A DNA stretch of 19,959 bases, from UHGV virus genome UHGV-1722906. The stretch is one strand, 5' to 3'. Below are positions 1 through 19,959 of this stretch, one piece after another. The translations under genes and the position numbers were made by a program. Under the pieces are notes generated by a model. That model was not told where the DNA came from, ran no database searches, and was given only the letters and a program-made list of their open reading frames with translations. Positions within the stretch are counted from its first letter, which is position 1. Each line of letters starts with the position of its first letter. Source of the stretch: a virus.

Positions 1-306
1 GATAACAACTTTATCACCTGCCATTGCAATAATGGTTGCAGCCGATGCAGCAATACCATCAATATAAACTGTAATATTAGCCTTATGACGTTTTAATGAA
101 GAAAGAATAGCTTGAGCTGTAAAAACAGAACCACCATAACTATTAATTTTTACGTTGATAGCATTTGATGAAATATCCTTTAATTTATTAACTATGTCAG
201 AAGAAGAAACCTCATCAAATTCACCAATATACCCGTATATTAAAAGCTCAGCCGGAGTGTCATCTTCACCCGTGCTATTTTTTATTTCCCACCAATTAGG
301 CATCAT
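1..306 (-). CDS. Prohead maturation protease, ClpP/S49-like (partial; gene runs past the window start)
   Basis: Minus-strand frame open from ATGATG at 306-301 to the window edge, not in the ORF track because it has no stop. My translation reads MMPNWWEIKNSTGEDDTPAELLIYGYIGEF...INSYGGSVFTAQAILSSL...VYIDGIAASAATIIAMAGDK, which resembles the ClpP/S49 INSPGG and active-site serine regions. It overlaps the portal stop, as head genes typically do. Confidence 0.7.
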   Translation of the reverse strand, partial: MMPNWWEIKNSTGEDDTPAELLIYGYIGEFDEVSSSDIVNKLKDISSNAINVKINSYGGSVFTAQAILSSLKRHKANITVYIDGIAASAATIIAMAGDKVVI

Positions 307-1870
307 CAGTCTCCATATTTTGTTCATTTACCTCAGAAACAGGAGGATTAATAAGCCCCAACTCACGGCGAGCATTCTCTTCTCTGCCACAAATTTGTGC
401 GGTTTCTTCCCAGTTAAGACCTGACATTTCAGCCGCTTCCTTTTCACGGGTAGAGAATGTTTCCTCAACACGCAGTTTTGCAGCTTTGACTTCTTTAAGG
501 GGATCTAATTGGCCTTGTGATGGGCCATACCATTGAGCGCCACTCCATGCAGCGCGATATTCAGGCCCATAAAAAAAACCAGGGGCAATAACACGACCTT
601 TAGCCACGGCTTCGGCCAACCATTCCTCATAGATCGGTTGGCAAAATGACTGAACCATCCAGTCACGTCGCATACGGAACATTTTCCAGGCTTCAAGTAA
701 TGCGGCCCTGCTTGCGCTATAACTTGCTGTAAAATGCTTTACCAAGAGTTCGTAAGGGAGTTCTAAAGCAGCCCCAATTTGACGGCATATGGCGACAACA
801 AAACCATCAAATGCCGTATTTGGTCGCCCGGGATTTGCTGTATCTATCGACTCACCTTCACCCAAACTTACTATGGAGCCATTCCCCATTTCTTGGGTGT
901 TATCATCATGGTTATCGATCTGCTCGTACTGAGGGATACCCGATTCACCGACTGGTCCATCAGGAGCGTCTGTTTTAATAAAGACAGTAAACATCCCTGA
1001 CACAACCGCAGCAACCAATTCAGCATCGGTGTATCGTCCTAACTGCTTCAATGCTTCAATTACAGGAGCAAGGACAGGAACGCCACGGCGTTGCCCAGGC
1101 CTTTCAAAATCCTGCATGACATGCAGAATATTTCTTCTTCCTGTTTTACTCCCATATGCGGGAATACGTTCCCACTTGCGGGTTACAAAACCAGAAGTCC
1201 CGGCTGGGTGATGTTTTGCAACCCAGTACGCCACAGGCTCGCTAAATTCACCAACCTCTACGCCACCGTAAAGATTTGGTATAAAACGATCCTCTGGATT
1301 GCAAACACGATCACCTTCAATTAAATAGACGCACAAATCATATATAACACCCTTACGCTTAATAACTGGTAGCGCAGCAAATATATCGCCAGATGTTAAC
1401 GCAGATATTTGGACCAATGATTGCAATTGTCCAAAAGTACACATTCTTGATGCATCACAATTTGGAGAATCAGCCCATAATCTAAACTCACGCTCAACAT
1501 GCTTTTCCCATGCTCGCGCTTCTTCCTGCGTCATCCCCAAGAAATCGGCATCAATGTTCGCATTTAGTTTTAAACCGGAACCAACAACGTTTGTCCTGAT
1601 AGTTTTTATTGCGCCAACCGATAGCGGGTTTCCCATGAAGAGATCACGAGAACGCTCACGCAATTTATCTATATTTTTAACAATATCATCATCAGGAGAA
1701 CCAGCTTTACTAAACCAACCCCTTAATGATTTTTTATGAGTGCTTGCACCATGACGTGAATATCCAAGGTTATTAATACCTTCAAGTGCCTCTAACCGTT
1801 TTCTTGCCAAAGCTCGATTTAATGCCCTCTGAGGTGAAAACGGCGCAATAACTCGATCAAGAATATTCAT
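296..1870 (-). CDS. Phage portal protein (lambda gpB family)
   Basis: 524-aa ORF. Segments such as SYSASRAALLEAWKMFRMRR and EEWLAEAVAKGRV resemble lambda gpB as I recall it. Position between the gpW-like gene and the protease matches lambda head-gene order. Confidence 0.9.
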   Translation of the reverse strand: MNILDRVIAPFSPQRALNRALARKRLEALEGINNLGYSRHGASTHKKSLRGWFSKAGSPDDDIVKNIDKLRERSRDLFMGNPLSVGAIKTIRTNVVGSGLKLNANIDADFLGMTQEEARAWEKHVEREFRLWADSPNCDASRMCTFGQLQSLVQISALTSGDIFAALPVIKRKGVIYDLCVYLIEGDRVCNPEDRFIPNLYGGVEVGEFSEPVAYWVAKHHPAGTSGFVTRKWERIPAYGSKTGRRNILHVMQDFERPGQRRGVPVLAPVIEALKQLGRYTDAELVAAVVSGMFTVFIKTDAPDGPVGESGIPQYEQIDNHDDNTQEMGNGSIVSLGEGESIDTANPGRPNTAFDGFVVAICRQIGAALELPYELLVKHFTASYSASRAALLEAWKMFRMRRDWMVQSFCQPIYEEWLAEAVAKGRVIAPGFFYGPEYRAAWSGAQWYGPSQGQLDPLKEVKAAKLRVEETFSTREKEAAEMSGLNWEETAQICGREENARRELGLINPPVSEVNEQNMETDDA

Positions 1871-2106
1871 AAATCTCTTATCACCACTCGTTTAATTCGT
1901 GGGCCTCGGCGTATACCTGCTGATAATCTTTCTACTTCATTACGCCAGTAATCCATCTCTTTTCTGACTTCTGATAAATCCGCACGAGTTAACTGCCGCG
2001 TACCAAATTTATATGACTGACCGCCAATAGCAATAGCGCGATATGCTTCCCGCCAGACAGATAACATCTCTCTGGCTTCAGTCAGAGAAAATGCTTCATT
2101 GCTCAT
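1867..2106 (-). CDS. Head-tail joining / head completion protein (lambda gpW-like)
   Basis: 79-aa ORF between terminase large subunit and portal, 4-nt overlap with the portal start. Size and position as lambda W. Confidence 0.6.
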   Translation of the reverse strand: MSNEAFSLTEAREMLSVWREAYRAIAIGGQSYKFGTRQLTRADLSEVRKEMDYWRNEVERLSAGIRRGPRIKRVVIRDL

Positions 2107-2117
2107 TTATATTTCCT

Positions 2118-3974
2118 CTATATGGTTACGCCTTTACTTATAACTCTACGGCGTCTTCTACGTATACCTGACGAGTTCTGCACATACACATTACCTCGCA
2201 TTTCCTGTTCAGCAAGCCAGTCAAAATTAGGGTTCAGAATTTCCATCGCGGCAGTTGCATAGTTACGGCAATCAAGAGGCTCGTTACGCTCGTAGACTTT
2301 CACCCACTTTTCTTTTGTCTGCCCATTTTTATATTCAAATATTTTTTTCTCTGATAATAGCCCTTTAAAATAATCAGTATCATATCCTCTGTCAGAATCT
2401 AATGGAAAATGCATATAACCAGGACCAGGATCATGTAGCTTAATTCGTGCCATGATGGTCCCTTTACCATCATCAACCCCCAAATTAAACAACATAGCAC
2501 CTACACGGTTATTATTGCTTGGCTTTCCTATAAACGGTAAACCTACCCCACCACGACCTCTGATAGAGTATATTCGCCTTGATTCTCGCGGCTTAGTAAA
2601 GCGATATACCTCTGTCGTAAAATGCCCACCAGAGTCAATACAAACGGAAGAAATCTGTAATTTTCGACCGTCACGAAATGACCAGCTACGGAGTAAGTAT
2701 TCATCAAGTTGTTTCCAGACAACATCTTGTGCGGGATCGCCCGGAAATATTTTATATTCAATCCCCCATGATTCCTTACCTTTTCCCCAACCGACCAATT
2801 CACAAACTAAATACGTGTCCTGTACGTCAACACCAGCACTTAACAATAAAACATCATCTGGTAAAAACTCTTCAAACCTTATTCTGCGTTGCAACAAGTA
2901 TTCAGGATCGATATCGTCTTTAGCATCCTCTTTCCATGGCTCACCCAGCTTAAGGTTAATAAACTCCATTAATCCATTTTTATCGCGGTTTCTGGTTGCT
3001 TCCGTAAATTCTTCAACCAGCTCTGACAATGCAACCCACGGGGAGTAAAGACTGTTAATATGAAAACCAACAATACCTTTAACTCCAGTATGTTCAGCTA
3101 TCCATACCCCCTTCGCCAACCAATCAACGTCTGGTTTACCAGATCCGCGCATAATCCCGCCGCACTCACAGCACTCATATCTGGCCGTTTCCGGTAACGC
3201 CTCACCTGAATCGCTCTTATCCCATCTGACTTGCGACCATTTCATCACCTGCATGGTGCCACAACATGGGCAAGGAACATGGTAGTAACGCTGATCGGAG
3301 AGCTTAAACCACTTGTGGATTTTGCTCGTTTCCTCCAAAACAGGAGTAGAAACAAAAACTTTCTTACGATTATGAAAGTTGGTAGTACGCTGAATACCTA
3401 GTTTTAGTGGGTCGCCCTCCTGCGTCACACCGTAACGATCAATCTCATCAGCTAACAATATTCGAATTGGCCTGGATGCAAGACCTGCTGGGGAATTAGC
3501 ACCAACAAGTGCTATATATCCACCAGCGTAATGTTTCATACGTATAGTCGTGCTGGACTTTTTGGCTGCACCGCGCCCCTCTTTCCCTTCATGCAGCTTG
3601 TGTTTCAAACCAGGGGAATATTTGAACGTCGGATCAATACGCTCTTTTGAAAAAGCCTCAGCCGCCTCTACCGTTGGATAAATCATCAACTGAGGAGATG
3701 GCTCCTGATCTGCAAAGTAACCCATAACATTTAGCTGTAATTCGGATTTACCAATTTGCGAGCTACATTGCATCACTACTGTTTCTGTATCAGCGTCACC
3801 AATAACATCCATTGGTTCACGCAAATATGGCACTCGGCTTGTACGCCACGGCCCTGGCTCTGGAGACGTTCCCGGCGCTACATGACGATACTTATCAGCC
3901 CATTCGGAAACAGTTAGCCGTGATTTAGGGCGAAGCGCACGGAAAAAAGCGGTGCTCCATACTGTTTCGCCCAT
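2118..3974 (-). CDS. Terminase large subunit (lambda gpA-like)
   Basis: 618-aa ORF with a cysteine cluster HVPCPCCG...CCECGG like the lambda gpA ACPHCG region. Lies between the small terminase and gpW-like genes. Confidence 0.9.
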   Translation of the reverse strand: MGETVWSTAFFRALRPKSRLTVSEWADKYRHVAPGTSPEPGPWRTSRVPYLREPMDVIGDADTETVVMQCSSQIGKSELQLNVMGYFADQEPSPQLMIYPTVEAAEAFSKERIDPTFKYSPGLKHKLHEGKEGRGAAKKSSTTIRMKHYAGGYIALVGANSPAGLASRPIRILLADEIDRYGVTQEGDPLKLGIQRTTNFHNRKKVFVSTPVLEETSKIHKWFKLSDQRYYHVPCPCCGTMQVMKWSQVRWDKSDSGEALPETARYECCECGGIMRGSGKPDVDWLAKGVWIAEHTGVKGIVGFHINSLYSPWVALSELVEEFTEATRNRDKNGLMEFINLKLGEPWKEDAKDDIDPEYLLQRRIRFEEFLPDDVLLLSAGVDVQDTYLVCELVGWGKGKESWGIEYKIFPGDPAQDVVWKQLDEYLLRSWSFRDGRKLQISSVCIDSGGHFTTEVYRFTKPRESRRIYSIRGRGGVGLPFIGKPSNNNRVGAMLFNLGVDDGKGTIMARIKLHDPGPGYMHFPLDSDRGYDTDYFKGLLSEKKIFEYKNGQTKEKWVKVYERNEPLDCRNYATAAMEILNPNFDWLAEQEMRGNVYVQNSSGIRRRRRRVISKGVTI

Positions 3975-3979
3975 GAGGT

Positions 3980-4532
3980 TTATTCTTCCTGCTTAATAAA
4001 TCGGGATTCCTGGAGCGCCTGAAGCGCAAAATTAATCTCGTCTTCAATAATGCGTTCGATCTCCCTGGCTGTTTTGCCTTCACAACGGGGAGCTGCTCTT
4101 GGAGCAATACTAAATAAGCGGCTACGCAATTCATTAGCTGCCAGAAATGCATCATCCCTGACCGCATCTTTAGCGATGAGAGAGCCTTCCTTTTCTTCAA
4201 ATTCAAGGCGTTTCAGCTTTGCCTGATAAATTTTTTCTGCGGTCTTAGCCTTGTTGAATTGCACCGCAACACCGGAAGTACCACCAGCTAATCCGGCATC
4301 ATCAGCGGGTAACTCTGGTTGTTCCGAAGATATCCCATGCCCTCTTTTTCCGTTTTCAGCAGATACCTCACGACCAACCTGTCGGCTCGCTTCATAAGCC
4401 GCACTAGCTTTATCAAAATCCAGCTTGCCGCTTTTCAGCACTGGAATGCGACCGGAACGACAGAGCTTCGTAACCATTGCCGGAGAAATACCTTTCCGGC
4501 GGGCAAACTCTGACTTACTGACGATGGCCATT
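3980..4532 (-). CDS. Terminase small subunit with N-terminal HTH
   Basis: Track ORF 3980..4540 begins with TTG. The ATG at about 4532 (MAIVSKSEFARRKGISPAMV...) overlaps the stop of the upstream ParB-like gene as TAATG, so it is the more likely start. N-terminal helix-turn-helix and a charged coiled C-terminal half are typical of Nu1-type small terminases. Confidence 0.7.
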
Positions 4533-5121
4533 ACTTGCAACCATTAGCAAGATACTGAACAAATCCCTCATGAGTTTCATGCGCGTCGTGGTACTGACGA
4601 TAAACATCCAGCAACAATGCAATTTCCATATCCGTCGCGGGAATACGTTCTTTATCAATAGCCAGGTACTTAATTTGAACAACAGGGGAAGAATTATCGT
4701 CTTCTTCCTGCGGCTGTTCATCGCTTAACATTTCGTCAAGCTCTGCATCATTAAACCCAAGCAGATCAATATCAAAATCATCATCCATTAACGCTTTGAC
4801 TTCTTCGGCCAGAAGCTGCATATCCCAGCCAGCATTTAAGGCCAGCTTGTTATCTGCAATCCTGTAAGCCTTCTTCTGTTTTTCAGAAAGGTTACTCAAC
4901 CGAATCGCTGGAACTTTATCCATTTCCAGAATTTCGGCTGCTGCAAGCCGCCCATGCCCCGCAATCAGTTCATTCTTTTCATCGATCAGCACAGGATTAG
5001 TGAAACCGAACTCACGGATACTGTTCACCAACTGTTCAACTTGCTCATCTGAATGAGTCCGTGAATTTTTGGCGTATCTGAGCAGCTTACCGACTGGTAA
5101 ATATTCGATTTTTAGAGCCAT
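4531..5121 (-). CDS. ParB-like nuclease domain (ParB/Srx fold) protein
   Basis: 196-aa ORF with motif LIDEKNELIAGHGRLAAA, matching the GxxR box of ParB N-terminal domains. Stop overlaps the terS start. Confidence 0.75.
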   Translation of the reverse strand: MALKIEYLPVGKLLRYAKNSRTHSDEQVEQLVNSIREFGFTNPVLIDEKNELIAGHGRLAAAEILEMDKVPAIRLSNLSEKQKKAYRIADNKLALNAGWDMQLLAEEVKALMDDDFDIDLLGFNDAELDEMLSDEQPQEEDDNSSPVVQIKYLAIDKERIPATDMEIALLLDVYRQYHDAHETHEGFVQYLANGCK

Positions 5122-5678
5122 TTTTTAACCGCCATAACACAACAGGTTAAAGAAAACTGTTTAACTTATTGATACTAAAAGAGAAAAATGACGATCTTTT
5201 TACTCATAAAAAATCACACAAACCAGCATAATCATCTGATTTTATTAAGTTTTTATAAGTAAAAAGGATCTTGATATGGTGTTTTGGTTAAAAGATTGGA
5301 TGTATTTGCATGATTTATAACGATTTTTATCAAAACAGCCTTACATTAGTTAAAGATCTGCGCGTATCTTGATGATCTAAAAGAAAATTTTCTACTTTCT
5401 TTTTACCATCGCAAGCACAGCAAAAAATCACGTTTTCCCAATATTTTTCAATGAGATGAGTAAATTTCTTTTACCGCAACTTTTAACCTAACTTTTTTCA
5501 CGTTTAGCTAGCCGAACATCGGGGTTCGAATGACCCGCATCCAACGCTTTTGGCCAGAAGGACCCAATTCTGCCGGACGATGAAACGATGCTCGTGCTCC
5601 CCCACAGACAGCCAGCGAGCGACGCTACAGAACACAGTGAATACACTCTGCATAACAACACCATCAACCACACGATGA
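5122..5678. promoter_or_regulatory. Long non-coding spacer: AT-rich promoter-like part (about 5130-5480, four GATC sites) plus a GC-rich part (about 5500-5678)
   Basis: No credible ORF; the two track ORFs here are short and Cys/Leu-rich. Sits upstream of the ParB-like/terS/terL operon on the minus strand. Confidence 0.35.
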
Positions 5679-6398
5679 TTAACGAGAGAAGGTCTTAGAA
5701 AGAATGTCATCAATAGCCTTTGTGACTTCATCAGCAAACGCATCCTCACCAGCACGCAGCGCCACGCCATGCCAATCAAGACGCTGCGAATAGTTAGGTT
5801 GCTGGATAAACGTAAGGATCAACGTAGGACGCCGCCCAACGCGCTGCCAGACACCTGGTTGAAGCGGGTTACTTGTACCAGGTCGAACAACAAAAAACTC
5901 CGTAGGCTTGCCCTGACGGCGATTTTGATGCGCATCTCGCTGAACTCTTAGGCCAGATAAGACCTGCTGTAATTGCCCCCGCGAAATATTCCCGTATTTG
6001 TCCAGCTTTGCGCCGGGACCAGGAGCAAGCTGCCAGCCGTTAGGCAAATATCCACCAGCCCTTAGCGCCCCTTCTGAGCGTTTGTACTGTCGTTGGCCAC
6101 CTTCGATTTGCGGAGTCAACGTTACAGGGGCTGGCGTTCCTCCCCATTCACGAGCATACACAATGGCTGTAGGATCACTCTTCTTTGCGGCCAAAACGTA
6201 AGTAGAGTTCTGAATCCACGGCGTGGGCCTGTCAAATACCCGATTAATTTCATTCTTAATCGCAGCCTGAGAAGCCTTTGCCGTTCTGGTTGCCGCAAGC
6301 GCCATTGCGAACGGCAATTCGCGTTCTTCAAGGCGCTGGAGTTGTCGTTGAATATCCTGAGAAGAAAAATCCATCTTTATCTCAATTCTGTCAGCCAC
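5679..6398 (-). CDS. Hypothetical protein (239 aa), function unknown
   Basis: Long ORF on the same strand as its neighbours, between the two ParB-domain genes. No motif I recognise. Confidence 0.55.
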   Translation of the reverse strand: MADRIEIKMDFSSQDIQRQLQRLEERELPFAMALAATRTAKASQAAIKNEINRVFDRPTPWIQNSTYVLAAKKSDPTAIVYAREWGGTPAPVTLTPQIEGGQRQYKRSEGALRAGGYLPNGWQLAPGPGAKLDKYGNISRGQLQQVLSGLRVQRDAHQNRRQGKPTEFFVVRPGTSNPLQPGVWQRVGRRPTLILTFIQQPNYSQRLDWHGVALRAGEDAFADEVTKAIDDILSKTFSR

Positions 6399-6414
6399 CA
6401 GCGCCTCCTACACA

Positions 6415-7794
6415 CTACTTAATCAACGGCCGGAAAGCCGCCAGCACATCATCAGATCGTCCGATTGTTGAACCACCAGGCAACGGCAACTCAAACTCAA
6501 AACGAACAGCTTTCTCCAGACTCGCCCAACTAAGGGAATCATCGTTAATGACGTGCAAATACCAGCTCTTACAGTTGAATATTGACCGCTTAATCCTGAA
6601 ACCATGTACACGACACAACTGCTTCACTTCATCATCAGAGTGAAACTTCTGGTAAAACCAGTGCCCCTTCCGGTACAACGCGGTAAAACCGTTATGATCA
6701 ATAAAATAAAGCCGGCTTTTGGAACTCGCCGCTTGTGTTTGCTTCAGGACTGTTTCCAGCTCTCCACGGCTACGACCAGAAAAGAATATTGACCCACCAG
6801 CTTTACACAGGCCTTTTAGAACCGTCAGAACGGACCATTCAGCCTCGACACTATCGACCGAGTTCAAAACGCTATCGCAAATCACGTAGTCGTAACGCCC
6901 TCGCGTTTTTAAGTCGTCCACCAGCGTATCAATCATCCGGTTTGTTGCGGCCCTATCCAGAGTGTTTCCAGCGCCCTTACGGCGGAAAAGCTCGAGATCA
7001 TGCAGGTTATATCCCTTTGCCCTGAGCATTCGCGCGTAGTCTCCCTGCCCCGAACCAAAATCAATTCCTCTTGGCGTCTTGGCAATGATCGGGAGGATCA
7101 ACGACTCATACAGGTTTGATTTCAGGCTGCCACCATTACGCAACCGCATAAGCTGCGCATACGTCTGGATGTATGTTGTTTTCTCCAGATGAGAATACTC
7201 AAATACACCATAAGTTTTATTCAGATAACTTTGGTATTTTTCCTTCTCAACATCAGGGATCACAAACACCGTTAGCGGTGTGCGCGTCATCTTCGCTGCT
7301 AATGCATACTGAGCACAGTGAATAACCTCGCCAGACTGAGTAGCAACACAACCACCCCACGGACCATACTTGATAACCAGTTCCGCTATGTTCTTTCGAA
7401 CATATGCCATTTTCGCGCGCATATTGCCTGAGATCTGGCTTGCCGATACCTGAACAAAACCATGCTTATCTTCCAGACCGGACACCCTGCAACGCTCATC
7501 TCCGCTATCAAAATCCGTTCCGTTATGCAGTTGGTTAAACCGTACTTCGTCGTATACCGTCGTTTCACAGGGCAACACATACACCGCAGCACGCGTTATT
7601 CCCAACTTACGTAGCGCCTTCGTCCTTTGGTGTCCCGCCACCAGCAAATCGCCGCGCACTATCAATGGCTTCACAAGCCCCAGCTCCCTGACGCTTTCCG
7701 CCAGCCTCGCAAGATCATCCTCACCGATAAAACGCGGGTTATATTCCGCGCCACGTAGGTGCGTTATGTCGTAATTGAGGTGAAGCATCAGCAC
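6415..7794 (-). CDS. ParB-like N-terminal domain fused to a class I SAM-dependent methyltransferase
   Basis: 459-aa ORF. N-terminus has LLVAGHQRTKALRKLG (ParB/Srx box). Centre has GIDFGSGQGDYARML, a glycine-rich SAM-binding motif I. I could find no DPPY/NPPY or PCQ motif, so the substrate is uncertain. Overlaps the upstream ParB gene by 7 nt. Confidence 0.75.
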   Translation of the reverse strand: MLMLHLNYDITHLRGAEYNPRFIGEDDLARLAESVRELGLVKPLIVRGDLLVAGHQRTKALRKLGITRAAVYVLPCETTVYDEVRFNQLHNGTDFDSGDERCRVSGLEDKHGFVQVSASQISGNMRAKMAYVRKNIAELVIKYGPWGGCVATQSGEVIHCAQYALAAKMTRTPLTVFVIPDVEKEKYQSYLNKTYGVFEYSHLEKTTYIQTYAQLMRLRNGGSLKSNLYESLILPIIAKTPRGIDFGSGQGDYARMLRAKGYNLHDLELFRRKGAGNTLDRAATNRMIDTLVDDLKTRGRYDYVICDSVLNSVDSVEAEWSVLTVLKGLCKAGGSIFFSGRSRGELETVLKQTQAASSKSRLYFIDHNGFTALYRKGHWFYQKFHSDDEVKQLCRVHGFRIKRSIFNCKSWYLHVINDDSLSWASLEKAVRFEFELPLPGGSTIGRSDDVLAAFRPLIK

Positions 7795-8411
7795 ACCTCC
7801 CCAGCCAGCAATGCGGATACAAATCCGATATAGCTGCCATTATCATCAACATAACGAGACACCGCGCAGTCAAAACGATCCGCTTCCTCATCCGTTGCCG
7901 GGATTTTATGACCTCCAAATGACAGGTACTGAACTTTTACGCCTGATTTGGCCTCATCCTTCTCAAATGGGATATCCATACCCTCTGTGTCATCGTAGAC
8001 CGCCGCACTCAATAAGTTATCCAGTTCGCGCTGAGTAAAACCAATTGAGTCCAGAGCAAAATCATCGGCCGCAAGATCTGCAAGCTCCGCGCTTAACAAC
8101 TCTTCATCCCAACCAGCATTCAGCGGAATACGGTTGTCGGCCAGACGATATGCCTTCTTCTGATTCTCCGTTAGCCCAGCCAGAACAATGCAGGGAACAT
8201 CATCCATCCCCAACTGAGTGGCCGCAGCAATTCGACCATGACCAGCAATTACAACGTTGTTCTCGTCTATCAGGATCGGATTAGTCCATCCGTACTCCTG
8301 TATGCTGGCAACAATCTGATCTACCTGCTCCACGGAGTGTGTGCGAGCGTTCTTTTCATAACCAATCAACACAGAAAGTGGTAAAGAAACCACATTAAGA
8401 TGTTTTGTCAT
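7788..8411 (-). CDS. ParB-like nuclease domain protein (paralog of 4531..5121)
   Basis: 207-aa ORF with motif LIDENNVVIAGHGRIAAA. Colinear with the 196-aa protein through shared blocks such as KNxRTHSxEQV, TENQKKAYRxADN and LNAGWD. Confidence 0.75.
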   Translation of the reverse strand: MTKHLNVVSLPLSVLIGYEKNARTHSVEQVDQIVASIQEYGWTNPILIDENNVVIAGHGRIAAATQLGMDDVPCIVLAGLTENQKKAYRLADNRIPLNAGWDEELLSAELADLAADDFALDSIGFTQRELDNLLSAAVYDDTEGMDIPFEKDEAKSGVKVQYLSFGGHKIPATDEEADRFDCAVSRYVDDNGSYIGFVSALLAGEVC

Positions 8412-8645
8412 GCCGTTTATCCGCTAAAATCCCCTCGCTTGTGCAAGCAAGTGGGCCTCGGTTTGTATCCACGGCACCCTGTGGGTATGAATGACTGTCG
8501 TCAGGTCGCAACTGACGGCGGTCGCCCACCTTCCAGTAATAAAAAAGCCACCAGCATTAACTCCACAGCGAGCTGGAGTTAATGAGGCAGCTTTGGTTTG
8601 CGCATTATCGCAGCCCCTGATAAGCACAAGAGCTGCTGTAATGCG

Positions 8646-9056
8646 TTACGCAGGGATCAAACGGAGGCAGCCGTTATTTACCTCAATACGAGAGTATTCC
8701 GGCTTACCATCAACGATTCCGGTAATGACAAGTTCGCCATCAGACGAGCATTCTTCTTTGTCGTCTTCAAGTACCGCGCCTTCTGGCAAATCAACACAGG
8801 CAAAAACAGGGCAGCCAGGATAACGATCATCTTCCATCGCAATCAGCATCGACTCACCGAACCACTCTGTGGTAGCACGGCCATCAGCCGCCTGATAGTG
8901 AATCAGATACTGGTTTTCGCCATTTGCATACTGAGCACGGGCTTGAACTTCTCCCCATTCGTCACTGATACGCATTGTTACCAGTTGGGATAATTCAAAC
9001 TTAAACGGAACAGACTCTGCACCAATGGCAATCGGTTTATCTTCTTTCTTTTCCAT
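8646..9056 (-). CDS. Strongly acidic hypothetical protein (136 aa)
   Basis: Track ORF is 8646..9125, but the ATG at 9056 is preceded by AGGTGA and lies just downstream of a terminator, so I take 9056 as the start. About 27 Asp+Glu against about 12 Lys+Arg. Confidence 0.5.
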   Translation of the reverse strand: MEKKEDKPIAIGAESVPFKFELSQLVTMRISDEWGEVQARAQYANGENQYLIHYQAADGRATTEWFGESMLIAMEDDRYPGCPVFACVDLPEGAVLEDDKEECSSDGELVITGIVDGKPEYSRIEVNNGCLRLIPA

Positions 9057-9068
9057 AACATCACCTGA

Positions 9069-9096
9069 AAATAAAAAGCCCCGCGACACCGCGAGG
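9069..9096 (-). terminator. Rho-independent terminator (GC hairpin plus U-run on the minus strand)
   Basis: Minus-strand RNA reads CCUCGCG-GUGU-CGCGGGG followed by CUUUUUAUUUU, about 10 nt after the stop of the 54-aa ORF. Confidence 0.6.
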
Positions 9097-9105
9097 CTGT
9101 AAGAG

Positions 9106-9270
9106 TTACTTTCGATAGAAATCAAGGCGCATTTGCTCCCGCTTAAGCCGAAAAGCTCTCTGCGCCACTAAGATGCGCCACAGGACACCAGCAATAACCA
9201 CCAGCGAGATACAAAAACACACGGCCACAACCATCAGAAAAATGCCAACACCATTCATGAAACTATCCAT
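9106..9270 (-). CDS. Small predicted membrane protein (about 54 aa)
   Basis: Below the ORF-track size cutoff. My translation is MDSFMNGVGIFLMVVAVCFCISLVVIAGVLWRILVAQRAFRLKREQMRLDFYRK: one hydrophobic helix then a basic tail. Followed by a terminator. Weak ribosome-binding site. Confidence 0.35.
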   Translation of the reverse strand: MDSFMNGVGIFLMVVAVCFCISLVVIAGVLWRILVAQRAFRLKREQMRLDFYRK

Positions 9271-9461
9271 TCTTCAATGAATATCTCCAGTAATGTCAAG
9301 AGATACGCCGTCCCCAGCGCGGTTCCTACCGATATAGCTAAGACAAACCTCAAAGATAACGAGGTGTCTTTCGCTTTTCTCCAGACGTAAGCGCCAGCCA
9401 GAAATACCAACAAATCTCTTATTGGAAGCGGAAACCAGAACAAATCACTCGGCAAGTCCAC
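9255..9461 (-). CDS. Small predicted membrane protein (68 aa)
   Basis: GTG start 2 nt after the upstream stop, preceded by GGAAGGA. Two hydrophobic segments (LLVFLAGAYVW, FVLAISVGTALGTAYLLTLL). Confidence 0.5.
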   Translation of the reverse strand: MDLPSDLFWFPLPIRDLLVFLAGAYVWRKAKDTSLSLRFVLAISVGTALGTAYLLTLLEIFIEEWIVS

Positions 9462-9463
9462 GG

Positions 9464-9919
9464 TTATATCCTTCCATTCATTTTTATCGGATGACCAGAT
9501 AGCCTTACGCAGTTGAGCTGTAAAGCTCCGGTATCAACTAAATAATCAACTAACATGATTAGAGATTCATATTCAGCCAGATAGCTAACCTGACGCATTC
9601 GACCGCCGTTGTTCTCCAGAATGTCGGCCACCTTTGCAGCCAACTCGCTTAGACAGGAGAACTTATTCCCATATATCGTTTTATACTCGCGCTTCTGGCA
9701 TTCTTCGGCTTGCGGCTGGTTATCGAGAGCTATCAGCGACCGATAACTATCAAGGAAGTCCACAATCTCATTCAGGCACTCTTTGGCTGCCTCATCGTGA
9801 CTTTTTCCGTATGCTTCATGGAGGACTTTCATCCTCATCATTGCTCCGTCACACATAATCGAAAGCGCGTAAAGCACATCACTAATCGCCATTTCTTTTT
9901 TGGTGCTTGTCGAAGGCAT
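9464..9919 (-). CDS. Hypothetical protein (151 aa), function unknown
   Basis: ATG preceded by AAGGAG at good spacing. First gene of a three-gene operon with the two small membrane proteins. Confidence 0.6.
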   Translation of the reverse strand: MPSTSTKKEMAISDVLYALSIMCDGAMMRMKVLHEAYGKSHDEAAKECLNEIVDFLDSYRSLIALDNQPQAEECQKREYKTIYGNKFSCLSELAAKVADILENNGGRMRQVSYLAEYESLIMLVDYLVDTGALQLNCVRLSGHPIKMNGRI

Positions 9920-9944
9920 CCCATGTTCTCCTTTGTCTGGATGT

Positions 9945-9970
9945 AAAAAAGCCCCGGCAATTGCCGAGGC
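9945..9970 (-). terminator. Rho-independent terminator on the minus strand
   Basis: Minus-strand RNA GCCUCGGCAA/UUGCCGGGGC hairpin followed by UUUUUU, just downstream of the 66-aa ORF stop. Confidence 0.5.
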
Positions 9971-9993
9971 TCGTTGTTCGTTATCGTTACGGT

Positions 9994-10194
9994 TTAATGC
10001 TCGCGTCGTCCGGCGACAACTTCGGATTTGTATTTCAGGTCGCCCAGCAAGAATTGCAGTTTAAGCATCTTTGCCGCCGTGTAGTTCCCTGATTCCACAA
10101 CCTCTTTCATGAGGTCATAAACGGCCGCTACATCATCAGCCAGGAACTCTTTGCGTTGCTGCTCAGTCGCACGTTTGAAGGAAATACGCATCAC
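9994..10194 (-). CDS. Hypothetical small protein (66 aa)
   Basis: 4-nt overlap with the upstream 89-aa ORF, terminator immediately downstream. Confidence 0.4.
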   Translation of the reverse strand: MMRISFKRATEQQRKEFLADDVAAVYDLMKEVVESGNYTAAKMLKLQFLLGDLKYKSEVVAGRREH

Positions 10195-10460
10195 TCATCA
10201 TCTCCTGCCGCACATACAACCTCACAAAAAACATCAGCGGAATGTTTCTCCTTGAACGAATGACGCTCAAAACCGCACTCAATATCAGGCGCAAAAACAT
10301 CCACCACATACGGTCTTTCAGAATGTTGGTTTTCCCAACGATAAACCGTAGTGACGTTGAAATGTTTTAACGCTTCACGGAACTCAACGCTGCCCGTCAG
10401 GTTTTTTGAGGTCAGGTATTGCAGGAGGTTTTTTACTACTTCACGGTCTTGTACTTTCAT
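10191..10460 (-). CDS. Hypothetical protein (89 aa)
   Basis: ORF downstream of an AT-rich promoter-like stretch (about 10540-10580), overlapping the next ORF by 4 nt. Confidence 0.5.
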   Translation of the reverse strand: MKVQDREVVKNLLQYLTSKNLTGSVEFREALKHFNVTTVYRWENQHSERPYVVDVFAPDIECGFERHSFKEKHSADVFCEVVCAAGDDE

Positions 10461-10581
10461 CGGGTTATCTCCGGTTTAACCAGGGCGGGTATCGCTCGGT
10501 TTCGGGTATAACCTTAGGAAATTTTTTCCCACCTGTAAAGCATTTTTTATATAAATATATAATTATATAATTCTATGAGCA

Positions 10582-10608
10582 CAAAAAAGCCCCTTTGCAA
10601 CAGGGGCT
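10582..10608 (-). terminator. Rho-independent terminator of the higBA operon
   Basis: Hairpin AGCCCCT-GTTGCAA-AGGGGCT followed by UUUUUU on the minus strand, 16 nt after the higA stop. Confidence 0.6.
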
Positions 10609-10623
10609 TATCATTCGTTCTGA

Positions 10624-10923
10624 TCAGATGTTAAACGCTATTCGTTTTCCTGTGGGAAGCTCAACATCCAGGCTTAATTTGCCTCCCATAGCTTCAACGT
10701 AACGCTTTAATGTCGCCAGCTTTAAATCATTTCCGCGCTGCTCCAGCTTTGTTACTGCTGGCTGGCTTATACCCATCGCCTCAGCAACCTGTTTTTGTGA
10801 TAACTGGAGTTCTTCACGCATCATCTGCAAGCCGACCTCAAGAATCATCTCATCTGCCATTTCTTTAATTCGCGCCTGGCTTTCAGGTGAACGGCTGGCA
10901 ATCACCTCATCTAATGTTCTCAT
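10624..10923 (-). CDS. higA: HigA-type antitoxin (XRE-family HTH)
   Basis: 99-aa ORF with HTH segment LSQKQVAEAMGISQPAVTKLEQ. Lies downstream of, and overlapping by 1 nt, a RelE/ParE-like toxin gene; toxin-first order is the HigBA pattern. Confidence 0.8.
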   Translation of the reverse strand: MRTLDEVIASRSPESQARIKEMADEMILEVGLQMMREELQLSQKQVAEAMGISQPAVTKLEQRGNDLKLATLKRYVEAMGGKLSLDVELPTGKRIAFNI

Positions 10924-11276
10924 TACTTGCTCTCCAGTGTGTTCAGATGTGCTGCAAACTCATCCTCAGCTATACGCACCAGTTTTTCATAAAACCGTTT
11001 ATCGTTACTTTTGTCTCCTGCACAAAGAACGATGGCCCGGCGAATCGGATCGAACGCATAAAAGGCTCTTATCGGACGGCCAGAAAACTGAACGCGAAGC
11101 TCTTTCATATTTTTGTACCGAGAACCTTTTACGGTATCGGCATATGGCCTGGGTAACTCAGGTCCGTAAACCTGTAGCTTTTTCAAATCAGCCAAAACCT
11201 TTTCCTGAAGAGCGTCTTCTTGCTCATTTAGCCAGTCGTCAAATCGCTGGCTAAAAAGTACCGTCCACATGCTCAA
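10923..11276 (-). CDS. higB: HigB-type toxin (RelE/ParE superfamily, addiction-module killer protein)
   Basis: 117-aa ORF (MSMWTVLFSQRFDDWL...LRVQFSGRPIRAFYAF...) resembling the HigB/Gp49-like killer family, encoded upstream of its antitoxin. Confidence 0.75.
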   Translation of the reverse strand: MSMWTVLFSQRFDDWLNEQEDALQEKVLADLKKLQVYGPELPRPYADTVKGSRYKNMKELRVQFSGRPIRAFYAFDPIRRAIVLCAGDKSNDKRFYEKLVRIAEDEFAAHLNTLESK

Positions 11277-11280
11277 TCCT

Positions 11281-11330
11281 ATAACCTGTAGTTTATATCA
11301 CTAACTATATAACCTGTGGGTTATAATTTC
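11281..11330. promoter_or_regulatory. higBA promoter/operator with palindromes
   Basis: Immediately upstream of the higB start: inverted repeat TATAACC-tgtg-GGTTATA at about 11308-11327 and a related copy ATAACCTGTAGTTTAT at 11281-11296. Typical antitoxin operator layout. Confidence 0.5.
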
Positions 11331-11514
11331 AAGAAAAACGGGGCTATTTAACATAATGGACGTTATCGGCACCACCGGATCACCGTTCATTGTCGGATCT
11401 AAAAAATCCGCTCAAAAGATCATGTTTTCCTGGGCGTTTTCCACCGTTTTTTATGTTGCTTATTTGTTAATGAAATCTCGTTTTCAGTTTCGCCTCATTT
11501 TCGACGCGAAAGCC

Positions 11515-11805
11515 CTATTTTTGTGACTTTACTCCTGGCATATGGACTTCCCAGCGACGAATCCCCATAGCTGCGCAAAAATCAGCCACATAATTCAATC
11601 CCGCCCATTCGCGGATACCACCACGGGCTTTTTCAATGAAAACGGCAATCCCTTTTTTATTGAGAGCAAAAAGCCGCCAGCTTTTTGTCACTTCGTCCTG
11701 GGTAGCCACAACACAAGTGAAAGCTCCCATGCGATACAGGTCCAAGAACTCTTTGCGTGTTTTGCGTACAAGTTCCATAACAAACCTCATATTTGCATGT
11801 TTCAA
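11515..11805 (-). CDS. Hypothetical protein (96 aa)
   Basis: ORF overlapping the upstream HTH gene by 4 nt (ATGA). No recognised motif. Confidence 0.5.
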   Translation of the reverse strand: MKHANMRFVMELVRKTRKEFLDLYRMGAFTCVVATQDEVTKSWRLFALNKKGIAVFIEKARGGIREWAGLNYVADFCAAMGIRRWEVHMPGVKSQK

Positions 11806-12101
11806 ACATCTGTTTTGTTATCAATGAAGATTAACCCTAACCCAGCGAAGTAACACAGCAGCGCCCAGGCTGCATACGGAATGCTGGATCTGGATGTGGA
11901 CTCCTTTAACATCTGCCAATTGCGAACATTGCGACTATCTTTTAAGCCAAGTTTTTTGGCCAACTGCGAGCCGCTCATTCCGGTCAGGCCAATGACTGCC
12001 CGAACTTCTCCACATGTAGGAGACTCCCATTCATCCGCTTTTTTTAAACAAGCCGGATTCAACATTTTTAAAACAGTATCTTTATCCATAACCATCTCCA
12101 T
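11802..12101 (-). CDS. HTH DNA-binding protein with C-terminal hydrophobic segment (99 aa)
   Basis: Helix-turn-helix-like stretch LTGMSGSQLAKKLGLKDSRNVRNW and hydrophobic tail IPYAAWALLCYFAGLGLIFI. Palindromic operator upstream. Confidence 0.55.
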   Translation of the reverse strand: MEMVMDKDTVLKMLNPACLKKADEWESPTCGEVRAVIGLTGMSGSQLAKKLGLKDSRNVRNWQMLKESTSRSSIPYAAWALLCYFAGLGLIFIDNKTDV

Positions 12102-12129
12102 TTATTATATCTACGATGGTAGGAAATCT

Positions 12130-12146
12130 TTTCCTATGTGGCAATA
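12130..12146. promoter_or_regulatory. Palindromic operator candidate TAGGAAA-tct-TTTCCTA, with a third TAGGAAA half-site near 12200
   Basis: Perfect 7-bp inverted repeat 29-45 nt upstream of the HTH gene start; likely autoregulatory site. Confidence 0.4.
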
Positions 12147-12479
12147 GAAATTTACTACATTGCGTATAAGACAACTTTTCTATGTCTAATAGGAAATGAT
12201 GTTTCTTACGTTTTATCGCGTTCTGATGGCTACTGTGTGCGTATTTATCGACGTTTATTGATAAGGCTCCCCCTTCCTCCTGCAAAGCCCGGCCGTAGGC
12301 CTTATTTCGTCCTTATATAAATTGATTTTGTATAGTTCGAAACGTGCCGTTTCGAAAAGGATGATCAGGCTACTCCATGCCTCCGGCAAGTGCCGGAGGA
12401 GGTATATTTGAGCGTAGCGACTCGAACCGGCGCGAGCTTTAGCTCGCTGCAAGGGCGAACATATTCACAGGCAAAGCCT

Positions 12480-12731
12480 GCGTAAGTTAAATAAAGAAAG
12501 TTTTAATAAAAGAAAGTGATTTTGCATTTATTTGTTTAGTGCATCTATTATAAAAAACCATTTGCATATACATATCAAAACTGTGGATAACTTGATTAGT
12601 TGATACCTGTAAAGGCGATATTTTTGCTGAGTTCAGGTTTAGAGAAAATTAATTTAGCTTGTTTTTTGAACAGCTATTTTTTTGCGACGTAGATAATCCT
12701 CCGGTAAAACCGGATTCATCATTCAGGTGAG
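12480..12731. other. Candidate plasmid origin (IncFII oriR-like): AT-rich region plus a consensus DnaA box
   Basis: TGTGGATAA (reverse complement of TTATCCACA) at 12582-12590, about 145 bp downstream of the repA stop, next to an AT-rich stretch at 12480-12580. This matches the known repA-then-ori layout of IncFII replicons. Confidence 0.55.
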
Positions 12732-13580
12732 TTAATGTTGGAGTGATTTCCAGGTCTTTCTTAGCCTGTTATAACGCTGCTCAACGAGGGATCGTAAATA
12801 TGCAAGGTCAGCACCAGGATACATGCCATCAGCAAATTCCTGGCTAACCTCTCTAGTGATTTGATGACGAAGTTCGGCCTCTCCCTTTTCCTGAACAAGA
12901 CGCGCAGCTCTCTCCGCTGCTTTCTGTTTTGCCTTTATCTCTCTGGCCGTCTTCCTCTGACGCCATACATTCTCCATCTGCTCCTGAATAACAATACGCT
13001 TATAATCAGCCTCCGTTATCGCTTTTTTAAGCCGTTCGCTATTCTTCGCATTGAAGTAATTAAGTTTCTGGCTAACCGCACGTCTCCATGCTTGTTCAGT
13101 AATACCAACGGTTTCCAGCAGTTGATCACGAATCTCTATTTTCGCTGGCCAATACTGTTTATTCACCCGATCCCAGCGACGTTCATAATCAATAAAACCT
13201 AACGCTTTCAGTTGCGACAACGCCCTTGTACAGCGCGTTATAGACTTGTTCCCAGCTTCGGATACGGTAGACAGGCCGCAAAAATCAGCCAACGCCTCAG
13301 CACTAGCCAGAACCCGCTTAGAAATGATGTTTACATGGTGCAAAATCGCAGCGATCACAGCATTAATCGCCCGACGACGATGCTCGTTTATCCGGCGCTT
13401 CCGCTCTGACGGTTGATTAACGTAGAACGCAACCTCACACGTAAGATCACGCCCATTAATGCGCTGTAAAGCATCAGATAACACCAGCGGCAGCTTGTGC
13501 GTATGGTGCTTTGGAGGCTGGAACTCCGGCGACAAATTACAAACGTAAGCTGAACGTAGAGACGGCATTGGTCTATCCAT
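12732..13580 (-). CDS. repA: Plasmid replication initiator RepA (IncFII RepA1 family)
   Basis: From the ATG at 13580 (MDRPMPSLRS...) the protein is 283 aa and aligns by eye with R100/R1 RepA1 as I recall it, with RRRAINAVIAAI at the same residue positions as RRRAIDALLQGL and SITRCTRALSQLKALGFIDY against SITRATRALTFLSELGLITY. The track ORF extends to 13709, but those 43 extra codons overlie a terminator hairpin and are probably leader, not protein. Confidence 0.85.
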   Translation of the reverse strand: MDRPMPSLRSAYVCNLSPEFQPPKHHTHKLPLVLSDALQRINGRDLTCEVAFYVNQPSERKRRINEHRRRAINAVIAAILHHVNIISKRVLASAEALADFCGLSTVSEAGNKSITRCTRALSQLKALGFIDYERRWDRVNKQYWPAKIEIRDQLLETVGITEQAWRRAVSQKLNYFNAKNSERLKKAITEADYKRIVIQEQMENVWRQRKTAREIKAKQKAAERAARLVQEKGEAELRHQITREVSQEFADGMYPGADLAYLRSLVEQRYNRLRKTWKSLQH

Positions 13581-13589
13581 ATGTTCGCT

Positions 13590-13702
13590 CTTGCGTCCAC
13601 GGAAAACCAACGTATAATGGGAGTTGTCGAGGCGCCCATGGTTAATTGTTGGTTTTCCGTGGATGTCGCAAGAAGCCCGCAGATTTATCTGCGGGCTTTT
13701 TG
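13590..13702 (+). ncRNA. Candidate CopA-like antisense (countertranscript) RNA over the repA leader
   Basis: Plus-strand promoter-like TTGCGT-16-TATAAT (about 13591-13618), a long imperfect inverted repeat (13598-13615 with 13646-13663), and a perfect terminator hairpin AGCCCGCAG-ATTTA-CTGCGGGCT plus TTTTT (13674-13702). It is antisense to the repA 5' region and nothing on the plus strand is coding here. Confidence 0.4.
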
Positions 13703-13890
13703 TTTCCATATCTGGTCACTTTCCAACCAGACACCCACAATCATAACCACGTTACGTGGTTTTAAGAGAACTCTACCACAACACTTTCGGTCATGCACGA
13801 AGTCTCTCACTGATCGAACGATAATCCACCAGTAAAAGGATCTAAATTGGATCTCGTTTTGCGAGCATCATACTACTGGCCTAACTCCAG

Positions 13891-14445
13891 TCAATGATTC
13901 CCAGCCGGAAACCTGCGGTAAAGCGTGGATAAGGTAACATCGAAGATAATCGCTATCCGCTTACGTGAAACACCATTCGCAATAAGCCTTCCGATCTGTT
14001 CCCATTGCTCTGGTGCCAGCTTTGAGCGACGTCCTCCTATCCTGCCGTTAGCCCTTGCCACCGCCAATCCTGCACGCGTTCTTTCAATCATATTTTCCCG
14101 CTCCATCTCTGCGACTGCACTCAGCATCGTGTAGGCAAAGCGGCCAATTGAAGTGCTAATTTTTATCCCTTCCGTAATCGAAATAAACTCAATGTTGTTT
14201 GATAAAAAATGGTTAAGTAAATCAACAAGATGAATCAGAGAACGCCCCATTCGGTCCAGCTTCCAGACAATAACCGTATCGCCCGGCCGTAGCACCTTAA
14301 GTAGCTTATCAAGCCCTGGCCGTTTTGATTTAGCACCGGATATTTTATCTTCAAAAATCCGGTCACATCCTGAACTCCTGAGCGCCTCCAGTTGTAATTC
14401 CAAATTCTGGTCAAAAGTTGACACCCTCGCATAACCATATTGCAT
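13891..14445 (-). CDS. pin: DNA invertase, serine recombinase of the Pin/Gin/Hin/Cin family
   Basis: 184-aa ORF with N-terminal catalytic motif GYARVSTFDQ and a C-terminal HTH (IAIIFDVTLSTLYRRFP) like the Hin/Pin DNA-binding domain. Sits next to inverted tail-fibre cassettes. Confidence 0.9.
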   Translation of the reverse strand: MQYGYARVSTFDQNLELQLEALRSSGCDRIFEDKISGAKSKRPGLDKLLKVLRPGDTVIVWKLDRMGRSLIHLVDLLNHFLSNNIEFISITEGIKISTSIGRFAYTMLSAVAEMERENMIERTRAGLAVARANGRIGGRRSKLAPEQWEQIGRLIANGVSRKRIAIIFDVTLSTLYRRFPAGNH

Positions 14446-14510
14446 ACTTTCTAAACCGCGATTGTTGCTAAAAGCGGGAAAAAATATCGTTCAGACGACA
14501 CAGAGGCAAT

Positions 14511-14536
14511 TCGCAAAAACCTCGGTTTGCAGGAAA
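14511..14536. other. gix/pix-like 26-bp site A (extra site between pin and the functional left site)
   Basis: Reverse complement reads TTCCTGCAAACC-GA-GGTTTTTGCGAA. Its left half and inner flank are identical to the right site and the start of the expressed variable segment. Core is 49 bp from site B, so out of frame with it. Confidence 0.5.
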
Positions 14537-14558
14537 CGGTAAATCAGGCTTGCCGCCG

Positions 14559-14584
14559 TTATCGAATACCTCGGTTTACGAGAA
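14559..14584. other. Left crossover site B at the start of the silent Sv' cassette
   Basis: Reverse complement reads TTCTCGTAAACC-GA-GGTATTCGATAA; the outer half and about 21 bp of flank (encoding AAVIEY) are identical to the constant side of site R. Confidence 0.65.
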
Positions 14585-15280
14585 CTCGGCACAAGCGGGG
14601 AAAAAATACCGTTACTCAGTACGGCGAATACCTGGACCAATCGACAAACATTCAGTGGTGGCCTTTCTGGGGAACTGTCCGGCAATGCCGCTACTGCAAC
14701 AAAGCTGAAAACAGCACGAAAAATTGCTGGAGTTGGTTTTGATGGTTCTAGCGATATTTCAATTAGTGCCAAAAATGTCAATGCATTTGCACTCCGACAA
14801 ACAGGTAATACTGTTAATGGTGATACTTCCGTTGGATGGAATTGGGATAGTGGTGCATATAACGCCATGATTGGTGGCGCATCTGCATTAATTCTTCACT
14901 TTAATATAAATGCTGGTAGCTGTCCTGCCGTACAATTCCGTGTGAATTATAAAAATGGTGGCATTTCCTACAGGTCAGCTCGTGATGGTTATGGATTTGA
15001 ATTAGGTTGGTCAGATTTCTATACCACGACACGAAAACCATCAGCGGGAGATGTTGGCGCATATACTAAAGCGGAATGTAATTCACGTTTTATTACAGGT
15101 GTTCGTTTAGGAGGCCTGTCATCTGTTCAAACATGGAATGGGCCTGGTTGGTCTGATAAGTCAGGTTATGTCGTTACGGGTTCAGTTAACGGAAACCGTG
15201 ATGAATTAATTGATACAACTCAGGCAAGGCCAATTCAGTATTGCATCAATGGAACGTGGTATAACGCGGGGAGTATTTAA
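14561..15280 (+). CDS. Alternative tail-fibre C-terminal cassette (Sv'-like); promoterless, no start codon, expressed only after inversion
   Basis: Frame open from site B to the stop at 15280 per the track frame (track ORF 14867..15280 is its first in-frame ATG). Translates to ...LGLRELGTSGEKIPLLSTANTW...HFNINAGSCPAVQFRVNYKNGG...IQYCINGTWYNAGSI, a typical side-tail-fibre C-terminal domain. Confidence 0.75.
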   Translation: MEYLGLRELGTSGEKIPLLSTANTWTNRQTFSGGLSGELSGNAATATKLKTARKIAGVGFDGSSDISISAKNVNAFALRQTGNTVNGDTSVGWNWDSGAYNAMIGGASALILHFNINAGSCPAVQFRVNYKNGGISYRSARDGYGFELGWSDFYTTTRKPSAGDVGAYTKAECNSRFITGVRLGGLSSVQTWNGPGWSDKSGYVVTGSVNGNRDELIDTTQARPIQYCINGTWYNAGSI

Positions 15281-15282
15281 TT

Positions 15283-15816
15283 ATGATGCACTTAAAAAAT
15301 ATTACTGCTGGCAACCCTAAAACAAAAGAGCAATACCAGCTAACGAAACAATTTAACATCAAATGGCTTTATTCAGAGGATGGAAAAAACTGGTATGAGG
15401 AACAAAAGAATTTCCAGCCAGACACTTTGAAAATGGTCTATGACCATAACGGCGTTATTATTTGTATTGAAAAGGATGTTTCAGCAATTAATCCGGAAGG
15501 CGCAAGCGTCGTTGAATTACCTGATATTACAGCAAATCGCCGTGCTGACATTTCGGGTAAATGGATGTTCAAAGATGGCGTAGTGGTAAGGCGAACTTAT
15601 ACCGAGGAAGAGCAGAGGCAGCAGGCGGAAAATGAAAAGCAAAGCCTGCTACAGCTCGTCAGGGATAAAACCCAACTATGGGACTCACAGCTACGGCTGG
15701 GCATCATTTCCGACGAGAATAAACAAAAATTAACAGAGTGGATGCTCTTTGCGCAGAAAGTCGAATCTACAGACACTTCCAGCCTGCCAGTAACGTTTCC
15801 CGAACAACCAGAATGA
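15283..15816 (+). CDS. tfa: Tail-fibre assembly protein, alternative copy (Tfa') for the silent cassette
   Basis: 177-aa ORF; N-terminus MMHLKNITAGNPKTKEQYQLTK...[13 protein letters not shown] is homologous to the opposite-strand tfa. Confidence 0.85.
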   Translation: MMHLKNITAGNPKTKEQYQLTKQFNIKWLYSEDGKNWYEEQKNFQPDTLKMVYDHNGVIICIEKDVSAINPEGASVVELPDITANRRADISGKWMFKDGVVVRRTYTEEEQRQQAENEKQSLLQLVRDKTQLWDSQLRLGIISDENKQKLTEWMLFAQKVESTDTSSLPVTFPEQPE

Positions 15817-15820
15817 GAGA

Positions 15821-15848
15821 AGGCCCGATATCGGGCCTTAATTTTTAC
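15821..15848 (+). terminator. Palindromic terminator between the convergent tfa genes
   Basis: Perfect palindrome AGGCCCGATATCGGGCCT followed by TTAATTTTTA on the plus strand. Confidence 0.55.
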
Positions 15849-16372
15849 TCTGGTTTTTGTGGCCATTCCGGCTTTGCCGTATCCACGCGGCTGACCAGAA
15901 CGCTGTAGCGTTCCCAGGCTTCCAGTCGTGTACGTTCCTCATCTGTTGCCATATTCAGCCTGACAGCGCGCTCCAGTGGCTGAATAACGCTTTCCGCTTC
16001 GGAAAGTAACGCGGCCTTTTGTGATTCGGCCTGTTGTTGCTGCTCGTCTGCCGTATAAATCCGTTTAACTACAGATCCGTCCTTAAACATCCACTTACCG
16101 GAATCATCGGCCCGACGATTGGCTGTTATATCGGGGACCTCAACGACGCTAAAACCTTCAGGGTTAAGCGTGGAGGCATCTTTAGTTATGGCAACAATAA
16201 TATTATGTTCATCGTAAACAATCTTTATTGTGTCTTCCTGAAAATTCTTTACCTCTTCATACCAGTTTTTTCCGTCTTCGGACCACAACCAGATAACGTC
16301 AAAATTCTTTGTTAATTCGTACTGTTCCAGTGTTTTAGCGTTACCAGCTTTAATGTTCTTTAAGTGCATCAT
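15845..16372 (-). CDS. tfa: Tail-fibre assembly protein (Tfa) for the currently expressed fibre
   Basis: 175-aa ORF 1 nt downstream of the tail-fibre stop, with the conserved Tfa N-terminus [22 protein letters not shown]. Confidence 0.85.
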
Positions 16373-16373
16373 A

Positions 16374-18986
16374 TTAAACGCTCGCTACATTATACCAGGT
16401 GCCATTTATATACTTTTGAATCGGTCTGTAATAAACACCCGCAATATTATCGGCAGAATTGGAACCTGTATCCTGAACATTAATACCAGACAATACATGA
16501 CCTGACGGGCACTGGAAATTCCATGTTTGCCAGTTGTTTACACCATAATATTGCTGTGAGCCAAGCCGAACATCCTTTACATATCGGGAATCAATGTTAC
16601 CCCAATTGCTTGGTTGTATCTGACCGTTTACAGCAAATATCACCGAGTTATCTGTATTCCGCTGACTATAGAAATGCCAGCCTGAATCATCACCAAGCTC
16701 TGCAACAGTTGGTCTTGACGAATTTCCCCACAAGTTAAATGATGCATTACGGGCAGAGTTATTTGCACTTGCAAGAGTGAATAACTTACTTTCCCCAGCT
16801 TGAATACCCTTTAATGATATTGCTGAACCATTTCTAAAGCGGAATACATGCACACCATTAGCATAAGCATCCAGCACCCCATCACCATTTTGTTTAAACC
16901 CGGTATCGTTATCTCCTAAAACTATTGAATTGCCACCCAGGGCATTAGCCGTTCCAATCCCCAGATTTCCGCTAAAAATGGCATTAATACCGAATATTGA
17001 GTGAGAACAATAAAACCCTCGTCCATTGTTAAAATCCAGAATGGTCTGTACATTTGTGCTTTCTGTCGCGGGATTAGTTGCCCCCCACTTATATCTTGTT
17101 TGATCGATAGTATAATCCTGTGTTGGAACAATAACAGTTAGTCCTTCTTCAGCAAGAATCCGCACAGGAAAAGCCCTGCCTTCAATGTAAAAAACGCTGC
17201 ATACATCATCTTCTTTCATGCTTGTAACGATAGAATGGATTGCGCGTTCATTAGACTGATACGTCGAAAAATAACCTGCCGCATATGAACCACGATCAGT
17301 CCAGCCACCAGGCATTACCATTCCATTGAATTCGCAGTTATTCATTGCGTAATCACCACTGGCAGATGTGGTCGTTATAATCACTCTGGAAGCCAGCTCG
17401 CCAGTGCTGCCTGTGGAACGCCGGAAAATAACTGGATACCACTTTCCACCAACTGCATTAGACGGCGCATTAAATGCGTACTGCCGCATTCCTTTTTTCT
17501 TATCCACCTCGCCTTTGCTGTAAACATTAATGTTACTCAGGAAGCGACCCTTATCAGGAATATCCGCGCCGTTCTGGTTTTTTTGTAATGCGCCAGAAGC
17601 CTGATTTACCGTTTCCTGCAAACCGAGGTATTCGATAACGGCGGCAACGGTCGATTTCGCAAGAATATCCCGCCCGACTTTTGTCAGAGTTGCCAGGCTG
17701 GCGACATCATTCCCCGTAAAATACGGAAACCTGTCTGCCGCAGTGGCAAGCCCGGCCAGTGCGCTCAGCGTGTTGTCTTTCGGTTGCTTACCCGCAAGCG
17801 CGTTAGTCATGGTGGTCGCAAAATTCGGGTCGTTGCCCAACGCCGCAGCCAGCTCGTTCAGCGTATTCAGTGCGTCAGGCGACGAGTCCACGAGGGCAGC
17901 GATCGCAGCCATAACATAAGCCGTGCTTGCGATCTGAGTATTGTTAGTACCTTTTGGCGCAGTTGGTGTTGTTGGTGTTCCGGTCAGCGCCGGACTGTTC
18001 AGGGGCGCTTTCTTGTTCGTTTCATCCATTACCACCTTTACAGCTTTCGATGTCGCGGCCAGTGTTTCAGACGTGCTGTTGGTGGCACTACTGAGCTGAG
18101 TTATTCCCCTTACAGTCAGTGAAGCTACAGGCACATTTGTTATCTGCGCCCACGAATGCGTGTGATTGGACGGAGCCTTTCCGGCCGCAAGATCATACGC
18201 TGCCTTAACAGCCTTTGGTGTTGCTGCCAGCGTTTCAGACGTGCTGTTGGTGGCACTACTGAGCTGAACAATCCCTTTTCGCGCTGTGGTAGCGTCCTGT
18301 GCGGTGTATTTAGCGTTAGCCAGGTCATATGCTGCCTTAACAGCCTTAGGCGTCGCAGCAAGCATTTCAGACGTGCTATTGGTGGCGCTGCTAAGTTGAA
18401 CAAAGCCTTTTGAGGTTAAAGTTGCATCAGGATGATTACGTGATTGCTCATGTTTCACAATGGCTTGCTTAAGCCGCTTTGCTGAAACAGCAAGGGAATC
18501 ATCTGTACCTGCATCAATTTCTTGTTCATTAGCAAATCTTGCCACCCCAACAACAGTTTCGGTCGCGGGAGGATTAATAAACTCAATATCACCAAATGTA
18601 ATATTTTTAGTATCAAGAGTTTTAATTGCTATATCACTTGATATTAAAGCGATAGTAGATGATGCTTTATTTATTATTGCTTGTTCTTGTGAGTATACAG
18701 CAAACAACGTACCCTTATTCGTATACAATCCTATTGTATGGACAACATACTCATCTTTACTATCATCCTTCGCTGTTACATGAATTGTATCAGGGGAAAC
18801 AACTTTGCCACCTATTGTGGTAAGTCGTTTTATTTCGTTTGTTATATTTGTTTGTGAAGTTGACGTGACATAATATCTACTACCTAAACCAACAGAAACA
18901 ATCTCAACTTTATTTGTTCCTGTTTTGTTGGCATTAACCAGCTCCTGACGCCCGGCGTCAGTCATCGTAAATAATAATTTACTCAC
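16374..18986 (-). CDS. Side tail-fibre protein (constant N-terminal part plus currently expressed variable C-terminal part)
   Basis: 870-aa ORF with three copies of the repeat [11 protein letters not shown][TM]LAAT[PS]KAVK and C-terminal motif [13 protein letters not shown]. Contains crossover site R at residues 448-458. Confidence 0.9.
17613..17638. other. Right crossover site R inside the tail-fibre gene (constant/variable junction)
   Basis: TTCCTGCAAACC-GA-GGTATTCGATAA on the plus strand, closely matching the Mu gix consensus as I recall it. Encodes [11 protein letters not shown] at tail-fibre residues 448-458; inverted relative to sites A and B. Confidence 0.7.
18029..18400. repeat. Three tandem intragenic repeats (about 130 bp each) encoding the tail-fibre repeat motif
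   Basis: Near-identical stretches containing GTTTCAGACGTGCTGTTGGTGGCACTACTGAGCTGA recur three times, corresponding to tail-fibre residues about 197-320. Confidence 0.6.
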
Positions 18987-19016
18987 GCTTAATTCCTTGA
19001 ATAAACAAATTGCGAA

Positions 19017-19590
19017 TTAGCACTCGCCAATTAATCGTATATAAGACACAGGCTGACAAGCACCAACAATACCGACACCACCAGAAACATCGGCAGCTTG
19101 CGAAAATGTAAATAATGTTCTTGCCGACTTTGCGCTCTTGATACTTCTTAACGTATCTTCCAGCATCTCTTTCGAAGGAACGGCACCATCAAAAGAGTTA
19201 ATCGAAGCAACAATTGAGGCCGTATATGGTTCGCCAGGTGGTGATGTTTCAAACCATTCTGTTATGTTTACCTCTCCACCCAAGCTATTTACTACATCTT
19301 CAACCGCTGCCCTTGTACCCTTTATTCGCTTTGTTCGTATTATTGATTTAAAAACAGAACGATACAGGCCAACTATCCCTCCATGTATCAGCATTCCATT
19401 GCCAAGCTAAATGATCGAGAACAACTGAGTCCAGGTTATCAACAACGCTATATATTTCTGTCTTATATATTAAATTGTTAATTGCTTGTAGTTCATCATC
19501 AATAGCTTTCGACATAGCTATCACGTTGGGATCTCTAGCTAAGTTAGGAGGTAAAACATCCAACAAGCTAACATTAAAGATATCAGCCAT
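19017..19590 (-). pseudogene. Tail protein I-like (P2 gpI / e14 YmfQ family) split by an apparent frameshift
   Basis: Two overlapping track ORFs (19348..19590 and 19017..19394) are colinear with a single P2 gpI-type protein: the first ends ...LAWQWNADTWRDSWP and the second carries ...KRIKGTRAAVEDVVNSLGGEVNITEWFETSPPG, like P2 gpI VNVTEWWENSDPPG. The frame change lies near 19350-19390, next to an A5/T5 run. Confidence 0.55.
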
Positions 19591-19959
19591 CCTCTAACCC
19601 CGCATACTGGCAATTTATATTTCTCTCTCTGGCGACCTGCGTCTCTCCAACTACAGTAAATACAGGACTTGATATTTCTAATCTTTTAGCCCCGGCATTT
19701 TTTAAACGTTGAATAATTTCATCTGGATTTATATCTCTTCCCATAACCGAACGTTGCCATTGTTTATACTCATCAAGAGCTTTCTCAACCTCACTTTGAA
19801 TTAACGTTGTTCTGTTTTTGTCCGATGAGTTAATCCAGTATTTAATTATTATATCGTATTCAATGCTCTCTGGTTTCTTAACAAGAACTTTATCTGTGAA
19901 TGGTCGAATATTAGTTGCAGAGAGAACGCTATTTATCTGCTCTAATAGTTCATCAGAAG
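19583..19959 (-). CDS. Baseplate protein J-like, C-terminal part (partial; gene runs past the window end)
   Basis: Minus-strand frame open from the window edge to a TGA that overlaps the gpI-like start. My translation ends ...EIIQRLKNAGAKRLEISSPVFTVVGETQVARERNINCQYAGLEDG. Position upstream of gpI-like and the tail fibre matches P2/e14 order; assignment is by synteny. Confidence 0.45.
   Translation of the reverse strand, partial: SDELLEQINSVLSATNIRPFTDKVLVKKPESIEYDIIIKYWINSSDKNRTTLIQSEVEKALDEYKQWQRSVMGRDINPDEIIQRLKNAGAKRLEISSPVFTVVGETQVARERNINCQYAGLEDG

Follow-up and report, generated by a model that had tools for sequence, protein, structure and literature searches.

A probable lambda-like cos site with a different 12-base cohesive end in a phage-plasmid of E. 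coli

The spacer and its neighbouring genes

The gene-free spacer described here occupies positions 5122-5678 of the window, that is, of the whole stretch of 19,959 nucleotides that was analysed. It is bordered by the stop of a minus-strand gene for 239 amino acids (5679-6398) and by the start of a ParB-like gene. The initial annotation had placed the spacer upstream of a packaging operon, and downstream of it the minus strand indeed carries the ParB-like gene, a terminase small subunit (TerS), a gpA-type terminase large subunit (TerL), and a lambda-type portal. The ParB-like gene (4531-5121, minus strand) encodes 196 amino acids with a ParB/Srx N-terminal domain (Pfam ParB_N, E 4e-08; phrog_620, E 1e-74). 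This is the only ParB domain found in the protein, and no helix-turn-helix was detected. Two more ParB_N genes are located just upstream of the proposed cos site, and the ParB-like protein turns up in 1829 blocks of the assembly collection. A literature search for ParB-like nucleases in packaging returned nothing on topic.

TerS consists of 183 amino acids, counted from the ATG at 4531 (3980-4531, minus strand; phrog_57, E 7e-42). It shows no significant similarity to the lambda small subunit gpNu1 in BLASTP (E 0.4), and a sequence search of the PDB likewise gave no significant similarity. Profile alignment with hhalign pairs TerS residues 4-36 with residues 3-34 of Nu1, the winged helix-turn-helix, at E 0.002 and a probability of only 14%. 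Residues 1-50 of a single-sequence model of TerS reach a pLDDT of ~87; the best local Foldseek matches of this N-terminus are the winged helices of Xis, RacA and BldC, all non-significant at E >0.5. TerL (2118-3974, minus strand) belongs to the gpA family (GpA_ATPase, E 7e-76; GpA_nuclease, E 2e-84), shares 28% identity with lambda gpA across 599 amino acids (E 2e-62), and is presumed to be the nicking enzyme.

The ~48-kb element to which the spacer belongs is a myovirus with a lambda-type head and packaging module. The spacer is present in 72 of 5426 complete genomes, and 71 of the 72 E. coli matches lie on plasmids; the 48.5-kb plasmid of E. coli ATCC 25922 is one of the carriers. The SSU5 and pSLy3 phage-plasmid groups of Pfeifer 2021 were considered and are different elements. 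An IncFII-type repA is found at 12732-13709, 7 kb from the spacer, with a perfect DnaA box at 12582.

That the spacer is non-coding, as first annotated, is borne out. It carries no gene calls in phage record ON470591.1, in RefSeq plasmids or in 10 assemblies, and its minus-strand open reading frames at 5488-5673 (61 amino acids) and 5504-5779 (91 amino acids) have no PHROG match. Indels of 16, 3, 1 and 16 nt separate it from Salmonella relatives. One RefSeq record (H49) has a hypothetical protein annotated under the GC block. The GC content is 28.3% at 5122-5499, 53.6% at 5500-5678 and 44.8% in the whole window. The ~180-bp block that had been called GC-rich therefore deserves the name only relative to its AT-rich neighbour, and not in absolute terms. 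In a 50-kb relative, no other 300 bp are as AT-rich as this segment. A tRNA or attachment-site remnant was also considered, as the core TTCGAA resembles a T-loop; ARAGORN finds nothing.

Putative cohesive-end and cosQ-like sequences

The records of three Yersinia phages, which match the spacer at 97% identity, have been opened into linear form at one or other of two positions separated by exactly 12 nt. The records of vB_YpM_39 and vB_YpM_41 begin at window position 5535 with GGTCATTCGAAC, while that of vB_YpM_44 starts 12 nt later at CCCGATG and ends with GGTCATTCGAAC. These ends are start points of database records annotated as circular, and their 12-nt offset is the pattern expected if a cohesive end stays at either end of an assembly. 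They point to a cosN at 5524-5535 on the minus strand, with a 12-nt cohesive end 5'-GGTCATTCGAAC-3' and putative nicks at 5536|5535 (minus strand) and 5523|5524 (plus strand). The 5' polarity of the overhang is assigned by analogy with lambda and N15. Among 16 distinct E. coli-type sequences, GGTCATTCGAAC is invariant. All IMG/VR matches and all assemblies with the ParB-like gene continue through the site, and no contig ends there. In the literature, a search for GGTCATTCGAAC retrieved only an unrelated yeast paper, no paper naming the Yersinia phages was found, and a preprint naming vB_EcoM-613R2 does not discuss cos.

Upstream of the candidate cosN, the heptamer GGGTCCT (5559-5565, minus strand) starts 30 nt before the top-strand nick. 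It occurs once in the window and once on the same strand in a 50-kb relative. Sequence comparison places GGGTCCT also 30 nt before the nick in lambda and N15, and 29-30 nt from the nick in ~30 relatives, including the diverged lineage L017/L032 and two Vibrio phages. In lambda we take this heptamer to be cosQ, an identification that reportedly goes back to Wieczorek and Feiss in 2001; its role here would be the same. A literature search combining 'cosQ' with 'GGGTCCT' gave unrelated papers only. Feiss et al. 2015 (PMC4669245) describe strong conservation of a 7-bp cosQ across the lambda-like phages. The heptamer and its 30-nt spacing persist here despite 28% TerL identity and a near-wholly different cohesive end, an indication that, of all parts of the lambda-type cos, cosQ recognition has been conserved most deeply.

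The block TTGGGTCCTTCTGGCCAAAAGCGTTGGATGCG (5536-5567, minus strand) joins the cosQ-like heptamer to cosN and aligns among E. coli, Salmonella and IMG/VR relatives. It ends in CG just before the nick, as in lambda; CG adjoining the nicks is conserved (Feiss et al. 2015, PMC4669245). On the other side, between cosN and the first copy of a repeated motif, an I2-like segment (5489-5523, minus strand) contains a conserved TCGnCTAGCT and an A-tract, and is kept in four enterobacterial lineages and the Vibrio phages. In lambda, I2 is AT-rich and covers bp 18-50 (PMC4856287).

Conservation is concentrated around this core. Numbered from the nick, positions -60 to +76 contain only three variable sites (-19, -18 and +19) among 16 distinct E. 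coli-type spacers. The stretch from +77 to +262 is densely variable, and few SNPs are seen from +263 to +414. The core block is also conserved in comparison with Salmonella relatives, whose identity across the 1.9-kb query (4531-6398) is 72%. By contrast, the linker that leads from the stop codon of the 239-aa gene to cosQ (5566-5678, minus strand; ~52% GC) is variable, has low identity to Salmonella, and is swapped for unrelated, more AT-rich sequence in L017/L032. A TerL-based search of genome contigs for distant relatives yielded three loci with 57-58% identity; the sole one with enough upstream sequence (L056) has neither GGGTCCT nor the AT-rich spacer.

Taken with the gene order, these features make it very probable that the spacer is the cos site of a ~48-kb E. 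coli phage-plasmid, with lambda-type organisation on the minus strand. Terminase recognition by cos or pac had been one of the options first put forward; it finds support as cos, not as pac. The putative core (5559-5565 and 5524-5535) lies at the start of the so-called GC-rich block, away from the GATC cluster behind that suggestion.

Repeat array, GATC cluster and alternative readings

Downstream of the nick, nine copies of a GGT(A/T)AAAAG motif are spread over ~400 bp, in both orientations and with irregular spacing. The copies at +48 (GGTTAAAAG, 5488-5480) and +61 (GGTAAAAGA, 5475-5467), both on the minus strand, do not vary in E. coli-type sequences. Together (5467-5488) they occupy the position equivalent to R3 of cosB, given that R3 lies near bp 49-65, where we place it from our own reading of the lambda sequence. 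The copy at +129 (GGTAAAAAG, 5399-5407, minus strand) keeps its position (+130) in Salmonella-type relatives and L017/L032. Inverted copies follow on the plus strand at +182 (GTTAAAGA, 5349-5358), fused to the GATC at 5355-5358, and at +243 (GGTTAAAAG, 5286-5294); the latter is also found in L017/L032 and Salmonella-type relatives. Two opposed copies of AGTAAAAAG, at +271 (5258-5266, plus strand) and +333 (5204-5196, minus strand), are fused to the GATCs at 5267 and 5193, respectively. They form the outer ends of an imperfect 31-nt inverted repeat (5196-5226 / 5236-5266, within 5193-5270), a region with few SNPs among E. coli-type spacers. The inverted copy at +385 (GGTTAAAGA, 5145-5153, plus strand) reads TTTAACC, TTTTACC or GTTAACC in all lineages, and the last one at +406 (GGTTAAAAA, 5122-5130, minus strand) overlaps the ribosome-binding region of the ParB-like gene. 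In L017/L032, GTTAAC is present at +49, +62, +130, +182 and +243, matching motif positions here.

Six matches to GGT[AT]AAAAG with at most one mismatch are counted against 0.47 expected, and five to GT[AT]AAAAG against 0.12. None of 1000 simulations attained either number, although these P-values are inflated because the motif was defined after viewing the sequence. All five GT[AT]AAAAG copies (5/5) of a 50-kb relative fall in the spacer. As judged from sequence, repeats at such conserved positions fit a cosB-like array, and TerS is the presumed reader of the motif. Unlike in lambda, the array is ~400 bp long and a ParB-like gene precedes terS, and part of it may therefore serve another purpose. 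An IHF-like match with one mismatch (AATCAGATGATTA, 5241-5229) is located between the +271 and +333 copies, and a perfect match (TATCAATAAGTTA) to the IHF consensus WATCAANNNNTTR at 5162-5174 on the minus strand. The three IHF-like matches in the region are not above chance (P 0.22), so the perfect match is only a candidate. In the alignment of 17 distinct E. coli-type spacers, a 90-bp segment (5308-5397) holding the GATCs at 5355 and 5374 and the +182 motif is missing from vB_YpM_44, in whose record the ParB-like gene starts at 313, not 415. This segment is apparently dispensable.

The initial annotation had drawn attention to four GATC sites in the spacer. Three of its positions are correct (5267, 5355 and 5374), and the fourth is off by one, at 5193 instead of 5194. 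The local excess it noted is real and modest: in the 379-bp AT-rich segment, four sites stand against ~0.8 expected (0.7-0.95; P(>=4) ~0.006). Across the window, 62 GATCs are observed against 66 expected. When 62 sites are placed at random, a cluster of four in 185 bp arises in 60% of trials, and an equally tight cluster exists at 13812-13993; the spacer cluster is thus not unusual at window scale. Three of the four sites abut motif copies as a 3' extension, GT(A/T)AAA(A)GATC, and the cluster looks mostly like a by-product of a repeated protein-binding motif. The number of sites varies from 0 to 4 between lineages. Most E. coli- and Salmonella-type relatives retain those at 5193 and 5267, which are absent in L017/L032, and the Vibrio phages have no GATC from the record start to the ParB-like start codon. 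Distances of 159-340 bp separate the four sites from the nick, and their contexts are AGATCA, AGATCT, AGATCC and AGATCG. In phage P1, pac is a terminase recognition region with several GATCs and Dam-regulated cleavage; P1 uses a headful PacA/PacB terminase, and GATC hexamers flank its cut site. A P1-type pac does not agree with the gpA-type terminase and the fixed ends 12 nt apart, and unlike the P1 pac hexamers none of the spacer GATCs is TGATCA or TGATCG.

We considered other functions for the spacer. It is unlikely that the ParB-like-terS-terL genes are driven from the AT-rich segment (5122-5500) by a late promoter, or controlled by an operator, that responds to Dam or SeqA, with the operator at 5193-5270. 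Such an element would make use of the local GATC excess, of the inverted repeat with its two retained flanking GATCs, of the low SNP density from +263 to +414, and of the position just upstream of the operon's first gene. Yet no sigma-70-like promoter was found, either on both strands with a prediction tool or on the gene strand with a relaxed scan, and no P2-type TGT-N12-ACA element either. No terminator follows the upstream same-strand gene, so read-through across cos, as in lambda, would suffice. Moreover, the Vibrio relatives have only ~140 bp from cosN to the ParB-like gene, without such an element. Motif extension accounts for three of the four GATCs, whose number drops to zero in some relatives, and two are deleted in vB_YpM_44. 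The Dam-sensitive promoter first proposed is thus not supported; an activator-dependent promoter in the spacer is conceivable. Improbable, too, is a role of the array as a parS-like loading site bound by the adjacent ParB/Srx protein, with or without TerS, for packaging or plasmid maintenance. The ParB-like gene does lie between array and terS in every lineage examined, including L032 and the Vibrio phages, the array reaches its ribosome-binding site, and further ParB_N genes are close by. Its protein, however, lacks a detectable helix-turn-helix, a ParA gene is found elsewhere on a near-identical plasmid, and the +48/+61 copies coincide with the lambda TerS site R3. The ParB-like C-terminus of L032 is E. 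coli-like, yet its motif is GTTAAC as in Vibrio; protein and motif therefore show no obvious co-variation. Motif type was also set against the recognition helix of TerS and the C-terminus of the ParB-like protein; the four lineages covered are too few to tell which of the two binds.

Two further readings concern replication and expression of a small product. A plasmid replication origin of the oriC or P1 oriR type in the AT-rich GATC segment might be expected from its extreme AT content, from several GATCs alongside repeated short motifs, and from the maintenance of the element as a plasmid. We regard it as very improbable: the spacer contains no DnaA-box-like sequence with at most one mismatch, the IncFII-type repA has its own DnaA box 7 kb away, the motifs are irregularly spaced in both orientations, and the same architecture recurs in records of lytic-type linear Vibrio phages. 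Hardly credible is a small RNA or small protein encoded by the 54% GC block (5500-5678), in spite of the two minus-strand open reading frames overlapping it and the hypothetical protein of H49. No Rfam match reached the gathering score, the single chance-level hit (E 0.9) being in the AT-rich part; the fold z-scores are -0.90 and -0.95 for the two strands; and neither promoter nor terminator was found. The block is poorly conserved with indels that are not multiples of three, and the 61-aa frame, like the longer one without a PHROG match, would be split at cosN. The small RNA locus among the original suggestions is accordingly not supported.

Packaging model and comparison with known phages

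Under the cos reading, and by analogy with lambda, the small terminase subunit would bind the GGT(A/T)AAAAG motifs downstream of the nick, with the invariant +48/+61 copies as probable key binding sites and host bending proteins possibly assisting. The motif-bound small subunit would then position the gpA-type large subunit on cosN, where nicks 12 nt apart would generate the 5'-GGTCATTCGAAC cohesive ends (5535-5524). Packaging would run toward lower window coordinates, so that the terminase genes enter first, and would halt at the next cos, with GGGTCCT (5565-5559) supporting the terminating cut.

The lambda cos has the same order and polarity as proposed here (cosQ, cosN, cosB, terS, terL). 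It shares the identical GGGTCCT starting 30 nt before the top-strand nick, the 12-nt stagger inferred here, the CG right before the nick, an AT-rich segment after cosN, and an R3 that by our own placement falls near the first repeat copy at ~+48. Both systems have a gpA-family TerL, though at the low identity given above. The lambda end GGGCGGCGACCT agrees with GGTCATTCGAAC at 3/12 bases (positions 1, 2 and 4), and the overhang is followed by CG in lambda and by CC here. The TerS proteins show no significant similarity. Nine short repeats over ~400 bp contrast with three 16-bp R sites within 120 bp in lambda, where cosB abuts Nu1; here the ParB-like gene separates the array from terS. With GGTCATTCGAAC matching lambda at so few positions, the element falls outside the 'lambda-like cohesive ends' group as defined by Feiss et al. 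2015 (PMC4669245). By its sequence, it would work like the lambda cos without being a member of that narrow group: a lambda-like cos with a different 12-base sticky end.

N15 offers a second comparison, as its GGGTCCT also stands at 30 nt, its record annotates a 12-nt 5' extension, and its prophage is a plasmid. The N15 cohesive end differs from that of lambda at 2/12 positions, and its TerL shares 65% identity with gpA (PMC4669245); the element described here is far more distant from lambda. The cosB of N15 is simple, consisting of only R3 and rR2 (PMC4669245), in contrast to the extended array here. Its prophage is a linear plasmid, whereas the present element is circular in records and carries an IncFII-type RepA.

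A cos upstream of the terminase genes is in its expected place, and the feature is ordinary in kind. Its assignment would fix the genome ends, the direction of packaging and a natural place at which to begin the coordinates of a phage-plasmid family frequent in E. coli. A minimal fragment of ~5440-5600 should make any plasmid packageable by these phages, which bears on plasmid transduction in clinical E. coli. It is a quite doubtful proposition that the ParB/Srx protein acts as a third component of the cos module that loads on the array, with the motif-fused GATCs conferring a response to Dam. Such a component of ParB/Srx type could be one that is so far undescribed. If true, packaging initiation or operon expression would be Dam-responsive, linking packaging to replication of the plasmid prophage; P1 pac offers an earlier example of packaging tied to Dam methylation.

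The closest sequenced phages outside the family are Vibrio phages phi 2 (KJ545483.2) and vB_VpaM_R19R (PP839371.1), whose TerL is 62-65% identical; they lend the cos reading independent support. In both, GGGTCCT lies 29-30 nt before CG|GG, and the overhang begins with GGT, as here. They also share CCCCG, TCGTCTAGCT, the A-tract and the repeats, followed by the ParB-like gene, terS and terL. Their cohesive-end sequence is GGTGCTCGCG(A), as opposed to GGTCATTCGAAC, and their repeats are five direct GTTAACAC copies in ~140 bp, compared to the nine of mixed orientation here. The linear records of the two Vibrio phages stop 10-11 nt beyond the homologous CG|GG.

The spacer at 5122-5678 and its probable cos core

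Two minus-strand genes flank the spacer (5122-5678): a ParB-like gene (4531-5121), whose start codon adjoins it, and a gene encoding 239 amino acids (5679-6398), whose stop codon adjoins it on the other side. Genes in this part of the window are almost all on that strand. Downstream, also on the minus strand, lie the genes for the small terminase subunit (TerS; phrog_57, E 7e-42), the large terminase subunit (TerL; gpA family), a DUF6148 protein and a lambda-type portal, in agreement with the packaging operon proposed in the initial annotation. No gene is called inside the spacer in the phage record, RefSeq plasmids or ten assemblies, its two small minus-strand ORFs are without a PHROG match, and its alignment with Salmonella relatives has indels of 16, 3, 1 and 16 nt. 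The spacer is therefore non-coding, as first described. The 180 bp described as GC-rich do exceed the window in GC content, but at just 53.6% against 44.8%.

The spacer is very probably the cos site of a phage-plasmid family, with its core at 5524-5565, inside the part called GC-rich. The heptamer GGGTCCT, which we take to be the cosQ reported by Wieczorek and Feiss 2001, is present in a single copy in the whole window and once per strand in a 50-kb relative. In the genome ends of lambda and N15, fetched for comparison, the distance from its first base to the top-strand nick is exactly 30 nt, and ...CG|GG comes after it. The window carries GGGTCCTT at 5565-5558, with ...GCG|GG after it, and its start precedes the inferred nick by exactly 30 nt; the distance is identical to that in both phages, and the CG directly before the nick is shared with lambda. 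A highly conserved 7-bp cosQ is needed for termination, and CG is conserved next to the nicks (Feiss et al. 2015, PMC4669245). In contrast to these likenesses, just 3 of the 12 cohesive-end positions agree with lambda, the overhang is followed by CC instead of CG, and identity between TerL and gpA is just 28%. The persistence of heptamer and spacing despite this TerL divergence and an unrelated cohesive end may interest specialists. A cos site is a well-known kind of element, so the novelty is limited to one more member.

The deposited genome ends converge on the same place. The records of Yersinia phages vB_YpM_39 and vB_YpM_41 start with GGTCATTCGAACCCCGATG and end with ...GTTGGATGCG, while that of vB_YpM_44 starts with CCCGATG and ends with ...GATGCGGGTCATTCGAAC. 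Each of the three assemblies is thus cut open at one or other of two points spaced by exactly 12 nt, which flank GGTCATTCGAAC (window 5535-5524, minus strand). This pattern would be expected from a 12-nt cohesive end trimmed from either side of the assembly; the evidence is strong but indirect, because the records are labelled circular. Outside the family, the nearest phages are the Vibrio phages phi 2 and vB_VpaM_R19R (TerL 62-65% identical), whose linear records break 10-11 nt past the homologous ...GAGCG|GGTGCTCGCG(A). As in the window family, GGGTCCT lies 29-30 nt before the ...GAGCG| point, which is followed by CCCCG, TCGTCTAGCT and an A-tract, then by five GTTAACAC repeats, a ParB-like gene, terS and terL. 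Two independent record sets, Yersinia and Vibrio, therefore put genome ends at one homologous site.

Conservation among relatives

A search of IMG/VR with the exact 15-mer returned 41 loci. In about 30 of them, and in the plasmid and phage loci that were fetched, the 15-mer is closely preceded by GGGTCCT; these were taken as relatives, and the remainder look like chance matches. The relatives fall into four lineages, namely an E. coli type, two Salmonella types and a diverged pair of loci (L017 and L032). Throughout, GGGTCCT stands 29-30 nt before the 12-mer, and the following CCC, a (T)CGCTAG/TCGnCTAG block and AAAAGTTAGGTTAA are kept, as is the 12-mer, whose retention is built in since it was part of the search pattern. 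Among 16 distinct E. coli-type spacers, the interval from -60 to +76 (counted from the first base of the cohesive end) varies at three sites only (-19, -18 and +19). Variable sites crowd the interval +77 to +262 and thin out once more between +263 and +414. Variation is moderate in the 54% GC segment that separates the heptamer from the 239-aa gene; we treat this segment as a linker, and in L017 and L032 unrelated, more AT-rich sequence takes its place.

Repeat array, GATC sites and alternative readings

Downstream of the cohesive end, nine GGT(A/T)AAAAG-like copies start near +48, +61, +129, +182, +243, +271, +333, +385 and +406, five oriented with the packaging direction and four inverted. 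There are five GT[AT]AAAAG copies where 0.12 are expected, and six of GGT[AT]AAAAG with at most one mismatch where 0.47 are expected (each count reached in 0 of 1000 simulations), figures that overstate significance since the motif was picked after inspecting the sequence. Independent support comes from the 50-kb relative, where all five GT[AT]AAAAG copies lie inside the spacer and none elsewhere, and from L017 and L032, where the repeated word is GTTAAC, at +49, +62, +130, +182 and +243. The cosB specificity of lambda versus phage 21 likewise combines fixed positions with lineage-specific sequence (PMC4669245). The first array copy lies near lambda R3, which we place at about bp 49-65 by reading the lambda sequence. 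The N-terminus of TerS is confidently modelled as a strand-helix-helix-strand unit (pLDDT ~87). This unit aligns weakly to the gpNu1 winged helix-turn-helix and is similar to Xis, RacA and BldC domains, with no match reaching statistical significance. We assign a cosB-like function to the array with moderate confidence, and the role of its reader to TerS with less. The array is unusually long and may interest specialists, as may the ParB-like gene that always sits between array and terS.

A ParB/Srx N-terminal domain is found in three minus-strand genes around cos (4531-5121, 6415-7794 and 7788-8411), the middle one (459 aa) carrying a fused Methyltransf_23 domain. The position between array and terS is likewise occupied by such a gene in L032 and in both Vibrio phages.

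The initial annotation had suggested that the spacer could be a Dam-sensitive late promoter, a cos or pac region, or a small RNA locus, pointing to four clustered GATC sites. Three of these are correctly placed (5267, 5355, 5374) and the fourth lies at 5193, not 5194. The cluster exceeds local expectation at 28% GC (4 versus ~0.7-0.95, P(>=4) ~0.006), but is unremarkable at window scale: the window is not enriched (62 observed versus 66 expected), an equally tight cluster arises in 60% of random placements, and a second of equal tightness lies at 13812-13993. Three of the four sites follow on directly from a motif copy (GTTAAAGATC at 5349-5358, GTAAAAAGGATC at 5259-5270 and GTAAAAAGATC at 5203-5193, minus strand), the latter two being the outermost parts of an imperfect inverted repeat of 31 nt. 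Between the cohesive end and the ParB-like gene, relatives hold 0 to 4 GATCs, the one at +266 being most often kept and others occurring at +18 and +58 in other lineages. Sites 5355 and 5374 appear dispensable, because vB_YpM_44, deposited as a complete genome (host Yersinia pestis), has a deletion of 90 bp (window 5308-5397) when compared with the window and the sister phages, and both sites and one motif copy go with it. This variable count, and the lack of promoter-like or terminator-like sites in 4900-5900, speak against a Dam-sensitive promoter; a relaxed promoter scan of the gene strand and a search for P2-type activator sites likewise found nothing. Transcription probably reads through cos from upstream genes, as in lambda. 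A small RNA is disfavoured by the absence of an Rfam match and by RNA stability that is not unusual. The cos option is the one borne out, although its support does not come from the GATC cluster.

A replication origin was rejected, as the spacer holds no DnaA box; the sole perfect box in the window (TTATCCACA, 12582-12590, minus strand) lies about 140 bp downstream of repA and probably marks the plasmid origin. A partition site is also less likely, a ParA gene lying far off on a related plasmid.

Elsewhere, three GATCs in 42 bp (13812, 13839 and 13850; 13812-13853) fall between the start of the IncFII-type repA (13709, minus strand) and a recombinase gene (13891-14445), a tighter cluster than the flagged one and a more plausible place for Dam control. 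Three more occupy 44 bp (11378-11421) upstream of a minus-strand toxin-antitoxin pair (Gp49-like toxin, 10923-11276; HTH antitoxin, 10624-10923). The near-identical plasmid NZ_CP098182.1 encodes an MT-A70-family methyltransferase (28687-29274) in a part of the plasmid that the window does not include; this enzyme would become relevant if methylation of GATC played a role at the spacer.

The element and its distribution

Of 5426 complete E. coli genomes, 72 carry the spacer at 96-99.6% identity, 71 of the 72 copies being on plasmids of ~47-52 kb; it is also present in Escherichia phage vB_EcoM-613R2 and the three Yersinia phages. The window encodes an IncFII-type RepA (12732-13709), a Hin-type recombinase adjoining opposed tail-fibre assembly genes, and the toxin-antitoxin pair; a contractile tail, lysis genes and ParA are encoded on the near-identical plasmid. 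Together, these features mark the element as a phage-plasmid whose head and packaging module are of lambda type.

Window 1-10195 is collinear with NZ_CP098182.1, after which ~16 kb of the plasmid (13.1-29.4 kb), holding regulatory and early genes, ParA and lysis genes, is skipped. The jump (window 10195-10582) falls at a ~120-146 bp repeat present in three copies in the plasmid, and the window may be a deleted derivative or a collapsed assembly. In one locus (L059; CP117606.1), the cos and ParB-like region is instead carried on a 4.69-Mb E. coli chromosome, with a 46-aa ORF replacing the ParB-methyltransferase gene at its usual place; the copy may have integrated there or undergone rearrangement. 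The recombinase, of the resolvase/invertase family, adjoins a tail-fibre C-terminal fragment (14867-15280, plus strand), followed by two opposed tail-fibre assembly genes (15283-15816, plus; 15845-16372, minus), and the layout of 13891-16372 looks like a Gin/Cin-type invertible host-range segment.

Follow-up and report, generated by a model that had tools for sequence, protein, structure and literature searches.

Superinfection exclusion by small membrane proteins is known from T4 (Imm and Sp), HK97 (gp15) and P22 (SieA). In lambda, abortive infection is brought about by a two-part system consisting of a soluble sensor, RexA, and a membrane effector, RexB, a 144-aa protein with four membrane helices; dedicated promoters drive both in the lysogen. 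A moron, as seen in lambdoid and HK97-like phages, is a gene that has been inserted, along with its own promoter and terminator, between conserved genes. Here we describe a three-gene cassette from virus genome UHGV-1722906, located in a stretch of 19,959 nucleotides that was analyzed as a whole (the window), which shares features with each of these systems. As with Imm, Sp, gp15 and SieA, its membrane proteins are very small, are assigned to the inner membrane, are encoded in a non-structural region, are dispensable for plaque formation and evolve fast. Unlike those proteins, to which no sequence or profile similarity was found in the cassette, they come as a pair of micro-proteins coupled to a cytoplasmic protein, and the cassette lacks a promoter of its own and has a strong terminator directly upstream. 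The encoding of a soluble protein, here with variable modules, beside its membrane partner or partners recalls RexA/RexB, but there is no homology, and expression of the cassette appears to be gated by the upstream terminator, T1. The terminator-bounded position between conserved genes, in a variable neighborhood, is that of a moron; in contrast to morons, the cassette has no promoter, its slot is filled in all relatives examined and its GC content is not clearly atypical.

The initial annotation of this DNA described an operon of a 151-aa protein without assigned function and two small membrane proteins. The three ORFs were found exactly where it had put them, on the minus strand between 9106 and 9919 (Table 1), and the 151-aa gene proved to be well initiated, with start codon and Shine-Dalgarno sequence in place. 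Both gene junctions had been called overlapping. This applied to orf68 and orf54, where the start of orf54 overlaps the 3' end of orf68 by 16 nt, but orf151 and orf68 are merely adjacent, the latter starting 2 nt past the orf151 TAA. The ribosome-binding sites (RBSs) and the stop/start coupling were intact in all E. coli-lineage sequences with matchable junctions. A divergent relative, L022, kept all three genes at 32-42% amino-acid identity, with junctions of the ATGA type and with a 13-nt overlap. We conclude with high confidence that orf151, orf68 and orf54 form a genuine, translationally coupled cassette and, equally, that its predicted products are a cytoplasmic helical protein and two inner-membrane micro-proteins.

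Table 1. Positions of the cassette genes and of neighboring features in the window
Feature	Coordinates	Strand	Description
Gp49/HTH_3 (HigB/HigA-type) pair	10624-11276		True toxin-antitoxin pair of the window; own promoter
Promoter/5'-UTR/RBS module	10461..10582	minus	AT-rich tract, promoter-like site; ends at orf89 ATG
orf89	10191..10460	minus	phrog_6143; first gene of the upstream unit
orf66	9994..10194	minus	phrog_6621; T1 directly after stop
T1 (intrinsic terminator)	9972..9949	minus	10-bp stem, 7 GC pairs, TTTTTT tail; -18.8 kcal/mol, z = -5.4
orf151	9919..9464	minus	ATG start; Shine-Dalgarno AAAGGAGAA 6-7 nt upstream
orf68	9461..9255	minus	GTG start; Shine-Dalgarno GGAAGGA 7 nt upstream
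orf54	9270..9106	minus	ATG start; predicted single-pass membrane protein
orf54, alternative 50-aa form	start ATG at 9258	minus	ATGA stop/start overlap with orf68
T2 (intrinsic terminator)	9098..9077	minus	9-bp stem, T-run; -16.6 kcal/mol, z = -4.6
136-aa gene	8646..9056	minus	phrog_1935; begins right after T2

Terminators had been placed on both sides of the cassette, and the folding energies and z-scores of T1 and T2 mark both as strong hairpins followed by T-runs. Terminator-like sites were frequent in the 3.5-kb region (10, as opposed to 3.4 ± 2.1 in shuffled sequences). T2 lies directly 3' of the orf54 stop codon, and the RBS of the 136-aa gene comes at once after it. T1 was almost invariant among the E. 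coli, Citrobacter and Salmonella relatives. In Citrobacter, both terminators occupied equivalent positions, T2 being of another sequence but of the same hairpin-plus-T-run design; a terminator of differing sequence was likewise found at the T2 position in L007 and L022.

The initial annotation regarded the cassette as an autonomous operon, a view that the promoter analysis did not bear out. The T1 tail ends about 10 nt from the orf151 RBS, leaving no room for a promoter, and none was found inside orf66 either. No credible sigma-70 site was detected in the interval 9920-10200, where the best position-weight-matrix scores were ordinary. The position of T1 and these scores ruled out a promoter carried by the cassette itself. 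The credible promoter-like site nearest to the cassette lies upstream of orf89 and consists of TTTACA (10539..10534) and TAAGGT (10516..10511) separated by 17 nt; the inverted repeat GGAAA-AAA-TTTCC in its spacer appears operator-like. The module that contains this site was present in three copies per complete plasmid, every copy running to a start codon, and was retained in L022 and L007 with a mean column identity of 87%; L006 and L022 also contained this promoter-like site. Rfam gave no match at the gathering threshold in the window, L006 or L007, and the matches obtained at an E-value threshold were terminator look-alikes only.

Judging from this arrangement, the module is the likely source of transcripts reaching the cassette. 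They would start upstream of orf89 and would then have to pass T1; since T1 ends so close to the orf151 RBS, expression of the cassette needs read-through from the upstream module. Synthesis of the proteins would be weak, or confined to times at which the upstream promoter fires and T1 is bypassed; phage development is the most plausible such time. The likely reliance on a regulated upstream promoter and on passage through a strong terminator speaks against the genes being simply expressed constitutively in the plasmid-prophage, the state in which classical exclusion and abortive-infection genes act.

The product of orf151 was predicted to be soluble and all-helical, with an N-module formed by a helical hairpin (residues 1-65) and a C-module spanning residues 72-140. 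It matched phrog_14707 end to end (E 8.5e-103), and its N-module matched phrog_8319, which corresponds to a 99-aa form of the protein. Both families carry no functional annotation and record only occurrence in phage genomes. The soluble proteins of the relatives had architectures of 151, 99, 194, 250 and 323 aa. Compared with the 194-323-aa homologues, orf151 stops short at the turn of a putative helix-turn-helix and is missing the C-terminal tail; among the E. coli plasmids, some two thirds had the 99-aa form, which is without the C-module. In one isolate, orf151 and orf68 were naturally fused (P0052), in a single frameshifted record.

Remote-homology and structure searches agreed with the view of orf151 as a protein without assigned function: searches of Pfam, NCBIfam, PHROGs, PADLOC and PDB and fold searches returned no match of known function for any cassette protein. 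Word-indexed searches with orf151 and with the long homologue P0016 found nothing beyond the same phage-plasmid family. When 1.84 billion representatives were searched exhaustively with phmmer, four real clusters were recovered; the remaining matches (P0017, P0019 and P0021) were repeat-protein artefacts when the sequences were read. AlphaFold2 models of orf151 reached a pLDDT of 47 from the single sequence and 56 from a 23-sequence alignment, and a Foldseek search of these poor models against BFVD and PDB gave nothing at E <= 0.001. Given the quality of the models, the proposed function has no fold-level support.

Helix prediction pointed to two small membrane proteins, as annotated, though with unequal strength. 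In orf54, a strongly hydrophobic helix at about residues 8-30 (summed Hessa dG of about -4 kcal/mol) follows a short acidic N-terminus and precedes a basic tail, RI(L/F)V.Q..F..KRE, with a net charge of +6; the positive-inside rule then predicts that the N-terminus is outside and the C-terminus inside (N-out, C-in). In orf68, a conserved core, LL(V/M)FLA(G/A)AYVW(R/Q)KAK, is followed by one marginal transmembrane helix at about residues 39-60 (dG about +0.4). The initial annotation had allowed for single- or double-pass proteins; one helix each was supported, but the N-terminal segment of orf68 (dG +7.8) is doubtful as a second one. Although orf68 was absent from RefSeq/PGAP annotation in the records examined, a chance ORF was ruled out by its syntenic 67-aa homologue in L022 (42% identity, pairwise E 3e-20), which persists despite saturated synonymous sites. 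Syntenic homologues of orf54 were found in L007, L009, L011 and L022, and a profile search with its family matched only within the same phage-plasmid family. Among phages, tblastn with the small proteins found the Yersinia phages only. Lesions were also present: in L014, orf68 is cut short by a premature stop codon, in L016 it has lost 10 codons in frame, and a 1-nt deletion in the plaque-forming phages vB_YpM_41 and vB_YpM_44 truncates orf54 past its transmembrane helix.

The window belongs to a family of myovirus-type phage-plasmids of roughly 48 kb, which includes a plasmid of E. coli ATCC 25922 and Yersinia phages vB_YpM_39, vB_YpM_41 and vB_YpM_44. The region was present in 69 of 5,426 complete E. 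coli genomes, and the exact 68-aa and 50-aa sequences each occurred on about 1,000 or more contigs. A search for related loci returned three viral loci and none from the genome collection. No paper found in the literature mentions the cassette proteins or their accession numbers, and, to judge from the published texts, the 48-kb family is absent from the named phage-plasmid groups (P1, SSU5/pSLy3, N15, pCAV and others).

The slot occupied by the cassette was syntenic in Escherichia, Salmonella, Citrobacter, a Klebsiella aerogenes plasmid and the Yersinia phages. It was filled in all relatives examined, and its content is what varies. The Citrobacter and Salmonella relatives had the soluble gene and the 54-aa gene, with orf68 missing; in L007, L009 and L011, the soluble gene directly adjoins a 55-aa transmembrane gene, which had been overlooked when genes were called on the Citrobacter and Salmonella contigs. 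The downstream boundary of the slot was also variable: relatives have 237-aa, DUF2513 or 87-101-aa genes in place of the 136-aa gene, and the 3' end of orf54 is exchanged along with this gene. Upstream, syntenic 97-aa homologues of orf89 were found in L007 and L022 (40% amino-acid identity to the latter), and orf89 is fast-evolving. The slot being conserved, modular and fast-evolving, the cassette cannot be called sporadic cargo. Its GC content, 0.43-0.48 as opposed to 0.47-0.52 in the flanks, is only slightly lower and not clearly atypical.

The dN of the cassette was 0.5-0.7, as opposed to 0.135 for the neighboring ParB-like gene, with dS saturated for both; on these sequence comparisons, the cassette is fast-evolving with its ORFs kept open. 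Constraint seems weak among E. coli-lineage sequences, with pN/pS of 0.66 for orf151, 0.44 for orf68 and 0.91 for orf54, values drawn from very few substitutions at low divergence. Most of the 14 sequences in the comparison had all three ORFs open. The variable sites of orf54 were distributed 7/1/5 over the codon positions; this avoidance of position 2 indicates that its hydrophobicity is kept. Since the soluble forms of E. coli are truncated and orf54 is frameshifted in two plaque-forming phages, the cassette is accessory.

How, then, might the cassette function? An autonomous, moron-like cargo operon, active in the plasmid-prophage and either shielding the lysogen through superinfection exclusion or abortive infection or producing a small membrane toxin, would account for fast-evolving, terminator-flanked genes for small membrane proteins in a non-structural region. 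The neighboring slot of the window, with its HigB/HigA-type pair transcribed from its own promoter, shows that the region tolerates accessory units. We nevertheless consider this explanation unlikely, if less so than the three alternatives taken up next (lysis timing, a DNA-binding module and decay). A terminator is present downstream (T2), but there is no promoter from T1 to the orf151 RBS or within orf66, the slot is filled rather than present or absent, and the GC content departs only slightly from that of the flanks. Moreover, no PADLOC match was obtained, no toxin or antitoxin family was matched, and promoter-like sites on the opposite strand were at or below chance (3 as opposed to 5.0 expected), so an antisense RNA signature was not evident. 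The initial annotation had named a known lysis cassette as the competing identity, and none of the three proteins matched a lysis family in Pfam, PHROGs or NCBIfam. In complete relatives, the holin/holin/GH108 endolysin cassette of the family (PF16931, PF05449 and GH108) sits elsewhere, and the cassette was rejected as its equivalent. The genes could still be accessories of lysis timing, with holin- or antiholin-like membrane modulators and the soluble protein as a cytoplasmic regulator, by analogy with T4 rI/rIII and P2 LysA. The cassette lies 2-3 kb downstream of the lysis cassette and in the same direction in complete relatives, a transmembrane helix together with a highly basic cytoplasmic tail, as in orf54, is common in holins, and dispensability for plaque formation is typical of known lysis-timing genes. 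However, no holin, antiholin or spanin family was matched, the family is already equipped with two holin-family genes, an endolysin and a 92-aa gene, and a tRNA gene, an MT-A70 methyltransferase gene, two small genes and terminators intervene between endolysin and cassette. The window, which has no endolysin gene, keeps the cassette without any lysis genes, and a role in lysis timing is quite unlikely.

The long homologues of orf151 raise another possibility, that of a membrane-tethered DNA-binding or regulatory module controlled by the orf54 tail. By analogy with phi29 p16.7, such a module would regulate phage development or anchor the phage-plasmid DNA, and the 151-aa and 99-aa forms of E. 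coli would be derived, truncated versions. The motif LNSVKKVDGISLSQLQQLF near the C-terminus of the long forms resembles the helix-turn-helix of Rrf2/IscR (NCBIfam E 0.012 for P0016), weak winged-helix matches were obtained to DUF7343 (E 0.045, 5 members) and HTH_60 (P0022), 13 of 23 members gave a weak match of the N-module to the helical portion of DUF1804, and P0052 fuses the soluble protein to orf68. Every one of these matches, however, is below its family threshold, PDB profile searches were negative, and P0052 is known from its one frameshifted record. The orf151 of the window has its C-terminus precisely at the turn, without the putative recognition helix, so membership in a winged-helix or Rrf2-like family was not supported. 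We regard this module as the least probable of the explanations considered. Alternatively, the E. coli-lineage ORFs may be relics of an ancestral module that is now inactive. Two alternative deletion forms of the soluble protein, the orf54 frameshift in two phages, the damaged orf68 of L014 and L016 and pN/pS values of 0.66-0.91 are what decay would produce. Yet the small proteins recur unchanged on their many contigs, most of the compared sequences have all three ORFs open, variable sites avoid the second codon position of orf54, and RBSs and coupling are intact. Decay is accordingly improbable, to about the same degree as a role in lysis timing.

The explanation that we prefer, tentatively, is gated expression of a coupled inner-membrane cassette with an accessory job of the exclusion or defense type. 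In this explanation, the three products may form a small inner-membrane complex, in which orf54, with its N-out/C-in topology and basic cytoplasmic tail, and orf68 would serve the cytoplasmic protein as partners or effectors in the membrane. The non-essential job of the complex might be to block the entry of competing phage DNA or to perturb the membrane when triggered. We hold each of these steps with low confidence, as we do the view that the complex serves neither virion assembly, replication nor the core lysis pathway; the initial annotation had likewise set aside a structural or replication function, and family scans and synteny gave no such signature. A small inner-membrane protein, as expected of superinfection exclusion, is predicted here, strongly for orf54 and marginally for orf68. 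PADLOC-DB v2 returned no match at E <= 1 for the three cassette proteins and three flanking proteins, and with no match in this and the other libraries the exclusion or defense label derives only from the base rate among small phage membrane proteins and from fast evolution. The orf68 lesions, the truncation of orf151 and the weak constraint in the E. coli lineage are also compatible with decay. Overall, what stands of the original reading is a set of coupled genes between terminators, encoding soluble and membrane products; the autonomous cargo operon does not.

It is also conceivable, though rather unlikely, that the cassette is a novel, family-specific three-component inner-membrane system for exclusion, abortive infection or lytic control, unrelated to catalogued systems and made up of a putative sensor or adaptor and two micro-proteins. 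The soluble component would then have swappable middle and C-terminal modules and be coupled to the two micro-proteins, and the conserved terminator, joined in some relatives, such as those with the L006/L013-type plasmid, by a conserved non-coding element of roughly 250 nt, would gate expression.

The cassette exposes a conserved micro-protein gene, orf68, that RefSeq annotation missed. Phage-plasmids of this kind are common, and the family reaches the reference strain ATCC 25922. Should the cassette have no measurable effect, it would be just another filler slot that evolves fast. If it is indeed an exclusion or defense device, it would offer a compact orphan membrane-based system, together with natural domain-swapped variants in which to study it.

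In the stretch where the initial annotation placed a three-gene operon, the three minus-strand ORFs are present as described, and T1 and T2, terminators on the same strand, bracket the cassette on both sides. The junctions had been called overlapping; this holds for orf68 and orf54, whereas orf151 and orf68 are merely adjacent. An alternative ATG for orf54 at 9258 would yield a 50-aa product, with the start and the orf68 stop overlapping as ATGA. The orf151 protein has no hydrophobic segments. Membrane-helix prediction upheld the proposed membrane character for orf54, whose product has a slightly acidic N-terminus, a strongly hydrophobic helix, and a C-terminal tail with a net charge of +6, but gave orf68 only a single marginal helix close to the C-terminus. 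The N-terminal hydrophobic stretch of orf68 is doubtful as a membrane helix, given the Pro, Arg, and Asp residues in it.

Features of the cassette, its surroundings, and equivalents in related loci (window positions unless a locus is named)
Feature	Position	Strand	Remarks
orf151	9919..9464	minus	ATG start; AAAGGAGAA ahead of ATG
orf68	9461..9255	minus	GTG start, GGAAGGA ahead; begins 2 nt past orf151 stop
orf54	9270..9106	minus	
T1	9972..9949	minus	intrinsic terminator; -18.8 kcal/mol, z = -5.4
T2	9098..9077	minus	intrinsic terminator; -16.6 kcal/mol, z = -4.6
Promoter module	10456-10582	minus	~125 nt; ends exactly at orf89 ATG
Further module copies	L001 17576-17688; L023 8659-8790; L022 1625-1753; L007 3050-3178		
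~250-nt element	L007 3700-3975; L009, L011 equivalent		
~250-nt element	L006 3392-3672; L013 5892-6172	minus	
Downstream-gene variants	L005 1979-2386 and L018; L004 and L002 1737-2450 / 3111-3824		
HigB/HigA-type toxin-antitoxin pair	10624-11276	minus	Gp49/RelE-like toxin 117 aa, HTH_3 antitoxin 99 aa; promoter-like site 11332..11304 (10/12 match); own terminator 10609..10587
Three ParB/Srx N-terminal-domain genes	4531-8411	minus	row just upstream of terminase genes; 207 aa, 459 aa with methyltransferase domain, 196 aa
Gin/Cin-like invertase	13891..14445		adjoins invertible tail-fiber segment
Tail-fiber segment	region 13891-18986		inverted repeats at 14516-14584 and 17597-17647

Comparative evidence says that orf151, orf68, and orf54 are all genes. 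In RefSeq, orf151 and orf54 (as its 50-aa form) carry annotations, but orf68 never does; identical copies of the 68-aa and 50-aa products are each recorded on ~1,000 or more contigs, named "hypothetical protein" in every case. In L022, a divergent relative on a 47-kb IMG/VR contig, a 246-aa orf151 homolog is followed by a 67-aa ORF and then by a 50-aa orf54 homolog. The 67-aa ORF shares 42% identity and 70% similarity with orf68 (pairwise E 3e-20) and begins at an ATG that overlaps the stop of the gene before it (ATGA); the 50-aa ORF overlaps by 13 nt. Citrobacter and Salmonella relatives (L007, L009, and L011) carry a 194- to 251-aa homolog and, immediately adjoining it downstream, a 55-aa ORF that had not been called and that shares the motif IFL..(A)V(W)...RRI(F/L)V.Q..F..KRE with orf54; no orf68 counterpart was found in these three loci. 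Synonymous sites are saturated between these lineages, and dN is 0.5-0.7 for the cassette versus 0.135 for the adjacent ParB-like gene. Thus, the ORFs have been maintained, with protein evolution ~4-5 times faster than that of the ParB-like neighbor; orf89 and orf66, the two small genes upstream, show the same fast-evolving behavior. Within the E. coli lineage, where low divergence limits what the ratio can show, pN/pS was 0.66 for orf151, 0.44 for orf68, and 0.91 for orf54. In this lineage, variation in orf54 spares the second codon position (7/1/5 by position), the pattern expected if a hydrophobic helix is being maintained.

On our reading of the sequence, the cassette is probably not an autonomous operon, since no promoter of its own was found. 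The orf151 ribosome-binding site begins ~10 nt past the end of the T1 T-run, leaving no room for a promoter between the two, and a weight-matrix scan inside orf66 and orf89 returned nothing credible. The best promoter-like site in the scan was TTTACA-17-TAAGGT at 10539..10511, within the promoter module ahead of orf89. Terminator-like sites are locally ~3 times as dense as in shuffles. T1 and the orf151 leader are almost invariant across lineages whose coding sequences are only ~35% identical, while T2 is conserved in position among relatives but differs in sequence. The cassette is probably a terminator-gated segment within a larger transcription array, and its output would be low or would appear only once termination at T1 is overcome.

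In relatives, the stretch directly ahead of the orf151 homolog contains a ~250-nt non-coding element with an intrinsic terminator on each side. It is not in the window, where its expected place is between 9973 and 9993. Identity of the element between E. coli, Citrobacter, and Salmonella variants is ~90-95% (an uncomputed estimate from alignment by eye), and the adjoining genes are only 35-70% identical at the protein level. No Rfam family matched it, and its RNAalifold consensus (-80.8 kcal/mol) contained few covarying pairs. The element may be a structured RNA or a leader, ending at T1.

The region is 95-99.6% identical to ~60 non-mobilizable plasmids of ~46-52 kb, nearly all from Escherichia (including the E. 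coli ATCC 25922 plasmid) with one from Klebsiella aerogenes; three Yersinia pestis myophages that form plaques (vB_YpM_39, 41, and 44) match it as well. Of 5,426 E. coli genomes, all complete, 69 carry the region. The window also encodes an IncFII-type RepA, a P2-type baseplate gene, and a Gin-like invertase with tail-fiber genes; the element is a phage-plasmid. The tail-fiber segment has alternative fiber C-termini and two oppositely oriented tail-fiber assembly genes. Annotated relatives contain one long co-directional gene array that starts with early-like genes, continues with two holin genes, a GH108 endolysin gene, a 92-aa gene, a tRNA gene, and an MT-A70 methyltransferase gene, passes through the two small genes (orf89 and orf66 in the window), the cassette, and a variable gene, and ends with three ParB/Srx-domain genes (one methyltransferase-fused), terminase, portal, and a ClpP-like protease. 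Complete relatives carry the MT-A70 gene in addition to the three ParB/Srx genes. Between the 196-aa ParB/Srx gene and a 239-aa gene, ~560 bp (5122-5678) without a listed ORF of at least 80 aa is possibly a cos/pac region; the Yersinia phage record OR545054 is linearized ~143 nt downstream of the 239-aa homolog, at roughly window position 5536.

The promoter module consists of an AT-rich tract, TTTACA-17-TA(A/T)GGT, a conserved 5'-UTR, and a GGAGA ribosome-binding site. Each complete plasmid has three copies, every one ending exactly at a start codon. The module is 87% conserved in Citrobacter-type relatives and kept across genera, and an inverted repeat in its promoter spacer, GGAAA-N3-TTTCC, looks operator-like; this portable sequence is probably a family-specific regulated promoter. 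At 10582/10583, the window changes from the orf89 context to a HigBA-RepA context. Because this junction falls in a copy of the repeated module, it suggests recombination between copies, by deletion or inversion. The distance between the two contexts, taken from complete plasmids in which the positions of both were read, is ~17 kb (NZ_MW390530.1) to ~27 kb (NZ_CP062206.1), and the junction was found in no PLSDB plasmid. Such recombination, if true, would take out the intervening lysis, methyltransferase, partition, and immunity regions.

The cassette itself is modular. The orf151 protein comprises an N-module (residues 1-65), a helical hairpin in AlphaFold with pLDDT of 71-81, and a C-module (residues 72-140). 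Long homologs (194-323 aa) have in addition a variable insert in the middle, a further C-terminal segment (VDGISLSQLQQLF), and a tail of repetitive sequence, for example AITVNSPAITVSAP; the 151-aa form ends exactly where the C-terminal segment would start. Roughly two in three E. coli plasmids, that of ATCC 25922 among them, have a 99-aa form in which the N-module is joined to a short tail with faint similarity to the long-form tail (7/13 residues identical, E 0.02). The 3' end of orf54 is swapped jointly with the downstream gene, giving three alternative C-termini with the exchange point within the last codons of orf54. The gene just past T2 is a replacement hotspot, occupied by 136-aa, N-terminally extended 237-aa, DUF2513, and 87- to 101-aa forms. 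Natural defects also occur: a common 1-nt deletion in vB_YpM_41 and 44 cuts orf54 short past the membrane helix (L002 3841-4016), orf68 stops four codons early in L014 and has a 10-codon in-frame deletion in L016, and a frameshift in one isolate creates a 221-aa orf151-orf68 fusion (P0052, SPW74365.1). The cassette is therefore accessory, dispensable for plaque formation and plasmid maintenance.

Homology and structure searches led from the 151-aa protein to no family of assigned function. In PHROGs its hit is phrog_14707, and that of its N-module is phrog_8319, neither functionally annotated; none of the three products had a significant match in Pfam, NCBIfam, or PADLOC, exhaustive and profile searches reached only the same phage-plasmid family, Foldseek and PDB searches were empty, and both AlphaFold models were poor. 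We propose that the orf54 product (predicted N-out, C-in, with its basic tail) and the orf68 product would partner cytoplasmic orf151 in a conditionally expressed inner-membrane complex. With low confidence, we assign this complex an accessory job of exclusion or defense type because of its membrane micro-proteins, their tight coupling to a modular soluble partner, fast evolution, and dispensability, and because no structural, replication, or lysis signature was found.

The cargo reading of the initial annotation, taken as expression in the lysogen, is weakened by the missing promoter and the conserved synteny. A role as a lysis-timing accessory has against it the lack of a family match, a position not contiguous with the endolysin gene, and two holin-family genes already in place. 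The cassette could instead encode a membrane-tethered DNA-binding regulator, for which the only evidence is the motif of the long forms and two sub-threshold matches, both weak leads: the N-module to the helical part of DUF1804 (13/23 members, best E 0.0036) and the long-form C-terminal segment to the Rrf2/IscR helix-turn-helix (E 0.012). That segment is absent from the window's protein, which has no helix-turn-helix-like motif. Decay in the E. coli lineage would fit the truncations and weak constraint but is at odds with how widely the cassette is conserved and with its intact signals for coupling.

The ORFs are already in databases as hypothetical proteins. New here are the recognition that the genes form a conserved pair or triplet, with micro-protein genes in it that lack annotation, the gated layout, and the domain-swapped variants. 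We file the cassette as an orphan among phage accessory small-membrane-protein modules; its weight would grow if an exclusion or defense phenotype, or a regulatory role of the upstream non-coding element of relatives, proved true.

Follow-up and report, generated by a model that had tools for sequence, protein, structure and literature searches.

A predicted KorC-family repressor and its putative operators on a myovirus-type phage-plasmid of Escherichia coli

Two small genes lie side by side next to the origin-like region of the UHGV virus genome UHGV-1722906, in a stretch of 19,959 nt which was analyzed here as a whole (the window), and the question they raise is whether they form a functional pair and what the helix-turn-helix (HTH) protein encoded by the first of them regulates. 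In the first-pass annotation, this protein was described as having a hydrophobic C-terminal segment, and the two genes were tentatively read as a copy-number regulator, a toxin-antitoxin (TA) pair or a membrane-anchored repressor.

The phage-plasmid and its two small genes

The region is matched at at least 99% identity by about 30 E. coli plasmids of 47–50 kb, including one of strain ATCC 25922, and the Yersinia myophages vB_YpM_39, 41 and 44 are likewise at least 99% identical across it. The annotated genes of this element encode contractile-tail, baseplate, terminase and portal proteins, a Hin-type invertase and an IncFII-family RepA. Since tail, terminase and portal genes occur together with this RepA, the element is a phage-plasmid, and the source of the window is a myovirus-type E. 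coli phage-plasmid of about 48 kb with an IncFII-like RepA. The pSLy3 phage-plasmid group was considered as the home of the element and dropped, pSLy3 being assigned to the SSU5 supergroup in the literature.

The HTH gene and its small companion adjoin the origin-like region, downstream of the IncFII-type repA gene, and the position beside the origin given in the first-pass annotation is thus borne out. The origin-like region is strongly conserved and carries a DnaA box at 12582–12590. The order repA, origin, HTH gene is kept in all six lineages compared, namely the window's E. coli lineage, Citrobacter, Enterobacter, K. aerogenes, Salmonella and one further contig, the HTH proteins of the five other lineages being 68–88% identical to that of the window (68–100% counting all six). 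Immediately downstream of the two genes, a separate pair encodes a Gp49/RelE-type toxin and an HTH_3 antitoxin. The region around the two genes gave no match in an Rfam scan.

The two open reading frames are co-directional, on the minus strand, and have the 99 and 96 codons first ascribed to them, but the proteins made are likely to be shorter (95 and 87 aa). The HTH frame (11802–12101, minus strand) yields 99 aa from the ATG at 12101; the alignment of homologues and the RefSeq entries of near-identical plasmids place the start at the ATG at 12089, behind a GGAG Shine-Dalgarno (SD) sequence, which gives a protein of 95 aa beginning with MDKD and a gene spanning 11802–12089. The second frame (11515–11805, minus strand) reaches 96 aa only from a TTG start, and homologues and RefSeq place its start at the ATG at 11778, with its own GAGG SD sequence, which gives an 87-aa protein beginning with MELVRK and a gene spanning 11515–11778. 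The coding strand of the HTH frame ends in GAT GTT TGA. The ATGA coupling proposed for the two genes does not occur in the sequence, since the 96-aa frame requires the TTG start and the overlap reads TTGA; from the HTH stop to the start of the 87-aa gene there are 23 nt.

Kinship and fold of the HTH protein

The exact sequences of both proteins occur on at least 1000 public contigs each, and the only names seen for them are "hypothetical," "uncharacterized," or "bacteriophage protein." Scans of both proteins against Pfam, NCBIfam, PADLOC and PHROGs returned no functional family. For the HTH protein, the link with KorC was drawn from a tblastn search against annotated plasmids and from the genomic context of the most distant cluster of homologues. 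A single-sequence homology search returned 15 clusters of close relatives, the most distant of which (P0027, 52% identical) lies on a contig with the order trfA-klcA-klcB-[P0027]-kleE-korA-incC-korB, that is, in the korC slot of an IncP-type backbone. The tblastn search returned relatives in about 3,900 plasmid records, led by korC-annotated genes from IncP and other plasmids. With the KorC protein of the IncP-1beta plasmid R772, the identity is 51% (E 4e-23), the match covering residues 11–85 of 85. Even R772 KorC has no matching model in Pfam or NCBIfam, and the lack of a curated KorC model in these collections explains why the protein of the window is called hypothetical everywhere. The earlier identification of the first protein as an HTH DNA-binding protein is thus upheld, and the homology searches narrow it to a KorC relative. 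Judging from the sequence, the HTH protein belongs to the KorC family, a kinship missing from the existing annotation of the phage-plasmid, and a repressor function is predicted for it.

The 85-aa KorC proteins of the IncP-1 plasmids RK2/RP4, R751 and R772 resemble the HTH protein in a hydrophobic C-terminus of the form IPYAAWA(L/I)LC...AGLG which is common to both, and in having several target promoters on one replicon. The region of the recognition helix reads DRTIRRW in IncP-1 KorC, as compared with SRNVRNW in the window. The settings of the genes also differ: in IncP-1, korC closes the klcA operon of a conjugative plasmid, whereas the HTH gene is the first of its own operon and, unlike korC, adjoins an IncFII-type replicon on a myovirus-type phage-plasmid. 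Unlike the IncP-1 plasmids, the element carries no klc or kle gene.

The AlphaFold model of the HTH protein shows an XRE-type fold (pLDDT 83.6). Its best Foldseek matches are AcrIF24, Aca1, Aca2, HipB and the C proteins of restriction-modification systems, AcrIF24 giving the best structural match (TM 0.70, 31% identity). The likeness to the C-terminal HTH domain of AcrIF24 extends to detectable homology, as the profile of the HTH family matches this domain with an E-value of 1.6e-7 and Aca3 with an E-value of 0.0024. AcrIF24 differs in having additional anti-CRISPR domains, and no anti-CRISPR activity is implied for the HTH protein. The HigA and HipB antitoxins and the C proteins belong to the same fold class and follow the same autoregulatory logic, but their similarity to the HTH protein is at the level of the fold only (E > 0.1), and the HTH gene has no conserved toxin or restriction partner.

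The hydrophobic C-terminal segment, PYAAWALLCYFAGLGLIFI, averages 1.77 on the Kyte-Doolittle scale over 19 aa, and the description of it as hydrophobic is correct. This value is what favors a membrane-anchored repressor, in which the segment would tether the HTH protein to the inner membrane. The AlphaFold model, however, places the hydrophobic segment at residues 72–81, where it forms the final helix within the globular XRE fold (block pLDDT 91). The C-terminus, IPYAAWALLCYFAGLGLIF, aligns with IPYAAWAILCDQAGLGVIW of R772 KorC, a cytoplasmic protein in which the segment is conserved and contains D and Q, and in the crystallized HTH domain of AcrIF24 the aligned counterpart of the hydrophobic segment is ISFAAWHYL. 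The model thus points to a core helix of the XRE-type fold and not to a membrane anchor, and tethering to the membrane is extremely improbable.

Predicted operator sites and promoter cassettes

The perfect palindrome TAGGAAA-tct-TTTCCTA which had been noticed upstream of the HTH gene is present at 12120–12136, where it reads TAGGAAAtctTTTCCTA (17 bp, TAGGAAA-N3-TTTCCTA). It fills the spacer of a predicted sigma-70 promoter, TTGCCA-17-TACCAT (12116–12144, minus strand), found in a promoter scan, and reaches into the −10 element, whose first two bases are part of the palindrome; the TTGC and TACCATC of this promoter are conserved. In the intergenic alignment of the six lineages, TTGC, the perfect TAGGAAA-N3-TTTCCTA and CCATC are kept, while the remainder has diverged. 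Such sequences are nothing unusual in the window, which contains six perfect 7-3-7 palindromes, as compared with about 1.5 expected, and six occurrences of TAGGAAA, as compared with 3.0 expected, a count reached in 27 of 200 shuffles. The palindrome at 12120–12136 stands out from chance because it is perfectly conserved amid diverged flanks and matches the operators of KorC. The predicted −10 hexamers TACCAT and TAAGGT are both weak. A TATAAT at 12103–12108 was also considered as the −10 element; TACCAT was preferred because TATAAT leaves no room for an SD leader and is not conserved. As regards the third TAGGAAA half-site, it does exist (12190–12196, plus strand), but neither its position nor its orientation is kept in any of the five other lineages in the intergenic alignment, and it is probably a chance occurrence or a peculiarity of the E. 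coli lineage.

The match with KorC operators is based on the following data. The pattern TAGG-N9-CCTA occurs twice in R772, where 0.02 occurrences are expected, as TAGGACATTTTGCCCTA and TAGGGCATTTTGCCCTA, each of them 56 nt upstream of klcA or kleA, and once in the IncP-like contig L002, as TAGGGCATTATGCCCTA, 56 nt upstream of klcA. These palindromes were taken to be KorC operators on the strength of their position, the klcA and kleA promoters having been reported to be under the control of KorC (PMC12365149, PMC7314908). On RP4, KorC acts as a global repressor; klcA, one of its targets and an anti-restriction gene of IncP plasmids, is induced about 120-fold upon entry into a new cell (PMC7314908). 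The window palindrome, TAGGAAATCTTTTCCTA, shows the pattern of KorC-type operators (17 bp, 7-3-7, TAGG...CCTA), sharing with the IncP operators (TAGGGCA-N3-TGCCCTA) both the 7-3-7 geometry and the outer TAGG/CCTA; the three inner bases are GCA/TGC in IncP as compared with AAA/TTT in the window. The position within the promoter also has a parallel: in the IncL plasmid pOXA-48, the only predicted KorC site sits between the −35 and −10 elements of the promoter of the operon containing korC (PMC12365149), which is the geometry predicted for the window. According to these data, the palindrome in the promoter of the HTH gene, the predicted site of a KorC-like dimer, is probably bound by the HTH protein, although its use by another repressor of the element is conceivable in principle.

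Only one other site in the window comes within three mismatches of the palindrome. This second operator (10515–10531), which on the minus strand reads TGGGAAAAAATTTCCTA, differs from it by one mismatch and is identical to the operators at positions 25945 and 32575 of L010. It forms part of a promoter cassette of about 110 bp (10461–10582, minus strand), and alignment shows three copies of this cassette in the full-length plasmid. The cassette is composed of an AT-rich upstream part, a predicted −35 element TTTACA, two nucleotides, the operator and a common 5' leader containing GGAG, the operator occupying the same position as in the predicted promoter of the HTH gene. In the window, it heads a gene at 10191–10460 and a co-directional array running towards the terminase. 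In the full-length ATCC 25922 plasmid, the cassettes lie at 16251, 25945 and 32575, all of them intergenic and upstream of plus-strand genes, and there are four intergenic operator sites in all; sites with up to three mismatches number 9, as compared with 2.95 expected, and none of 100 shuffles reaches 9. About 60 PLSDB records carry the cassette three times per plasmid, as compared with a single copy in the window. The operators of the E. coli cassettes have one or two mismatches (TGGG for TAGG). In the lineages of Citrobacter, K. aerogenes and Salmonella, the corresponding cassette carries an operator that is perfect or nearly so. Almost all the genes behind the cassettes are of unknown function.

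The cassette also coincides with the break which separates the window from its full-length relatives, and the operator-bearing cassette is a candidate recombination site.

The 87-aa protein and the weighing of the readings

The second gene encodes a small basic protein of alpha/beta type (PHROG 4595) with a net charge of about +7, as counted from the sequence. Its family, which shows the motif ARGG(I/V)REW(S/A)GL(N/D)YLA.F....GI..WEVH, is rare: an exhaustive profile search among 1.84 billion proteins yielded 27 representatives, none of them informative, and a profile search for the family gave 212 clusters, mostly from Salmonella, Klebsiella and Citrobacter chromosomes. No toxin, TA or defense match was found in Pfam, NCBIfam or PADLOC, and the PHROGs matches are to families of unknown function only. 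Structure comparison found no toxin-like or known anti-defense fold; the fold match with the ribosomal protein eL38, at 5–12% identity and without any sequence relationship, suggests, as far as the model goes, a shared topology and not a shared function. A profile comparison with KleA, which is encoded after korC in R772, showed no relationship, so that in this respect too the element differs from the IncP-1 plasmids.

The two genes are distributed independently of each other. In six-frame searches, the 87-aa gene was found beside the HTH gene in two lineages only, those of E. coli and Citrobacter, while in the relatives from Enterobacter, K. aerogenes and Salmonella the HTH gene and the palindrome persist without any remnant of the 87-aa gene at E ≤ 1, and the HTH gene is directly followed by HicAB or by the Gp49/HTH pair. 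The HTH gene thus occurs without the 87-aa gene in L005, L006, L017 and L018, and the 87-aa gene without the HTH gene in L012–L015. In five prophage loci, the 87-aa homologue stands alone in the lambdoid nin region, between the replication genes and dinI/ninG/Q, and no KorC-like HTH gene was found within 5 kb of it. Judging by this distribution, the 87-aa gene is optional accessory cargo of the operon and not a toxin partner of the predicted repressor. A possible mRNA hairpin (11773–11824, minus strand) would pair the end of the HTH frame with the SD sequence and AUG of the 87-aa gene through 19-nt arms with 79% complementarity. It was set aside as a distinctive coupling element, its statistics being unremarkable (−13.1 kcal/mol, z −1.8, with 11 of 200 shuffles folding as well), and it is not clearly conserved in Citrobacter.

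These data bear on each of the remaining readings. The layout resembles that of a type II TA pair, with an autoregulating HTH antitoxin and the 87-aa protein as the toxin: a small HTH gene comes first, a small gene of unknown function follows closely, a palindrome lies in the promoter, the XRE fold is common to the HipB and HigA antitoxins, and the hairpin could couple the translation of the two genes. Against this, three sister lineages keep the HTH gene with a perfect operator and lack its supposed toxin, the roughly 200 clusters of the 87-aa family are mostly chromosomal, and none of the five prophage loci has such an HTH gene within 5 kb of the 87-aa homologue. Since, in addition, no toxin family is matched, the nearest relatives of the HTH protein are KorC repressors regulating distant operons, and a recognizable Gp49/RelE-HTH pair is already present just downstream, the TA reading of the first-pass annotation is not retained and has become highly unlikely. 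Control of replication or copy number of the IncFII-like replicon, either in the manner of CopB or via transcription at the origin as in the IncU plasmid RA3, is favored by the constant order of repA, origin and HTH gene, by the fact that RA3 KorC controls orf02prev (PMC7414963), by the activation of the RA3 oriV by transcription from the orf02prev promoter (PMC9455977), and by the fact that korC is essential to the maintenance of pOXA-48 (PMC12365149). Against it, neither of the two operator-like sites of the window (up to three mismatches) lies in the origin block (12290–12730) or upstream of repA (13709–13890), and no such site was found between 12140 and 19959; the predicted HTH promoter is directed away from the origin, the promoter scan having found no plus-strand promoter at the palindrome; the remaining operators head operons far from the replicon; and, with regard to a CopB-type repressor, the HTH gene follows the origin and does not precede repA. 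This proposal was consequently given up as well and is likewise highly unlikely.

A further reading is that of an anti-defense operon of the acr-aca type, in which the 87-aa protein would be an inhibitor of host defense or an establishment factor, and the HTH protein an Aca-like repressor limiting its expression after entry. Aca proteins repress their own strong promoters through inverted repeats. The profile and fold matches of the HTH protein with AcrIF24 and the Aca proteins point in this direction, as does the control of the anti-restriction gene klcA by IncP KorC and its induction on entry (PMC7314908). The 87-aa protein is moreover small, phage-borne, variably present and encoded in the nin region of lambdoid prophages, which is a common site of accessory genes. 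On the other hand, aca genes normally follow the acr gene, whereas the HTH gene precedes the 87-aa gene, and the 87-aa protein matches no known anti-defense protein or fold. This reading, unlikely as it is, is compatible with the explanation preferred here and does not exclude a KorC-type regulon.

The best explanation, and in our judgment a probable one given what the sequences suggest, is a KorC-type autorepressor with a regulon of several operons and an 87-aa cargo protein. It is favored over a TA pair, a copy-number controller or a membrane repressor because of the kinship with KorC, the repeated operators and the optional nature of the 87-aa gene. The homology, the geometry and conservation of the operator, its overlap with the predicted promoter, the recurrence of the cassette and the independent distribution of the two genes are all observed; from them, we infer binding, repression and the timing of expression, as well as any activity of the 87-aa protein. 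The KorC-like protein would bind as a dimer to the 17-bp TAGGAAA-N3-TTTCCTA in the spacer between −35 (TTGCCA) and −10 (TACCAT) and thus block RNA polymerase, so that the bicistronic operon of the korC-like and 87-aa genes would be negatively autoregulated. Since the same operator occupies the same position in the repeated cassette, the protein would also repress several operons across the phage-plasmid, a global role such as KorC plays on IncP-1 and IncU plasmids; in RA3, KorC is the main global regulator and coordinates several backbone modules (PMC7414963). The operator-gated promoters would fire briefly on entry into a naive cell, after infection or transfer, and be shut off as the repressor accumulates, by analogy with the induction of RP4 klcA (PMC7314908). 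The 87-aa protein would be a small basic alpha/beta cargo protein and no functional partner of the repressor. The proposal differs from the known systems in several respects: the korC promoter of RA3 is reported to be weak, constitutive and not autoregulated (PMC7414963), unlike what is proposed here; pOXA-48 has a single predicted KorC site, as compared with up to four on the phage-plasmid; and the korC hosts RA3 and pOXA-48 are conjugative plasmids, not phages.

In a bolder and rather unlikely version, the KorC-like protein would be the master establishment switch of a widespread phage-plasmid of E. coli and Yersinia, the four promoters would fire in a burst on entry into a new cell, and the 87-aa protein, members of whose family are also found here and there in lambdoid prophages, would be a new anti-defense or host-takeover factor made during this burst. 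If true, this would link the KorC regulators of plasmids and the Aca regulators of phages as one functional class.

What is new here is the predicted KorC-family member on a phage-plasmid, with its conserved operator and a small putative regulon. Regulators of this type, familiar from conjugative plasmids of broad host range, are thereby extended to a tailed phage, and the profile match reveals a detectable homology between KorC and the Aca-type HTH domain of AcrIF24. The predicted KorC-type repressor and its defined operator provide a testable regulatory map for a common family of 48-kb phage-plasmids, which includes both the plasmid of the reference strain ATCC 25922 and plaque-forming Yersinia phages.

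The probable origin region and the 5' end of repA

An AT-rich, strongly conserved block is located downstream of the IncFII-like replication gene repA (12490-12600). This block contains repeated ATGCAAA motifs and, on the minus strand, the DnaA box TTATCCACA (12590-12582), and is probably the origin. Between this block and the predicted promoter of the gene encoding the putative KorC-family repressor, five hairpins occur in a row (12291-12485). The row is kept in five lineages, with compensatory changes at four base pairs, and no match for it was found in Rfam. Within the IncFII-like replicon, it may serve as a primosome or single-strand initiation site; alternatively, it may represent a structured RNA. 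Rfam also gives a hit to the Thr operon leader at 13595-13705, at the 5' end of repA, which falls below threshold with 31.9 bits versus a gathering score of 55; this hit is probably due to chance. A leader or antisense control region of the IncFII type would be expected at this position.

The toxin-antitoxin pair and homologs of the 87-aa gene

The recognizable toxin-antitoxin pair of this region is that encoded on the minus strand at 10624-11276, where the ORF of a Gp49/RelE-ParE-type toxin (117 aa) and that of an HTH_3 antitoxin (99 aa) overlap by 1 nt; a promoter, TTGAAA-17-TATAGT, is predicted at 11332-11304.

The 87-aa gene carried as accessory cargo behind the repressor gene is frameshifted in several public assemblies (proteins P0002, P0003, P0010, and P0031, related to window 11515-11824), where it is fused to an alternative frame with the start MFETCKYEV. 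The frameshifts are either genuine mutations that inactivate the gene or errors of sequencing. In the Salmonella prophage locus L012 (5270-5450), a terminator-like hairpin occurs downstream of the homolog of this gene, and beyond the hairpin a LexA-box-like palindrome, TACTGTGTTTATATACAGT, lies ahead of a dinI-like gene.

The break at the promoter cassette and the neighboring genes

About 16 kb of the 48-49 kb full-length relatives are absent from the window. In these relatives, the missing stretch, which carries lysogeny, ParA, and lysis genes, is flanked on one side by the toxin-antitoxin pair and on the other by the third copy of the repeated operator-bearing promoter cassette. The break, at about 10583, coincides with the upstream edge of the cassette present in the window (10461-10582), which combines parts of copies 1 and 3 in a mosaic. 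This junction is contiguous in none of the PLSDB records. The junction resulted either from recombination between cassette copies or from an assembly mis-join.

Downstream of the cassette-controlled promoter and upstream of the terminase, three genes with ParB/Srx N-terminal domains, annotated from the ATCC 25922 relative, occur in a row on the minus strand (4531-8411). Elsewhere in the window (13891-14445 and 14491-18986), since a Hin/Cin-type invertase adjoins opposed tail-fiber-assembly genes and a large tail-fiber gene, this arrangement suggests the existence of an invertible host-range segment.

Follow-up and report, generated by a model that had tools for sequence, protein, structure and literature searches.

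The DNA analysed in this study, hereafter referred to as the window, is a stretch of 19,959 nucleotides from the virus genome UHGV-1722906, and the replicon to which it belongs is an E. coli/Yersinia phage-plasmid of about 48 kb with an IncFII-family repA on the minus strand. This repA gene (12732..13709) encodes an initiator of 325 aa (Pfam PF02387, IncFII_repA, E 1e-43); its homologue is named 'plasmid replication initiator RepA' by PGAP, and the window RepA can be aligned with R100 RepA1 over a stretch of only 97 aa with 40% identity. Just past an AT-rich origin, on the side distal to repA, lies the hairpin region described herein, and its left neighbour is a minus-strand ORF of 99 aa (11802-12101), of which the PGAP homologue is a hypothetical protein and for which no domain was detected in the Pfam search. 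All the neighbouring ORFs listed on either side (9.5-14.4 kb) are on the minus strand, and 59 of the 59 members of the plasmid family of the window were typed in PLSDB as non-mobilizable. A sequence-only reading of this DNA had placed five short inverted repeats in non-coding DNA between an HTH gene and a plasmid origin. The repA gene and the adjoining AT-rich origin agree well with the latter position, and no coding annotation was found there in annotated relatives; the region lies between the 99-aa ORF and the AT-rich origin. The HTH label was not supported by any Pfam domain.

The AT-rich origin core (12482..12581), recognized from sequence and by repeat search, includes two 15-nt repeats (12487-12501 and 12503-12517) and three further repeats of the form TGCAT(N)TA(T/C) that begin at 12523, 12540 and 12563, which we take to be RepA boxes by analogy with the IncB boxes AANCNGCAA, and of which the type follows the RepA type in relatives. 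Next to the core is a perfect DnaA box, TTATCCACA, on the repA-sense minus strand (12582..12590). A DnaA box with no more than one mismatch was found at the same place and in the same orientation in L004, L007, L010, L011, L024, L028, L044, L071 and R100 (as TGTGGATAA, TGTGAATAA, TGTGCATAA or TGTGTATAA); none was marked at the equivalent place in L005 or L051.

All five inverted repeats were indeed present, with slight correction of the coordinates. As a test of the fold, the comparison with shuffled sequences proposed in the earlier reading was carried out for the segment 12280-12490, and the single-stranded plus strand folded with -42.6 kcal/mol versus -28.0 +/- 3.1 for dinucleotide shuffles (z -4.75, 0/200), that is, better than every one of the 200 shuffles; the minus strand gave z -3.53 (2/200). 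The folding of the hairpin region exceeds chance. Choice of the folding strand by energy was uninformative (z -3.19 versus -2.96), and the counts of G·T and A·C pairs were used in its place.

The view of the five hairpins as one cluster held for three of them (12380-12399, 12432-12447 and 12468-12480), which belong to a conserved module, but not for the two on the left, which are specific to the phage-plasmid family. Hairpin 1, GGCC-gta-GGCC (12291-12301), is a 4-bp GGCC palindrome too short for significance alone, and no counterpart was found outside the family of 97-99% identity. Hairpin 2, TTCGAAACG-tgc-CGTTTCGAA (12336-12356), is a perfect 9-bp inverted repeat (9/9 complementary) with z -5.1 when folded alone (0/200 shuffles), and its sole change within the family sits in the loop; a third stem-loop of the module and a protein operator are candidate roles. 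Substitutions within the family were too few for any test of covariation in these two hairpins. At the left edge of the region lies a conserved box, CCCCCTTCCTCCTGCAAAGCC (12272..12290, plus strand), with related boxes in L004 (CCCCCTTCCTGCCAGACTG), L005, L111, L170 and L206; the related box of R100, CCCCAGCCCTGCCAGACC, lies 3' of the CTG of the canonical G site, at a distance of about 45 nt.

The conserved module on the plus strand is composed of GC-rich stems of 5-9 bp, and its hairpins carry very stable GNA-type loops. Stem-loop II, CCTCCGGC-aagt-GCCGGAGG (12380..12399), is directly followed by a conserved tail, AGGTAT (12400-12405), and was surveyed by taking the best hairpin upstream of the core from each of 69 unique sequences, a procedure by which the extracted hairpin was not stem-loop II in a handful of cases. 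The survey yielded 27 distinct stem sequences, with changes on both sides at four pairs and, among the non-Watson-Crick pairs, 24 G·T or T·G versus a single C·A. Stem-loop II is kept even in R100. Two features had escaped the earlier reading: a mini-hairpin between stem-loop II and the core, and the nature of the fourth hairpin, which is the tip of a 13-bp interrupted hairpin. The mini-hairpin, GAGCGTAGCGACTC (12410..12423), contains GCGTAGC and is predicted to fold with a triloop of the d(GCGNAGC) type, which, reportedly after Hirao et al., is exceptionally stable; relatives carry GAGCGTAGCGAC, GGCGCAAAGCGCC, GACGCGAAGCGGC or GGCCGCAACGCGGC at this spacer position.

The core hairpin, TCG-aa-CC-g-GCGCGAGC-ttta-GCTCGC-t-GC-aa-GG-g-CGA (12422..12458), is the minimum free energy structure of this segment and is supported by covariation. 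It includes a T bulge at 12448 and internal loops AA/G and G/AA. For 48 distinct sequences, 99.7% of the cells were paired, compared with 21-44% after the partners were slid, with both partners changed at five pairs. Most sequences have C:G as their outermost pair, the window and L025 have T:A, and the pair 12430:12450 is changed from G:C to A:T in L007 and L038. Its apical stem, stem-loop I (GCGAGC-ttta-GCTCGC, 12432..12447), is 100% paired, and covariation is seen at each of the three pairs that the search pattern did not fix (GC 27/AU 21; AU 29/CG 11/GC 8; CG 45/GC 2/UG 1). The trinucleotide CTG (12447..12449), within the sequence CGCTGCAAGGGCG, was unchanged in every instance retrieved, including those found by BLAST, the invariance of CTG and the flanks being partly forced by the exact-match search pattern. 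In the covariation-supported fold, C and G of this CTG are paired and T12448 is bulged, and the CTG(C/T) variant retains a G:C or G·T pair.

Hairpin 5, CAGGC-aaa-GCCTG (12468-12480), shares two bases of its 5' arm with a DnaA-box-like sequence, ATATTCACA (12461-12469). At this position the relatives carry NNCTGTCC-aca-GGRCAGNN, CCCGTTTTCC-aca-GGAAAGCGGG and similar hairpins, in which the outer pairs covary and 23 T·G pairs were counted against one A·C. The G·T excess for stem-loop II and hairpin 5 (24:1 and 23:1), together with the pair kept in the CTG(C/T) variant, indicates that folding takes place on the plus strand, the G·T cells stemming from a few independent lineages rather than from 24 separate events.

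The core (12372-12457) was found in 244 PLSDB plasmids from Klebsiella, Enterobacter, Citrobacter, Serratia, Yersinia (pYV) and Pantoea. In the species-representative genomes, nearly all of those concerned being Enterobacterales, the module was present in 66 of 67 pattern matches. A pattern scan of viral contigs gave 121 matches, of which 116 were without the hairpin and are attributed to chance; the five real matches represent two from the window family and three from other replicons. In 47 of 78 instances, IncFII-type RepA was matched on the strand opposite to the element, at a distance of 275-635 bp on its 3' side, and one further instance showed a partial RepA match (aa 9-159) in the same relative orientation at 1,411 bp; no instance (0/78) had a RepA match in conflicting orientation, the remainder being without detectable match or cut by contig ends. 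The sequence upstream of the module is wholly different between carriers. No record in which the module was found carries an annotation for it, the Rfam search of 11500-14500 at E <= 10 gave no match in 12289-12481, and a terminator scan gave one terminator-like match, stem-loop II, against 0.8 expected, with a tail not conserved in relatives. These comparisons place at the edge of IncFII-type origins a DNA module that is widely conserved and lacks annotation.

The orientation of the module can be read against the direction of replication. The polarity of ter sites serves as a rule for reading this direction, and in most relatives the module lies between the origin and a ter site, of which the polarity fits replication moving away from repA; no ter site was found in the window family. 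In R1-type plasmids, ter sites lie between oriR and the start of the leading strand (PMC10331603). From this polarity and the location on the strand opposite to repA, we infer that the module is on the leading-strand template, downstream of oriR. The putative RepA boxes differ by RepA type (TGCATNTAT, TTGCAGNTA, TTGCGGATA and CCCTTGCAGTT), and the core sequence is constant throughout. Because the core stays constant while RepA and the iterons diverge, its reader is probably a host factor and not a plasmid factor, and the module appears to depend on such a factor independently of the RepA type.

Taken together, we propose that 12372-12481 makes up the origin-distal part of an IncFII-type replication origin and functions as single-stranded DNA, and that the host primase likely primes the leading strand there, a reading that we consider plausible and hold with somewhat less than even confidence. 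RepA, with the help of DnaA, would melt the AT-rich stretch 12482-12581, and DnaB helicase would then unwind away from repA, that is, leftward in window coordinates. The plus strand, exposed as the leading-strand template, would fold into stem-loop II, the GCGTAGC mini-hairpin, the core hairpin and hairpin 5, and this array may resist coating by SSB and expose its invariant unpaired bases for recognition by a host factor, most likely the DnaG primase. Primase would lay the first leading-strand primer opposite T12448 of the CTG and copy stem-loop I in the leftward direction, in the manner known from the phage G4 origin. Among the three roles offered by the sequence-only reading, namely a single-strand initiation site, a small structured RNA or a protein-binding array, the first fits the comparative evidence best and is partly supported by the covariation, the G·T bias, the fixed orientation and the IncFII-type origin; the small RNA found no support.

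The proposed start was compared with the phage G4 signal, in which primase begins at the T of CTGCAAAG, 3' of stem-loop I in a three-hairpin array, the start being a 5'-CTG-3' in single-stranded DNA (PMC6783573). In both systems a stable GC-rich stem-loop stands directly 5' of CTG followed by CAA(A/G)G (CTGCAAAG in G4 and CTGCAAGG in the window), the structure being conserved on the template strand in the case of the module; a row of stable hairpins on the template strand is common to the module, G4 and the R100 G site. The plus strand of the module is predicted to form 3-5 hairpins, comparable to the predicted fold of the G4 origin, and both signals appear to depend on a host factor rather than a plasmid factor. 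G4-type signals direct primer synthesis by DnaG with SSB alone, which is resistant to rifampicin, and several (three) stem-loops keep SSB away from the stretches that flank them. The difference is that the CTG of G4 is in open single-stranded DNA, whereas that of the module is within a helix with the T bulged. The motif GGCG-WWA-GCCG...TACTG was detected in G4 (3976-3998), alpha3 (5047-5069) and St-1 (5046-5068), and also on the minus strand of R100 (45431-45447) and R64 (2241-2257), but not at the window origin, and neither the covariance model of the module (E <= 10) nor the nhmmer profiles matched G4, alpha3 or St-1.

The gene order of the R1/R100 oriR, from repA through the DnaA box, the RepA box, the AT-rich region, the palindrome and stem-loop II to ter, resembles that of the window, and the R1/R100 G site is also on the leading-strand template beyond an IncFII origin. 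In R100, however, stem-loop I and the CGCTGCAAGGGCG core are missing, with 21 nt in place of 36 model positions, and the window differs from R1/R100 in having neither ter sites nor the far G site. The module abuts the origin, whereas the G4-like site of R100 and R64 is about 400 bp further out. The idea that the module is the R1/R100 G site moved to the origin was rejected; the G4-like site of R100 (CCGGCGTAAGCCGG TACTG) is about 410 bp past oriR and is 93% conserved in R64. Most of the module-bearing plasmids also carry a region homologous to this far region of R100, usually with the canonical G site. The module is not needed merely as a primase site, given that many carriers also have the R100-like far region, and R100 replicates without stem-loop I. 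In the window, with no G4-like G site near the origin and no ter site, the module is the sole candidate priming signal.

A second comparison was made with the Frpo elements, which give primers for complementary-strand synthesis (PMC9849209). The pattern CGGCGCG-N9-12-CGCTGCAAG has its sole matches in the transfer half of plasmid F within Frpo1 and Frpo2, on the strand that is transferred, the number expected by chance being 0. The module and Frpo have in common a sub-hairpin of the form GC-GCGNNN(N)-loop-(N)NNNCGC-T-GC-AA-G, in which the T bulge and the G/AA internal loop also agree, and in Frpo1 and Frpo2 of F and the R100 homologue, as in the module, an upstream hairpin is followed by GGGAGC; the Frpo motif is on a strand known to be single-stranded. 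The match covers the 27-nt hairpin with CTGCAAG, at weak E-values (0.3-2.6 with the model and 0.26 with nhmmer). In contrast, Frpo is about 300 nt in length against about 100 nt for the module of the window, and is located in the leading region of conjugative transfer, whereas the module is at the vegetative origin of a non-mobilizable phage-plasmid. Frpo also rebuilds -35 and -10 boxes for RNA polymerase, and the module is without promoter-like hexamers: a linear scan of 12050-12760 detected a promoter-like site only at 12144-12116 on the minus strand, outside the module, the same scan missing the hexamers of F Frpo1 as well and thus possibly being blind to this promoter class. A metagenome scan for the Frpo-type variant gave about 28 Frpo-like sequences, in which the apical stem hardly varies, and hence offers no independent covariation test. 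That the 13-bp interrupted hairpin with CGCTGCAAG is an unrecognised single-stranded DNA signal, read by the host and common to the leading-strand template at IncFII/IncI-type vegetative origins, those of phage-plasmids included, and to Frpo on the transferred strand, two situations in which DNA coated by SSB needs priming de novo, is unlikely in our estimate. If it were true, and if DnaG or another host priming factor reads the hairpin, a second and widespread class of primase entry site would exist, and the rifampicin-insensitive part of complementary-strand synthesis after conjugation could be explained.

Other explanations of the module were weighed against priming by a host primase. An origin-boundary site read by RepA is improbable. 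On this view, CGCTGCAAGGGCG would be a RepA box in inverted orientation, recognized in either double-stranded or single-stranded form, and its pairing with the RepA box next to the DnaA box would loop or delimit the origin, with hairpin extrusion stabilising the opening. R100-type origins carry, beside the DnaA box, CCCTTGCAG, a 9-nt inverted copy of the CTGCAAGGG of the module, the two being about 190 bp apart across the AT-rich region; in R64 the version is diverged (GGCCGCTGCAAGCGAAGG). An NGCAA-like core is common to the module and to the putative RepA boxes of most types (TTGCAG, TTGCGG, TGCAT), the L024/L028 type showing neither TTGCNG nor an extra CNGCAA site, and conservation of RepA is confined to its DNA-binding stretch. 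The box, however, fails to co-vary with the iterons of four RepA types. A duplex site gives no reason for the compensatory stem changes or for the G·T excess noted above, the same hairpin with CTGCAAG is present in Frpo elements of conjugative leading regions unlinked to RepA, and R100 functions without the core of the module.

Less probable again is a helicase-loading or primosome site, with hairpin 5 acting as the A site of an 'ABC primosome' or with a PriA-type array loading DnaB on the plus strand. The hairpin of relatives just 3' of the core has TGTCCACA or TTTTCCACA in its stem and loop, covaries and is G·T-biased, and in the window the DnaA-box-like sequence overlaps the 5' arm of hairpin 5. 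Some relatives have GCGAAGCGG in the spacer hairpin, which resembles the AAGCGG motif of n' sites. The A site of the ABC primosome in R6K was reportedly described by Masai, Nomura and Arai in 1990 as a DnaA box within a hairpin; in hairpin 5 and the hairpins of relatives at its position, a DnaA-box-like sequence accompanies a covarying single-stranded DNA hairpin beside the unwound region, with the difference that the box of the window (ATATTCACA) is imperfect. Against such a site, L004-type origins have plain DnaA boxes there and no hairpin, the invariant core and the T bulge are left unexplained, and DnaB on the plus strand would head toward repA, opposite to the direction read from ter polarity and the R1 literature (PMC10331603).

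We consider it slightly more doubtful still that the module is a structural single-stranded DNA element without priming, which would keep the unwound origin open, or would stall or block a fork or helicase that travels in the wrong direction, similar to the delay of strand conversion by stem-loops of the F leading region. According to a 2026 preprint (10.64898/2026.01.09.698686), an element of that region that forms stem-loops acts as a barrier to replication and is resolved by UvrD, and both the stable GNA-type loops and the location of the module between origin and ter in most relatives agree with this role. Stability alone, however, leaves unexplained the invariant unpaired bases (AA, G, T, AA, G) and the 100% conserved flanks in distant replicons, and the window family has no ter site as partner. 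An element acting as RNA, either a terminator that shields the origin against transcription entering it or a structured small RNA, is very improbable: stem-loop II followed by AGGTATATTT did score as terminator-like on the plus strand, T-rich tracts stand a few bases past stem-loop II in several relatives and the G·T pairs could equally be G·U in RNA, but the T-run is set apart from the stem and missing in many relatives, Rfam gave no match in the region up to E = 10, the linear scan found no promoter-like site upstream on the plus strand, the listed ORFs to the left and right (9.5-14.4 kb) all have minus-strand orientation, the upstream context changes wholly between carriers and the loops belong to the GCGNAGC class, which is specific to DNA.

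In Enterobacterales, much of the resistance to antibiotics and of the virulence load resides on IncFII-type replicons, and the usual description of the IncFII origin comes from R1 and R100, which happen to lack the module. A conserved, strand-specific signal at the origin edge would revise the view of where the leading strand starts, and by what means, in most relatives, including IncFII(K), pYV, IncI1-like plasmids and phage-plasmids. If the signal is independent of the RepA type, it could provide a shared host-dependent step as a target, and also a portable element for replicon engineering. The likeness to the Frpo sub-hairpin provides a testable link between the priming of vegetative replication and priming after conjugation.

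The window is part of a phage-plasmid, since 59 PLSDB plasmids of about 48 kb match the 650 bp around the hairpin region with 97-99.7% identity (59/59 typed as non-mobilizable; 58/59 from Escherichia), Yersinia phages vB_YpM_39, 41 and 44 also match the 221-bp region 12270-12490, and the nearby genes include those for a hin-type invertase, tail fibre, tail-fibre assembly and a RelE/ParE toxin. At 13891-15816, the hin-type invertase gene adjoins tail-fibre and tail-fibre-assembly genes of opposite orientation, which suggests an invertible host-range segment of the phage-plasmid. The gene repA for the IncFII-family initiator was located at 12732-13709 on the minus strand (Pfam PF02387, E 1e-43), its product aligning with R100 RepA1 over 97 aa only (40% identity). 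Beyond the repA 3' end lie, in this order, a perfect DnaA box by sequence, TTATCCACA (12582-12590, minus), and the origin core, which holds three TGCAT(N)TA(T/C) repeats (12523-12570) and a pair of AT-rich direct repeats of 15 nt, TTAAATAAAGAAAGT and TTAATAAAAGAAAGT (12487-12517). The AT-rich 15-mers and the TGCAT(N)TA(T/C) repeats are likely to be the unwinding element and RepA boxes, and the arrangement of the origin is R1-like. Antisense to the repA 5' end, a strong hairpin with T-run terminator, AAGCCCGCAGATTTATCTGCGGGCTTTTTG (13595-13705, plus), was detected through a Thr_leader match below threshold (31.9 bits) and is probably a CopA-like antisense RNA for copy-number control. The hairpin region abuts the origin directly, on the side facing away from repA.

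All five short inverted repeats listed in the sequence-only reading are present, and the structure is beyond chance: as single-stranded DNA, the plus strand of 12280-12490 folds with -42.6 kcal/mol against -28.0 +/- 3.1 for shuffled sequences (z -4.75, 0/200). The minus strand gave z -3.53, and folding energy did not separate the strands. The 9-bp repeat at 12336-12356 was significant alone (z -5.1); the 4-bp GGCC palindrome at 12291-12301 had no significance by itself. Counterparts of these two left hairpins were not found outside the phage-plasmid family, and the few within-family substitutions sit in loops and flanks and are not significant. The two may extend the hairpin array, because G4 has a third stem-loop, or may form an operator. 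Just left of 12291-12301, the box CCCCCTTCCTCCTGCAAAGCC (12272-12290, plus) recurs in other replicons, with relatives such as CCCCCTTCCTGCCAGAC in L004, L005, L111, L170 and L206, and with a related box in R100 (minus) about 45 nt 3' of the CTG of its G site, the G4-like primase start signal. The last 10 bases of CCCCCTTCCTCCTGCAAAGCC are identical to the G4 start-site 10-mer CTGCAAAGCC.

Sensitive BLAST with 12270-12490 detected 244 plasmids, from Klebsiella, Enterobacter, Citrobacter, Serratia, Yersinia (pYV) and Pantoea, none carrying an annotation beneath the match; outside the phage-plasmid family the conservation is limited to 12372-12457 or its right half. Side-by-side reading of relatives indicated an invariant frame, CGAACCGGCGCG-stem-loop-CGCTGCAAGGGCG, with a central stem that varies compensatorily. 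Scanning a single genome from each species for the exact pattern gave 67 loci, 66 of which look genuine, nearly all being Enterobacterales plasmid contigs. Where repA is annotated in the relatives fetched, the match lies about 270-360 bp beyond its stop, on the opposite strand. By tblastn, an IncFII-type RepA, either R100-like (47-80% identity) or window-like (24-37%), was found on the opposite strand, 275-635 bp to the 3' side, in 47 of the 78 instances of the conserved hairpin module; one further instance had a partial RepA match only, in equal relative orientation at 1,411 bp, none of the 78 had a conflicting orientation, and where no match was seen, the RepA has diverged beyond the reach of the two queries or the contig ends too early. 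R64 (IncI1) carries a diverged module copy, CCCGCGC-gtta-GCGTGGG AGGTAC ... GGCCGCTGCAAGCGAAGG (about 1806-1885 of L085, minus), between its origin and its ter and G-site region; its DnaA box is adjoined by four AANCNGCAA boxes.

Within the module (12372-12481), stem-loop I (12432-12447) is paired in 48/48 aligned sequences, and its three pairs left free by the search pattern change on both sides (GC/AU 27:21; AU/CG/GC 29:11:8; CG/GC/UG 45:2:1). The invariant flanks pair too, making the core a 13-bp interrupted hairpin (12422-12458) with 99.7% of cells paired, against 21-44% with partners slid. At the outermost pair, most sequences have C:G, the window and L025 T:A; at 12430:12450, L007 and L038 have A:T in place of G:C, and G·T intermediates occur. 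The unpaired bases of the core are invariant across all sequences retrieved: AA facing G, G facing AA, and one bulged T. In 69 unique sequences, the best hairpin 5' of the core was taken as stem-loop II (12380-12399), which gave 27 distinct stems; in a few cases this was another hairpin. The hairpin 3' of the core (12468-12480) keeps its place and its outer pairs covary, its counterparts being centred on TGTCC-aca-GGACA or similar, DnaA-box-like sequences; the spacer frequently carries an extra small GCGNAGC-type hairpin, GAGCGTAGCGACTC in the window.

Non-Watson-Crick pairs identify the plus strand, antisense to repA, as the one that folds, because G·T or T·G far outnumbers C·A: 24 to 1 in stem-loop II, where the 24 span several positions and lineages and represent fewer independent events, and 23 to 1 in the hairpin at 12468-12480. 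GNA triloops closed by C-G, which have unusual stability, are abundant (GCGAAGC, GCGTAGC) and point to DNA hairpins. The structured small RNA that had been suggested received no support, and an RNA-level element is unlikely, since Rfam search of the hairpin region gave no match, no plus-strand promoter-like site for the module was found, the listed ORFs on both sides (9.5-14.4 kb) have minus-strand orientation, the upstream context is entirely different between carriers, and the single terminator-like call relies on an unconserved tail.

As to what reads the module, the main rival is RepA itself. The four types of box given below, which adjoin the DnaA box, share an NGCAA core, and in R100-type origins this box is a 9-nt inverted copy of CTGCAAGGG of the module. 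These boxes vary with RepA type, however (TGCATNTAT in the window, L005 and L051; TTGCAGNTA in L004; TTGCGGATA in L007; CCCTTGCAGTT in R100-like origins), while the module core is identical across those types, which argues for a host factor as reader.

The best non-self matches in F and R100 by profile HMM and covariance model, all on the transferred strand and weak (E 0.26-2.6), were Frpo2 (L082 8183-8262, plasmid F 58183-58262, minus), Frpo1 (L082 13560-13653, plasmid F 63560-63653, minus) and the homologous R100 element (L002 2970-3063, minus), the Frpo elements being identified by where they lie with respect to ssb and ygeA (PMC9849209). All three carry the hairpin GCGACCG-gaa-CGGTCGC with TGCAAGCC after it; Frpo and module also share an upstream hairpin with GGGAGC behind it, and the local fold repeats the T bulge, GC step, G/AA loop and outer helix of the module, the outer helix with another sequence. 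CGGCGCG-N9-12-CGCTGCAAG occurs in the F transfer half at the Frpo1 and Frpo2 sites only (0 in 100 shuffles). Frpo elements act as promoters in single-stranded form, and the transcripts made from them can serve as primers for the complementary strand (PMC9849209; preprint 10.64898/2026.01.09.698686). We rejected the module as an Frpo because linear scan found no -35/-10 hexamers in it, a weak test since Frpo1 was also negative. The shared sub-hairpin nevertheless appears to tie the module to a class of elements acting on SSB-coated single strands.

The annotated G4 primer (3970-3997) begins at T of CTG in CCCTACTGCAAAG; this lies directly 3' of stem-loop I, within a row of three hairpins (PMC6783573). 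Phages alpha3 and St-1 retain GGCGTTAGCCGCC...CTGCTAAG, and the simple descriptor GGCG-N3-4-GCCG-N0-12-CTG recovers the G4, alpha3 and St-1 origins together with one site each in R100 (45431-45447, minus) and R64 (2241-2257). The R100 site, about 410 bp past the origin and beyond both ter sites, fits the 'G site' of R1, 400 bp downstream of oriR. Its position agrees with the published R1 layout (PMC10331603). Identity of the module with this G site is ruled out: the window module lacks the signature, its covariance model has no match in G4, alpha3 or St-1, most module-bearing plasmids and R64 also have a region homologous to the far region of R100, usually with its G site, and in R100 stem-loop II is kept while stem-loop I and core are cleanly lost. 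The oriR-distal edge of R100 (L002 44990-45089, minus) retains a ter site, stem-loop II and the TGTCCACAGGACA palindrome, with 21 nt in place of 36 model positions where the CGCTGCAAGGGCG core and stem-loop I are absent. By these four differences the module is an element of its own, additional to the G site and adjacent to the origin. L057 has, some 190 nt 5' of its module, a G-site-like hairpin, CCGCC-gtaa-GGCGG then TACGG, a compensatory variant of R100 CCGGC-gtaa-GCCGG TACTG lacking CTG. In plasmid F (L081 47414-47436, plus), the descriptor matches the G4-like motif GGCGGTTGCCGCCGCTGCTG inside a resD-like integrase gene near RepFIA, which may be one of the published F ssi sites or chance.

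Most relatives have a ter site, GTTGTAACTA, just 5' of stem-loop II, oriented to let the outgoing fork pass and stop the returning one; the Tus-binding core (up to 1 mismatch) was found nowhere in the window. From this orientation, read by the polarity rule of ter sites, and from the R1 literature, replication would proceed away from repA. In the mechanism we propose, RepA and DnaA would open 12482-12581 and DnaB would travel away from repA; the plus strand of 12372-12481 would then fold into a hairpin array that excludes SSB and displays the invariant bases, and a priming enzyme of the host, in the simplest case DnaG at CTG (T12448), would make the first leading-strand primer, to be extended leftward. 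A DnaG start meets one main difficulty: in the supported fold, C and G of CTG are base-paired. This would call for melting of the outer helix, for recognition of the bulged T, or for a reader other than primase.

Among the three roles suggested from sequence, single-strand initiation is the best supported, as a candidate element differing from the canonical G site. In the window family, where far G site and ter were not found, the module is the only such element. As far as the annotations and literature searched show, it is undescribed: signals of the origin-associated single-strand class are known, and it adds a variant to them.

Follow-up and report, generated by a model that had tools for sequence, protein, structure and literature searches.

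The repA region of UHGV virus genome UHGV-1722906, of which we analysed one stretch of 19,959 nucleotides (hereafter the window), very probably serves as the plasmid-maintenance replicon in a family of myovirus-type phage-plasmids that are ~48 kb long and occur in E. coli and its relatives. The original prediction had placed a complete IncFII-type plasmid replicon at 12480-13702. The replicon is indeed located there, but the interval leaves out the promoter of repA with the greater part of its leader (13581-13894) as well as a conserved hairpin block of the origin region at 12279-12479. Moreover, the designation IncFII-type holds at the superfamily level only, given that the tests for the RepA equivalog, CopA, CopB and Tap are all negative. 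The features of the region are collected in Table 1.

Table 1. Features of the replicon and its surroundings, listed in the direction of repA transcription (positions are those of the window).
Feature	Position	Strand	Remarks
Serine DNA invertase of the tail-fibre switch	13891-14445	-	PF00239, E 2.6e-44, plus PF02796; immediate upstream neighbour of the replicon
repA promoter	13867-13894	-	-35 TTGACT (13894-13889), 16-nt spacer, -10 TATGAT (13872-13867)
repA mRNA leader, ~280 nt, untranslated, structured	13581-13860	-	GATCC-N6-GATCC (13838-13853) and several conserved hairpins
Predicted countertranscript, ~80 nt	13625-13705	+	5' tail, stem-loop 1, then intrinsic terminator (stem 13675-13696, T-run 13697-13705)
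Long leader hairpin	13596-13663		16-bp perfect arms 13596-13611 / 13648-13663; apical sequence invariant
Putative antisense promoter, inside leader hairpin	13591-13618	+	-35 TTGCGT (13591-13596), 16-nt spacer, -10 TATAAT (13613-13618)
repA CDS	12732-13580	-	282 aa from ATG 13580 (SD-like AAGAG 13592-13588) or 278 aa from ATG 13568
Post-stop hairpin TCCGG-N5-CCGGA(GG)	12700-12714	-	18 nt after repA stop; kept, with one compensatory change in relatives
DnaA box TTATCCACA	12582-12590	-	Only exact copy in the window; 141 nt past repA stop
AT-rich origin core	12500-12579	-	78-80% AT; adjoins DnaA box
Three conserved ATGCA(A/C) repeats	12561-12567, 12539-12544, 12521-12527	-	Inside AT-rich core
Five conserved hairpins beyond AT-rich core	12279-12490		Consensus fold of 47 pairs, 7 with compensatory changes
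orf99-orf96 promoter	12116-12144	-	TTGCCA-17-TACCAT (promoter scan); overlaps palindromic operator GGAAA-N3-TTTCC (12122-12134)
orf99	11802-12101	-	Weak HTH/repressor similarity
orf96	11515-11805	-	Small gene after origin
Toxin, Gp49/HigB-like, RelE family	10923-11276	-	PF05973, E 5.7e-23; RefSeq orthologue names
HTH antitoxin	10624-10923	-	PF01381, E 3.9e-10; RefSeq orthologue names
Hybrid copy of 122-bp direct repeat	10457-10582		Junction of 15.3-kb deletion relative to full-length family members

The 325-residue ORF at 12732-13709 on the minus strand matches the Pfam family IncFII_repA (PF02387) with an E value of 1e-43 (150 bits, cutoff 22.9), and its product scores 231.5 bits against the NCBIfam model NF040977 (RepA_IncFII_LM; cutoff 70), covering model positions 1-266 of 266. 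This bears out the RepA1-family initiator that had been predicted, with significant similarity to the superfamily. The equivalog models are not reached, however: TIGR03474 (incFII_RepA) gives 78 bits against a cutoff of 447 and PRK13750 gives 82 bits against 478. A tblastn comparison with canonical IncFII RepA returns 32-33% identity over 45% of the protein (only ~32% for R1/R100), and a PDB sequence search with RepA gave no match. The Pfam, NCBIfam and PHROG matches all start at residues 52-57 of the 325-residue ORF, RepA proteins of relatives at 59-85% identity are 274-284 residues long, and the frame upstream of repA is interrupted by stop codons in relatives, even though the nucleotides there are kept. 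On these alignments the annotated ORF is over-extended; RepA starts at 13580 or 13568, not at 13709, and the stretch up to 13709 is leader rather than protein. Judged by its sequence, the resulting RepA of 278-282 residues is a member of the IncFII/IncL-M superfamily.

The repA promoter matches the consensus at 10 of 12 positions in our promoter scan, its TTGACT and TAT(G/C)AT are kept in relatives, and its -35 element overlaps the invertase stop codon. The leader behind it has a fold z-score of -7.9, and three stem pairs of the long leader hairpin show compensatory changes. The TATAAT of the putative antisense promoter within this hairpin is unchanged across 8 aligned sequences, and TATAAT and TTGCAT are also retained in group-B relatives that have different stems. 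The promoter scan missed this promoter because its -35 matches at only 3 of 6 positions, and the conservation of TATAAT could instead stem from the structure of the sense hairpin. For the predicted countertranscript we obtained a minimum free energy of -41.1 kcal/mol (z -6.7), and its two-hairpin fold is present in all homologues. The terminator stem has a compensatory pair, the T-run is invariant, and no plus-strand gene that this terminator could serve lies upstream among the ORFs. Over 8 distinct sequences, 96.5% of the cells in the leader hairpin and terminator are paired, compared to ~40% in slid controls; the compensatory changes in the two structures comprise 4 pairs and 12 cells, and 0 of 500 shuffles reached the score. 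Together, the hairpin with its compensatory changes, the invariant TATAAT and the plus-strand terminator support the earlier suggestion of a countertranscript-like element over the repA leader.

Rfam searches of positions 11000-15000 (E ≤ 1) found neither CopA (RF00042) nor PK-repZ, whereas a canonical IncFII locus (L039), which served as positive control for the CopA search, gives CopA at 92 bits. Thr_leader matches of 32 and 21 bits, below the gathering score of 55, were dismissed as a generic hairpin plus terminator, and a snoRNA match in the same interval as spurious. The leader contains several ORFs, none of which retains its frame or its end point across 7 close relatives, and hence no Tap-like leader peptide was found in that group; in more distant relatives (L014, L015, L019), ORFs end in ATGA on the repA start. 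No activating pseudoknot partner was identified in the repA leader. Constrained folding with the antisense RNA bound frees the SD-like AAGAG and makes the start region more paired, but since this outcome is inconsistent between homologues (L021, L022), we claim no antisense mechanism. A pattern search of contigs with the conserved loop returned only a chance match, to a Bacteroidales MAG.

Downstream of repA, 8 of 12 relatives, with RepA identities down to 60%, have the DnaA box in the same orientation at 122-141 nt from the stop codon, in agreement with the predicted consensus box next to an AT-rich region at the expected distance. With one mismatch allowed, the DnaA-box count in the window is at chance level, and one exact 9-mer taken alone is weak evidence. 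The ATGCA(A/C) repeats may be sites for RepA, and the AT-rich core may be the region that unwinds. These origin blocks are kept across 7 diverged relatives, whereas the 140-nt spacer that precedes the DnaA box is not. The hairpin block beyond the core has no family match in Rfam and is possibly a priming signal. Likeness to the IncFII origin at the nucleotide level is confined to the DnaA box and one 21-nt hairpin.

The invertase and tail fibre flank the replicon on one side, terminase and portal flank it on the opposite side, and all are encoded on the minus strand. The window combines repA and the origin with virion genes (portal, terminase, tail fibre, tail assembly). The replicon is placed between tail and head genes in one orientation as had been claimed, but only in this deleted copy does it lie next to the head module. 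No CopB-size ORF exists between the invertase stop (13891) and repA, while the control IncFII locus has one; only ~180 bp separate the invertase from the annotated repA ORF start. On the other side of the origin, the orf99/orf96 pair (phrog_8351 and phrog_4595, with weak repressor and weak HTH matches) holds the same position in relatives. The GGAAA-N3-TTTCC palindrome at its promoter occurs twice in the window compared to 0.04 expected, and is kept in relatives. The toxin-antitoxin pair noted earlier is confirmed by the Pfam matches in Table 1; its two genes overlap by one base (10923), and an addiction role for the pair is plausible. Three ParB_N-domain proteins near the terminase were rejected as partition genes: the window offers them no ParA partner, a methyltransferase is fused to one of them, and several such families are labelled nucleases or DNA methyltransferases in PHROG.

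The replicon region is present in 71 of 5,426 complete E. coli genomes, ATCC 25922 included, and all 82 copies in complete E. coli genomes are on plasmids of ~47-51 kb. It is 98-99.9% identical to 47-51 kb circular E. coli plasmids, and of the 71 PLSDB records that match, 70 are predicted to be non-mobilizable. The family also occurs in Klebsiella, Salmonella, E. albertii and E. fergusonii. Phages grown on Yersinia are further members: vB_YpM_39, vB_YpM_41 and vB_YpM_44 (OR545053-55), deposited as phage isolates with Y. pestis EV76-CN as the GenBank host, carry the same replicon at 98.4-99.9% identity. Together with pESBL3215 (NZ_MW390530) and the 48,488-bp plasmid of ATCC 25922 (NZ_CP009073), these phages are the same element family, with a 2.4-kb replicon region 98.3-99.9% identical to ours and the same order of tail fibre, invertase, repA, origin and toxin-antitoxin. 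vB_YpM_39 has an additional 262-bp MITE-like insertion beside the origin, and in most family members the loop of antisense stem-loop 1 differs from that of this copy. In the family records, repA is annotated 43-47 codons too long or as "hypothetical protein" only. In pESBL3215, a full-length relative, the head, tail and lysis modules are complete and accompanied by genes for a ParA-like protein, a CI-like repressor and an anti-repressor; neither this plasmid nor the window contains an integrase. The order tail fibre to repA recurs in relatives at only 60% RepA identity, and a RepA relative at 63% identity sits in a conjugative T4SS plasmid. With all copies on plasmids, virion genes alongside and three deposited phages, the phage-plasmid interpretation of the original prediction is right for the family, for which the complete E. 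coli genomes and the integrase-free pESBL3215 show extrachromosomal maintenance.

Full-length members are 48-49 kb and keep 15.3 kb that are missing here, as mapped by three-way alignment and by BLAST of the window onto pESBL3215. The replicon adjoins the head genes because this segment, located between two 122-bp direct repeats, was lost in this copy, probably by recombination between them. The missing DNA holds ParA, the CI-like repressor, the anti-repressor, a primase-like gene and the lysis genes (holins, endolysin), i.e., lysis and lysogeny-control functions present in full-length relatives are missing from the window. We give slightly better than even credence to the reading that the replicon is intact but that, after the deletion, the element is a plain non-mobilizable plasmid with silent phage structural genes, so that "phage-plasmid" would describe its ancestry. 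The lost genes argue for this, as does pCREC-544_3, a different natural deletion derivative without ParA that is a 32-kb closed circular plasmid. On the other hand, the junction is absent from PLSDB and from the 5,426 complete E. coli genomes and, being seen nowhere else, may be an assembly collapse across the repeat. Unless the junction is such an artefact, this copy is probably a defective phage-plasmid able to live only as a plasmid. With regard to the replicon itself, this reading is compatible with the maintenance replicon that we favour.

We consider it improbable that the RepA-origin unit is a phage lytic origin rather than a copy-controlled maintenance system, with the plasmid records representing pseudolysogenic or carrier-state phage DNA. 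It is true that the annotation of the full-length relative lists no classical lytic replicase of the O/P or RepL type, and that the phage records call repA merely a hypothetical protein. However, antisense-RNA control and toxin-antitoxin genes are hallmarks of stable, copy-controlled plasmids, and the element was assembled as a closed plasmid in each of 71 independent complete genomes, among them those of decades-old ATCC 25922 stocks. In addition, the close RepA relative (63%) in a conjugative plasmid, the primase-like gene that the early region carries of its own, and the persistence of derivatives without early and lysis genes all speak against a lytic origin. An integrated prophage with a captured, now inactive plasmid replicon, the other option of the original prediction, is extremely unlikely: the window holds no sequence outside the element, which leaves some room for it, but none of the 82 copies is chromosomal, no integrase was found in either the window or the full-length relative, and the blocks of repA, leader and origin are kept in diverged relatives, with compensatory changes, which indicates purifying selection.

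For the plasmid-maintenance replicon, we propose the following mode of operation, in part by analogy with plasmid R1. Leftward transcription of repA would start at the sigma-70 promoter adjoining the invertase stop and produce the structured leader of ~280 nt. RepA would then act on the origin directly downstream, i.e., on the DnaA box, the three ATGCA repeats and the AT-rich stretch of 80 bp, with DnaA helping to load the helicase, and the hairpin block beyond the core may act as a priming signal. Copy number would be set by the antisense RNA of ~80 nt, made from a promoter within the main leader hairpin and ending at a strong terminator, which may lower RepA synthesis by pairing with the leader over a stretch 45-125 nt ahead of the RepA start. 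The HigB/HigA-like toxin-antitoxin pair would aid stable inheritance, as would ParA in full-length relatives.

The basic IncFII replicon of R1/R100 has the order copB-copA-tap-repA-CIS-oriR. It shares with our region the RepA Pfam family (PF02387), an origin 3' of repA, and a short antisense RNA with two stem-loops opposite the leader, in both cases about 50-125 nt upstream of repA. In the canonical IncFII origin, an ATCCGG-N6-CCGGAGG hairpin likewise follows the repA stop, with a DnaA box at ~175 nt (141 nt here), an AT-rich region and GC-rich hairpins, but the distance from the DnaA box to the AT-rich core is much shorter here. Tap and CopA have no conserved counterpart or match at this locus, although a structurally analogous countertranscript is present. 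RepA passes the model that IncFII shares with IncL/M, and control by a small antisense RNA with a leader hairpin as its target is probably common to IncL/M, the I-complex (IncI1/B/K/Z) and this replicon. Those systems combine RepA/RepZ with Inc RNA and an activating pseudoknot, whereas here there is no match to PK-repZ or related Rfam families, no pseudoknot partner and, in the close group, no conserved leader ORF ending at the repA start. Outside the family, the nearest plasmid-borne relatives of RepA are found on KPC-type plasmids of 43.6 kb in Enterobacter, Klebsiella and Citrobacter (37% identity; e.g., NZ_CP011575) and on the leucine plasmids of Buchnera (RepA1, 31-34% identity); both groups, compared by RepA protein, are ordinary plasmids without phage modules.

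Among phage-plasmids, P1/P7 and SSU5-type elements have the same lifestyle, being temperate phages that persist as low-copy plasmids and are equipped with modules for replication, partition and addiction, and P1, P7 and D6 have a related invertible tail-fibre segment. Their backbone is unrelated, however, the present family being half the size, with lambda-type terminase/portal, a Mu/P2-type tail and a different replicon type. The pSLy3 phage-plasmid group (110-114 kb, SSU5-related, siphovirus-type) and the pseudolysogenic Yersinia phage HQ103 (a 32-kb Peduovirus, unrelated) were considered and rejected as relatives. Searches of the literature and, perhaps in part, of supplements by phage name or plasmid accession found no published description of the ~48-kb family.

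A joint reading of these data is more tentative, and we consider it possible but doubtful as a whole. The family would be a widespread phage-plasmid lineage for which no published description was found, with a minimal IncFII-superfamily replicon that lacks CopB, Tap and CopA and would be controlled by an antisense RNA whose promoter lies within the very hairpin it targets. Incompatibility would be determined by the antisense loop, as this is the only place where near-identical members differ. This copy, in turn, would represent a phage-plasmid on its way to a plain plasmid via recombination between repeated 122-bp regulatory cassettes, which share an operator with the orf99 promoter.

Phage-plasmids carry genes between phages and plasmids. 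Current typing recognises ten well-defined phage-plasmid types, all but two of which are ~95-120 kb, and the ~48-kb family is absent from these ten (PMC12977533, PMC11652158). Yet the family is common in E. coli (~1.3% of complete genomes), and its presence in the quality-control strain ATCC 25922 makes it easy to study. The replicon findings do not overturn current understanding; correct annotation of the RepA start, the antisense gene and the origin would improve plasmid typing and the prediction of copy number and incompatibility. Finally, the deleted copy and pCREC-544_3 suggest that phage remnants can be maintained by the replicon on a stable plasmid, which bears on how phage-plasmids may decay into plasmids.

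A 2.4-kb region of the window is 97.8-99.5% identical to at least 25 PLSDB plasmids of approximately 46 to 52 kb and to two of deviating size (32 and 94 kb); the hosts are E. coli, E. albertii, E. fergusonii, and Klebsiella aerogenes; 70 of the 71 matching PLSDB records are non-mobilizable. The replicon region is present in 71 of 5,426 complete E. coli genomes, including several independent assemblies of ATCC 25922, and each of its 82 places lies on a plasmid rather than on a chromosome. The deposited phage genomes vB_YpM_39/41/44 (host Y. pestis EV76-CN) match the region at 98.4-99.9% identity. In the full-length relative pESBL3215 (NZ_MW390530; locus L003; 49,148 bp), the head, tail, and lysis modules are complete and accompanied by genes for a CI-like repressor and an anti-repressor. 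For partition genes versus an integrase, the check proposed with the original prediction, this plasmid has a ParA-like protein and no integrase. Plasmid-only occurrence, phage-genome matches, and the gene content of pESBL3215 together support a phage-plasmid interpretation for the family, whereas the other reading put forward, a prophage with a captured replicon, is made unlikely by the lack of chromosomal places and of an integrase. The family is absent from the ten well-defined phage-plasmid types (PMC12977533, PMC11652158), and we found no description of it in the literature. repA directly follows tail-fibre genes also in relatives with only 60% RepA identity, and a relative with 63% identity lies on an ordinary plasmid beside the T4SS genes VirB3/VirB4/TrbC.

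Nearly all real genes of the window are on the - strand, several small phage ORFs among them. Some phage records label the three ParB_N-domain proteins "partitioning protein"; several families matching them are nucleases or DNA methyltransferases according to PHROG, and the window has no ParA partner for them. The invertible tail-fibre segment, which is shared far more widely than the rest of the element, is 88-92% identical to the G, C, or P segments of Mu, D108, P1, P7, D6, SfMu, and several P2-like phages.

Features of the window
Feature	Position	Strand	Remark
Lambda-family portal	296-1870	-	
DUF6148 gene			between portal and large terminase
gpA-type large terminase	2118-3974	-	
Three ParB_N-domain proteins	4531-5121, 6415-7794, 7788-8411		adjoining terminase; one fused to methyltransferase domain
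Deletion joint	10457-10582		
GGAAA-N3-TTTCC	10517-10529, 12122-12134		
Gp49/HigB-like toxin, HTH antitoxin	10624-11276		domain matches
Two small ORFs	11515-12101		after toxin-antitoxin pair
Intergenic region			630 bp, between small ORFs and 325-aa ORF
AT-rich tract	12500-12579		78-80% AT
DnaA box	12582-12590	-	141 nt past repA stop
325-aa ORF (repA as longest ORF)	12732-13709	-	
16-bp perfect hairpin	13596-13611/13648-13663		
TATAAT	13613-13618	+	
Loop of stem-loop 1	13640-13652	+	
Putative terminator	13675-13705	+	
Serine invertase	13891-14445	-	
Tail-fibre gene, invertible segment	14831-16430 (segment)		past serine invertase

The window aligns with pESBL3215 in two blocks, between which the plasmid has a further 15.3 kb. 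The blocks join in one hybrid copy of a 122-bp direct repeat, of which pESBL3215 has three copies (about 29393-29515, 38300-38418, and 44716-44838), each immediately preceding an ATG. Absent from the window are thus the genes for the anti-repressor, ParA, the CI-like repressor, holins, endolysin, an MT-A70 methylase, and early proteins, a primase-like one among them. The junction occurs in no PLSDB record and in none of the complete E. coli genomes, which leaves a private deletion or an assembly collapse as its origin. Another defective derivative, independent of this one, is pCREC-544_3 (NZ_CP024829; 32,182 bp), which has a different deletion, lacks ParA, the CI-like repressor, and early and lysis genes, and has a split terminase gene. 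Since this is a closed circular family plasmid, deletion derivatives do occur, and the RepA-origin-toxin-antitoxin core is enough for a plasmid to persist when ParA is missing. The placement of the replicon between tail and head modules describes the window correctly but results from the deletion in this copy, which is probably a defective derivative of a phage-plasmid. An IS200/IS605 element with tnpA and tnpB is inserted in pESBL3215 (47378-49067); the matching window site (approximately 7970-7979) is intact.

The palindrome GGAAA-N3-TTTCC has two copies in the window, against 0.04 expected, and four in pESBL3215 (27838, 29443, 38346, and 44765; 0.15 expected): one lies at the origin-adjacent orf99 promoter and one in each 122-bp repeat. 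This distribution is suggestive of a common operator of four promoters, including one leading into structural genes, perhaps bound by the small HTH-like Orf99.

The predicted RepA-family initiator was confirmed by Pfam IncFII_repA (E 1e-43) and NCBIfam RepA_IncFII_LM (231 bits; cutoff 70). The IncFII equivalog models are far from reached (78 versus 447 bits and 82 versus 478 bits), and tblastn gives 32-33% identity to canonical IncFII RepA across 45% of the protein. Outside the family, the closest plasmid-borne RepA proteins are those of 43.6-kb KPC-type plasmids (37% identical) and Buchnera RepA1 (31-34%). All profile matches begin at residues 52-57, relatives with 59-85% identity are 274-284 aa long and start at the equivalent of Met48, and their upstream frame contains stop codons while its nucleotides are conserved. 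The true start is thus at 13580 (SD-like AAGAG 7 nt upstream) or 13568, and that at 13709 is an over-extension into the leader, although RefSeq orthologues are annotated as the longest ORF (325-326 aa). At 13581-13709, the longest ORF adds 43-47 codons of structured non-coding leader, with stop codons in diverged relatives. A GATCC-N6-GATCC direct repeat (two Dam sites; 13838-13853), kept in most relatives, lies just past the predicted repA transcription start. Two relatives with 59-60% RepA identity have an extra 158-aa ORF similar to the winged-helix region of RepA; its closing ATGA falls on the repA start, indicating translational coupling (loci for these and the T4SS-neighbour relative: L015 5528-6004, L019 112-588, and L014 6001-6852).

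The DnaA box of the original prediction, the only exact TTATCCACA in the window, adjoins the AT-rich tract. A single exact 9-mer is not significant alone, and conservation was taken as the test: of 12 relatives, with RepA identity as low as 60%, 8 have the box 122-141 nt past the stop and in unchanged orientation. Eight diverged sequences, when aligned, show free variation in the 140-nt spacer but conservation of the box, of three ATGCA(A/C) repeats, of the AT-rich tract, and of a subsequent 210-bp block of five hairpins, with compensatory changes at 7 pairs. The layout matches that of a canonical IncFII control locus (L039; copB, tap, repA), with an ATCCGG-N6-CCGGAGG hairpin past the stop, a DnaA box approximately 175 nt out, an AT-rich region, and GC-rich hairpins. 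In R1, primase primes leading-strand synthesis at a G-site downstream of oriR, to which the hairpin block could by analogy correspond. The 16-nt motif GCAAG(A/G)GCGAACATAT, which lies at the ribosome-binding site and start of RepA (13578-13594), recurs inverted within this block (12449-12465); the sequence around each copy is a conserved block in relatives, and the repeat could be a RepA operator or serve long-range RNA pairing. vB_YpM_39 has a 262-bp MITE-like insertion (L001 14095-14355; 38-bp terminal inverted repeats, TAATAGG target duplication) between origin hairpins and orf99 promoter, equivalent to window position ~12190, where the window lacks it; locus L018 has a site matching its inverted-repeat sequence.

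A countertranscript-like element over the repA leader had also been proposed, and covariation supports its structures. On the + strand, within the annotated 5' end of repA, a perfect GC-rich hairpin is followed by TTTTTGTTT, with no + strand gene upstream of this terminator. In this and the adjoining 16-bp hairpin, 96.5% of cells are paired versus 37-44% for slid controls (8 distinct sequences). Compensatory changes occur at 4 pairs (12 cells), and the covariation score was reached by 0 of 500 shuffles, in a small sample of 8 sequences from which the structure itself was derived. Invariant in the hairpin's arm are TATAAT and, 16 nt upstream, TTGCGT; a second group of relatives with wholly different stems retains TATAAT and TTGCAT. 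From this putative promoter to the terminator, the predicted RNA of approximately 80 nt (5' tail, stem-loop 1, terminator; -41 kcal/mol, z -6.7) folds alike in every homologue. The loop of stem-loop 1 is the sole place with indel differences among members otherwise 98-99% identical, as would be expected if it determined specificity (incompatibility). Of its three variants, one is shared by the window and vB_YpM_39 and another by ATCC 25922 and most IMG/VR copies. With Rfam, CopA is not found at the window replicon, compared to 92 bits in the control locus. As neither a leader peptide conserved among relatives nor a pseudoknot was found, and folds computed with a blocked antisense target differed between homologues, negative control of RepA synthesis is proposed solely by analogy.

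Judged from sequence, the "IncFII-type" label holds at the level of the superfamily, where the profiles match, but not for canonical IncFII, given the equivalog scores and missing CopA; the replicon is an IncFII-superfamily member with its own predicted antisense control unit. Phage-plasmids and antisense-controlled RepA replicons are kinds already known. The element will not surprise a specialist, but it can help annotation and lends itself well to experiments.

Follow-up and report, generated by a model that had tools for sequence, protein, structure and literature searches.

The window, that is the whole stretch of 19,959 nt of viral DNA that was analysed (UHGV virus genome UHGV-1722906), contains a replicon in which the initiator gene repA lies on the minus strand and its leader is overlapped, on the plus strand, by a predicted antisense RNA gene (Table 1). 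The window matches a 48.5-kb circular E. coli plasmid (NZ_CP024865.1) at 100%, and 62 plasmid records as well as the Yersinia phages vB_YpM_39, 41 and 44 match it at 97–100%. The element is carried by 71 of 5,426 complete E. coli genomes, among them the reference strain ATCC 25922, and is always plasmid-borne, with one copy per genome. The neighbours of the replicon are tail-fibre genes, a DNA invertase and a RelE/ParE module, and we therefore regard the element as a phage-plasmid. MOB-suite assigned no replicon type to these plasmids, and a first guess at a phage-plasmid group label, pSLy3, was dropped, that group being part of the SSU5 supergroup.

The invertase is of the Hin/Cin type and adjoins tail-fibre and tail-fibre-assembly genes (window 13891–15816). 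Beyond 13923, the relatives diverge sharply and the gene next to repA differs in some of them, which, together with the invertase and tail-fibre genes, is consistent with an invertible host-range segment. On the other side of repA, an AT-rich stretch (12540–12700) holds a consensus DnaA box (TGTGGATAA, 12582–12590) ~140 nt downstream of the repA stop codon, the expected position for an IncFII-type origin. Two perfect short hairpins, CCTCCGGCA-AGT-GCCGGAGG (12377–12400) and GCGAGCT-TT-AGCTCGC (12434–12449), are located between this probable origin and the toxin–antitoxin module.

The RepA protein matches the Pfam IncFII_repA profile (PF02387) with E = 1e-43 and 150.2 bits, against a curated cut-off of 22.9, and is 40% identical to RepA1 of R100 across a 97-aa core. 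Both hexamers of the probable repA promoter are retained in the Salmonella-like group of relatives defined below, where the -10 reads TATCAT. Directly downstream of this promoter lies an inverted repeat, GGATCTAAATTGGATC (13838–13853), with two GATC sites, and a further GATC is present at 13812–13815; GATC clusters are found at the equivalent position in the Salmonella-like group, in L006 and in L150, and the repeat may serve as an operator or as a site sensitive to Dam/SeqA. An additional small hairpin of the leader (13747–13767, minus strand; AACCACG-UAA-CGUGGUU) is retained in the Salmonella-like group as AACCAC-GUUGU-GUGGUU, with the loop and the bases at the top of the stem changed.

Table 1. 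Features of the repA leader and of the predicted antisense RNA gene, with window coordinates
Feature	Coordinates	Strand	Basis
repA, IncFII_repA family initiator	12732..13568	-	Pfam PF02387, likeness to R100 RepA1
Probable repA promoter, TTGACT-16-TATGAT	13867..13894	-	Consensus scanner, 10/12 matches
Most likely RepA start codon (MPSLRS...)	13566..13568	-	Homologue length, Pfam, Salmonella annotation
Alternative in-frame start (MDRPMPSL...)	13578..13580	-	AAGAG Shine-Dalgarno 13588-13592
ATG of annotated 325-aa long RepA	13707..13709	-	Rejected as start
Hairpin B of repA mRNA leader	13588..13674	-	Fold z = -8.1, arm pairing in relatives
Hairpin B apical stem-loop, AUGGG/CCCAU closing 13-nt invariant loop CGCCUCGACAACU	13617..13639	-	Helix covaries
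Predicted alternative helix, hairpin B 3' arm (13598-13612) with start region (13566-13581)	13566..13612	-	Folding, inference
Putative -35, TTGCGT, 3/6 matches	13591..13596	+	Sequence; TTGC core in all four leader groups
Putative -10, TATAAT, perfect	13613..13618	+	Sequence and conservation
Predicted antisense RNA, ~78-83 nt	~13623..13705	+	Fold energy; three-part plan in relatives
5' tail GUUGUCGA, single-stranded, 8 nt	13623..13630	+	Unpaired in all consensus folds
SL1, imperfect stem-loop GGCG.CCAUGG / CCGUGG.UGUC	13631..13667	+	Folds, pairing across relatives
Hypervariable segment of SL1 apical loop, TTAATT here	13642..13647	+	Allele comparison, E. coli-group plasmids
SL2, intrinsic terminator hairpin and T-run	13668..13705	+	Folds, compensatory changes

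Four leader groups were compared: the E. coli group, to which the window belongs; a Salmonella-like group (L002, L003 and L035), with RepA 81–86% identical to that of the window; a Citrobacter-like group (L005–L008, L021, L023, L024, L028 and L029), with a RepA identity of ~60%; and the single locus L150, with a RepA identity of 30%. The Citrobacter-like group was retrieved via the RepA protein and is therefore free of bias towards the RNA; L150 was retrieved via the loop motif of the leader. An 18-base version of this motif, searched against genome contigs, produced chance matches only, in unrelated metagenome-assembled genomes (L010–L019), and L025 and L026, which came from viral sequences, were discarded as chance matches too. 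The scan of viral contigs with a 14-mer gave mostly chance matches, and L150 was its sole real one; the RepA scan of metagenomes returned near-identical copies almost exclusively.

The RefSeq annotation of NZ_CP024865.1 gives a 325-aa RepA starting at 13709, a start which, according to the initial annotation of this region, would make the stretch coding. The comparison speaks against it: all homologues are 274–283 aa long and begin with M-x-LRS, corresponding to the ATG at 13568; position 2 of the Pfam profile falls on residue 52 of the 325-aa form; the ATG is missing from the Salmonella-like group, where the annotated start is the equivalent of 13568; and its frame is lost in L020, L037, L040 and L044, which have loop alleles longer by 2 or 5 nt and belong to plasmids with RepA proteins 98.6–100% identical. 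The start of RepA is thus most likely at 13568 and possibly at 13580; the Shine-Dalgarno sequence of the latter is paired within the base of a leader hairpin (hairpin B, below), and the equivalent ATG of the Salmonella-like group is not in frame with repA. In public records of near-identical plasmids, repA is 837, 849, 978 or 981 bp long, and it is split in one ATCC 25922 assembly. The annotated start follows the frame of the loop allele, and the long forms therefore look like annotation artefacts.

Open reading frames of the plus strand that cross 13590–13702 are also interrupted by indels in close relatives, so the earlier statement that no protein is encoded there holds for both strands. 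Judged by these comparisons, the stretch 13581–13709 is non-coding leader, one of the two roles that the initial annotation had offered for it; for the other, that of leader peptide, a small ORF conserved across the leader groups was sought and not found. The window does have a 19-codon ORF (MIVGVWLESDQIWKQKARR, 13685–13744, minus strand) that stops at a UAA in the loop of leader hairpin A, and L002 and L003 have an 18-codon ORF stopping at the same UAA; it is absent from L035 and the Citrobacter-like group and is probably a chance occurrence. In the Citrobacter-like group, an ORF located ~70 nt past the loop motif encodes a RepA paralogue, which directly follows the control element; it has its full 274 aa in L023 and L024 and is reduced to 158–162 aa in L005 (region 2516–3834), L007 (region 2528–3834) and L028, where it and a complete second repA overlap by ATGA. 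Recombination between control module and initiator seems to have occurred in this group.

Opposite the leader, a good sigma70-like promoter had been reported initially. This description holds for the -10 hexamer, which is perfect and, among the four groups, differs in L150 only (TATTAT), and less so for the rest: the -35 hexamer has three of six matches, there is no TGn extension, and the consensus promoter scanner made no call at this site. The spacer is 16 nt in the window (13591–13618) and 16–18 nt between TTGC-type -35 hexamers and the -10 across the four leader groups. TATAAT occurs 13 times in the window against 14 expected by chance; it carries weight because it is conserved, the match alone being no commoner than chance.

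The RNA would start at 13623–13626, ~7 nt past the -10, and end within the T-run. Its predicted fold (13623–13705; -41.1 kcal/mol, z = -6.7) consists of three parts: an unpaired 5' tail and two stem-loops, SL1 and SL2. The tail is part of a 14-mer, GGAGTTGTCGAGGC (13620–13633), considered below. In SL1, the paired fraction of cells is 100%, against 42–54% for slid controls; its changes comprise a compensatory G-C to A-U in L003 and one-sided wobbles in L002 and L035, and it makes use of G.U pairs, which can form on the plus strand only, their minus-strand counterparts being A.C mismatches. SL2 is a terminator hairpin with a GC core (13675–13682 paired with 13689–13696), a TTTA loop and the T-run TTTTTGTTT (13697–13705), as reported before. 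It pairs fully in 19 sequences (slid controls for the two stem-loops, 42–61% of cells) and shows compensatory changes from A-U to G-C in L035 and from AG/CU to UA/UA in the Citrobacter-like group; its covariation score was reached by none of 500 shuffles. The T-run follows the hairpin on the plus strand, the minus strand having UUCUUG or CUCUGC instead. The terminator scanner made no call at SL2, apparently because the T-run is taken up by A/T pairs that lengthen the stem.

The plan of tail, SL1 and SL2 is common to the four groups; it recurs in the consensus folds (alifold) of two groups and in the fold of L150, and every predicted pair of the antisense RNA is kept in every sequence of the four leader groups. 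Compensatory changes are few, and, as the sequences form four tight groups, the covariation represents few independent events. Since the scanners called neither promoter nor terminator and TATAAT is as frequent as expected by chance, the case for the gene rests on the relatives. On this comparative footing, a genuine antisense RNA gene at ~13623–13705 is highly probable. A small 5' hairpin on the plus strand, GGGAGUUGUCGAGGCGCCC, was rejected as part of the RNA, as it would require a start directly after the -10; its pairs make better sense as the apical helix of a sense-strand hairpin. A literature search found no published description of the RNA.

The 113-nt stretch as a whole folds at -67.1 kcal/mol (z = -10.8), and none of 200 shuffles was as good. 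The long imperfect stem-loop noted initially is thus present, yet most of it is structure of the repA mRNA: a 20-bp hairpin (13593–13667), in which 13593–13612 pairs with 13647–13666, encloses the -35, spacer and -10 and, as it contains the antisense promoter, cannot form within an RNA started there and belongs to the minus strand. The stem-loop that the countertranscript itself would possess is SL1.

On the minus strand, the repA leader folds into two hairpins, A and B. Hairpin A is the complement of the terminator, followed by UUCUUG and hence a poor terminator on this strand. Hairpin B is built on a base of an 8-bp helix, UUCUUGCG/CGCAAGAG, and an ACA bulge, above which come a 16-bp main helix, an internal loop at the position of the hypervariable segment, a 5-bp apical helix and the apical loop. 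The antisense promoter is contained in the 3' arm and upper part of this hairpin, with its -35 in the 3' arm. In 19 of 19 variants, the arms pair at -20 to -39 kcal/mol, compared with approximately -13 for shuffled arms. Two compensatory pairs separate the window from L035; in the Citrobacter-like group and L150, the arms are wholly different in sequence and still paired; and the U.G wobbles of L002 and L035 are possible on the minus strand only. As the 3' arm corresponds to the promoter spacer and lies outside the small RNA, covariation of the arms shows that the mRNA hairpin is real.

The apical helix of hairpin B is AUCG/CGAU or AAUCG/CGAUU in the Citrobacter-like group and UAUCGGA/UCCGAUA in L150. 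The 14-mer above it, GCCUCGACAACUCC in the mRNA loop, is unchanged in the four groups, across RepA proteins that are 30–100% identical; in the mRNA it caps hairpin B, and in the predicted RNA it provides the 5' end. An antisense RNA and its target co-vary automatically, so such constancy is more than pairing by itself would demand. A partner of the invariant loop, as in a pseudoknot, was sought upstream and downstream in the leader, and no consistent one was found; the best duplexes of the loop with flanking leader have -6.5 to -11 kcal/mol, at positions that differ between groups.

The hypervariable segment, on the 5' flank of the apical loop of SL1, behaves in the opposite way. The E. coli group has nine loop alleles (TTAATT in the window), with loops of 15, 17, 18 and 20 nt next to RepA proteins that are 98.6–100% identical, and the Salmonella-like group adds three more; ATTGTTGTT is another of the alleles, and the SL1 apex varies in the Citrobacter-like group too. 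When 15 distinct sequences of the E. coli group are compared in 30-column bins from 12717 to 13922, the bin at 13630–13652 has 13 variable columns and 48 minor-allele counts, whereas all other bins have 0–6 variable columns. This hot spot is as expected of the determinant of specificity, or incompatibility, of an antisense RNA and would fit such a role. The segment holds AAC repeats, so slippage rather than selection could explain part of the variation.

These elements suggest the following mode of control. From TTGCGT-16-TATAAT, a small untranslated RNA would be transcribed that is fully complementary to the repA mRNA leader and would pair with hairpin A and with the 5' arm and loop of hairpin B; the more plasmid copies, the more antisense RNA and the less RepA. 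The target would be the 5' half of hairpin B, and pairing would probably begin at two sites: between the invariant apical loop and the 5' tail of the RNA, and at the hypervariable segment, which lies at the apex of SL1 but in an internal loop of the target and would set specificity and incompatibility type.

The 5' end of the RNA lies 43–46 nt from the ATG at 13580 and 55–58 nt from that at 13568, so it would not block ribosomes directly, and an indirect form of inhibition is most likely. Neither hairpin B nor the alternative helix described next is followed by a U-run, which makes transcription attenuation unlikely. If the 5' arm of hairpin B were captured by the antisense RNA, the freed 3' arm could pair with the Shine-Dalgarno/AUG region (13566–13581) and close it to ribosomes. 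When the leader is folded with the antisense target unavailable, 13598–13612 indeed pairs with 13566–13581, burying both candidate AUGs, and the mean unpaired probability around the ATG at 13568 falls from 0.58 to 0.28. The start region becomes less accessible in 11 of 11 representatives, often modestly and by only 0.01 in L023; in a twelfth locus, L150, it is already closed without the constraint, the alternative helix being predicted even without the antisense RNA.

The alternative helix has -16.2 kcal/mol in the window (p = 0.013–0.03; L150, p = 0.0005–0.001). With each group represented by a single locus and a fixed span of -30 to +15, it gave p = 0.03, 0.07, 0.08 and 0.0005 against shuffles and p = 0.013, 0.036, 0.044 and 0.001 against genomic windows in the four groups. 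The combined Fisher p is ~2e-5 to 8e-5, to be read in the light of the refolding idea having been formed on two of the four test groups, with L150 as the sole out-of-sample test; the helix is no better than chance in L035, L006, L023, L024 and L028. A likeness between the start region and the hairpin B 5' arm is seen in every group: GGAUAGACCAAU and GGAAAACCAAC in the window, GCCAGG...CCACAC in the Citrobacter-like group, and GAGAAUCCGC and GGAAUCCAC in L150. We infer that the antisense RNA is transcribed and acts negatively, and repression of RepA synthesis is likely; refolding as the route of inhibition is a tentative proposal from these folding models, somewhat less probable than its absence.

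Among the alternatives, the one that fares best retains repression of RepA and dispenses with refolding: RNase III would cut the ~80-bp duplex and the mRNA decay, or the invariant loop would be an activator or standby element that the antisense RNA masks. Cleavage of the duplex is documented for CopA–CopT of R1, which counts for the RNase III version. The invariance of the 14-nt loop next to RepA proteins of 30–100% identity exceeds what antisense pairing needs, and for several members the statistics of the alternative helix are weak, both of which fit such a mechanism. We nevertheless consider it unlikely, in view of the failure to find a consistent loop partner upstream or downstream and of a start region that mimics the 5' arm in four groups with unrelated arm sequences. 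A second alternative is that there is no antisense RNA, the structures being cis elements of the repA leader and one hairpin resembling a plus-strand terminator by chance. The weak -35, the silent scanner, the chance frequency of TATAAT in the window and the minus-strand character of hairpin B and its apical helix are compatible with this; what makes it quite improbable is that a T-run follows the hairpin on the plus strand only, in all four groups, with TATAAT (TATTAT in L150) fixed ~85 nt upstream of it, that the G.U pairs of SL1 are impossible on the minus strand, that a hypervariable loop would be hard to account for in an element acting purely in cis, and that relatives in the family have proven antisense RNAs. 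Finally, it is very improbable that the region codes, either for a RepA starting at 13709 or for a leader peptide, although the frame is open in the window and annotated so in NZ_CP024865.1, given an ATG absent from the Salmonella-like group, loop alleles of +2/+5 nt that break the frame, homologues of 274–283 aa with the Pfam domain aligning from residue 52, and small ORFs that are not conserved across groups.

Taken as one claim, the presence of an antisense RNA gene and its negative control of RepA synthesis are thus a reasonably probable reading of the locus. At the level of sequence prediction, the general features of antisense-controlled replicons are present: a structured non-coding RNA gene, its promoter and terminator, complementarity to the rep leader and a variable loop. 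Definition of the control RNA would allow the inconsistent public annotations of the repA start to be corrected, the loop allele is a potential typing marker, and the RNA would offer a handle for curing the elements or altering their copy number.

Antisense control is the rule in the IncFII_repA family, and CopA is a negative post-transcriptional regulator of RepA (PMC5717011). The comparative data are best fitted by an antisense gene that faces the leader of such an initiator, in agreement with the IncFII-like control initially proposed, but the label CopA-like did not survive. Across the whole window, Rfam gave no match at the gathering level, and within 13400–13900 the CopA, PK-repBA and PK-repZ models had none at E<=10, a cut-off at which sub-threshold terminator-like matches alone appeared (e.g., Thr_leader and CsrC). 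R100, the positive control, scored 106.3 bits with the CopA model RF00042 (threshold 60). Likewise, L004, which encodes a RepA 63% identical to that of the window, scored 49.3 bits with PK-repBA (threshold 45) and weakly with CopA and PK-repZ, so the control RNA differs even between initiators as closely related as these. L004 is a contig of a conjugative-type plasmid, with its IncL/M-type control region at 2863–2989.

The predicted RNA shares with CopA/CopT (R1, R100) a length of ~80–90 nt, its position opposite the leader of an IncFII_repA-family initiator, two stem-loops, and a loop sequence that is expected to set specificity. Unlike in that system, recognition hairpin and terminator are separate hairpins here, the antisense promoter is inside the target hairpin, and the 5' end is 43–58 nt from the repA starts, whereas that of R100 CopA is 18 nt from the tap start. 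A tap leader peptide is missing, and no CopB gene was found upstream of repA, where the next gene is the DNA invertase (13891–14445), with ~180 nt of non-coding sequence between. With RNAI/Inc RNA and the activator pseudoknot of IncL/M, IncB and IncI1 (RF01089, RF01087), the locus has in common the initiator superfamily and an antisense RNA directed against a leader stem-loop; it differs from them in having no PK-repBA or PK-repZ match and no conserved leader peptide, and no consistent pseudoknot partner was found for its loop. Copy control here would thus be ordinary in kind and new in form, a well-supported candidate outside the CopA and RNAI families. A broader view, which we hold to be possible but doubtful, is that the module represents a distinct family unmatched by Rfam release 15, serving IncFII-superfamily initiators down to 30% identity, with the promoter in the target hairpin, a loop held constant by an extra partner (host factor, ribosome or chaperone) and a hypervariable loop that defines incompatibility, or "plasmid immunity", types among near-identical phage-plasmids.

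The closest parallel in logic comes from elsewhere. RNAI of pSK41 binds far upstream of the translation start, and an induced stem-loop has been proposed to sequester the ribosome-binding site; in pSK41, as in pT181, an upstream segment normally pre-empts the sequestering pairing (PMC5703833). This pre-emptor logic is the same as that suggested for the refolding of the repA leader. The initiators (RepA_N and Rep_trans) and hosts of these plasmids are unrelated to those of the window and there is no sequence relationship; moreover, pT181 acts by transcription termination, whereas the leader described here has no U-run. If the refolding reading is true, an enterobacterial replicon of the IncFII family would employ pSK41-like refolding in place of a leader peptide or pseudoknot, with the invariant loop pointing to an extra player.

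Follow-up and report, generated by a model that had tools for sequence, protein, structure and literature searches.

A third crossover site, probably derived by duplication, at the left border of an invertible tail-fiber segment in a phage-plasmid

The stretch of viral DNA analyzed here (19,959 nucleotides, referred to as the window) carries a standard Gin/Pin-type invertible tail-fiber switch of a phage-plasmid of roughly 48 kb, in which the left border of the invertible segment holds two crossover sites in tandem, A and B, opposite a single right site, R. The sequence relationships within the window and with related loci indicated that A is the normal left site and R the normal right site, and that B, together with 49 bp, is the newcomer. 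We consider it fairly probable that these 49 bp arose as a duplication of the R region that was afterward redistributed by two ordinary inversions. The tandem is probably real, non-adaptive and transient, and the duplication would most likely be an accident of recent date, neutral to deleterious, in an element on which selection was already relaxed, and no regulatory device. An earlier note on this DNA had assigned the roles the other way round: A is the canonical site, B is the new one and R is the source.

Layout of the switch locus and its phage-plasmid

The fiber-switch locus is formed by an invertase gene, the adjoining invertible segment of 3.1 kb and the constant part of the fiber gene. 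Its features, in window coordinates, are the following:

13891–14445, minus strand: DNA invertase gene of the Gin/Pin/Cin/Hin type (184 aa), read away from the invertible segment
14356–14427, no strand assigned: predicted Fis-dependent recombinational enhancer at the 5' end of the invertase gene, inferred by position
14446–14509, plus strand: outer left flank, a decayed relic of tail-fiber coding sequence whose reading frame (..SGKKYRSDDTEAIRKNLGL) continues into site A
14510–14535, plus strand: site A, the canonical left crossover site of the family, with the center TC at 14522–14523
14524–14572, plus strand: extra 49-bp unit (X28 + Sc19 + TC)
14527–14742, plus strand: out-of-frame ORF of 71 codons, not a gene, which would form the nonsense tail of the fiber after A x R inversion
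14559–14584, plus strand: site B, the extra crossover site, with the center TC at 14571–14572
14573–15280, plus strand: silent variable cassette Sv(Y), a gp37_C-like tip (Pfam gp37_C), in frame after B x R inversion
15283–15816, plus strand: tail-fiber assembly chaperone for Y, in the silent orientation (Pfam Caudo_TAP, E = 8e-36)
15845–16372, minus strand: tail-fiber assembly chaperone for X, in the expressed orientation (Pfam Caudo_TAP, E = 1e-36)
16374–17624, minus strand: expressed variable cassette Sv(X), the C-terminal part of the fiber
17613–17638, minus strand: site R, the right crossover site inside the fiber gene, with the center at 17625–17626
17627–18986, minus strand: constant part Sc of the tail-fiber gene, with three Phage_fiber_2 repeats

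The tail-fiber gene (16374–18986, minus strand) encodes a protein of 870 aa, and each cassette, X and Y, is followed by its own Caudo_TAP chaperone gene. Three imperfect direct repeats of ~93 nt were found in the constant part (18019–18411), 74–83% identical to each other and spaced by 168 and 132 nt, and these correspond to the three Phage_fiber_2 repeats.

The invertase matched the Pfam families Resolvase (2.6e-44) and HTH_7 (2.9e-13), and its best solved relatives were the Mu Gin structures 3UJ3/4M6F (E = 9e-62 over residues 2–181); it is a close Gin homologue. The index lists 2331 collection blocks that contain the identical protein. The enhancer was predicted by positional homology to the annotated enhancer of P1 cin (nt 19–90 of cin), and one Fis-like motif, GNNYRNNWNNYRNNC, at gene position 71–85, is kept in both the invertase gene and cin. 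The proximal end of this predicted enhancer lies ~95–105 bp from the center of A and ~145–155 bp from that of B. In the Hin system, the usual distance between the enhancer and a hix site is ~100 bp, and the enhancer remains functional at much greater distances (PMC3798978).

The element belongs to a family of 48–50-kb phage-plasmids with a P2-like tail, an IncFII RepA and a ParB-rich region, which also includes the plasmid of E. coli ATCC 25922 and the Yersinia phages vB_YpM_39/41/44. Adjoining the RepA region, a RelE/ParE-type toxin of the Gp49 family is paired with an HTH antitoxin (10624–11276, minus strand), and this pair is typical plasmid-maintenance equipment in this phage-plasmid family. 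A leader- or promoter-like segment of ~120 nt (window 10457–10577) is present as three direct repeats, before three different genes, in the ATCC 25922 plasmid. The window jumps between copies of this repeat and is without ~16 kb of its relatives, comprising ParA, an XRE repressor, early genes, lysis genes, tRNA-Ile and MT-A70, and at the same repeat the contig NODE_2883, described below, runs on into the normal neighbor. At this point the window is either a deletion derivative or an assembly mis-join. Additionally, the gpI-like baseplate gene (Tail_P2_I) is split at window 19340–19400 by an 8-nt deletion relative to three related loci (L005, L001, and L002). The deletion, cagAACGctttAACGatac to cagAACGatac, lies between 4-nt direct repeats (AACG) and leaves two ORFs on the minus strand (19017–19394 and 19348–19590) of 125 and 80 aa, compared with 193 aa in the relatives. 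The split gene, as read from its sequence, suggests a defective virion module.

Crossover sites, the 49-bp unit and related loci

Crossover sites were defined as 26-bp sequences with 12-bp imperfect inverted halves and a 2-bp center (PMC3798978, PMC1904230, PMC4134206). When the window was searched with the degenerate 26-bp pattern, allowing up to two mismatches, exactly the three gix/hix-type sites named in the earlier note were recovered (A, B, and R only; 0.00 matches expected in 200 shuffles). Site A reads TTCGCAAAAACC-TC-GGTTTGCAGGAA, site B reads TTATCGAATACC-TC-GGTTTACGAGAA, and site R, on the minus strand, reads TTATCGAATACC-TC-GGTTTGCAGGAA, that is, the left half of B and the right half of A. 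The agreement noticed before between R and the two left sites extends into the flanks: the sequence shared with R is 36 nt long for A plus its inner flank (1 mismatch) and 35 nt long for B plus its outer flank. As had also been noted, A and B are directly repeated at a distance of 49 bp and consequently stand in different reading frames (49 mod 3 = 1). Both are inverted with respect to R. All three sites have the identical center TC, and matching 2-bp overhangs are needed for religation after the 180-degree rotation (PMC1904230). The halves of A were found in sites that invert in ATCC 25922, and B is identical to the recombinant of the two sites of the EC958 prophage Phi4, a segment whose inversion was seen in PacBio reads (PMC4134206).

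The extra unit (14524–14572) is composed of the first 28 nt of cassette X (X28, 14524–14551, GGTTTGCAGGAAACGGTAAATCAGGCTT), the last 19 nt of the constant part (Sc19, 14552–14570, GCCGCCGTTATCGAATACC) and TC. Since Sc19, TC and X28 are contiguous at R with 100% identity, 14524–14572 is an exact circular permutation of the 49 bp centered on R; the source copy of the duplicated unit is contained in the 51 nt at 17597–17647. The two pieces are joined at TT (14550–14551), a microhomology common to both source flanks, and the novel tandem junction is ...AAATCAGGCTT/GCCGCCGTTATC... (also written CGGTAAATCAGGCTT/GCCGCCGTTATCGAA), with the core CAGGCTT/GCCGCC. The left half of B is a duplicated copy of the outer half of R; the right half of B belongs natively to the Y cassette, as its head. 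The "hybrid" appearance of R is explained if the inner half of A with its flank and the outer half of B were both copied from R and split by reciprocal exchange, of which hybrid half-site patterns are a trivial outcome. Conservative site-specific exchange cannot create extra sequence, and a replicative or illegitimate event is therefore required for the 49 bp. Purely conservative routes, namely intermolecular fusion with resolution and the use of quasi-sites, were rejected because they cannot duplicate sequence.

Sixteen related loci were read (L001, L002, L004, L005, L010, L011, and L037–L046). A single left site was observed in all of them (16/16), always with TTCGCAAAAACC as the outer half and with the same flank, and in the ten loci for which the distance was computed this outer half lies 65 nt from the invertase ATG (10/10). 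The inner half varies with the cassette, being GGTTTGCAGGAA, GGTTTACAGGAA or GGTTTACGAGAA; an invariant outer half with three inner halves is as expected of a cassette-swapping site. Inversion of the segment was observed in this family in the assemblies of the ATCC 25922 plasmid. CP158444 and CP009073 represent the same 48,488-bp plasmid and differ by a 3.07-kb inversion bounded by the centers of A and R, and a G/A marker located 6 nt from the center is swapped between the left (A) and the right (R) sites. The invariant left site and this inversion identify A as the canonical, active left site of the family, so that the suggestion that A is a pseudo-site had to be abandoned: it is the left site in the 16 relatives and an inversion breakpoint in the ATCC 25922 assemblies. 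A had also been proposed as a footprint of past shuffling. The arrangement as a whole is indeed the footprint of a past rearrangement, but A, being canonical in the 16 relatives, is neither inert nor the odd one out.

The closest relative, L005 (GCA_018126225.1), encodes an identical fiber protein, with 100% identity in X and 99.9% in Y (one SNP in Y between the window and L005). At its left border, the left half of A, TC and the right half of B are joined straight to the same Y, so that L005 has two sites and is without the 49 bp; otherwise it is 99.8% identical to the window across the fiber module. This direct join marks B and the 49 bp as the newcomers. R is the source of the duplicated 49 bp and no hybrid made from A and B. 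Cassette X is 100% identical in L005 and L006, the constant part Sc is 100% identical in L005, L006, L008 and L009, and the Y cassettes of L006 and L009 are also 99.9% identical to that of the window. The same junction between the left half of A and Y was detected in the more diverged loci L004, L039 and L042, the Y of L004 being 96.5% identical to the window Y. By parsimony, its occurrence next to a Y that is 3.5% different, together with the near-identical two-site L005, indicates that the two-site border is ancestral and the 49 bp derived.

The divergence from L005 is distributed very unevenly. To the left of the site (10634–14359), 53 differences were counted in 3.9 kb, and to the right (14568–19959) only 1 SNP and an 8-nt indel in 5.4 kb. 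This jump at the left site points to different histories of the fiber module and the replicon/invertase modules, with a recombination boundary at or near the left site (window 14360–14867). The flank outside A (14446–14509) matches the start of the Y cassette at 20 of 21 positions with one gap, with an alignment score of 30 compared with 13.6 +/- 2.3 (maximum 23) in 1000 shuffles (z about 7), and it is identical in L001, L002, L004, L005 and L037–L046. Judging from this match, the relic may have remained from a cassette or site that occupied the left border earlier. In L004 (CP099184.1), an IS3-family transposase (6909–8137) interrupts the expressed tail-fiber gene, which is another fiber inactivation in the family.

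Predicted isomers and the origin of the third site

Inversions were simulated on the window sequence, and the three sites were found to define four isomers linked in a cycle. The window itself is the X-ON isomer with the 870-aa fiber. Inversion between B and R fused the constant part in frame to the silent cassette, as had been anticipated, and produced a Y-ON fiber of 689 aa (...VIEYLGL/RELGTSGEKIPLLS...). Inversion between A and R yielded a frameshifted fiber of 526 aa with the 70-codon nonsense tail of ORF 14527–14742, which also bears out the earlier prediction of a truncated (OFF) fiber. The fourth isomer, which lies two inversions from the window and has the same sequence by either route, is frameshifted too and encodes a fiber of 493 aa. 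As all centers are TC, the halves are found in inverting sites and the spacing of the predicted enhancer would be compatible, both A and B are expected to be usable; both the A x R and the B x R inversions would then be expected in this element, giving two ON and two OFF states, the latter via A. Because of the topology of the invertasome, deletion by a Gin-type invertase is not expected between direct repeats that are only 49 bp apart, and an A x B deletion is therefore not expected here.

A search of 5.8 billion proteins for the A x R nonsense tail fused to a fiber collected only six candidates, so that its sensitivity is doubtful and its negative outcome weak. Neither a protein with one of the two nonsense tails nor any isomer besides that of the window was found. 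The sole match to the nonsense tail was a 67-aa out-of-frame ORF in a Y-type cassette of E. coli 908691, without the LQETVNQA part.

The fourth isomer contains the 49-bp unit twice, as a perfect head-to-tail tandem (2 x 49 bp) inside the fiber gene. Its left border, minus one 49-bp copy, includes a stretch of 160 nt across the crossover site that is exact in L005, and it is the only isomer that is one mutation away from a two-site ancestor. The history that we regard as fairly probable would have begun there, with a 49-bp tandem duplication across R, by slippage at the TT microhomology, that frameshifted the expressed fiber gene. Two ordinary invertase-mediated inversions, one at each copy of the duplicated site, would then have brought back an intact X fiber and shifted the duplication to the silent left border, where it now separates A from B. 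The window agrees with this history in that an exact contiguous copy of the unit is present at R, and in that two simulated inversions lead back to the 2 x 49-bp tandem and the L005-type border. On the other side, three events are needed, and recombination has occurred at the left site too, as the divergence jump relative to L005 indicates. A one-step multiple template switch is possible as a source of the tandem, but it would need three switches. A rare, recent event is in keeping with the failure to find the 49-bp tandem in large collections, and the 8-nt slippage deletion in the baseplate gene fits relaxed selection on virion function. Such relaxed selection, as these features suggest, would let a fiber-disrupting duplication arise and drift.

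The tandem has effectively one witness, a single lineage in a gut metagenome of low coverage. A megablast search with 14496–14600 returned no place covering at least 80% of the query in 5,426 complete E. coli genomes, in 72,556 PLSDB plasmids or in 50,697 INPHARED phages. The junction 22-mer had no match in IMG/VR, and in the GTDB representatives and the JGI/ENA metagenome contigs it gave chance matches in a Clostridiales MAG, plus the contig OLRK01002883.1. A search of IMG/VR for tandem pairs of the 10-nt core 35–65 bp apart gave ten matches, all of them unrelated tandem repeats. The sole other carrier, OLRK01002883.1 (ERZ1742772 NODE_2883; k-mer coverage 2.77), is 100% identical to window 10457–19959 (9.5 kb) and ends at the same base, so the window and NODE_2883 are probably from one sample. 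When independent carriers of the tandem were sought through the lineage-specific frameshifted baseplate protein, two assemblies only were found, apparently of one sample. The lineage is represented by a third assembly too, FENG15-1_SAMEA3136736 (2.4 kb), which breaks off 50 nt beyond the center of R.

These records raise the question of whether the 49-bp insertion is an artefact, produced during library preparation or assembly from a metagenome of low coverage that contained the segment in both orientations. In its favor are the low coverage and shared end of the only two carriers, the break of the third assembly close to R, the failure to find the tandem in any curated collection searched, and the joining of two regions across the ~120-nt repeat, which conflicts with NODE_2883 and with all complete relatives and suggests at least one mis-join in this assembly. 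However, the junction CAGGCTT/GCCGCC has only 2 nt common to its two sources, too few for a de Bruijn path error to make it, so that reads with the junction must exist. For a chimeric read to arise at random, its breakpoints would have to fall within 28 nt of one crossover center and within 21 nt of another, 3 kb away, with the right polarity and with two complete 26-bp sites in register, which is very unlikely by chance. The flanks are also clean, with 1 SNP relative to L005 in 5.4 kb. We therefore regard an artefact as unlikely. The direction of change could also be reversed, if B, 19–21 nt of constant sequence and Y came as a captured cassette from the fiber gene expressed by a different phage, and if illegitimate recombination placed them 28 nt into a resident X-type cassette adjoining A. 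The tandem would then be a transitional form, from which an A x B deletion later made the two-site border of the L005 type. The matches to P2-like phages (Xuanwuvirus P884B11, Shae_phiSM, and E. coli prophages) begin at window ~14555, which means that the constant end and Y are contiguous in the fiber genes of other phages; in this family, A is commonly adjoined by the start of an X-type cassette, the abrupt change in divergence from L005 at the left site shows module exchange, and the outer flank of A, as a decayed cassette relic, shows that accretion at this border has happened before. Nevertheless, we consider such a capture quite improbable. The left half of A is already joined to Y in L004, where Y is 3.5% different, and the window Y is 99.9% identical to that of the two-site L005, so that the 49 bp appear derived; the R region of the window itself matches the 49 bp in both halves with 100% identity; the geometry calls for insertion in inverted orientation, through an illegitimate junction and a further one; and the final step would be the very A x B deletion across 49 bp that is not expected of a Gin-type enzyme.

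A functional role of the tandem is the least probable of these explanations, and in our judgment highly improbable. Site A would serve either as the OFF crossover site of an ON/OFF phase switch of the fiber or as an invertase operator over the invertase promoter. A x R inversion does yield a truncated fiber in the simulations, A is located in front of the invertase gene, 65 nt from its ATG, in the place where a promoter must be, and third, quasi sites have been documented for P1 Cin (Iida and Hiestand-Nauer, 1987, as cited in PMC4134206). Against a special function, A is present and active in every two-site relative, whereas the tandem occurs in one lineage only; the OFF states would give fiber-less, non-infective particles, with no evident benefit; and the frameshifted baseplate gene suggests decay, not design. 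No sigma-70 consensus promoter was found in a scan of 14380–14700, and none overlaps A or B, which leaves the proposal of an autoregulatory site over the pin promoter without support in the sequence.

Comparison with known inversion systems and meaning of the extra site

By the features tested, the locus is a member of the Din family, which comprises the Mu G segment with Gin, the P1 C segment with Cin, the e14 P segment with Pin, the S. boydii B segment with PinB and the EC958 prophage Phi4. As in the Mu G/Gin-gix, e14 P-Pin and S. boydii B-PinB systems, a small serine invertase adjoins the segment and is read away from it, the 26-bp sites with a 2-bp center are located at the junction of the constant and variable fiber parts, and two Sv cassettes with their chaperones are opposed. 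The chaperone and cassette region is 88–89% identical at the DNA level to Mu, D108 and P1. Mu differs in having two sites; here there is a third, seemingly from a 49-bp crossover duplicate, and one of the two inversions is out of frame. The replicon also differs from that of Mu, being a phage-plasmid with a P2-like tail and an IncFII RepA. The sites of EC958 Phi4 (5' TTATCGAATACCTCGGTTTACAGGAA and 3' TTATCTAAAACCTCGGTTTACGAGAA; PMC4134206) are nearly the same as those described here. However, Phi4 has two sites only, and the outer flank on its silent side is constant-region-like, as part of a 36-bp inverted repeat, whereas in the present locus the constant-like flank is that of the duplicated copy, and the canonical outer flank is a different sequence.

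The Min system of plasmid p15B, with its six mix sites, likewise has a single Din-family invertase acting on more than two crossover sites and forms more than two isomers (multiple inversion described by Sandmeier, as cited in PMC4134206). Every extra site of Min is followed by an in-frame cassette of its own, which widens the host range. The extra site described here has no cassette of its own and lies 49 bp from its direct neighbor, and only frameshifted products come from it: there are two cassettes for three sites, and the use of the second site gives the fibers of 526 and 493 aa. The locus is therefore not a Min-like multi-cassette system. A parallel is also offered by the quasi-sites (cixQ) of P1 Cin and the localized conversion at cix, where a third site can recombine with a bona fide site into non-standard products (Iida and Hiestand-Nauer, 1986, 1987, listed as references 50–51 of PMC4134206). 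The P1 quasi-sites are poor, fortuitous and used at low frequency, whereas A and B are full-consensus sites whose halves are proven to be active elsewhere. No pseudo-cix site was annotated in the inspected stretch of the P1 record, and nothing relevant on cixPp or quasi-cix came up in the literature searched.

What is new here is a duplicated crossover site, and neither a new mechanism nor a new class of element is revealed. For annotation, the lesson is that the conserved site next to the invertase is the functional one, whether or not it is in frame. If the tandem is real, the duplication of a site followed by the inversions of the system itself would be a simple route from two to three sites, and the locus would be a natural substrate for studying how the invertasome chooses between adjacent, equal sites at ~100 and ~150 bp from the enhancer. 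A fuller reading can be offered only tentatively, namely that this is a natural three-site Gin-type switch, with a real tandem, both left sites active and a four-state cycle, in which the birth of an extra site has been caught in the act. If so, the relic outside A (14446–14509) would have been left by a previous round of this process, and site duplication in the expressed gene, followed by inversion, would provide the raw material for multi-site systems such as Min of p15B.

Follow-up and report, generated by a model that had tools for sequence, protein, structure and literature searches.

Does the tail-fibre locus of the viral genome UHGV-1722906 form a host-range switch that inversion can throw, as a first-pass annotation proposed, or is it fixed in one orientation beside a dead invertase? 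We analysed the whole stretch of 19,959 nucleotides, called the window below. It belongs to a ~48-kb E. coli phage-plasmid whose RepA is of the IncFII type and whose tail and baseplate are P2-like. The segment as a whole is very probably a Gin/Cin-type tail-fibre inversion switch of the G-segment design, to which a 49-bp duplication has probably added a crossover site.

Gene layout of the segment

The window presents an invertase gene on the minus strand, a silent fibre cassette and its tfa gene on the plus strand, a terminator hairpin and, again on the minus strand, a second tfa gene and the variable part Sv fused to the constant part Sc. This is the gin-S'v-U'-U-S order of phage Mu:

13891-14445, minus strand: serine DNA invertase, relative of Gin, Cin, Pin and Hin (184 aa; Resolvase E = 2.6e-44, HTH_7 E = 2.9e-13)
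14360-14427, strand not applicable: candidate Fis enhancer, placed by equivalence with the enhancer annotated inside P7 cin
14573-15280, plus strand: S'v, silent cassette (~236 codons, lacking its own start codon at the junction; Pfam gp37_C)
15277-15443 and 16212-16378: arms of an inverted repeat (167 nt, 72%), made of the conserved fibre ends and tfa 5' ends
15283-15816, plus strand: tfa gene U' (177 aa; Caudo_TAP E = 8e-36), silent partner of S'v, with the position and length of Mu U'
15820-15839: hairpin, a GC-rich palindrome between the convergent tfa genes
15845-16372, minus strand: tfa gene U (175 aa; Caudo_TAP E = 1e-36), the one now expressed
16374-17624, minus strand: Sv, expressed variable part (~416 aa plus stop)
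17627-18986, minus strand: Sc, constant part of S (~453 aa; three Phage_fiber_2 repeats)

Pfam domains over the segment are Resolvase with HTH_7, Phage_fiber_2, gp37_C and Caudo_TAP (twice), while an Rfam scan over the whole window returned no match. The complete S gene (Sc plus Sv) encodes 870 aa on the minus strand. In S'v, reading frame 2 has no stop between 14543 and the one at 15278-15280; the open reading frame listing gave just 137 aa for this cassette because there is no start codon further upstream. The sizes first proposed, about 240 aa for the silent cassette and about 415 aa for the expressed part (here 17624 to 16377), were accurate.

The two cassettes are homologous over a C-terminal stretch of ~70 aa (38% identity, E = 2e-9) and otherwise unrelated to each other. 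The terminal motif reported earlier does occur at both ends, as the tip of this stretch, with one end reading ...QARPIQYCINGTWYNAGSI before the stop. The last 167 aa of S'v match the structure of Mu S' (8JU3, E = 1.7e-96), and the cassette is found expressed as an Sc fusion in four relatives (L009, L019, L020, L021). The resemblance of Sv to Mu S (5YVQ_A) is confined to its last ~90 aa; as a whole, Sv is 89-95% identical to cassettes of P1-like plasmids and P2-like prophages.

Both tfa products have the features of the Tfa family: a length of ~175 aa, a position directly after a fibre gene, a match to PF02413 and, for U, a full-length match to Mu U (PDB 5YVQ_B, E = 2.4e-106). U' and U share 56% identity, with residues 1-120 conserved and the remainder divergent, much as first described. 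The idea that each cassette has its own Tfa holds in that a tfa gene follows each of them, but it overstates specificity, since the N-terminal domain of Mu Tfa binds the fibre tip (PMC9608196) and this domain is the conserved half of the present pair, whose fibre tips are likewise the conserved part. In addition, two related phages, vB_YpM_41 and vB_YpM_44, differ by an exchange of the tfa pair with respect to the fibre ends, and the 167-nt inverted repeat is a likely substrate of that swap. We found nothing in the literature on the related Yersinia phages vB_YpM_39, 41 and 44. The hairpin is likely a two-way terminator. In the D108 record, two terminators are annotated under the matched U'/U/S'/S region.

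The invertase adjoining the segment belongs to the small serine recombinases: its catalytic domain is N-terminal, a helix-turn-helix lies at the C-terminus, and its identity with Mu Gin and P7 Cin is 54-55%. It shares with both of them Ser9, Arg7, Asp64, Arg65, Arg68 and Met114; the roles of Ser9 and Met114 are described in PMC3575834. The wild-type Met114 suggests that the enzyme depends on Fis. The P7 record places a recombinational enhancer at cin nucleotides 19-86, and the corresponding region of the window is 59-66% identical to that of P7, versus 55-59% further downstream. Neither an alignment to Mu gin and P7 cin nor a scan for conserved G-N13-C 15-mers gave a diagnostic enhancer motif. 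By analogy with Mu and P1, we infer Fis and enhancer dependence, a switching rate and a change of receptor for this system as well.

Crossover sites and the two orientations

Crossover takes place inside the fibre gene, at 26-bp sites with imperfect dyad symmetry:

14510-14535, plus strand: site A, TTCGCAAAAACC TC GGTTTGCAGGAA, the plasmid family's left site; the 16 nt after it match those that open Sv
14559-14584, plus strand: site B, TTATCGAATACCTCGGTTTACGAGAA in full, with halves TTATCGAATACC TC GGTTTACGAGAA
17613-17638, minus strand: site R at the Sc/Sv junction, reading TTATCGAATACC TC GGTTTGCAGGAA on that strand

B and R, like A and R, form inverted pairs; all three sites have the central TC and differ from Mu gix at 3-4 of 26 positions. 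Around B and R, the inverted arms reach 35 nt and are 91% complementary. The bounds first given for the switch, 14559 and 17638, turn out to be the outer edges of two gix-like sites, the first base of B and the last base of its inverted partner R. Site A lies just outside that start and was absent from the first-pass annotation. It is in direct orientation with B, 49 nt away, and its sequence is that of the sole left site of L002, L017 and L019. In site B, the outer half and the preceding 9 nt match the end of Sc, and the inner half is of the S'v type.

From this layout, the late operon would be read on the minus strand via Sc, through a 26-bp crossover site and into the neighbouring variable cassette with its tfa gene; in the present state this would be Sv and U. 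S'v and U' point the opposite way, lack a start at the junction and would lie behind the terminator hairpin. The serine invertase would pair inverted sites, cut at the central TC, rotate and rejoin, and one flip between B and R would turn ~3.05 kb and join Sc in frame to S'v, with U' as helper. Performed in silico, this inversion yields an in-frame S' of 689 aa.

This predicted protein matches a database protein, P0001, at 100% identity along its entire length; P0001 is encoded on three related plasmids (L019, L020, L021) in which positions 14550-17632 of the window are inverted between collinear flanks. The inverted segment is identical to that of the window at 99.7% without gaps in L019 and L021, and at 97.6% in L020; the flanks of L019 and L021 are 98.5-99.95% identical to the window. 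The plasmids L022, L023 and L026, 99.7-99.8% identical to the window, encode the exact 870-aa S in its orientation. Across the two orientations, L019 and L021 on one side and L022, L023, L026 and the window on the other, identity is 99.7-99.95%. Between them, L022 and L019 have four junctions, which are exact reciprocal products of recombination within ACCTCGGTTT, and the exchange maps to the site cores. Comparison of different isolates and samples, rather than of one population, thus indicates that inversion has taken place in the window's lineage. The window and the opposite-orientation plasmids L019 and L021 encode one and the same invertase protein, with Ser9 and Met114 kept, so that neither a fixed orientation nor a dead enzyme describes this locus, and the cassettes are selectable by inversion as the first-pass annotation had it.

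Switching may nevertheless be slow, since the related 48,488-bp plasmid of the ATCC 25922 type has one orientation in three of three independent assemblies (L013, L015, L016; a fourth record, L014, ends before the segment and was left out of this comparison). The E. fergusonii plasmids pRHB23-C01_4 and pRHB23-C02_4, of the same size, share this orientation. A search of PLSDB with a chimeric query (invertase flank, site A and Sv) returned no family plasmid with this Sv; the flipped state, missed there, turned up through the protein search that led to the P0001 plasmids.

Origin of the second left site

What sets the window apart is its left end:

14522-14570, plus strand: extra 49 nt, found in the window and L010/L024 but in no relative (placement ambiguous within the repeated ACCTCGGTTT core)

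The placement derives from alignments to L008 and L022. A single left-end site is found in 20 of the 20 sequence-distinct relatives readable there (12 from annotated records, eight from contig look-ups), versus two in the window. The junction created by the extra nucleotides reads ...AAATCAGGCTT joined to GCCGCCGTTATCG... We did not find it among phages, plasmids, E. coli genomes, genome_contigs or viral_contigs, and metagenome_contigs gave one match. The three-site arrangement is known only from the window and from one metagenome contig (L010, the same as L024; NODE_2883, coverage 2.77); the two have their right end in common, and the contig probably derives from the data behind the window.

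Judged from the sequences, the extra site most likely arose when 49 bp at the Sc/Sv junction were duplicated in tandem and the segment then inverted twice. The duplicated unit would consist of GCCGCCG, the site and 16 nt; inversion would then have passed first through the Sc-proximal copy and next through the other. Run in silico, the duplication and two inversions reproduce the two left sites of the window exactly. State 3 of this series, an L022-like plasmid with the 49 bp perfectly repeated in tandem, would hence lead to the window by two legitimate inversions with nothing else changed. Conversely, taking the 49 nt out of the window restores the arrangement of L022, which differs from it across the segment by these 49 nt and two mismatches. 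A one-step aberrant inversion, or template switching at inverted repeats, was rejected as a source because three template switches would be required.

Could the switch be a plain two-site one, the extra 49 nt being an artefact of low-coverage assembly or of a chimeric read? The window copy does rest on a low-coverage metagenome assembly, the junction occurs solely there and in the low-coverage contig sharing its right end, and isolate plasmids near-identical to the window carry two sites. The window also skips ~15 kb relative to the complete plasmids, leaving them at a repeat of ~120 nt as a mis-join would. However, no k-mer spanning CAGGCTT and GCCGCCG occurs in any of the four legitimate junctions, so an assembler would need a read containing the junction; a De Bruijn mis-join of mixed orientations was discarded on the same ground. 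A random ligation chimera falling within 50 nt of both sites in the correct orientation is very unlikely, and PCR template switching would fall inside the shared core and give normal junctions. We consider an artefact unlikely.

A slightly less probable alternative is that the third site is real and imported, a piece made of Sc end, site and S'v from an S'-expressing phage having replaced the old left cassette, with an illegitimate left join 16 nt into that cassette and a homologous right join in S'v or U'. Left cassettes of the family often start with the same 16 nt (L001, L002, L013, L017, L018), plasmids and P2-like prophages with a short S'v are common donors, and the segment is mosaic. 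Against this, import requires an illegitimate join with a mere 'TT' microhomology plus a second crossover. Moreover, the 28 nt past the centre of site A and, at B, the 21 nt covering the Sc end and the outer half-site match the window's own right junction, at positions that vary among relatives, and the close agreement of L022 across the segment, apart from the 49 nt and two mismatches, likewise counts against import.

Whatever its source, the third site may allow non-productive inversions, as far as the reading frames go. In silico, inversion between B and R switches between two working fibres, and inversion between A and R puts the 49 nt inside S and shifts the frame. Should the three sites be more than a neutral scar and act as a functional switch with four states, two of them fibre types and two 'fibre-off', flipping the spacer into S would generate a plasmid-prophage subpopulation with fibre-less particles or none; we regard such a role as very improbable.

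The state of this copy raises a further possibility. An 8-nt deletion splits and frameshifts gene I, the P2 gpI-like baseplate gene, and together with the ~15-kb skip this makes the window perhaps a defective element or an imperfect assembly. The copy could then be a frozen relic, a decaying plasmid-prophage whose switch has no host-range consequence, with the skip as a genuine 15-kb deletion and the 49-bp duplication as another slippage-type lesion. This is conceivable but rather doubtful: the invertase, both cassettes, both tfa genes and all sites are undamaged and agree exactly or almost exactly with their counterparts in plasmids of both orientations, the lesions may be assembly errors, and virion production is unnecessary for DNA inversion.

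Relation to known switches and significance

Apart from its extra site, the locus is an ordinary switch. It has the gene order and orientation of the Mu G segment, sites 3-4 positions from gix with the same central TC, a full-length match for U and a Mu S'-like tip (167 aa) on S'v; at the DNA level, identity is 88% for U', U and the fibre ends. Unlike in Mu, the invertase is just 54% identical to Gin, Sc is P2-like, rich in Phage_fiber_2 and 453 aa long, Sv (416 aa) is unrelated to Mu Sv save for its last ~90 aa, S'v is ~83 aa shorter, the replicon is a plasmid-prophage and a third site is present. The C segment of P1 and P7 (cin, cix) follows the same principle, with the enhancer annotated inside cin in P7, and the Sv, U, U' and S'v tip of the window recur in P1-like plasmids with 89-94% identity in DNA. 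However, the window has site-flanking repeats of 35-36 nt, an invertase 55% identical to Cin, and a different constant part and tail module.

P2-like E. coli prophages with a Gin-like recombinase by their fibre genes have an identical cassette layout, and their short silent S'v of 237 aa is the same cassette (L005, L006); positions 14831-17900, from Sv to the S'v tip, are 94-95% identical in L004 and in EHEC prophages. These prophages differ in being chromosomal rather than plasmid-borne, in having two sites only, and in their invertases, which are close to Gin whereas that of the window is divergent.

The Min multiple-inversion system of plasmid p15B has six crossover sites and shuffles several coding cassettes. 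The window resembles it in having more than two crossover sites for one fibre gene, so that more than two arrangements are possible, but its extra site brings a 49-nt spacer and no cassette, and the extra arrangements are frameshifted. With three sites and two cassettes, it falls outside the shufflon-like class defined by more than two cassettes.

From these comparisons, the locus appears as an active Mu-type host-range switch of 48-kb IncFII-RepA/P2-like E. coli phage-plasmids, of a design already known, and it adds little to existing knowledge. The S'v tip is Mu S'-like and the body of Sv is unrelated to it, and the two orientations would confer the two receptor specificities first suggested. 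The switch combines a divergent invertase (54% to Gin) with cassettes common to Mu, P1-like plasmids and P2-like prophages. Its recognition helps host-range prediction for these plasmids and also their annotation, since PGAP gives the silent cassette no label or calls it a partial fibre gene. What is new here is the 49-bp site duplication with its two left sites, a small curiosity. If real, it would preserve the trace of two or more earlier inversions and would illustrate how a slippage mutation can come to rest on the silent side of such a segment; non-productive inversions would also be expected, at a rate that can be measured.

Layout of the tail-fibre locus

The tail-fibre gene S, made of a constant part (Sc) and an expressed variable end (Sv), lies on the minus strand with P2-type baseplate genes upstream of it on the same strand. 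Together with the tfa gene U, it faces a silent variable end (S'v) and a second tfa gene, U', on the plus strand, so that the four genes form one block. The order and orientation of gin, S'v, U', U and S in phage Mu are exactly those of the window.

Features of the locus in the window
12732-13709, minus strand: repA, IncFII-type
13891-14445, minus strand: serine recombinase, 184 aa (Resolvase and HTH_7 domains)
14510-14535: site A, the family's normal left site
14559-14584: site B, 26 bp, inverted partner of R
to 15280, plus strand: silent cassette S'v, an open frame without a start
15283-15816, plus strand: tfa gene U'
15820-15839: GC-rich palindromic hairpin between the convergent tfa genes
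15845-16372, minus strand: tfa gene U
16374-18986, minus strand: tail-fibre gene S, 870 aa
17613-17638: site R, 26 bp, inverted relative to B, at the Sc/Sv junction

The first-pass annotation had delimited a host-range switch at 14559 and 17638, which prove to be the outer edges of the inverted sites B and R. These sit within 35-nt arms that are 91% complementary, and differ from the gix site of Mu at 3-4 of 26 positions, with the central TC common to both. Frame 2 stays open from 14543 through to 15280, leaving the silent cassette intact, with about 236 codons past the crossover (about 240 aa had been proposed), and Sv has about 416 codons (about 415 aa proposed). The motif RPIQ-x-(Y/C)-INGTWYN does end both Sv and S'v. 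It caps a region of about 70 aa in which the two are homologous (38% identity, E = 2e-9); elsewhere the cassettes are unrelated. The description of the Tfa pair also holds, with residues 1-120 conserved, the last 55 or so divergent and 56% identity overall. U matches Mu U over its full length (5YVQ_B, E = 2.4e-106) and S'v matches Mu S' over its final 167 aa (8JU3, E = 1.7e-96). The likeness of Sv to Mu S is confined to the last 90 aa or so; the whole of Sv shows 89-95% DNA identity to cassettes of P1-like plasmids and P2-like prophages in EHEC and other E. coli.

The recombinase is 54-55% identical to Gin and Cin and retains the catalytic Ser9 as well as Met114, whose change to Val renders Gin Fis-independent (PMC3575834). 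Judged by these identities, the invertase is divergent relative to Gin and Cin.

Sc also holds three 93-nt direct repeats, 74-83% identical (18019-18411), that encode Phage_fiber_2 repeats. The number and spacing of the latter vary among relatives, whose fibres measure 770, 772, 826 and 870 aa, differences that are partly due to the cassettes. In public records of this plasmid family the switch carries no annotation as such, and PGAP leaves the silent cassette unannotated or calls it 'hypothetical protein' or 'incomplete tail fiber protein'.

The left part of the window encodes a toxin-antitoxin pair, ParB-like proteins, methyltransferases, a terminase and a portal protein. The complete sequences closest to it are non-mobilizable plasmids of 46-50 kb from E. 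coli and E. fergusonii, together with three 49-kb 'Yersinia phages', and the element carrying the window is therefore a phage-plasmid. Three consecutive minus-strand genes (4531-8411) each contain a ParB N-terminal domain, fused in one of them (6415-7794) to a methyltransferase domain. The 5' end of repA (13596-13702) contains a perfect 16-nt inverted repeat with a 36-nt spacer (13596-13611/13648-13663) and a hairpin (13669-13702). An antisense-RNA control region is usual for IncFII-type replicons, and these structures might represent one; Rfam gave no match anywhere in the window.

Orientation of the segment in related plasmids

When the segment was inverted in silico between the centres of sites B and R, the S frame ran on into S'v, yielding a protein of 689 aa. 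A search of a collection of 5.8 billion proteins returned one (P0001, 689 aa) with 100% identity over 100% of this product. Three contigs encode it. In two of these, L019 (48,705 bp) and L021, sequence on either side of the segment is collinear with that of the window (98.5-99.95% identity), and 14550-17632 of the window is inverted, gap-free, at 99.7% identity. The window and both contigs do not differ in their invertase protein, U or U'. Three further contigs, L022 (48,142 bp), L023 and L026, encode the exact 870-aa S in the orientation of the window, at 99.7-99.8% identity. Between L022 and L019, the left and right junctions are exact reciprocal recombinants, with the exchange within the common ACCTCGGTTT core. 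On this comparison of contigs and junctions, nearly identical plasmids carry the same segment in either orientation, and the breakpoints fall where a Gin-type enzyme would cut.

The first-pass annotation had proposed two receptor specificities selectable by inversion, unless the segment were fixed in one orientation and the invertase inactive. The answer, opposite orientations in near-identical plasmids and an in-silico product of B and R identical to P0001, is one at the level of the lineage, obtained by comparing plasmids and not within one culture. The rate of inversion may be low, since three assemblies of the related ATCC 25922-type plasmid share a single orientation.

The element presents the recombinase, the inverted sites, the in-frame fusions and the two orientations of Gin/Cin-type inversion switches, an enhancer and a change of host range being predicted by analogy; it works like the G segment of Mu, the C segment of P1/P7 and the invertible segments of P2-like prophages; it is not of the Min multi-cassette type.

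An additional left crossover site

A single left site is present in every one of the 20 sequence-distinct relatives whose left end could be read, and the total is two sites wherever both ends were readable. Annotated records supplied twelve of the 20 (Mu, three P2-like prophages, five family plasmids and three Yersinia phages), contig look-ups the other eight. The window has two left sites, A and B, in direct orientation and 49 nt apart; against L022 and the plasmid CP099184.1, it simply has 49 extra nt. CP099184.1, the nearest relative in PLSDB as regards the left half of the segment, also has an IS3-family transposase inserted in the variable part of its expressed fibre gene (8435-9663).

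After site A come 16 nt that exactly match the start of Sv, then 7 that exactly match the end of Sc, and then site B, whose outer half is the Sc-side half-site and inner half the S'v-side one. Such an arrangement could have come from another phage, by import of a piece 'Sc end - site - S'v', but we regard this as improbable. The junction reads AAATCAGGCTT joined to GCCGCCGTTATCG. Apart from the window, it was seen in a single metagenome contig, retrieved twice (OLRK01002883.1; ERZ1742772 NODE_2883, coverage 2.77) and probably not independent since it ends at the same base. This could suggest an artefact. However, the k-mers of the junction are absent from every legitimate junction, so an assembler could not have invented it, and we consider an artefact unlikely, if slightly less so than import.

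Applying inversions in silico between A and R, and then between the left site and B, converts the window into a plasmid with the left end of L022 and a perfect 49-nt tandem repeat at the Sc/Sv junction. The repeat unit is GCCGCCG, the site and ACGGTAAATCAGGCTT, with the imperfect repeats AAATCGACCGTT and AAATCAGGCTT on either side. The window is therefore what duplication and two inversions would be expected to leave: a 49-bp slippage duplication would have arisen within S, an inversion through the Sc-proximal copy would have carried it to the silent end, and a second inversion, via the other copy, would have returned Sv to Sc. On this duplication reading, the sequence would record at least two past inversions.

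In silico, recombination between B and R toggles two intact fibres of 870 and 689 aa. Recombination between A and R, and the state that follows, insert the spacer in S, which then ends prematurely, at 526 or 493 aa. Gin and Hin require inverted sites, and 49 bp are too short to loop, so deletion between A and B would not be expected. The third site is probably accidental; that it supplies selected 'fibre-off' states seems to us highly implausible. The switch is of the known Mu G-type design, with a divergent invertase and this third site.

Eight nt present in L019, L021 and L022 (AACGCTTT, between AACG repeats) are missing from the window after 19357. The loss splits a P2 gpI-like baseplate gene (193 aa in those contigs) into 19348-19590 and 19017-19394. 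Tail assembly may be impossible for this copy, or the error may lie in the low-coverage assembly. Besides, a repeat of about 120 nt spans 10457-10577. It is the region upstream of a gene, starting at the ATG, and complete family plasmids have two copies of it about 15 kb apart (at about 33.3 kb and 0.8 kb in CP057727.1). The window joins both places, skipping about 15 kb, and the metagenome contig follows the other branch; the skip reflects either a deletion derivative or a mis-join in the assembly. The copy is either a decaying derivative or an imperfect assembly, and in neither case is the anatomy of the switch affected.

Pairing of fibres and Tfa proteins

In layout, each cassette is followed by its own Tfa, as first described. 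According to a passage of PMC9608196 citing the 5YVQ work, the N-terminal domain of Mu Tfa binds the distal fibre, and trimerisation is thought to be driven by the C-terminal helices. The conserved parts in the window are the N-terminal domains of U and U' and, likewise, the fibre tips they would bind. Between the Yersinia phages vB_YpM_41 (3304-4508 of its record) and vB_YpM_44 (4804-6007), only the central tfa pair is inverted and the fibre ends stay in place. Since these parts are conserved and the tfa pair inverts alone in relatives, the pairing of cassette and Tfa may not be strict. The window has an inverted repeat of conserved fibre-tip and tfa-5' sequence (15277-15443/16212-16378), and inversion of the tfa pair in the Yersinia phages presumably proceeds by homologous recombination between such repeats. 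In these 49-kb phages, inversion of the tfa pair creates new combinations of fibre and Tfa.

Follow-up and report, generated by a model that had tools for sequence, protein, structure and literature searches.

A probable recent 8-nt slippage deletion splits the P2 gpI-type tail gene in a contig of a common E. coli phage-plasmid family

Why does a tail gene of the virus contig UHGV-1722906 run in two reading frames, and does the break exist in the DNA molecule or just in its assembly? The window analysed here is the whole stretch of 19,959 nt, and the features that bear on this question are collected in Table 1. An earlier note, made from the sequence alone, had described a gpI-type tail (baseplate) gene split by a single frameshift, with both halves otherwise intact and colinear with gpI. 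Our results support this description: the halves match consecutive parts of the Tail_P2_I profile, and one 8-nt gap is the sole indel relative to the intact genes.

Table 1. Features at and around the split gpI-type gene (window positions).
Feature	Position	Strand	Remarks
N-terminal gpI-type fragment	19348..19590	minus	80 aa; 77 native residues, then F-C-F, TAA at 19350-19348
C-terminal gpI-type fragment	19017..19394	minus	125 aa; homologous part ~19361 (R80) to 19017
Retained CGTT copy (deletion junction)	19358..19361	minus	placement ambiguous within 19357-19362
T5 homopolymer	19350..19354	minus	inside the ORF overlap; 8-nt gap ~4-8 nt upstream
Baseplate J/gp47-family gene, 3' end	19583..19959	minus	runs off the window
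Tail fibre gene, intact	16374..18986	minus	870 aa; PF03406 Phage_fiber_2; directly downstream of the broken gpI

The two fragments share 47 nt (19348-19394), the second being shifted to the +1 frame with respect to the first, and ATG 19394 marks no more than the mechanical start of the C-terminal ORF. When compared with PF09684 (Tail_P2_I), for which the Pfam gathering cut-off is 20.6 bits, the N-terminal fragment matched profile positions 6-57 (E 4e-5, 23.9 bits) and the C-terminal fragment positions 62-139 (E 7e-15, 55.6 bits), each half clearing the cut-off alone; the intact orthologue matched positions 7-138 (E 4e-27, 95.3 bits). Since both halves score above the Pfam threshold and cover consecutive parts of the profile, their likeness to a gpI-type protein is far beyond chance and colinear with it. 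At the amino acid level, the N-terminal fragment is 98.7% identical to residues 1-78 of the intact protein of plasmid p48, and the C-terminal fragment aligns with residues 76-193 of the same protein (tblastn). The window holds no uninterrupted frame for the whole Tail_P2_I domain, as a stop follows codon 80. The gene is a frameshifted pseudogene of the Tail_P2_I (P2 gpI-type baseplate wedge) family.

The surroundings of the gene are those of this family. The broken gpI is located between the end of the J gene at 19583 and the start of the fibre gene at 18986; the J stop codon overlaps the gpI start codon (ATGGCTGA), and the order J - gpI - fibre is the same in p48 and in phage vB_YpM_41. P2 gpI and the R2 pyocin protein Tri2 (PA0619) belong to the same family, PF09684, as the window gene, and in their systems the genes follow the order J - I - fibre H - fibre assembly with an overlap of the J stop and the I start, as in the window. 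Moreover, residues 52-153 of the intact orthologue align with Tri2 PA0619 in the solved structure of the R2 pyocin baseplate (PDB 6u5b/6u5k; E 8.7e-11). In contrast to P2 gpI and Tri2, the frame in the window is broken after residue 77; the intact version in the phage-plasmid family has 193 aa, compared to 177 aa for PA0619.

Comparison with intact orthologous genes, which the earlier note had suggested, located the lesion directly as a single 8-nt gap. This gap was the only indel in a 582-column alignment with the genes of p48 (NZ_CP023368.1) and vB_YpM_41, and blastn agreed. The intact genes read CCTGTAT-CGTT-AAAG-CGTT-CTGTTTTTAAA, whereas the window reads CCTGTAT-CGTT-CTGTTTTTAAA; the relatives have the full CGTTAAAGCGTT, from which the window lacks 8 nt, and the deletion allele is GTATCGTTCTG, compared to GTATCGTTAAAGCGTTCTG in the intact allele. 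The missing nucleotides correspond to one CGTT copy plus the 4-nt spacer AAAG, and are bounded by 4-bp direct repeats. In the protein, the wild-type residues W74 P75 V76 S77 L78 K79 R80 S81 V82 F83 K84 are replaced in the window by W P V S F C F and a stop.

The frame change had been placed next to a five-base homopolymer, and it is true that the T5 run sits in the 47-nt overlap of both ORFs, a position that would suit a homopolymer-length miscall. The frame does not change at the T5 run, however. Its length is the same in the window and in the intact orthologues, where the only indel is the 8-nt gap upstream, and therefore the run is not the cause of the frame change. Furthermore, the 81 nt round the site are otherwise identical in 47 of the 59 PLSDB records and in 54 of the 71 E. 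coli relatives. The alignment thus refutes a miscall at T5, to which we give practically no credence, and the lesion is instead the 8-nt deletion between the CGTT direct repeats. Note that a homopolymer near a frame change need not be the lesion, and that alignment with an intact orthologue finds it.

Loss of one repeat copy together with the spacer, while the other copy is kept, is the classical signature of replication slippage. From this signature in the sequence, we infer that the deletion arose by slipped-strand mispairing, in which one CGTT copy and the AAAG spacer would have been lost during replication. The window shares this pattern with the slipped-strand deletions that make phage and prophage pseudogenes, and nothing sets it apart from them in general. 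Because the junction was not found elsewhere, the event is a private one, not a recurrent hotspot.

How the deletion is distributed was assessed with window positions 18900-19959 (1060 bases) as the megablast query. At 96-99% identity, this query matched 71 complete E. coli genomes and five phage records, namely Yersinia phages vB_YpM_39/41/44 and Escherichia phages vB_EcoM-613R2/473R2. All 73 places in the 71 E. coli genomes were on plasmids, mostly of ~48 kb, and none was chromosomal. Among the matches listed, every subject span was 1068 bases, compared to the 1060 bases of the query. The relatives carry one ORF of 582 nt that encodes 193 aa and is annotated as 'phage tail protein I'. Thus, in the 48-kb E. 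coli phage-plasmids (p48 and the 48.5-kb plasmid of ATCC 25922, for example) and in the Yersinia phages, whose tail modules show 96-99% DNA identity, the orthologue is a single 582-nt frame, of which the window lacks 8 nt. With an 81-nt query across the junction, the best identity among 59 PLSDB and 71 E. coli records was 91.0%; since this value equals 81/89, the 8-nt gap is the only difference.

The deletion allele was absent from the 71 E. coli plasmids, the 59 PLSDB plasmids and the five phages, and the exact 36-nt junction gave no match in species-representative genomes or in IMG/VR. One match was obtained in a metagenome collection, OLRK01002883.1. A look-up of the exact 80-aa fragment showed that this contig is ENA ERZ1742772 NODE_2883_length_9931_cov_2.77, assembled with SPAdes, and returned in addition a 2385-nt scaffold, ENA ERZ28577955 (FENG15-1_SAMEA3136736_METAG-scaffold_11170). 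As exact proteins, both gpI fragments were found only on those two ENA contigs. Over the length that each shares with the window, the two contigs show 100% identity to it, and like it they end at position 19959, inside the J gene; one of the two, L006, stops in addition close to the inversion site (17575). The complete identity and the common end base indicate that the three contigs probably derive from one read set, and so provide no independent confirmation of each other. The shared end at 19959 points to a single read set of low coverage, in which a coverage gap or a graph branch occurs at this point.

If the deletion is a mutation, it is a young one. Restoring the 8 nt yields a 193-aa protein exactly equal to P0121, the commonest intact allele, which is recorded on 171 contigs (NCBI, JGI, Logan, ENA, UniRef). 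In addition, all 22 of the other p48 proteins compared were present at full length in the window (tblastn), nearly all of them with 98-100% amino acid identity; lower values were seen for the recombinant tail-fibre-assembly and variable-region proteins. The fact that the repaired gene is the commonest allele, together with the undamaged state of the other compared genes, points to a recent and isolated lesion. General decay of the element is rejected on account of these 22 intact genes. The earlier note had posed a recent inactivating mutation against an assembly error. The choice of alternatives was correct, and the recency of the event is borne out by the exact return to P0121; between the two, the mutation is favoured and the artefact is kept at lower confidence.

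Broken or fused calls of the J and gpI genes were also seen in other members of the family (P0140, P0137, P0158 and P0155), among them a J-I fusion of 333 aa and, in E. coli DEC6A, a C-terminal gpI piece of 88 aa encoded on a contig of 47.7 kb. This variety of broken calls shows that lesions or sequencing errors in the gene pair recur sporadically.

Could the deletion have been created at the level of the reads or the library, by polymerase slippage in PCR or by a consensus built on very few reads, the real molecule being intact? The k-mer coverage reported by SPAdes is only 2.77, which implies that few reads stand behind the junction, and the deletion allele is restricted to contigs that resemble re-assemblies of one sample. 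Moreover, the window contig carries at least one other probable assembly fault, a misjoin at a 122-bp repeat, and its assembly is thus not error-free. Against these points, an 8-nt deletion is atypical of short-read error, collapse of a repeat of 4 nt in a de Bruijn graph is impossible at the usual k, and the microhomology matches what is expected from slippage in vivo. The same consensus was also obtained from at least two differently named pipelines as well as in the window's own contig, and the presence of the deletion both in a SPAdes contig and in a differently named scaffold means that it is not assembler-specific. On balance, we consider such an artefact unlikely, at odds that still deserve attention.

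The second fault was characterised by comparison with p48, with which the window is colinear except at four points, among them the junction at 10457-10578, the inverted fibre segment and a few small intergenic indels. Positions 10457-10578 correspond to a 122-bp direct repeat of which p48 has three copies (2992-3113, 12462-12589 and 19476-19597). Here p48 position 19476 is followed in the window by position 3113; the missing 16.4 kb encode ParA, an XRE repressor, Rha, Ref, holins, lysin, tRNA-Ile and an MT-A70 methyltransferase. In the sister contig L005, apparently from the same sample, the repeat is followed by the normal flank (p48 3114-3536), and all ten relatives examined have the normal gene order at the repeat. 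For these two reasons, the join is probably a repeat-induced misassembly, and at most a deletion in a subpopulation. These departures from p48 leave the conclusion about gpI untouched.

Taken as a genuine change, the deletion could in principle be compensated in translation. After the loss of the 8 nt, the T5 run reads U-UUU-UAA, immediately before the new stop, an arrangement that fits the 'shifty stop' configuration as defined in PMC3082878. At the U-UUU-UAA-A sequence, in some ribosomes, the peptidyl-tRNA-Phe would re-pair one base forward, from UUU to UUU, and the resulting +1 slip would give a partly functional gpI of 190 aa, the indel being in effect of the 'savior' type. As computed, such a slip restores the frame exactly (...WPVS-FCF-KSIIRTKRIKGT...), and there are documented cases both of shifty stops and of frameshifting that compensates for indels (PMC3082878; PMC5009743). 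The site also resembles the prfB-type +1 sites in that the P-site UUU re-pairs perfectly in the +1 frame and a stop follows. Unlike them, it lacks a properly spaced Shine-Dalgarno stimulator (at prfB the spacing is ~3 nt upstream, while the nearest GGAGGG here is ~24 nt upstream), is unconserved, and is an accidental product of the deletion: the two-frame arrangement is present in no relative, all of which have one frame. In the slip product, L78-K79-R80-S81-V82-F83 would be replaced by F-C-F. This removes K79, invariant among 22 aligned homologues with identities down to 32%, and R80, conserved in more than 90% of them, from a stretch (residues 76-89) that AlphaFold predicts as helical in the intact protein with low confidence (mean pLDDT 57). 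Finally, each wedge requires one copy of this structural protein, whose synthesis would depend on the basal slip rate, presumably a low one. We regard both the compensated indel and the re-pairing on which it depends as very improbable. Were they real, virion production would be strongly attenuated and not dead, and the site would act as a leaky switch towards plasmid life.

A functional split gene, with the halves translated separately by re-initiation at or near ATG 19394 and both chains entering the wedge, would suit the otherwise undamaged state of the two ORFs and the location of the second ATG upstream of the first stop. Every relative, however, encodes a single gpI chain, and the break falls within the predicted helix and takes away the invariant K79. 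An internal promoter-like site or a Shine-Dalgarno-like sequence for the second half was looked for and none was found, the latter including the stretch ahead of ATG 19394. We find this arrangement hardly credible.

Our preferred reading, to which we assign a probability of about 0.8, is therefore a very recent 8-nt slippage deletion in the gpI gene of a phage-plasmid, genuine and expected to be a null allele. The loss of 8 nt shifts the frame by +1, and translation would end after 77 native residues plus F-C-F, so that L78 to C193 would not be made; this part comprises K79 and R80 as well as the C-terminal end and the greater part of the Tail_P2_I domain. A wedge of the P2 baseplate consists of two gpJ and one gpI, and the C-terminus of gpI tethers the fibre gpH (cryo-EM preprint 10.64898/2026.09.14.750843). 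By analogy, gpI is expected to tether the product of the window's fibre gene to the baseplate. Homology therefore suggests that the truncated gpI would have lost its function: the allele would provide no functional baseplate or fibre attachment and no infectious particles would be formed, while plasmid maintenance would be untouched.

The appropriate annotation is accordingly one frameshifted 'phage tail protein I' pseudogene (8-nt deletion) in place of two hypothetical proteins, and counts of complete, viable phages should leave the contig out. A real deletion would represent a small example of a phage-plasmid that loses a virion function and stays a plasmid. The literature on phage-plasmids already recognises defective elements of this kind (PMC12977533). 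Nothing here is new in kind: the gene family is known, the phage-plasmid lineage is common and sequenced, and the mechanism is a textbook one.

As for the element itself, it belongs to a common ~48-kb E. coli phage-plasmid family, and the window covers a portion of it. Members of this family combine an IncFII-type RepA and ParB with a P2-like contractile tail module. Structural genes and replication or partition genes, which together on one extrachromosomal replicon define a phage-plasmid, are both present: p48 carries RepA, ParA and ParB as well as terminase, portal, capsid, sheath and baseplate genes, and in the window IncFII_repA and ParB occur alongside terminase, portal and tail genes. 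The name pSLy3 was considered as a source for naming the family and rejected, because pSLy3 belongs to the SSU5 supergroup.

Several other features of the element were observed. Two 36-nt inverted repeats (14516-14551 and 17597-17632; 97% complementary, TTCCTGCAAACCGAGG...), which we take to resemble gix/cix, bound an invertible segment of ~3 kb (14550-17600). This segment encodes alternative C-termini of the tail fibre, contains two fibre-assembly genes in opposed orientations, and is adjoined by an invertase gene (13891-14445, minus strand) encoding a 184-aa serine recombinase (Resolvase + HTH_7). Its orientation in the window is opposite to that in p48, giving a fibre of 870 aa compared to 689 aa. 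The fibre gene also contains repeats of ~65 nt (18035-18099, 18203-18267 and 18319-18411), in which a shaft protein motif occurs three times.

Between the invertase gene and repA, upstream of the annotated RepA start, the window differs from p48 by a 5-nt indel at ~13658 in a TTTCC-TTTCC tandem. This is another slippage-type polymorphism, possibly located in an IncFII-type replication control region. The longest repA ORF in the window has 325 aa (12732-13709), compared to the 282 aa annotated in p48. At 9037-9127, the window has 91 nt in place of 373 nt of p48 (20927-21299), where a remnant of a tail-fibre-assembly gene is found, and the small ORFs round this site vary among relatives. Finally, beside the replication region (10627-11270, minus strand), the window encodes a toxin-antitoxin pair, namely a RelE/ParE-type toxin of 115 aa from the Gp49 family and an HTH antitoxin of 99 aa, both intact and 99-100% identical to those of p48.
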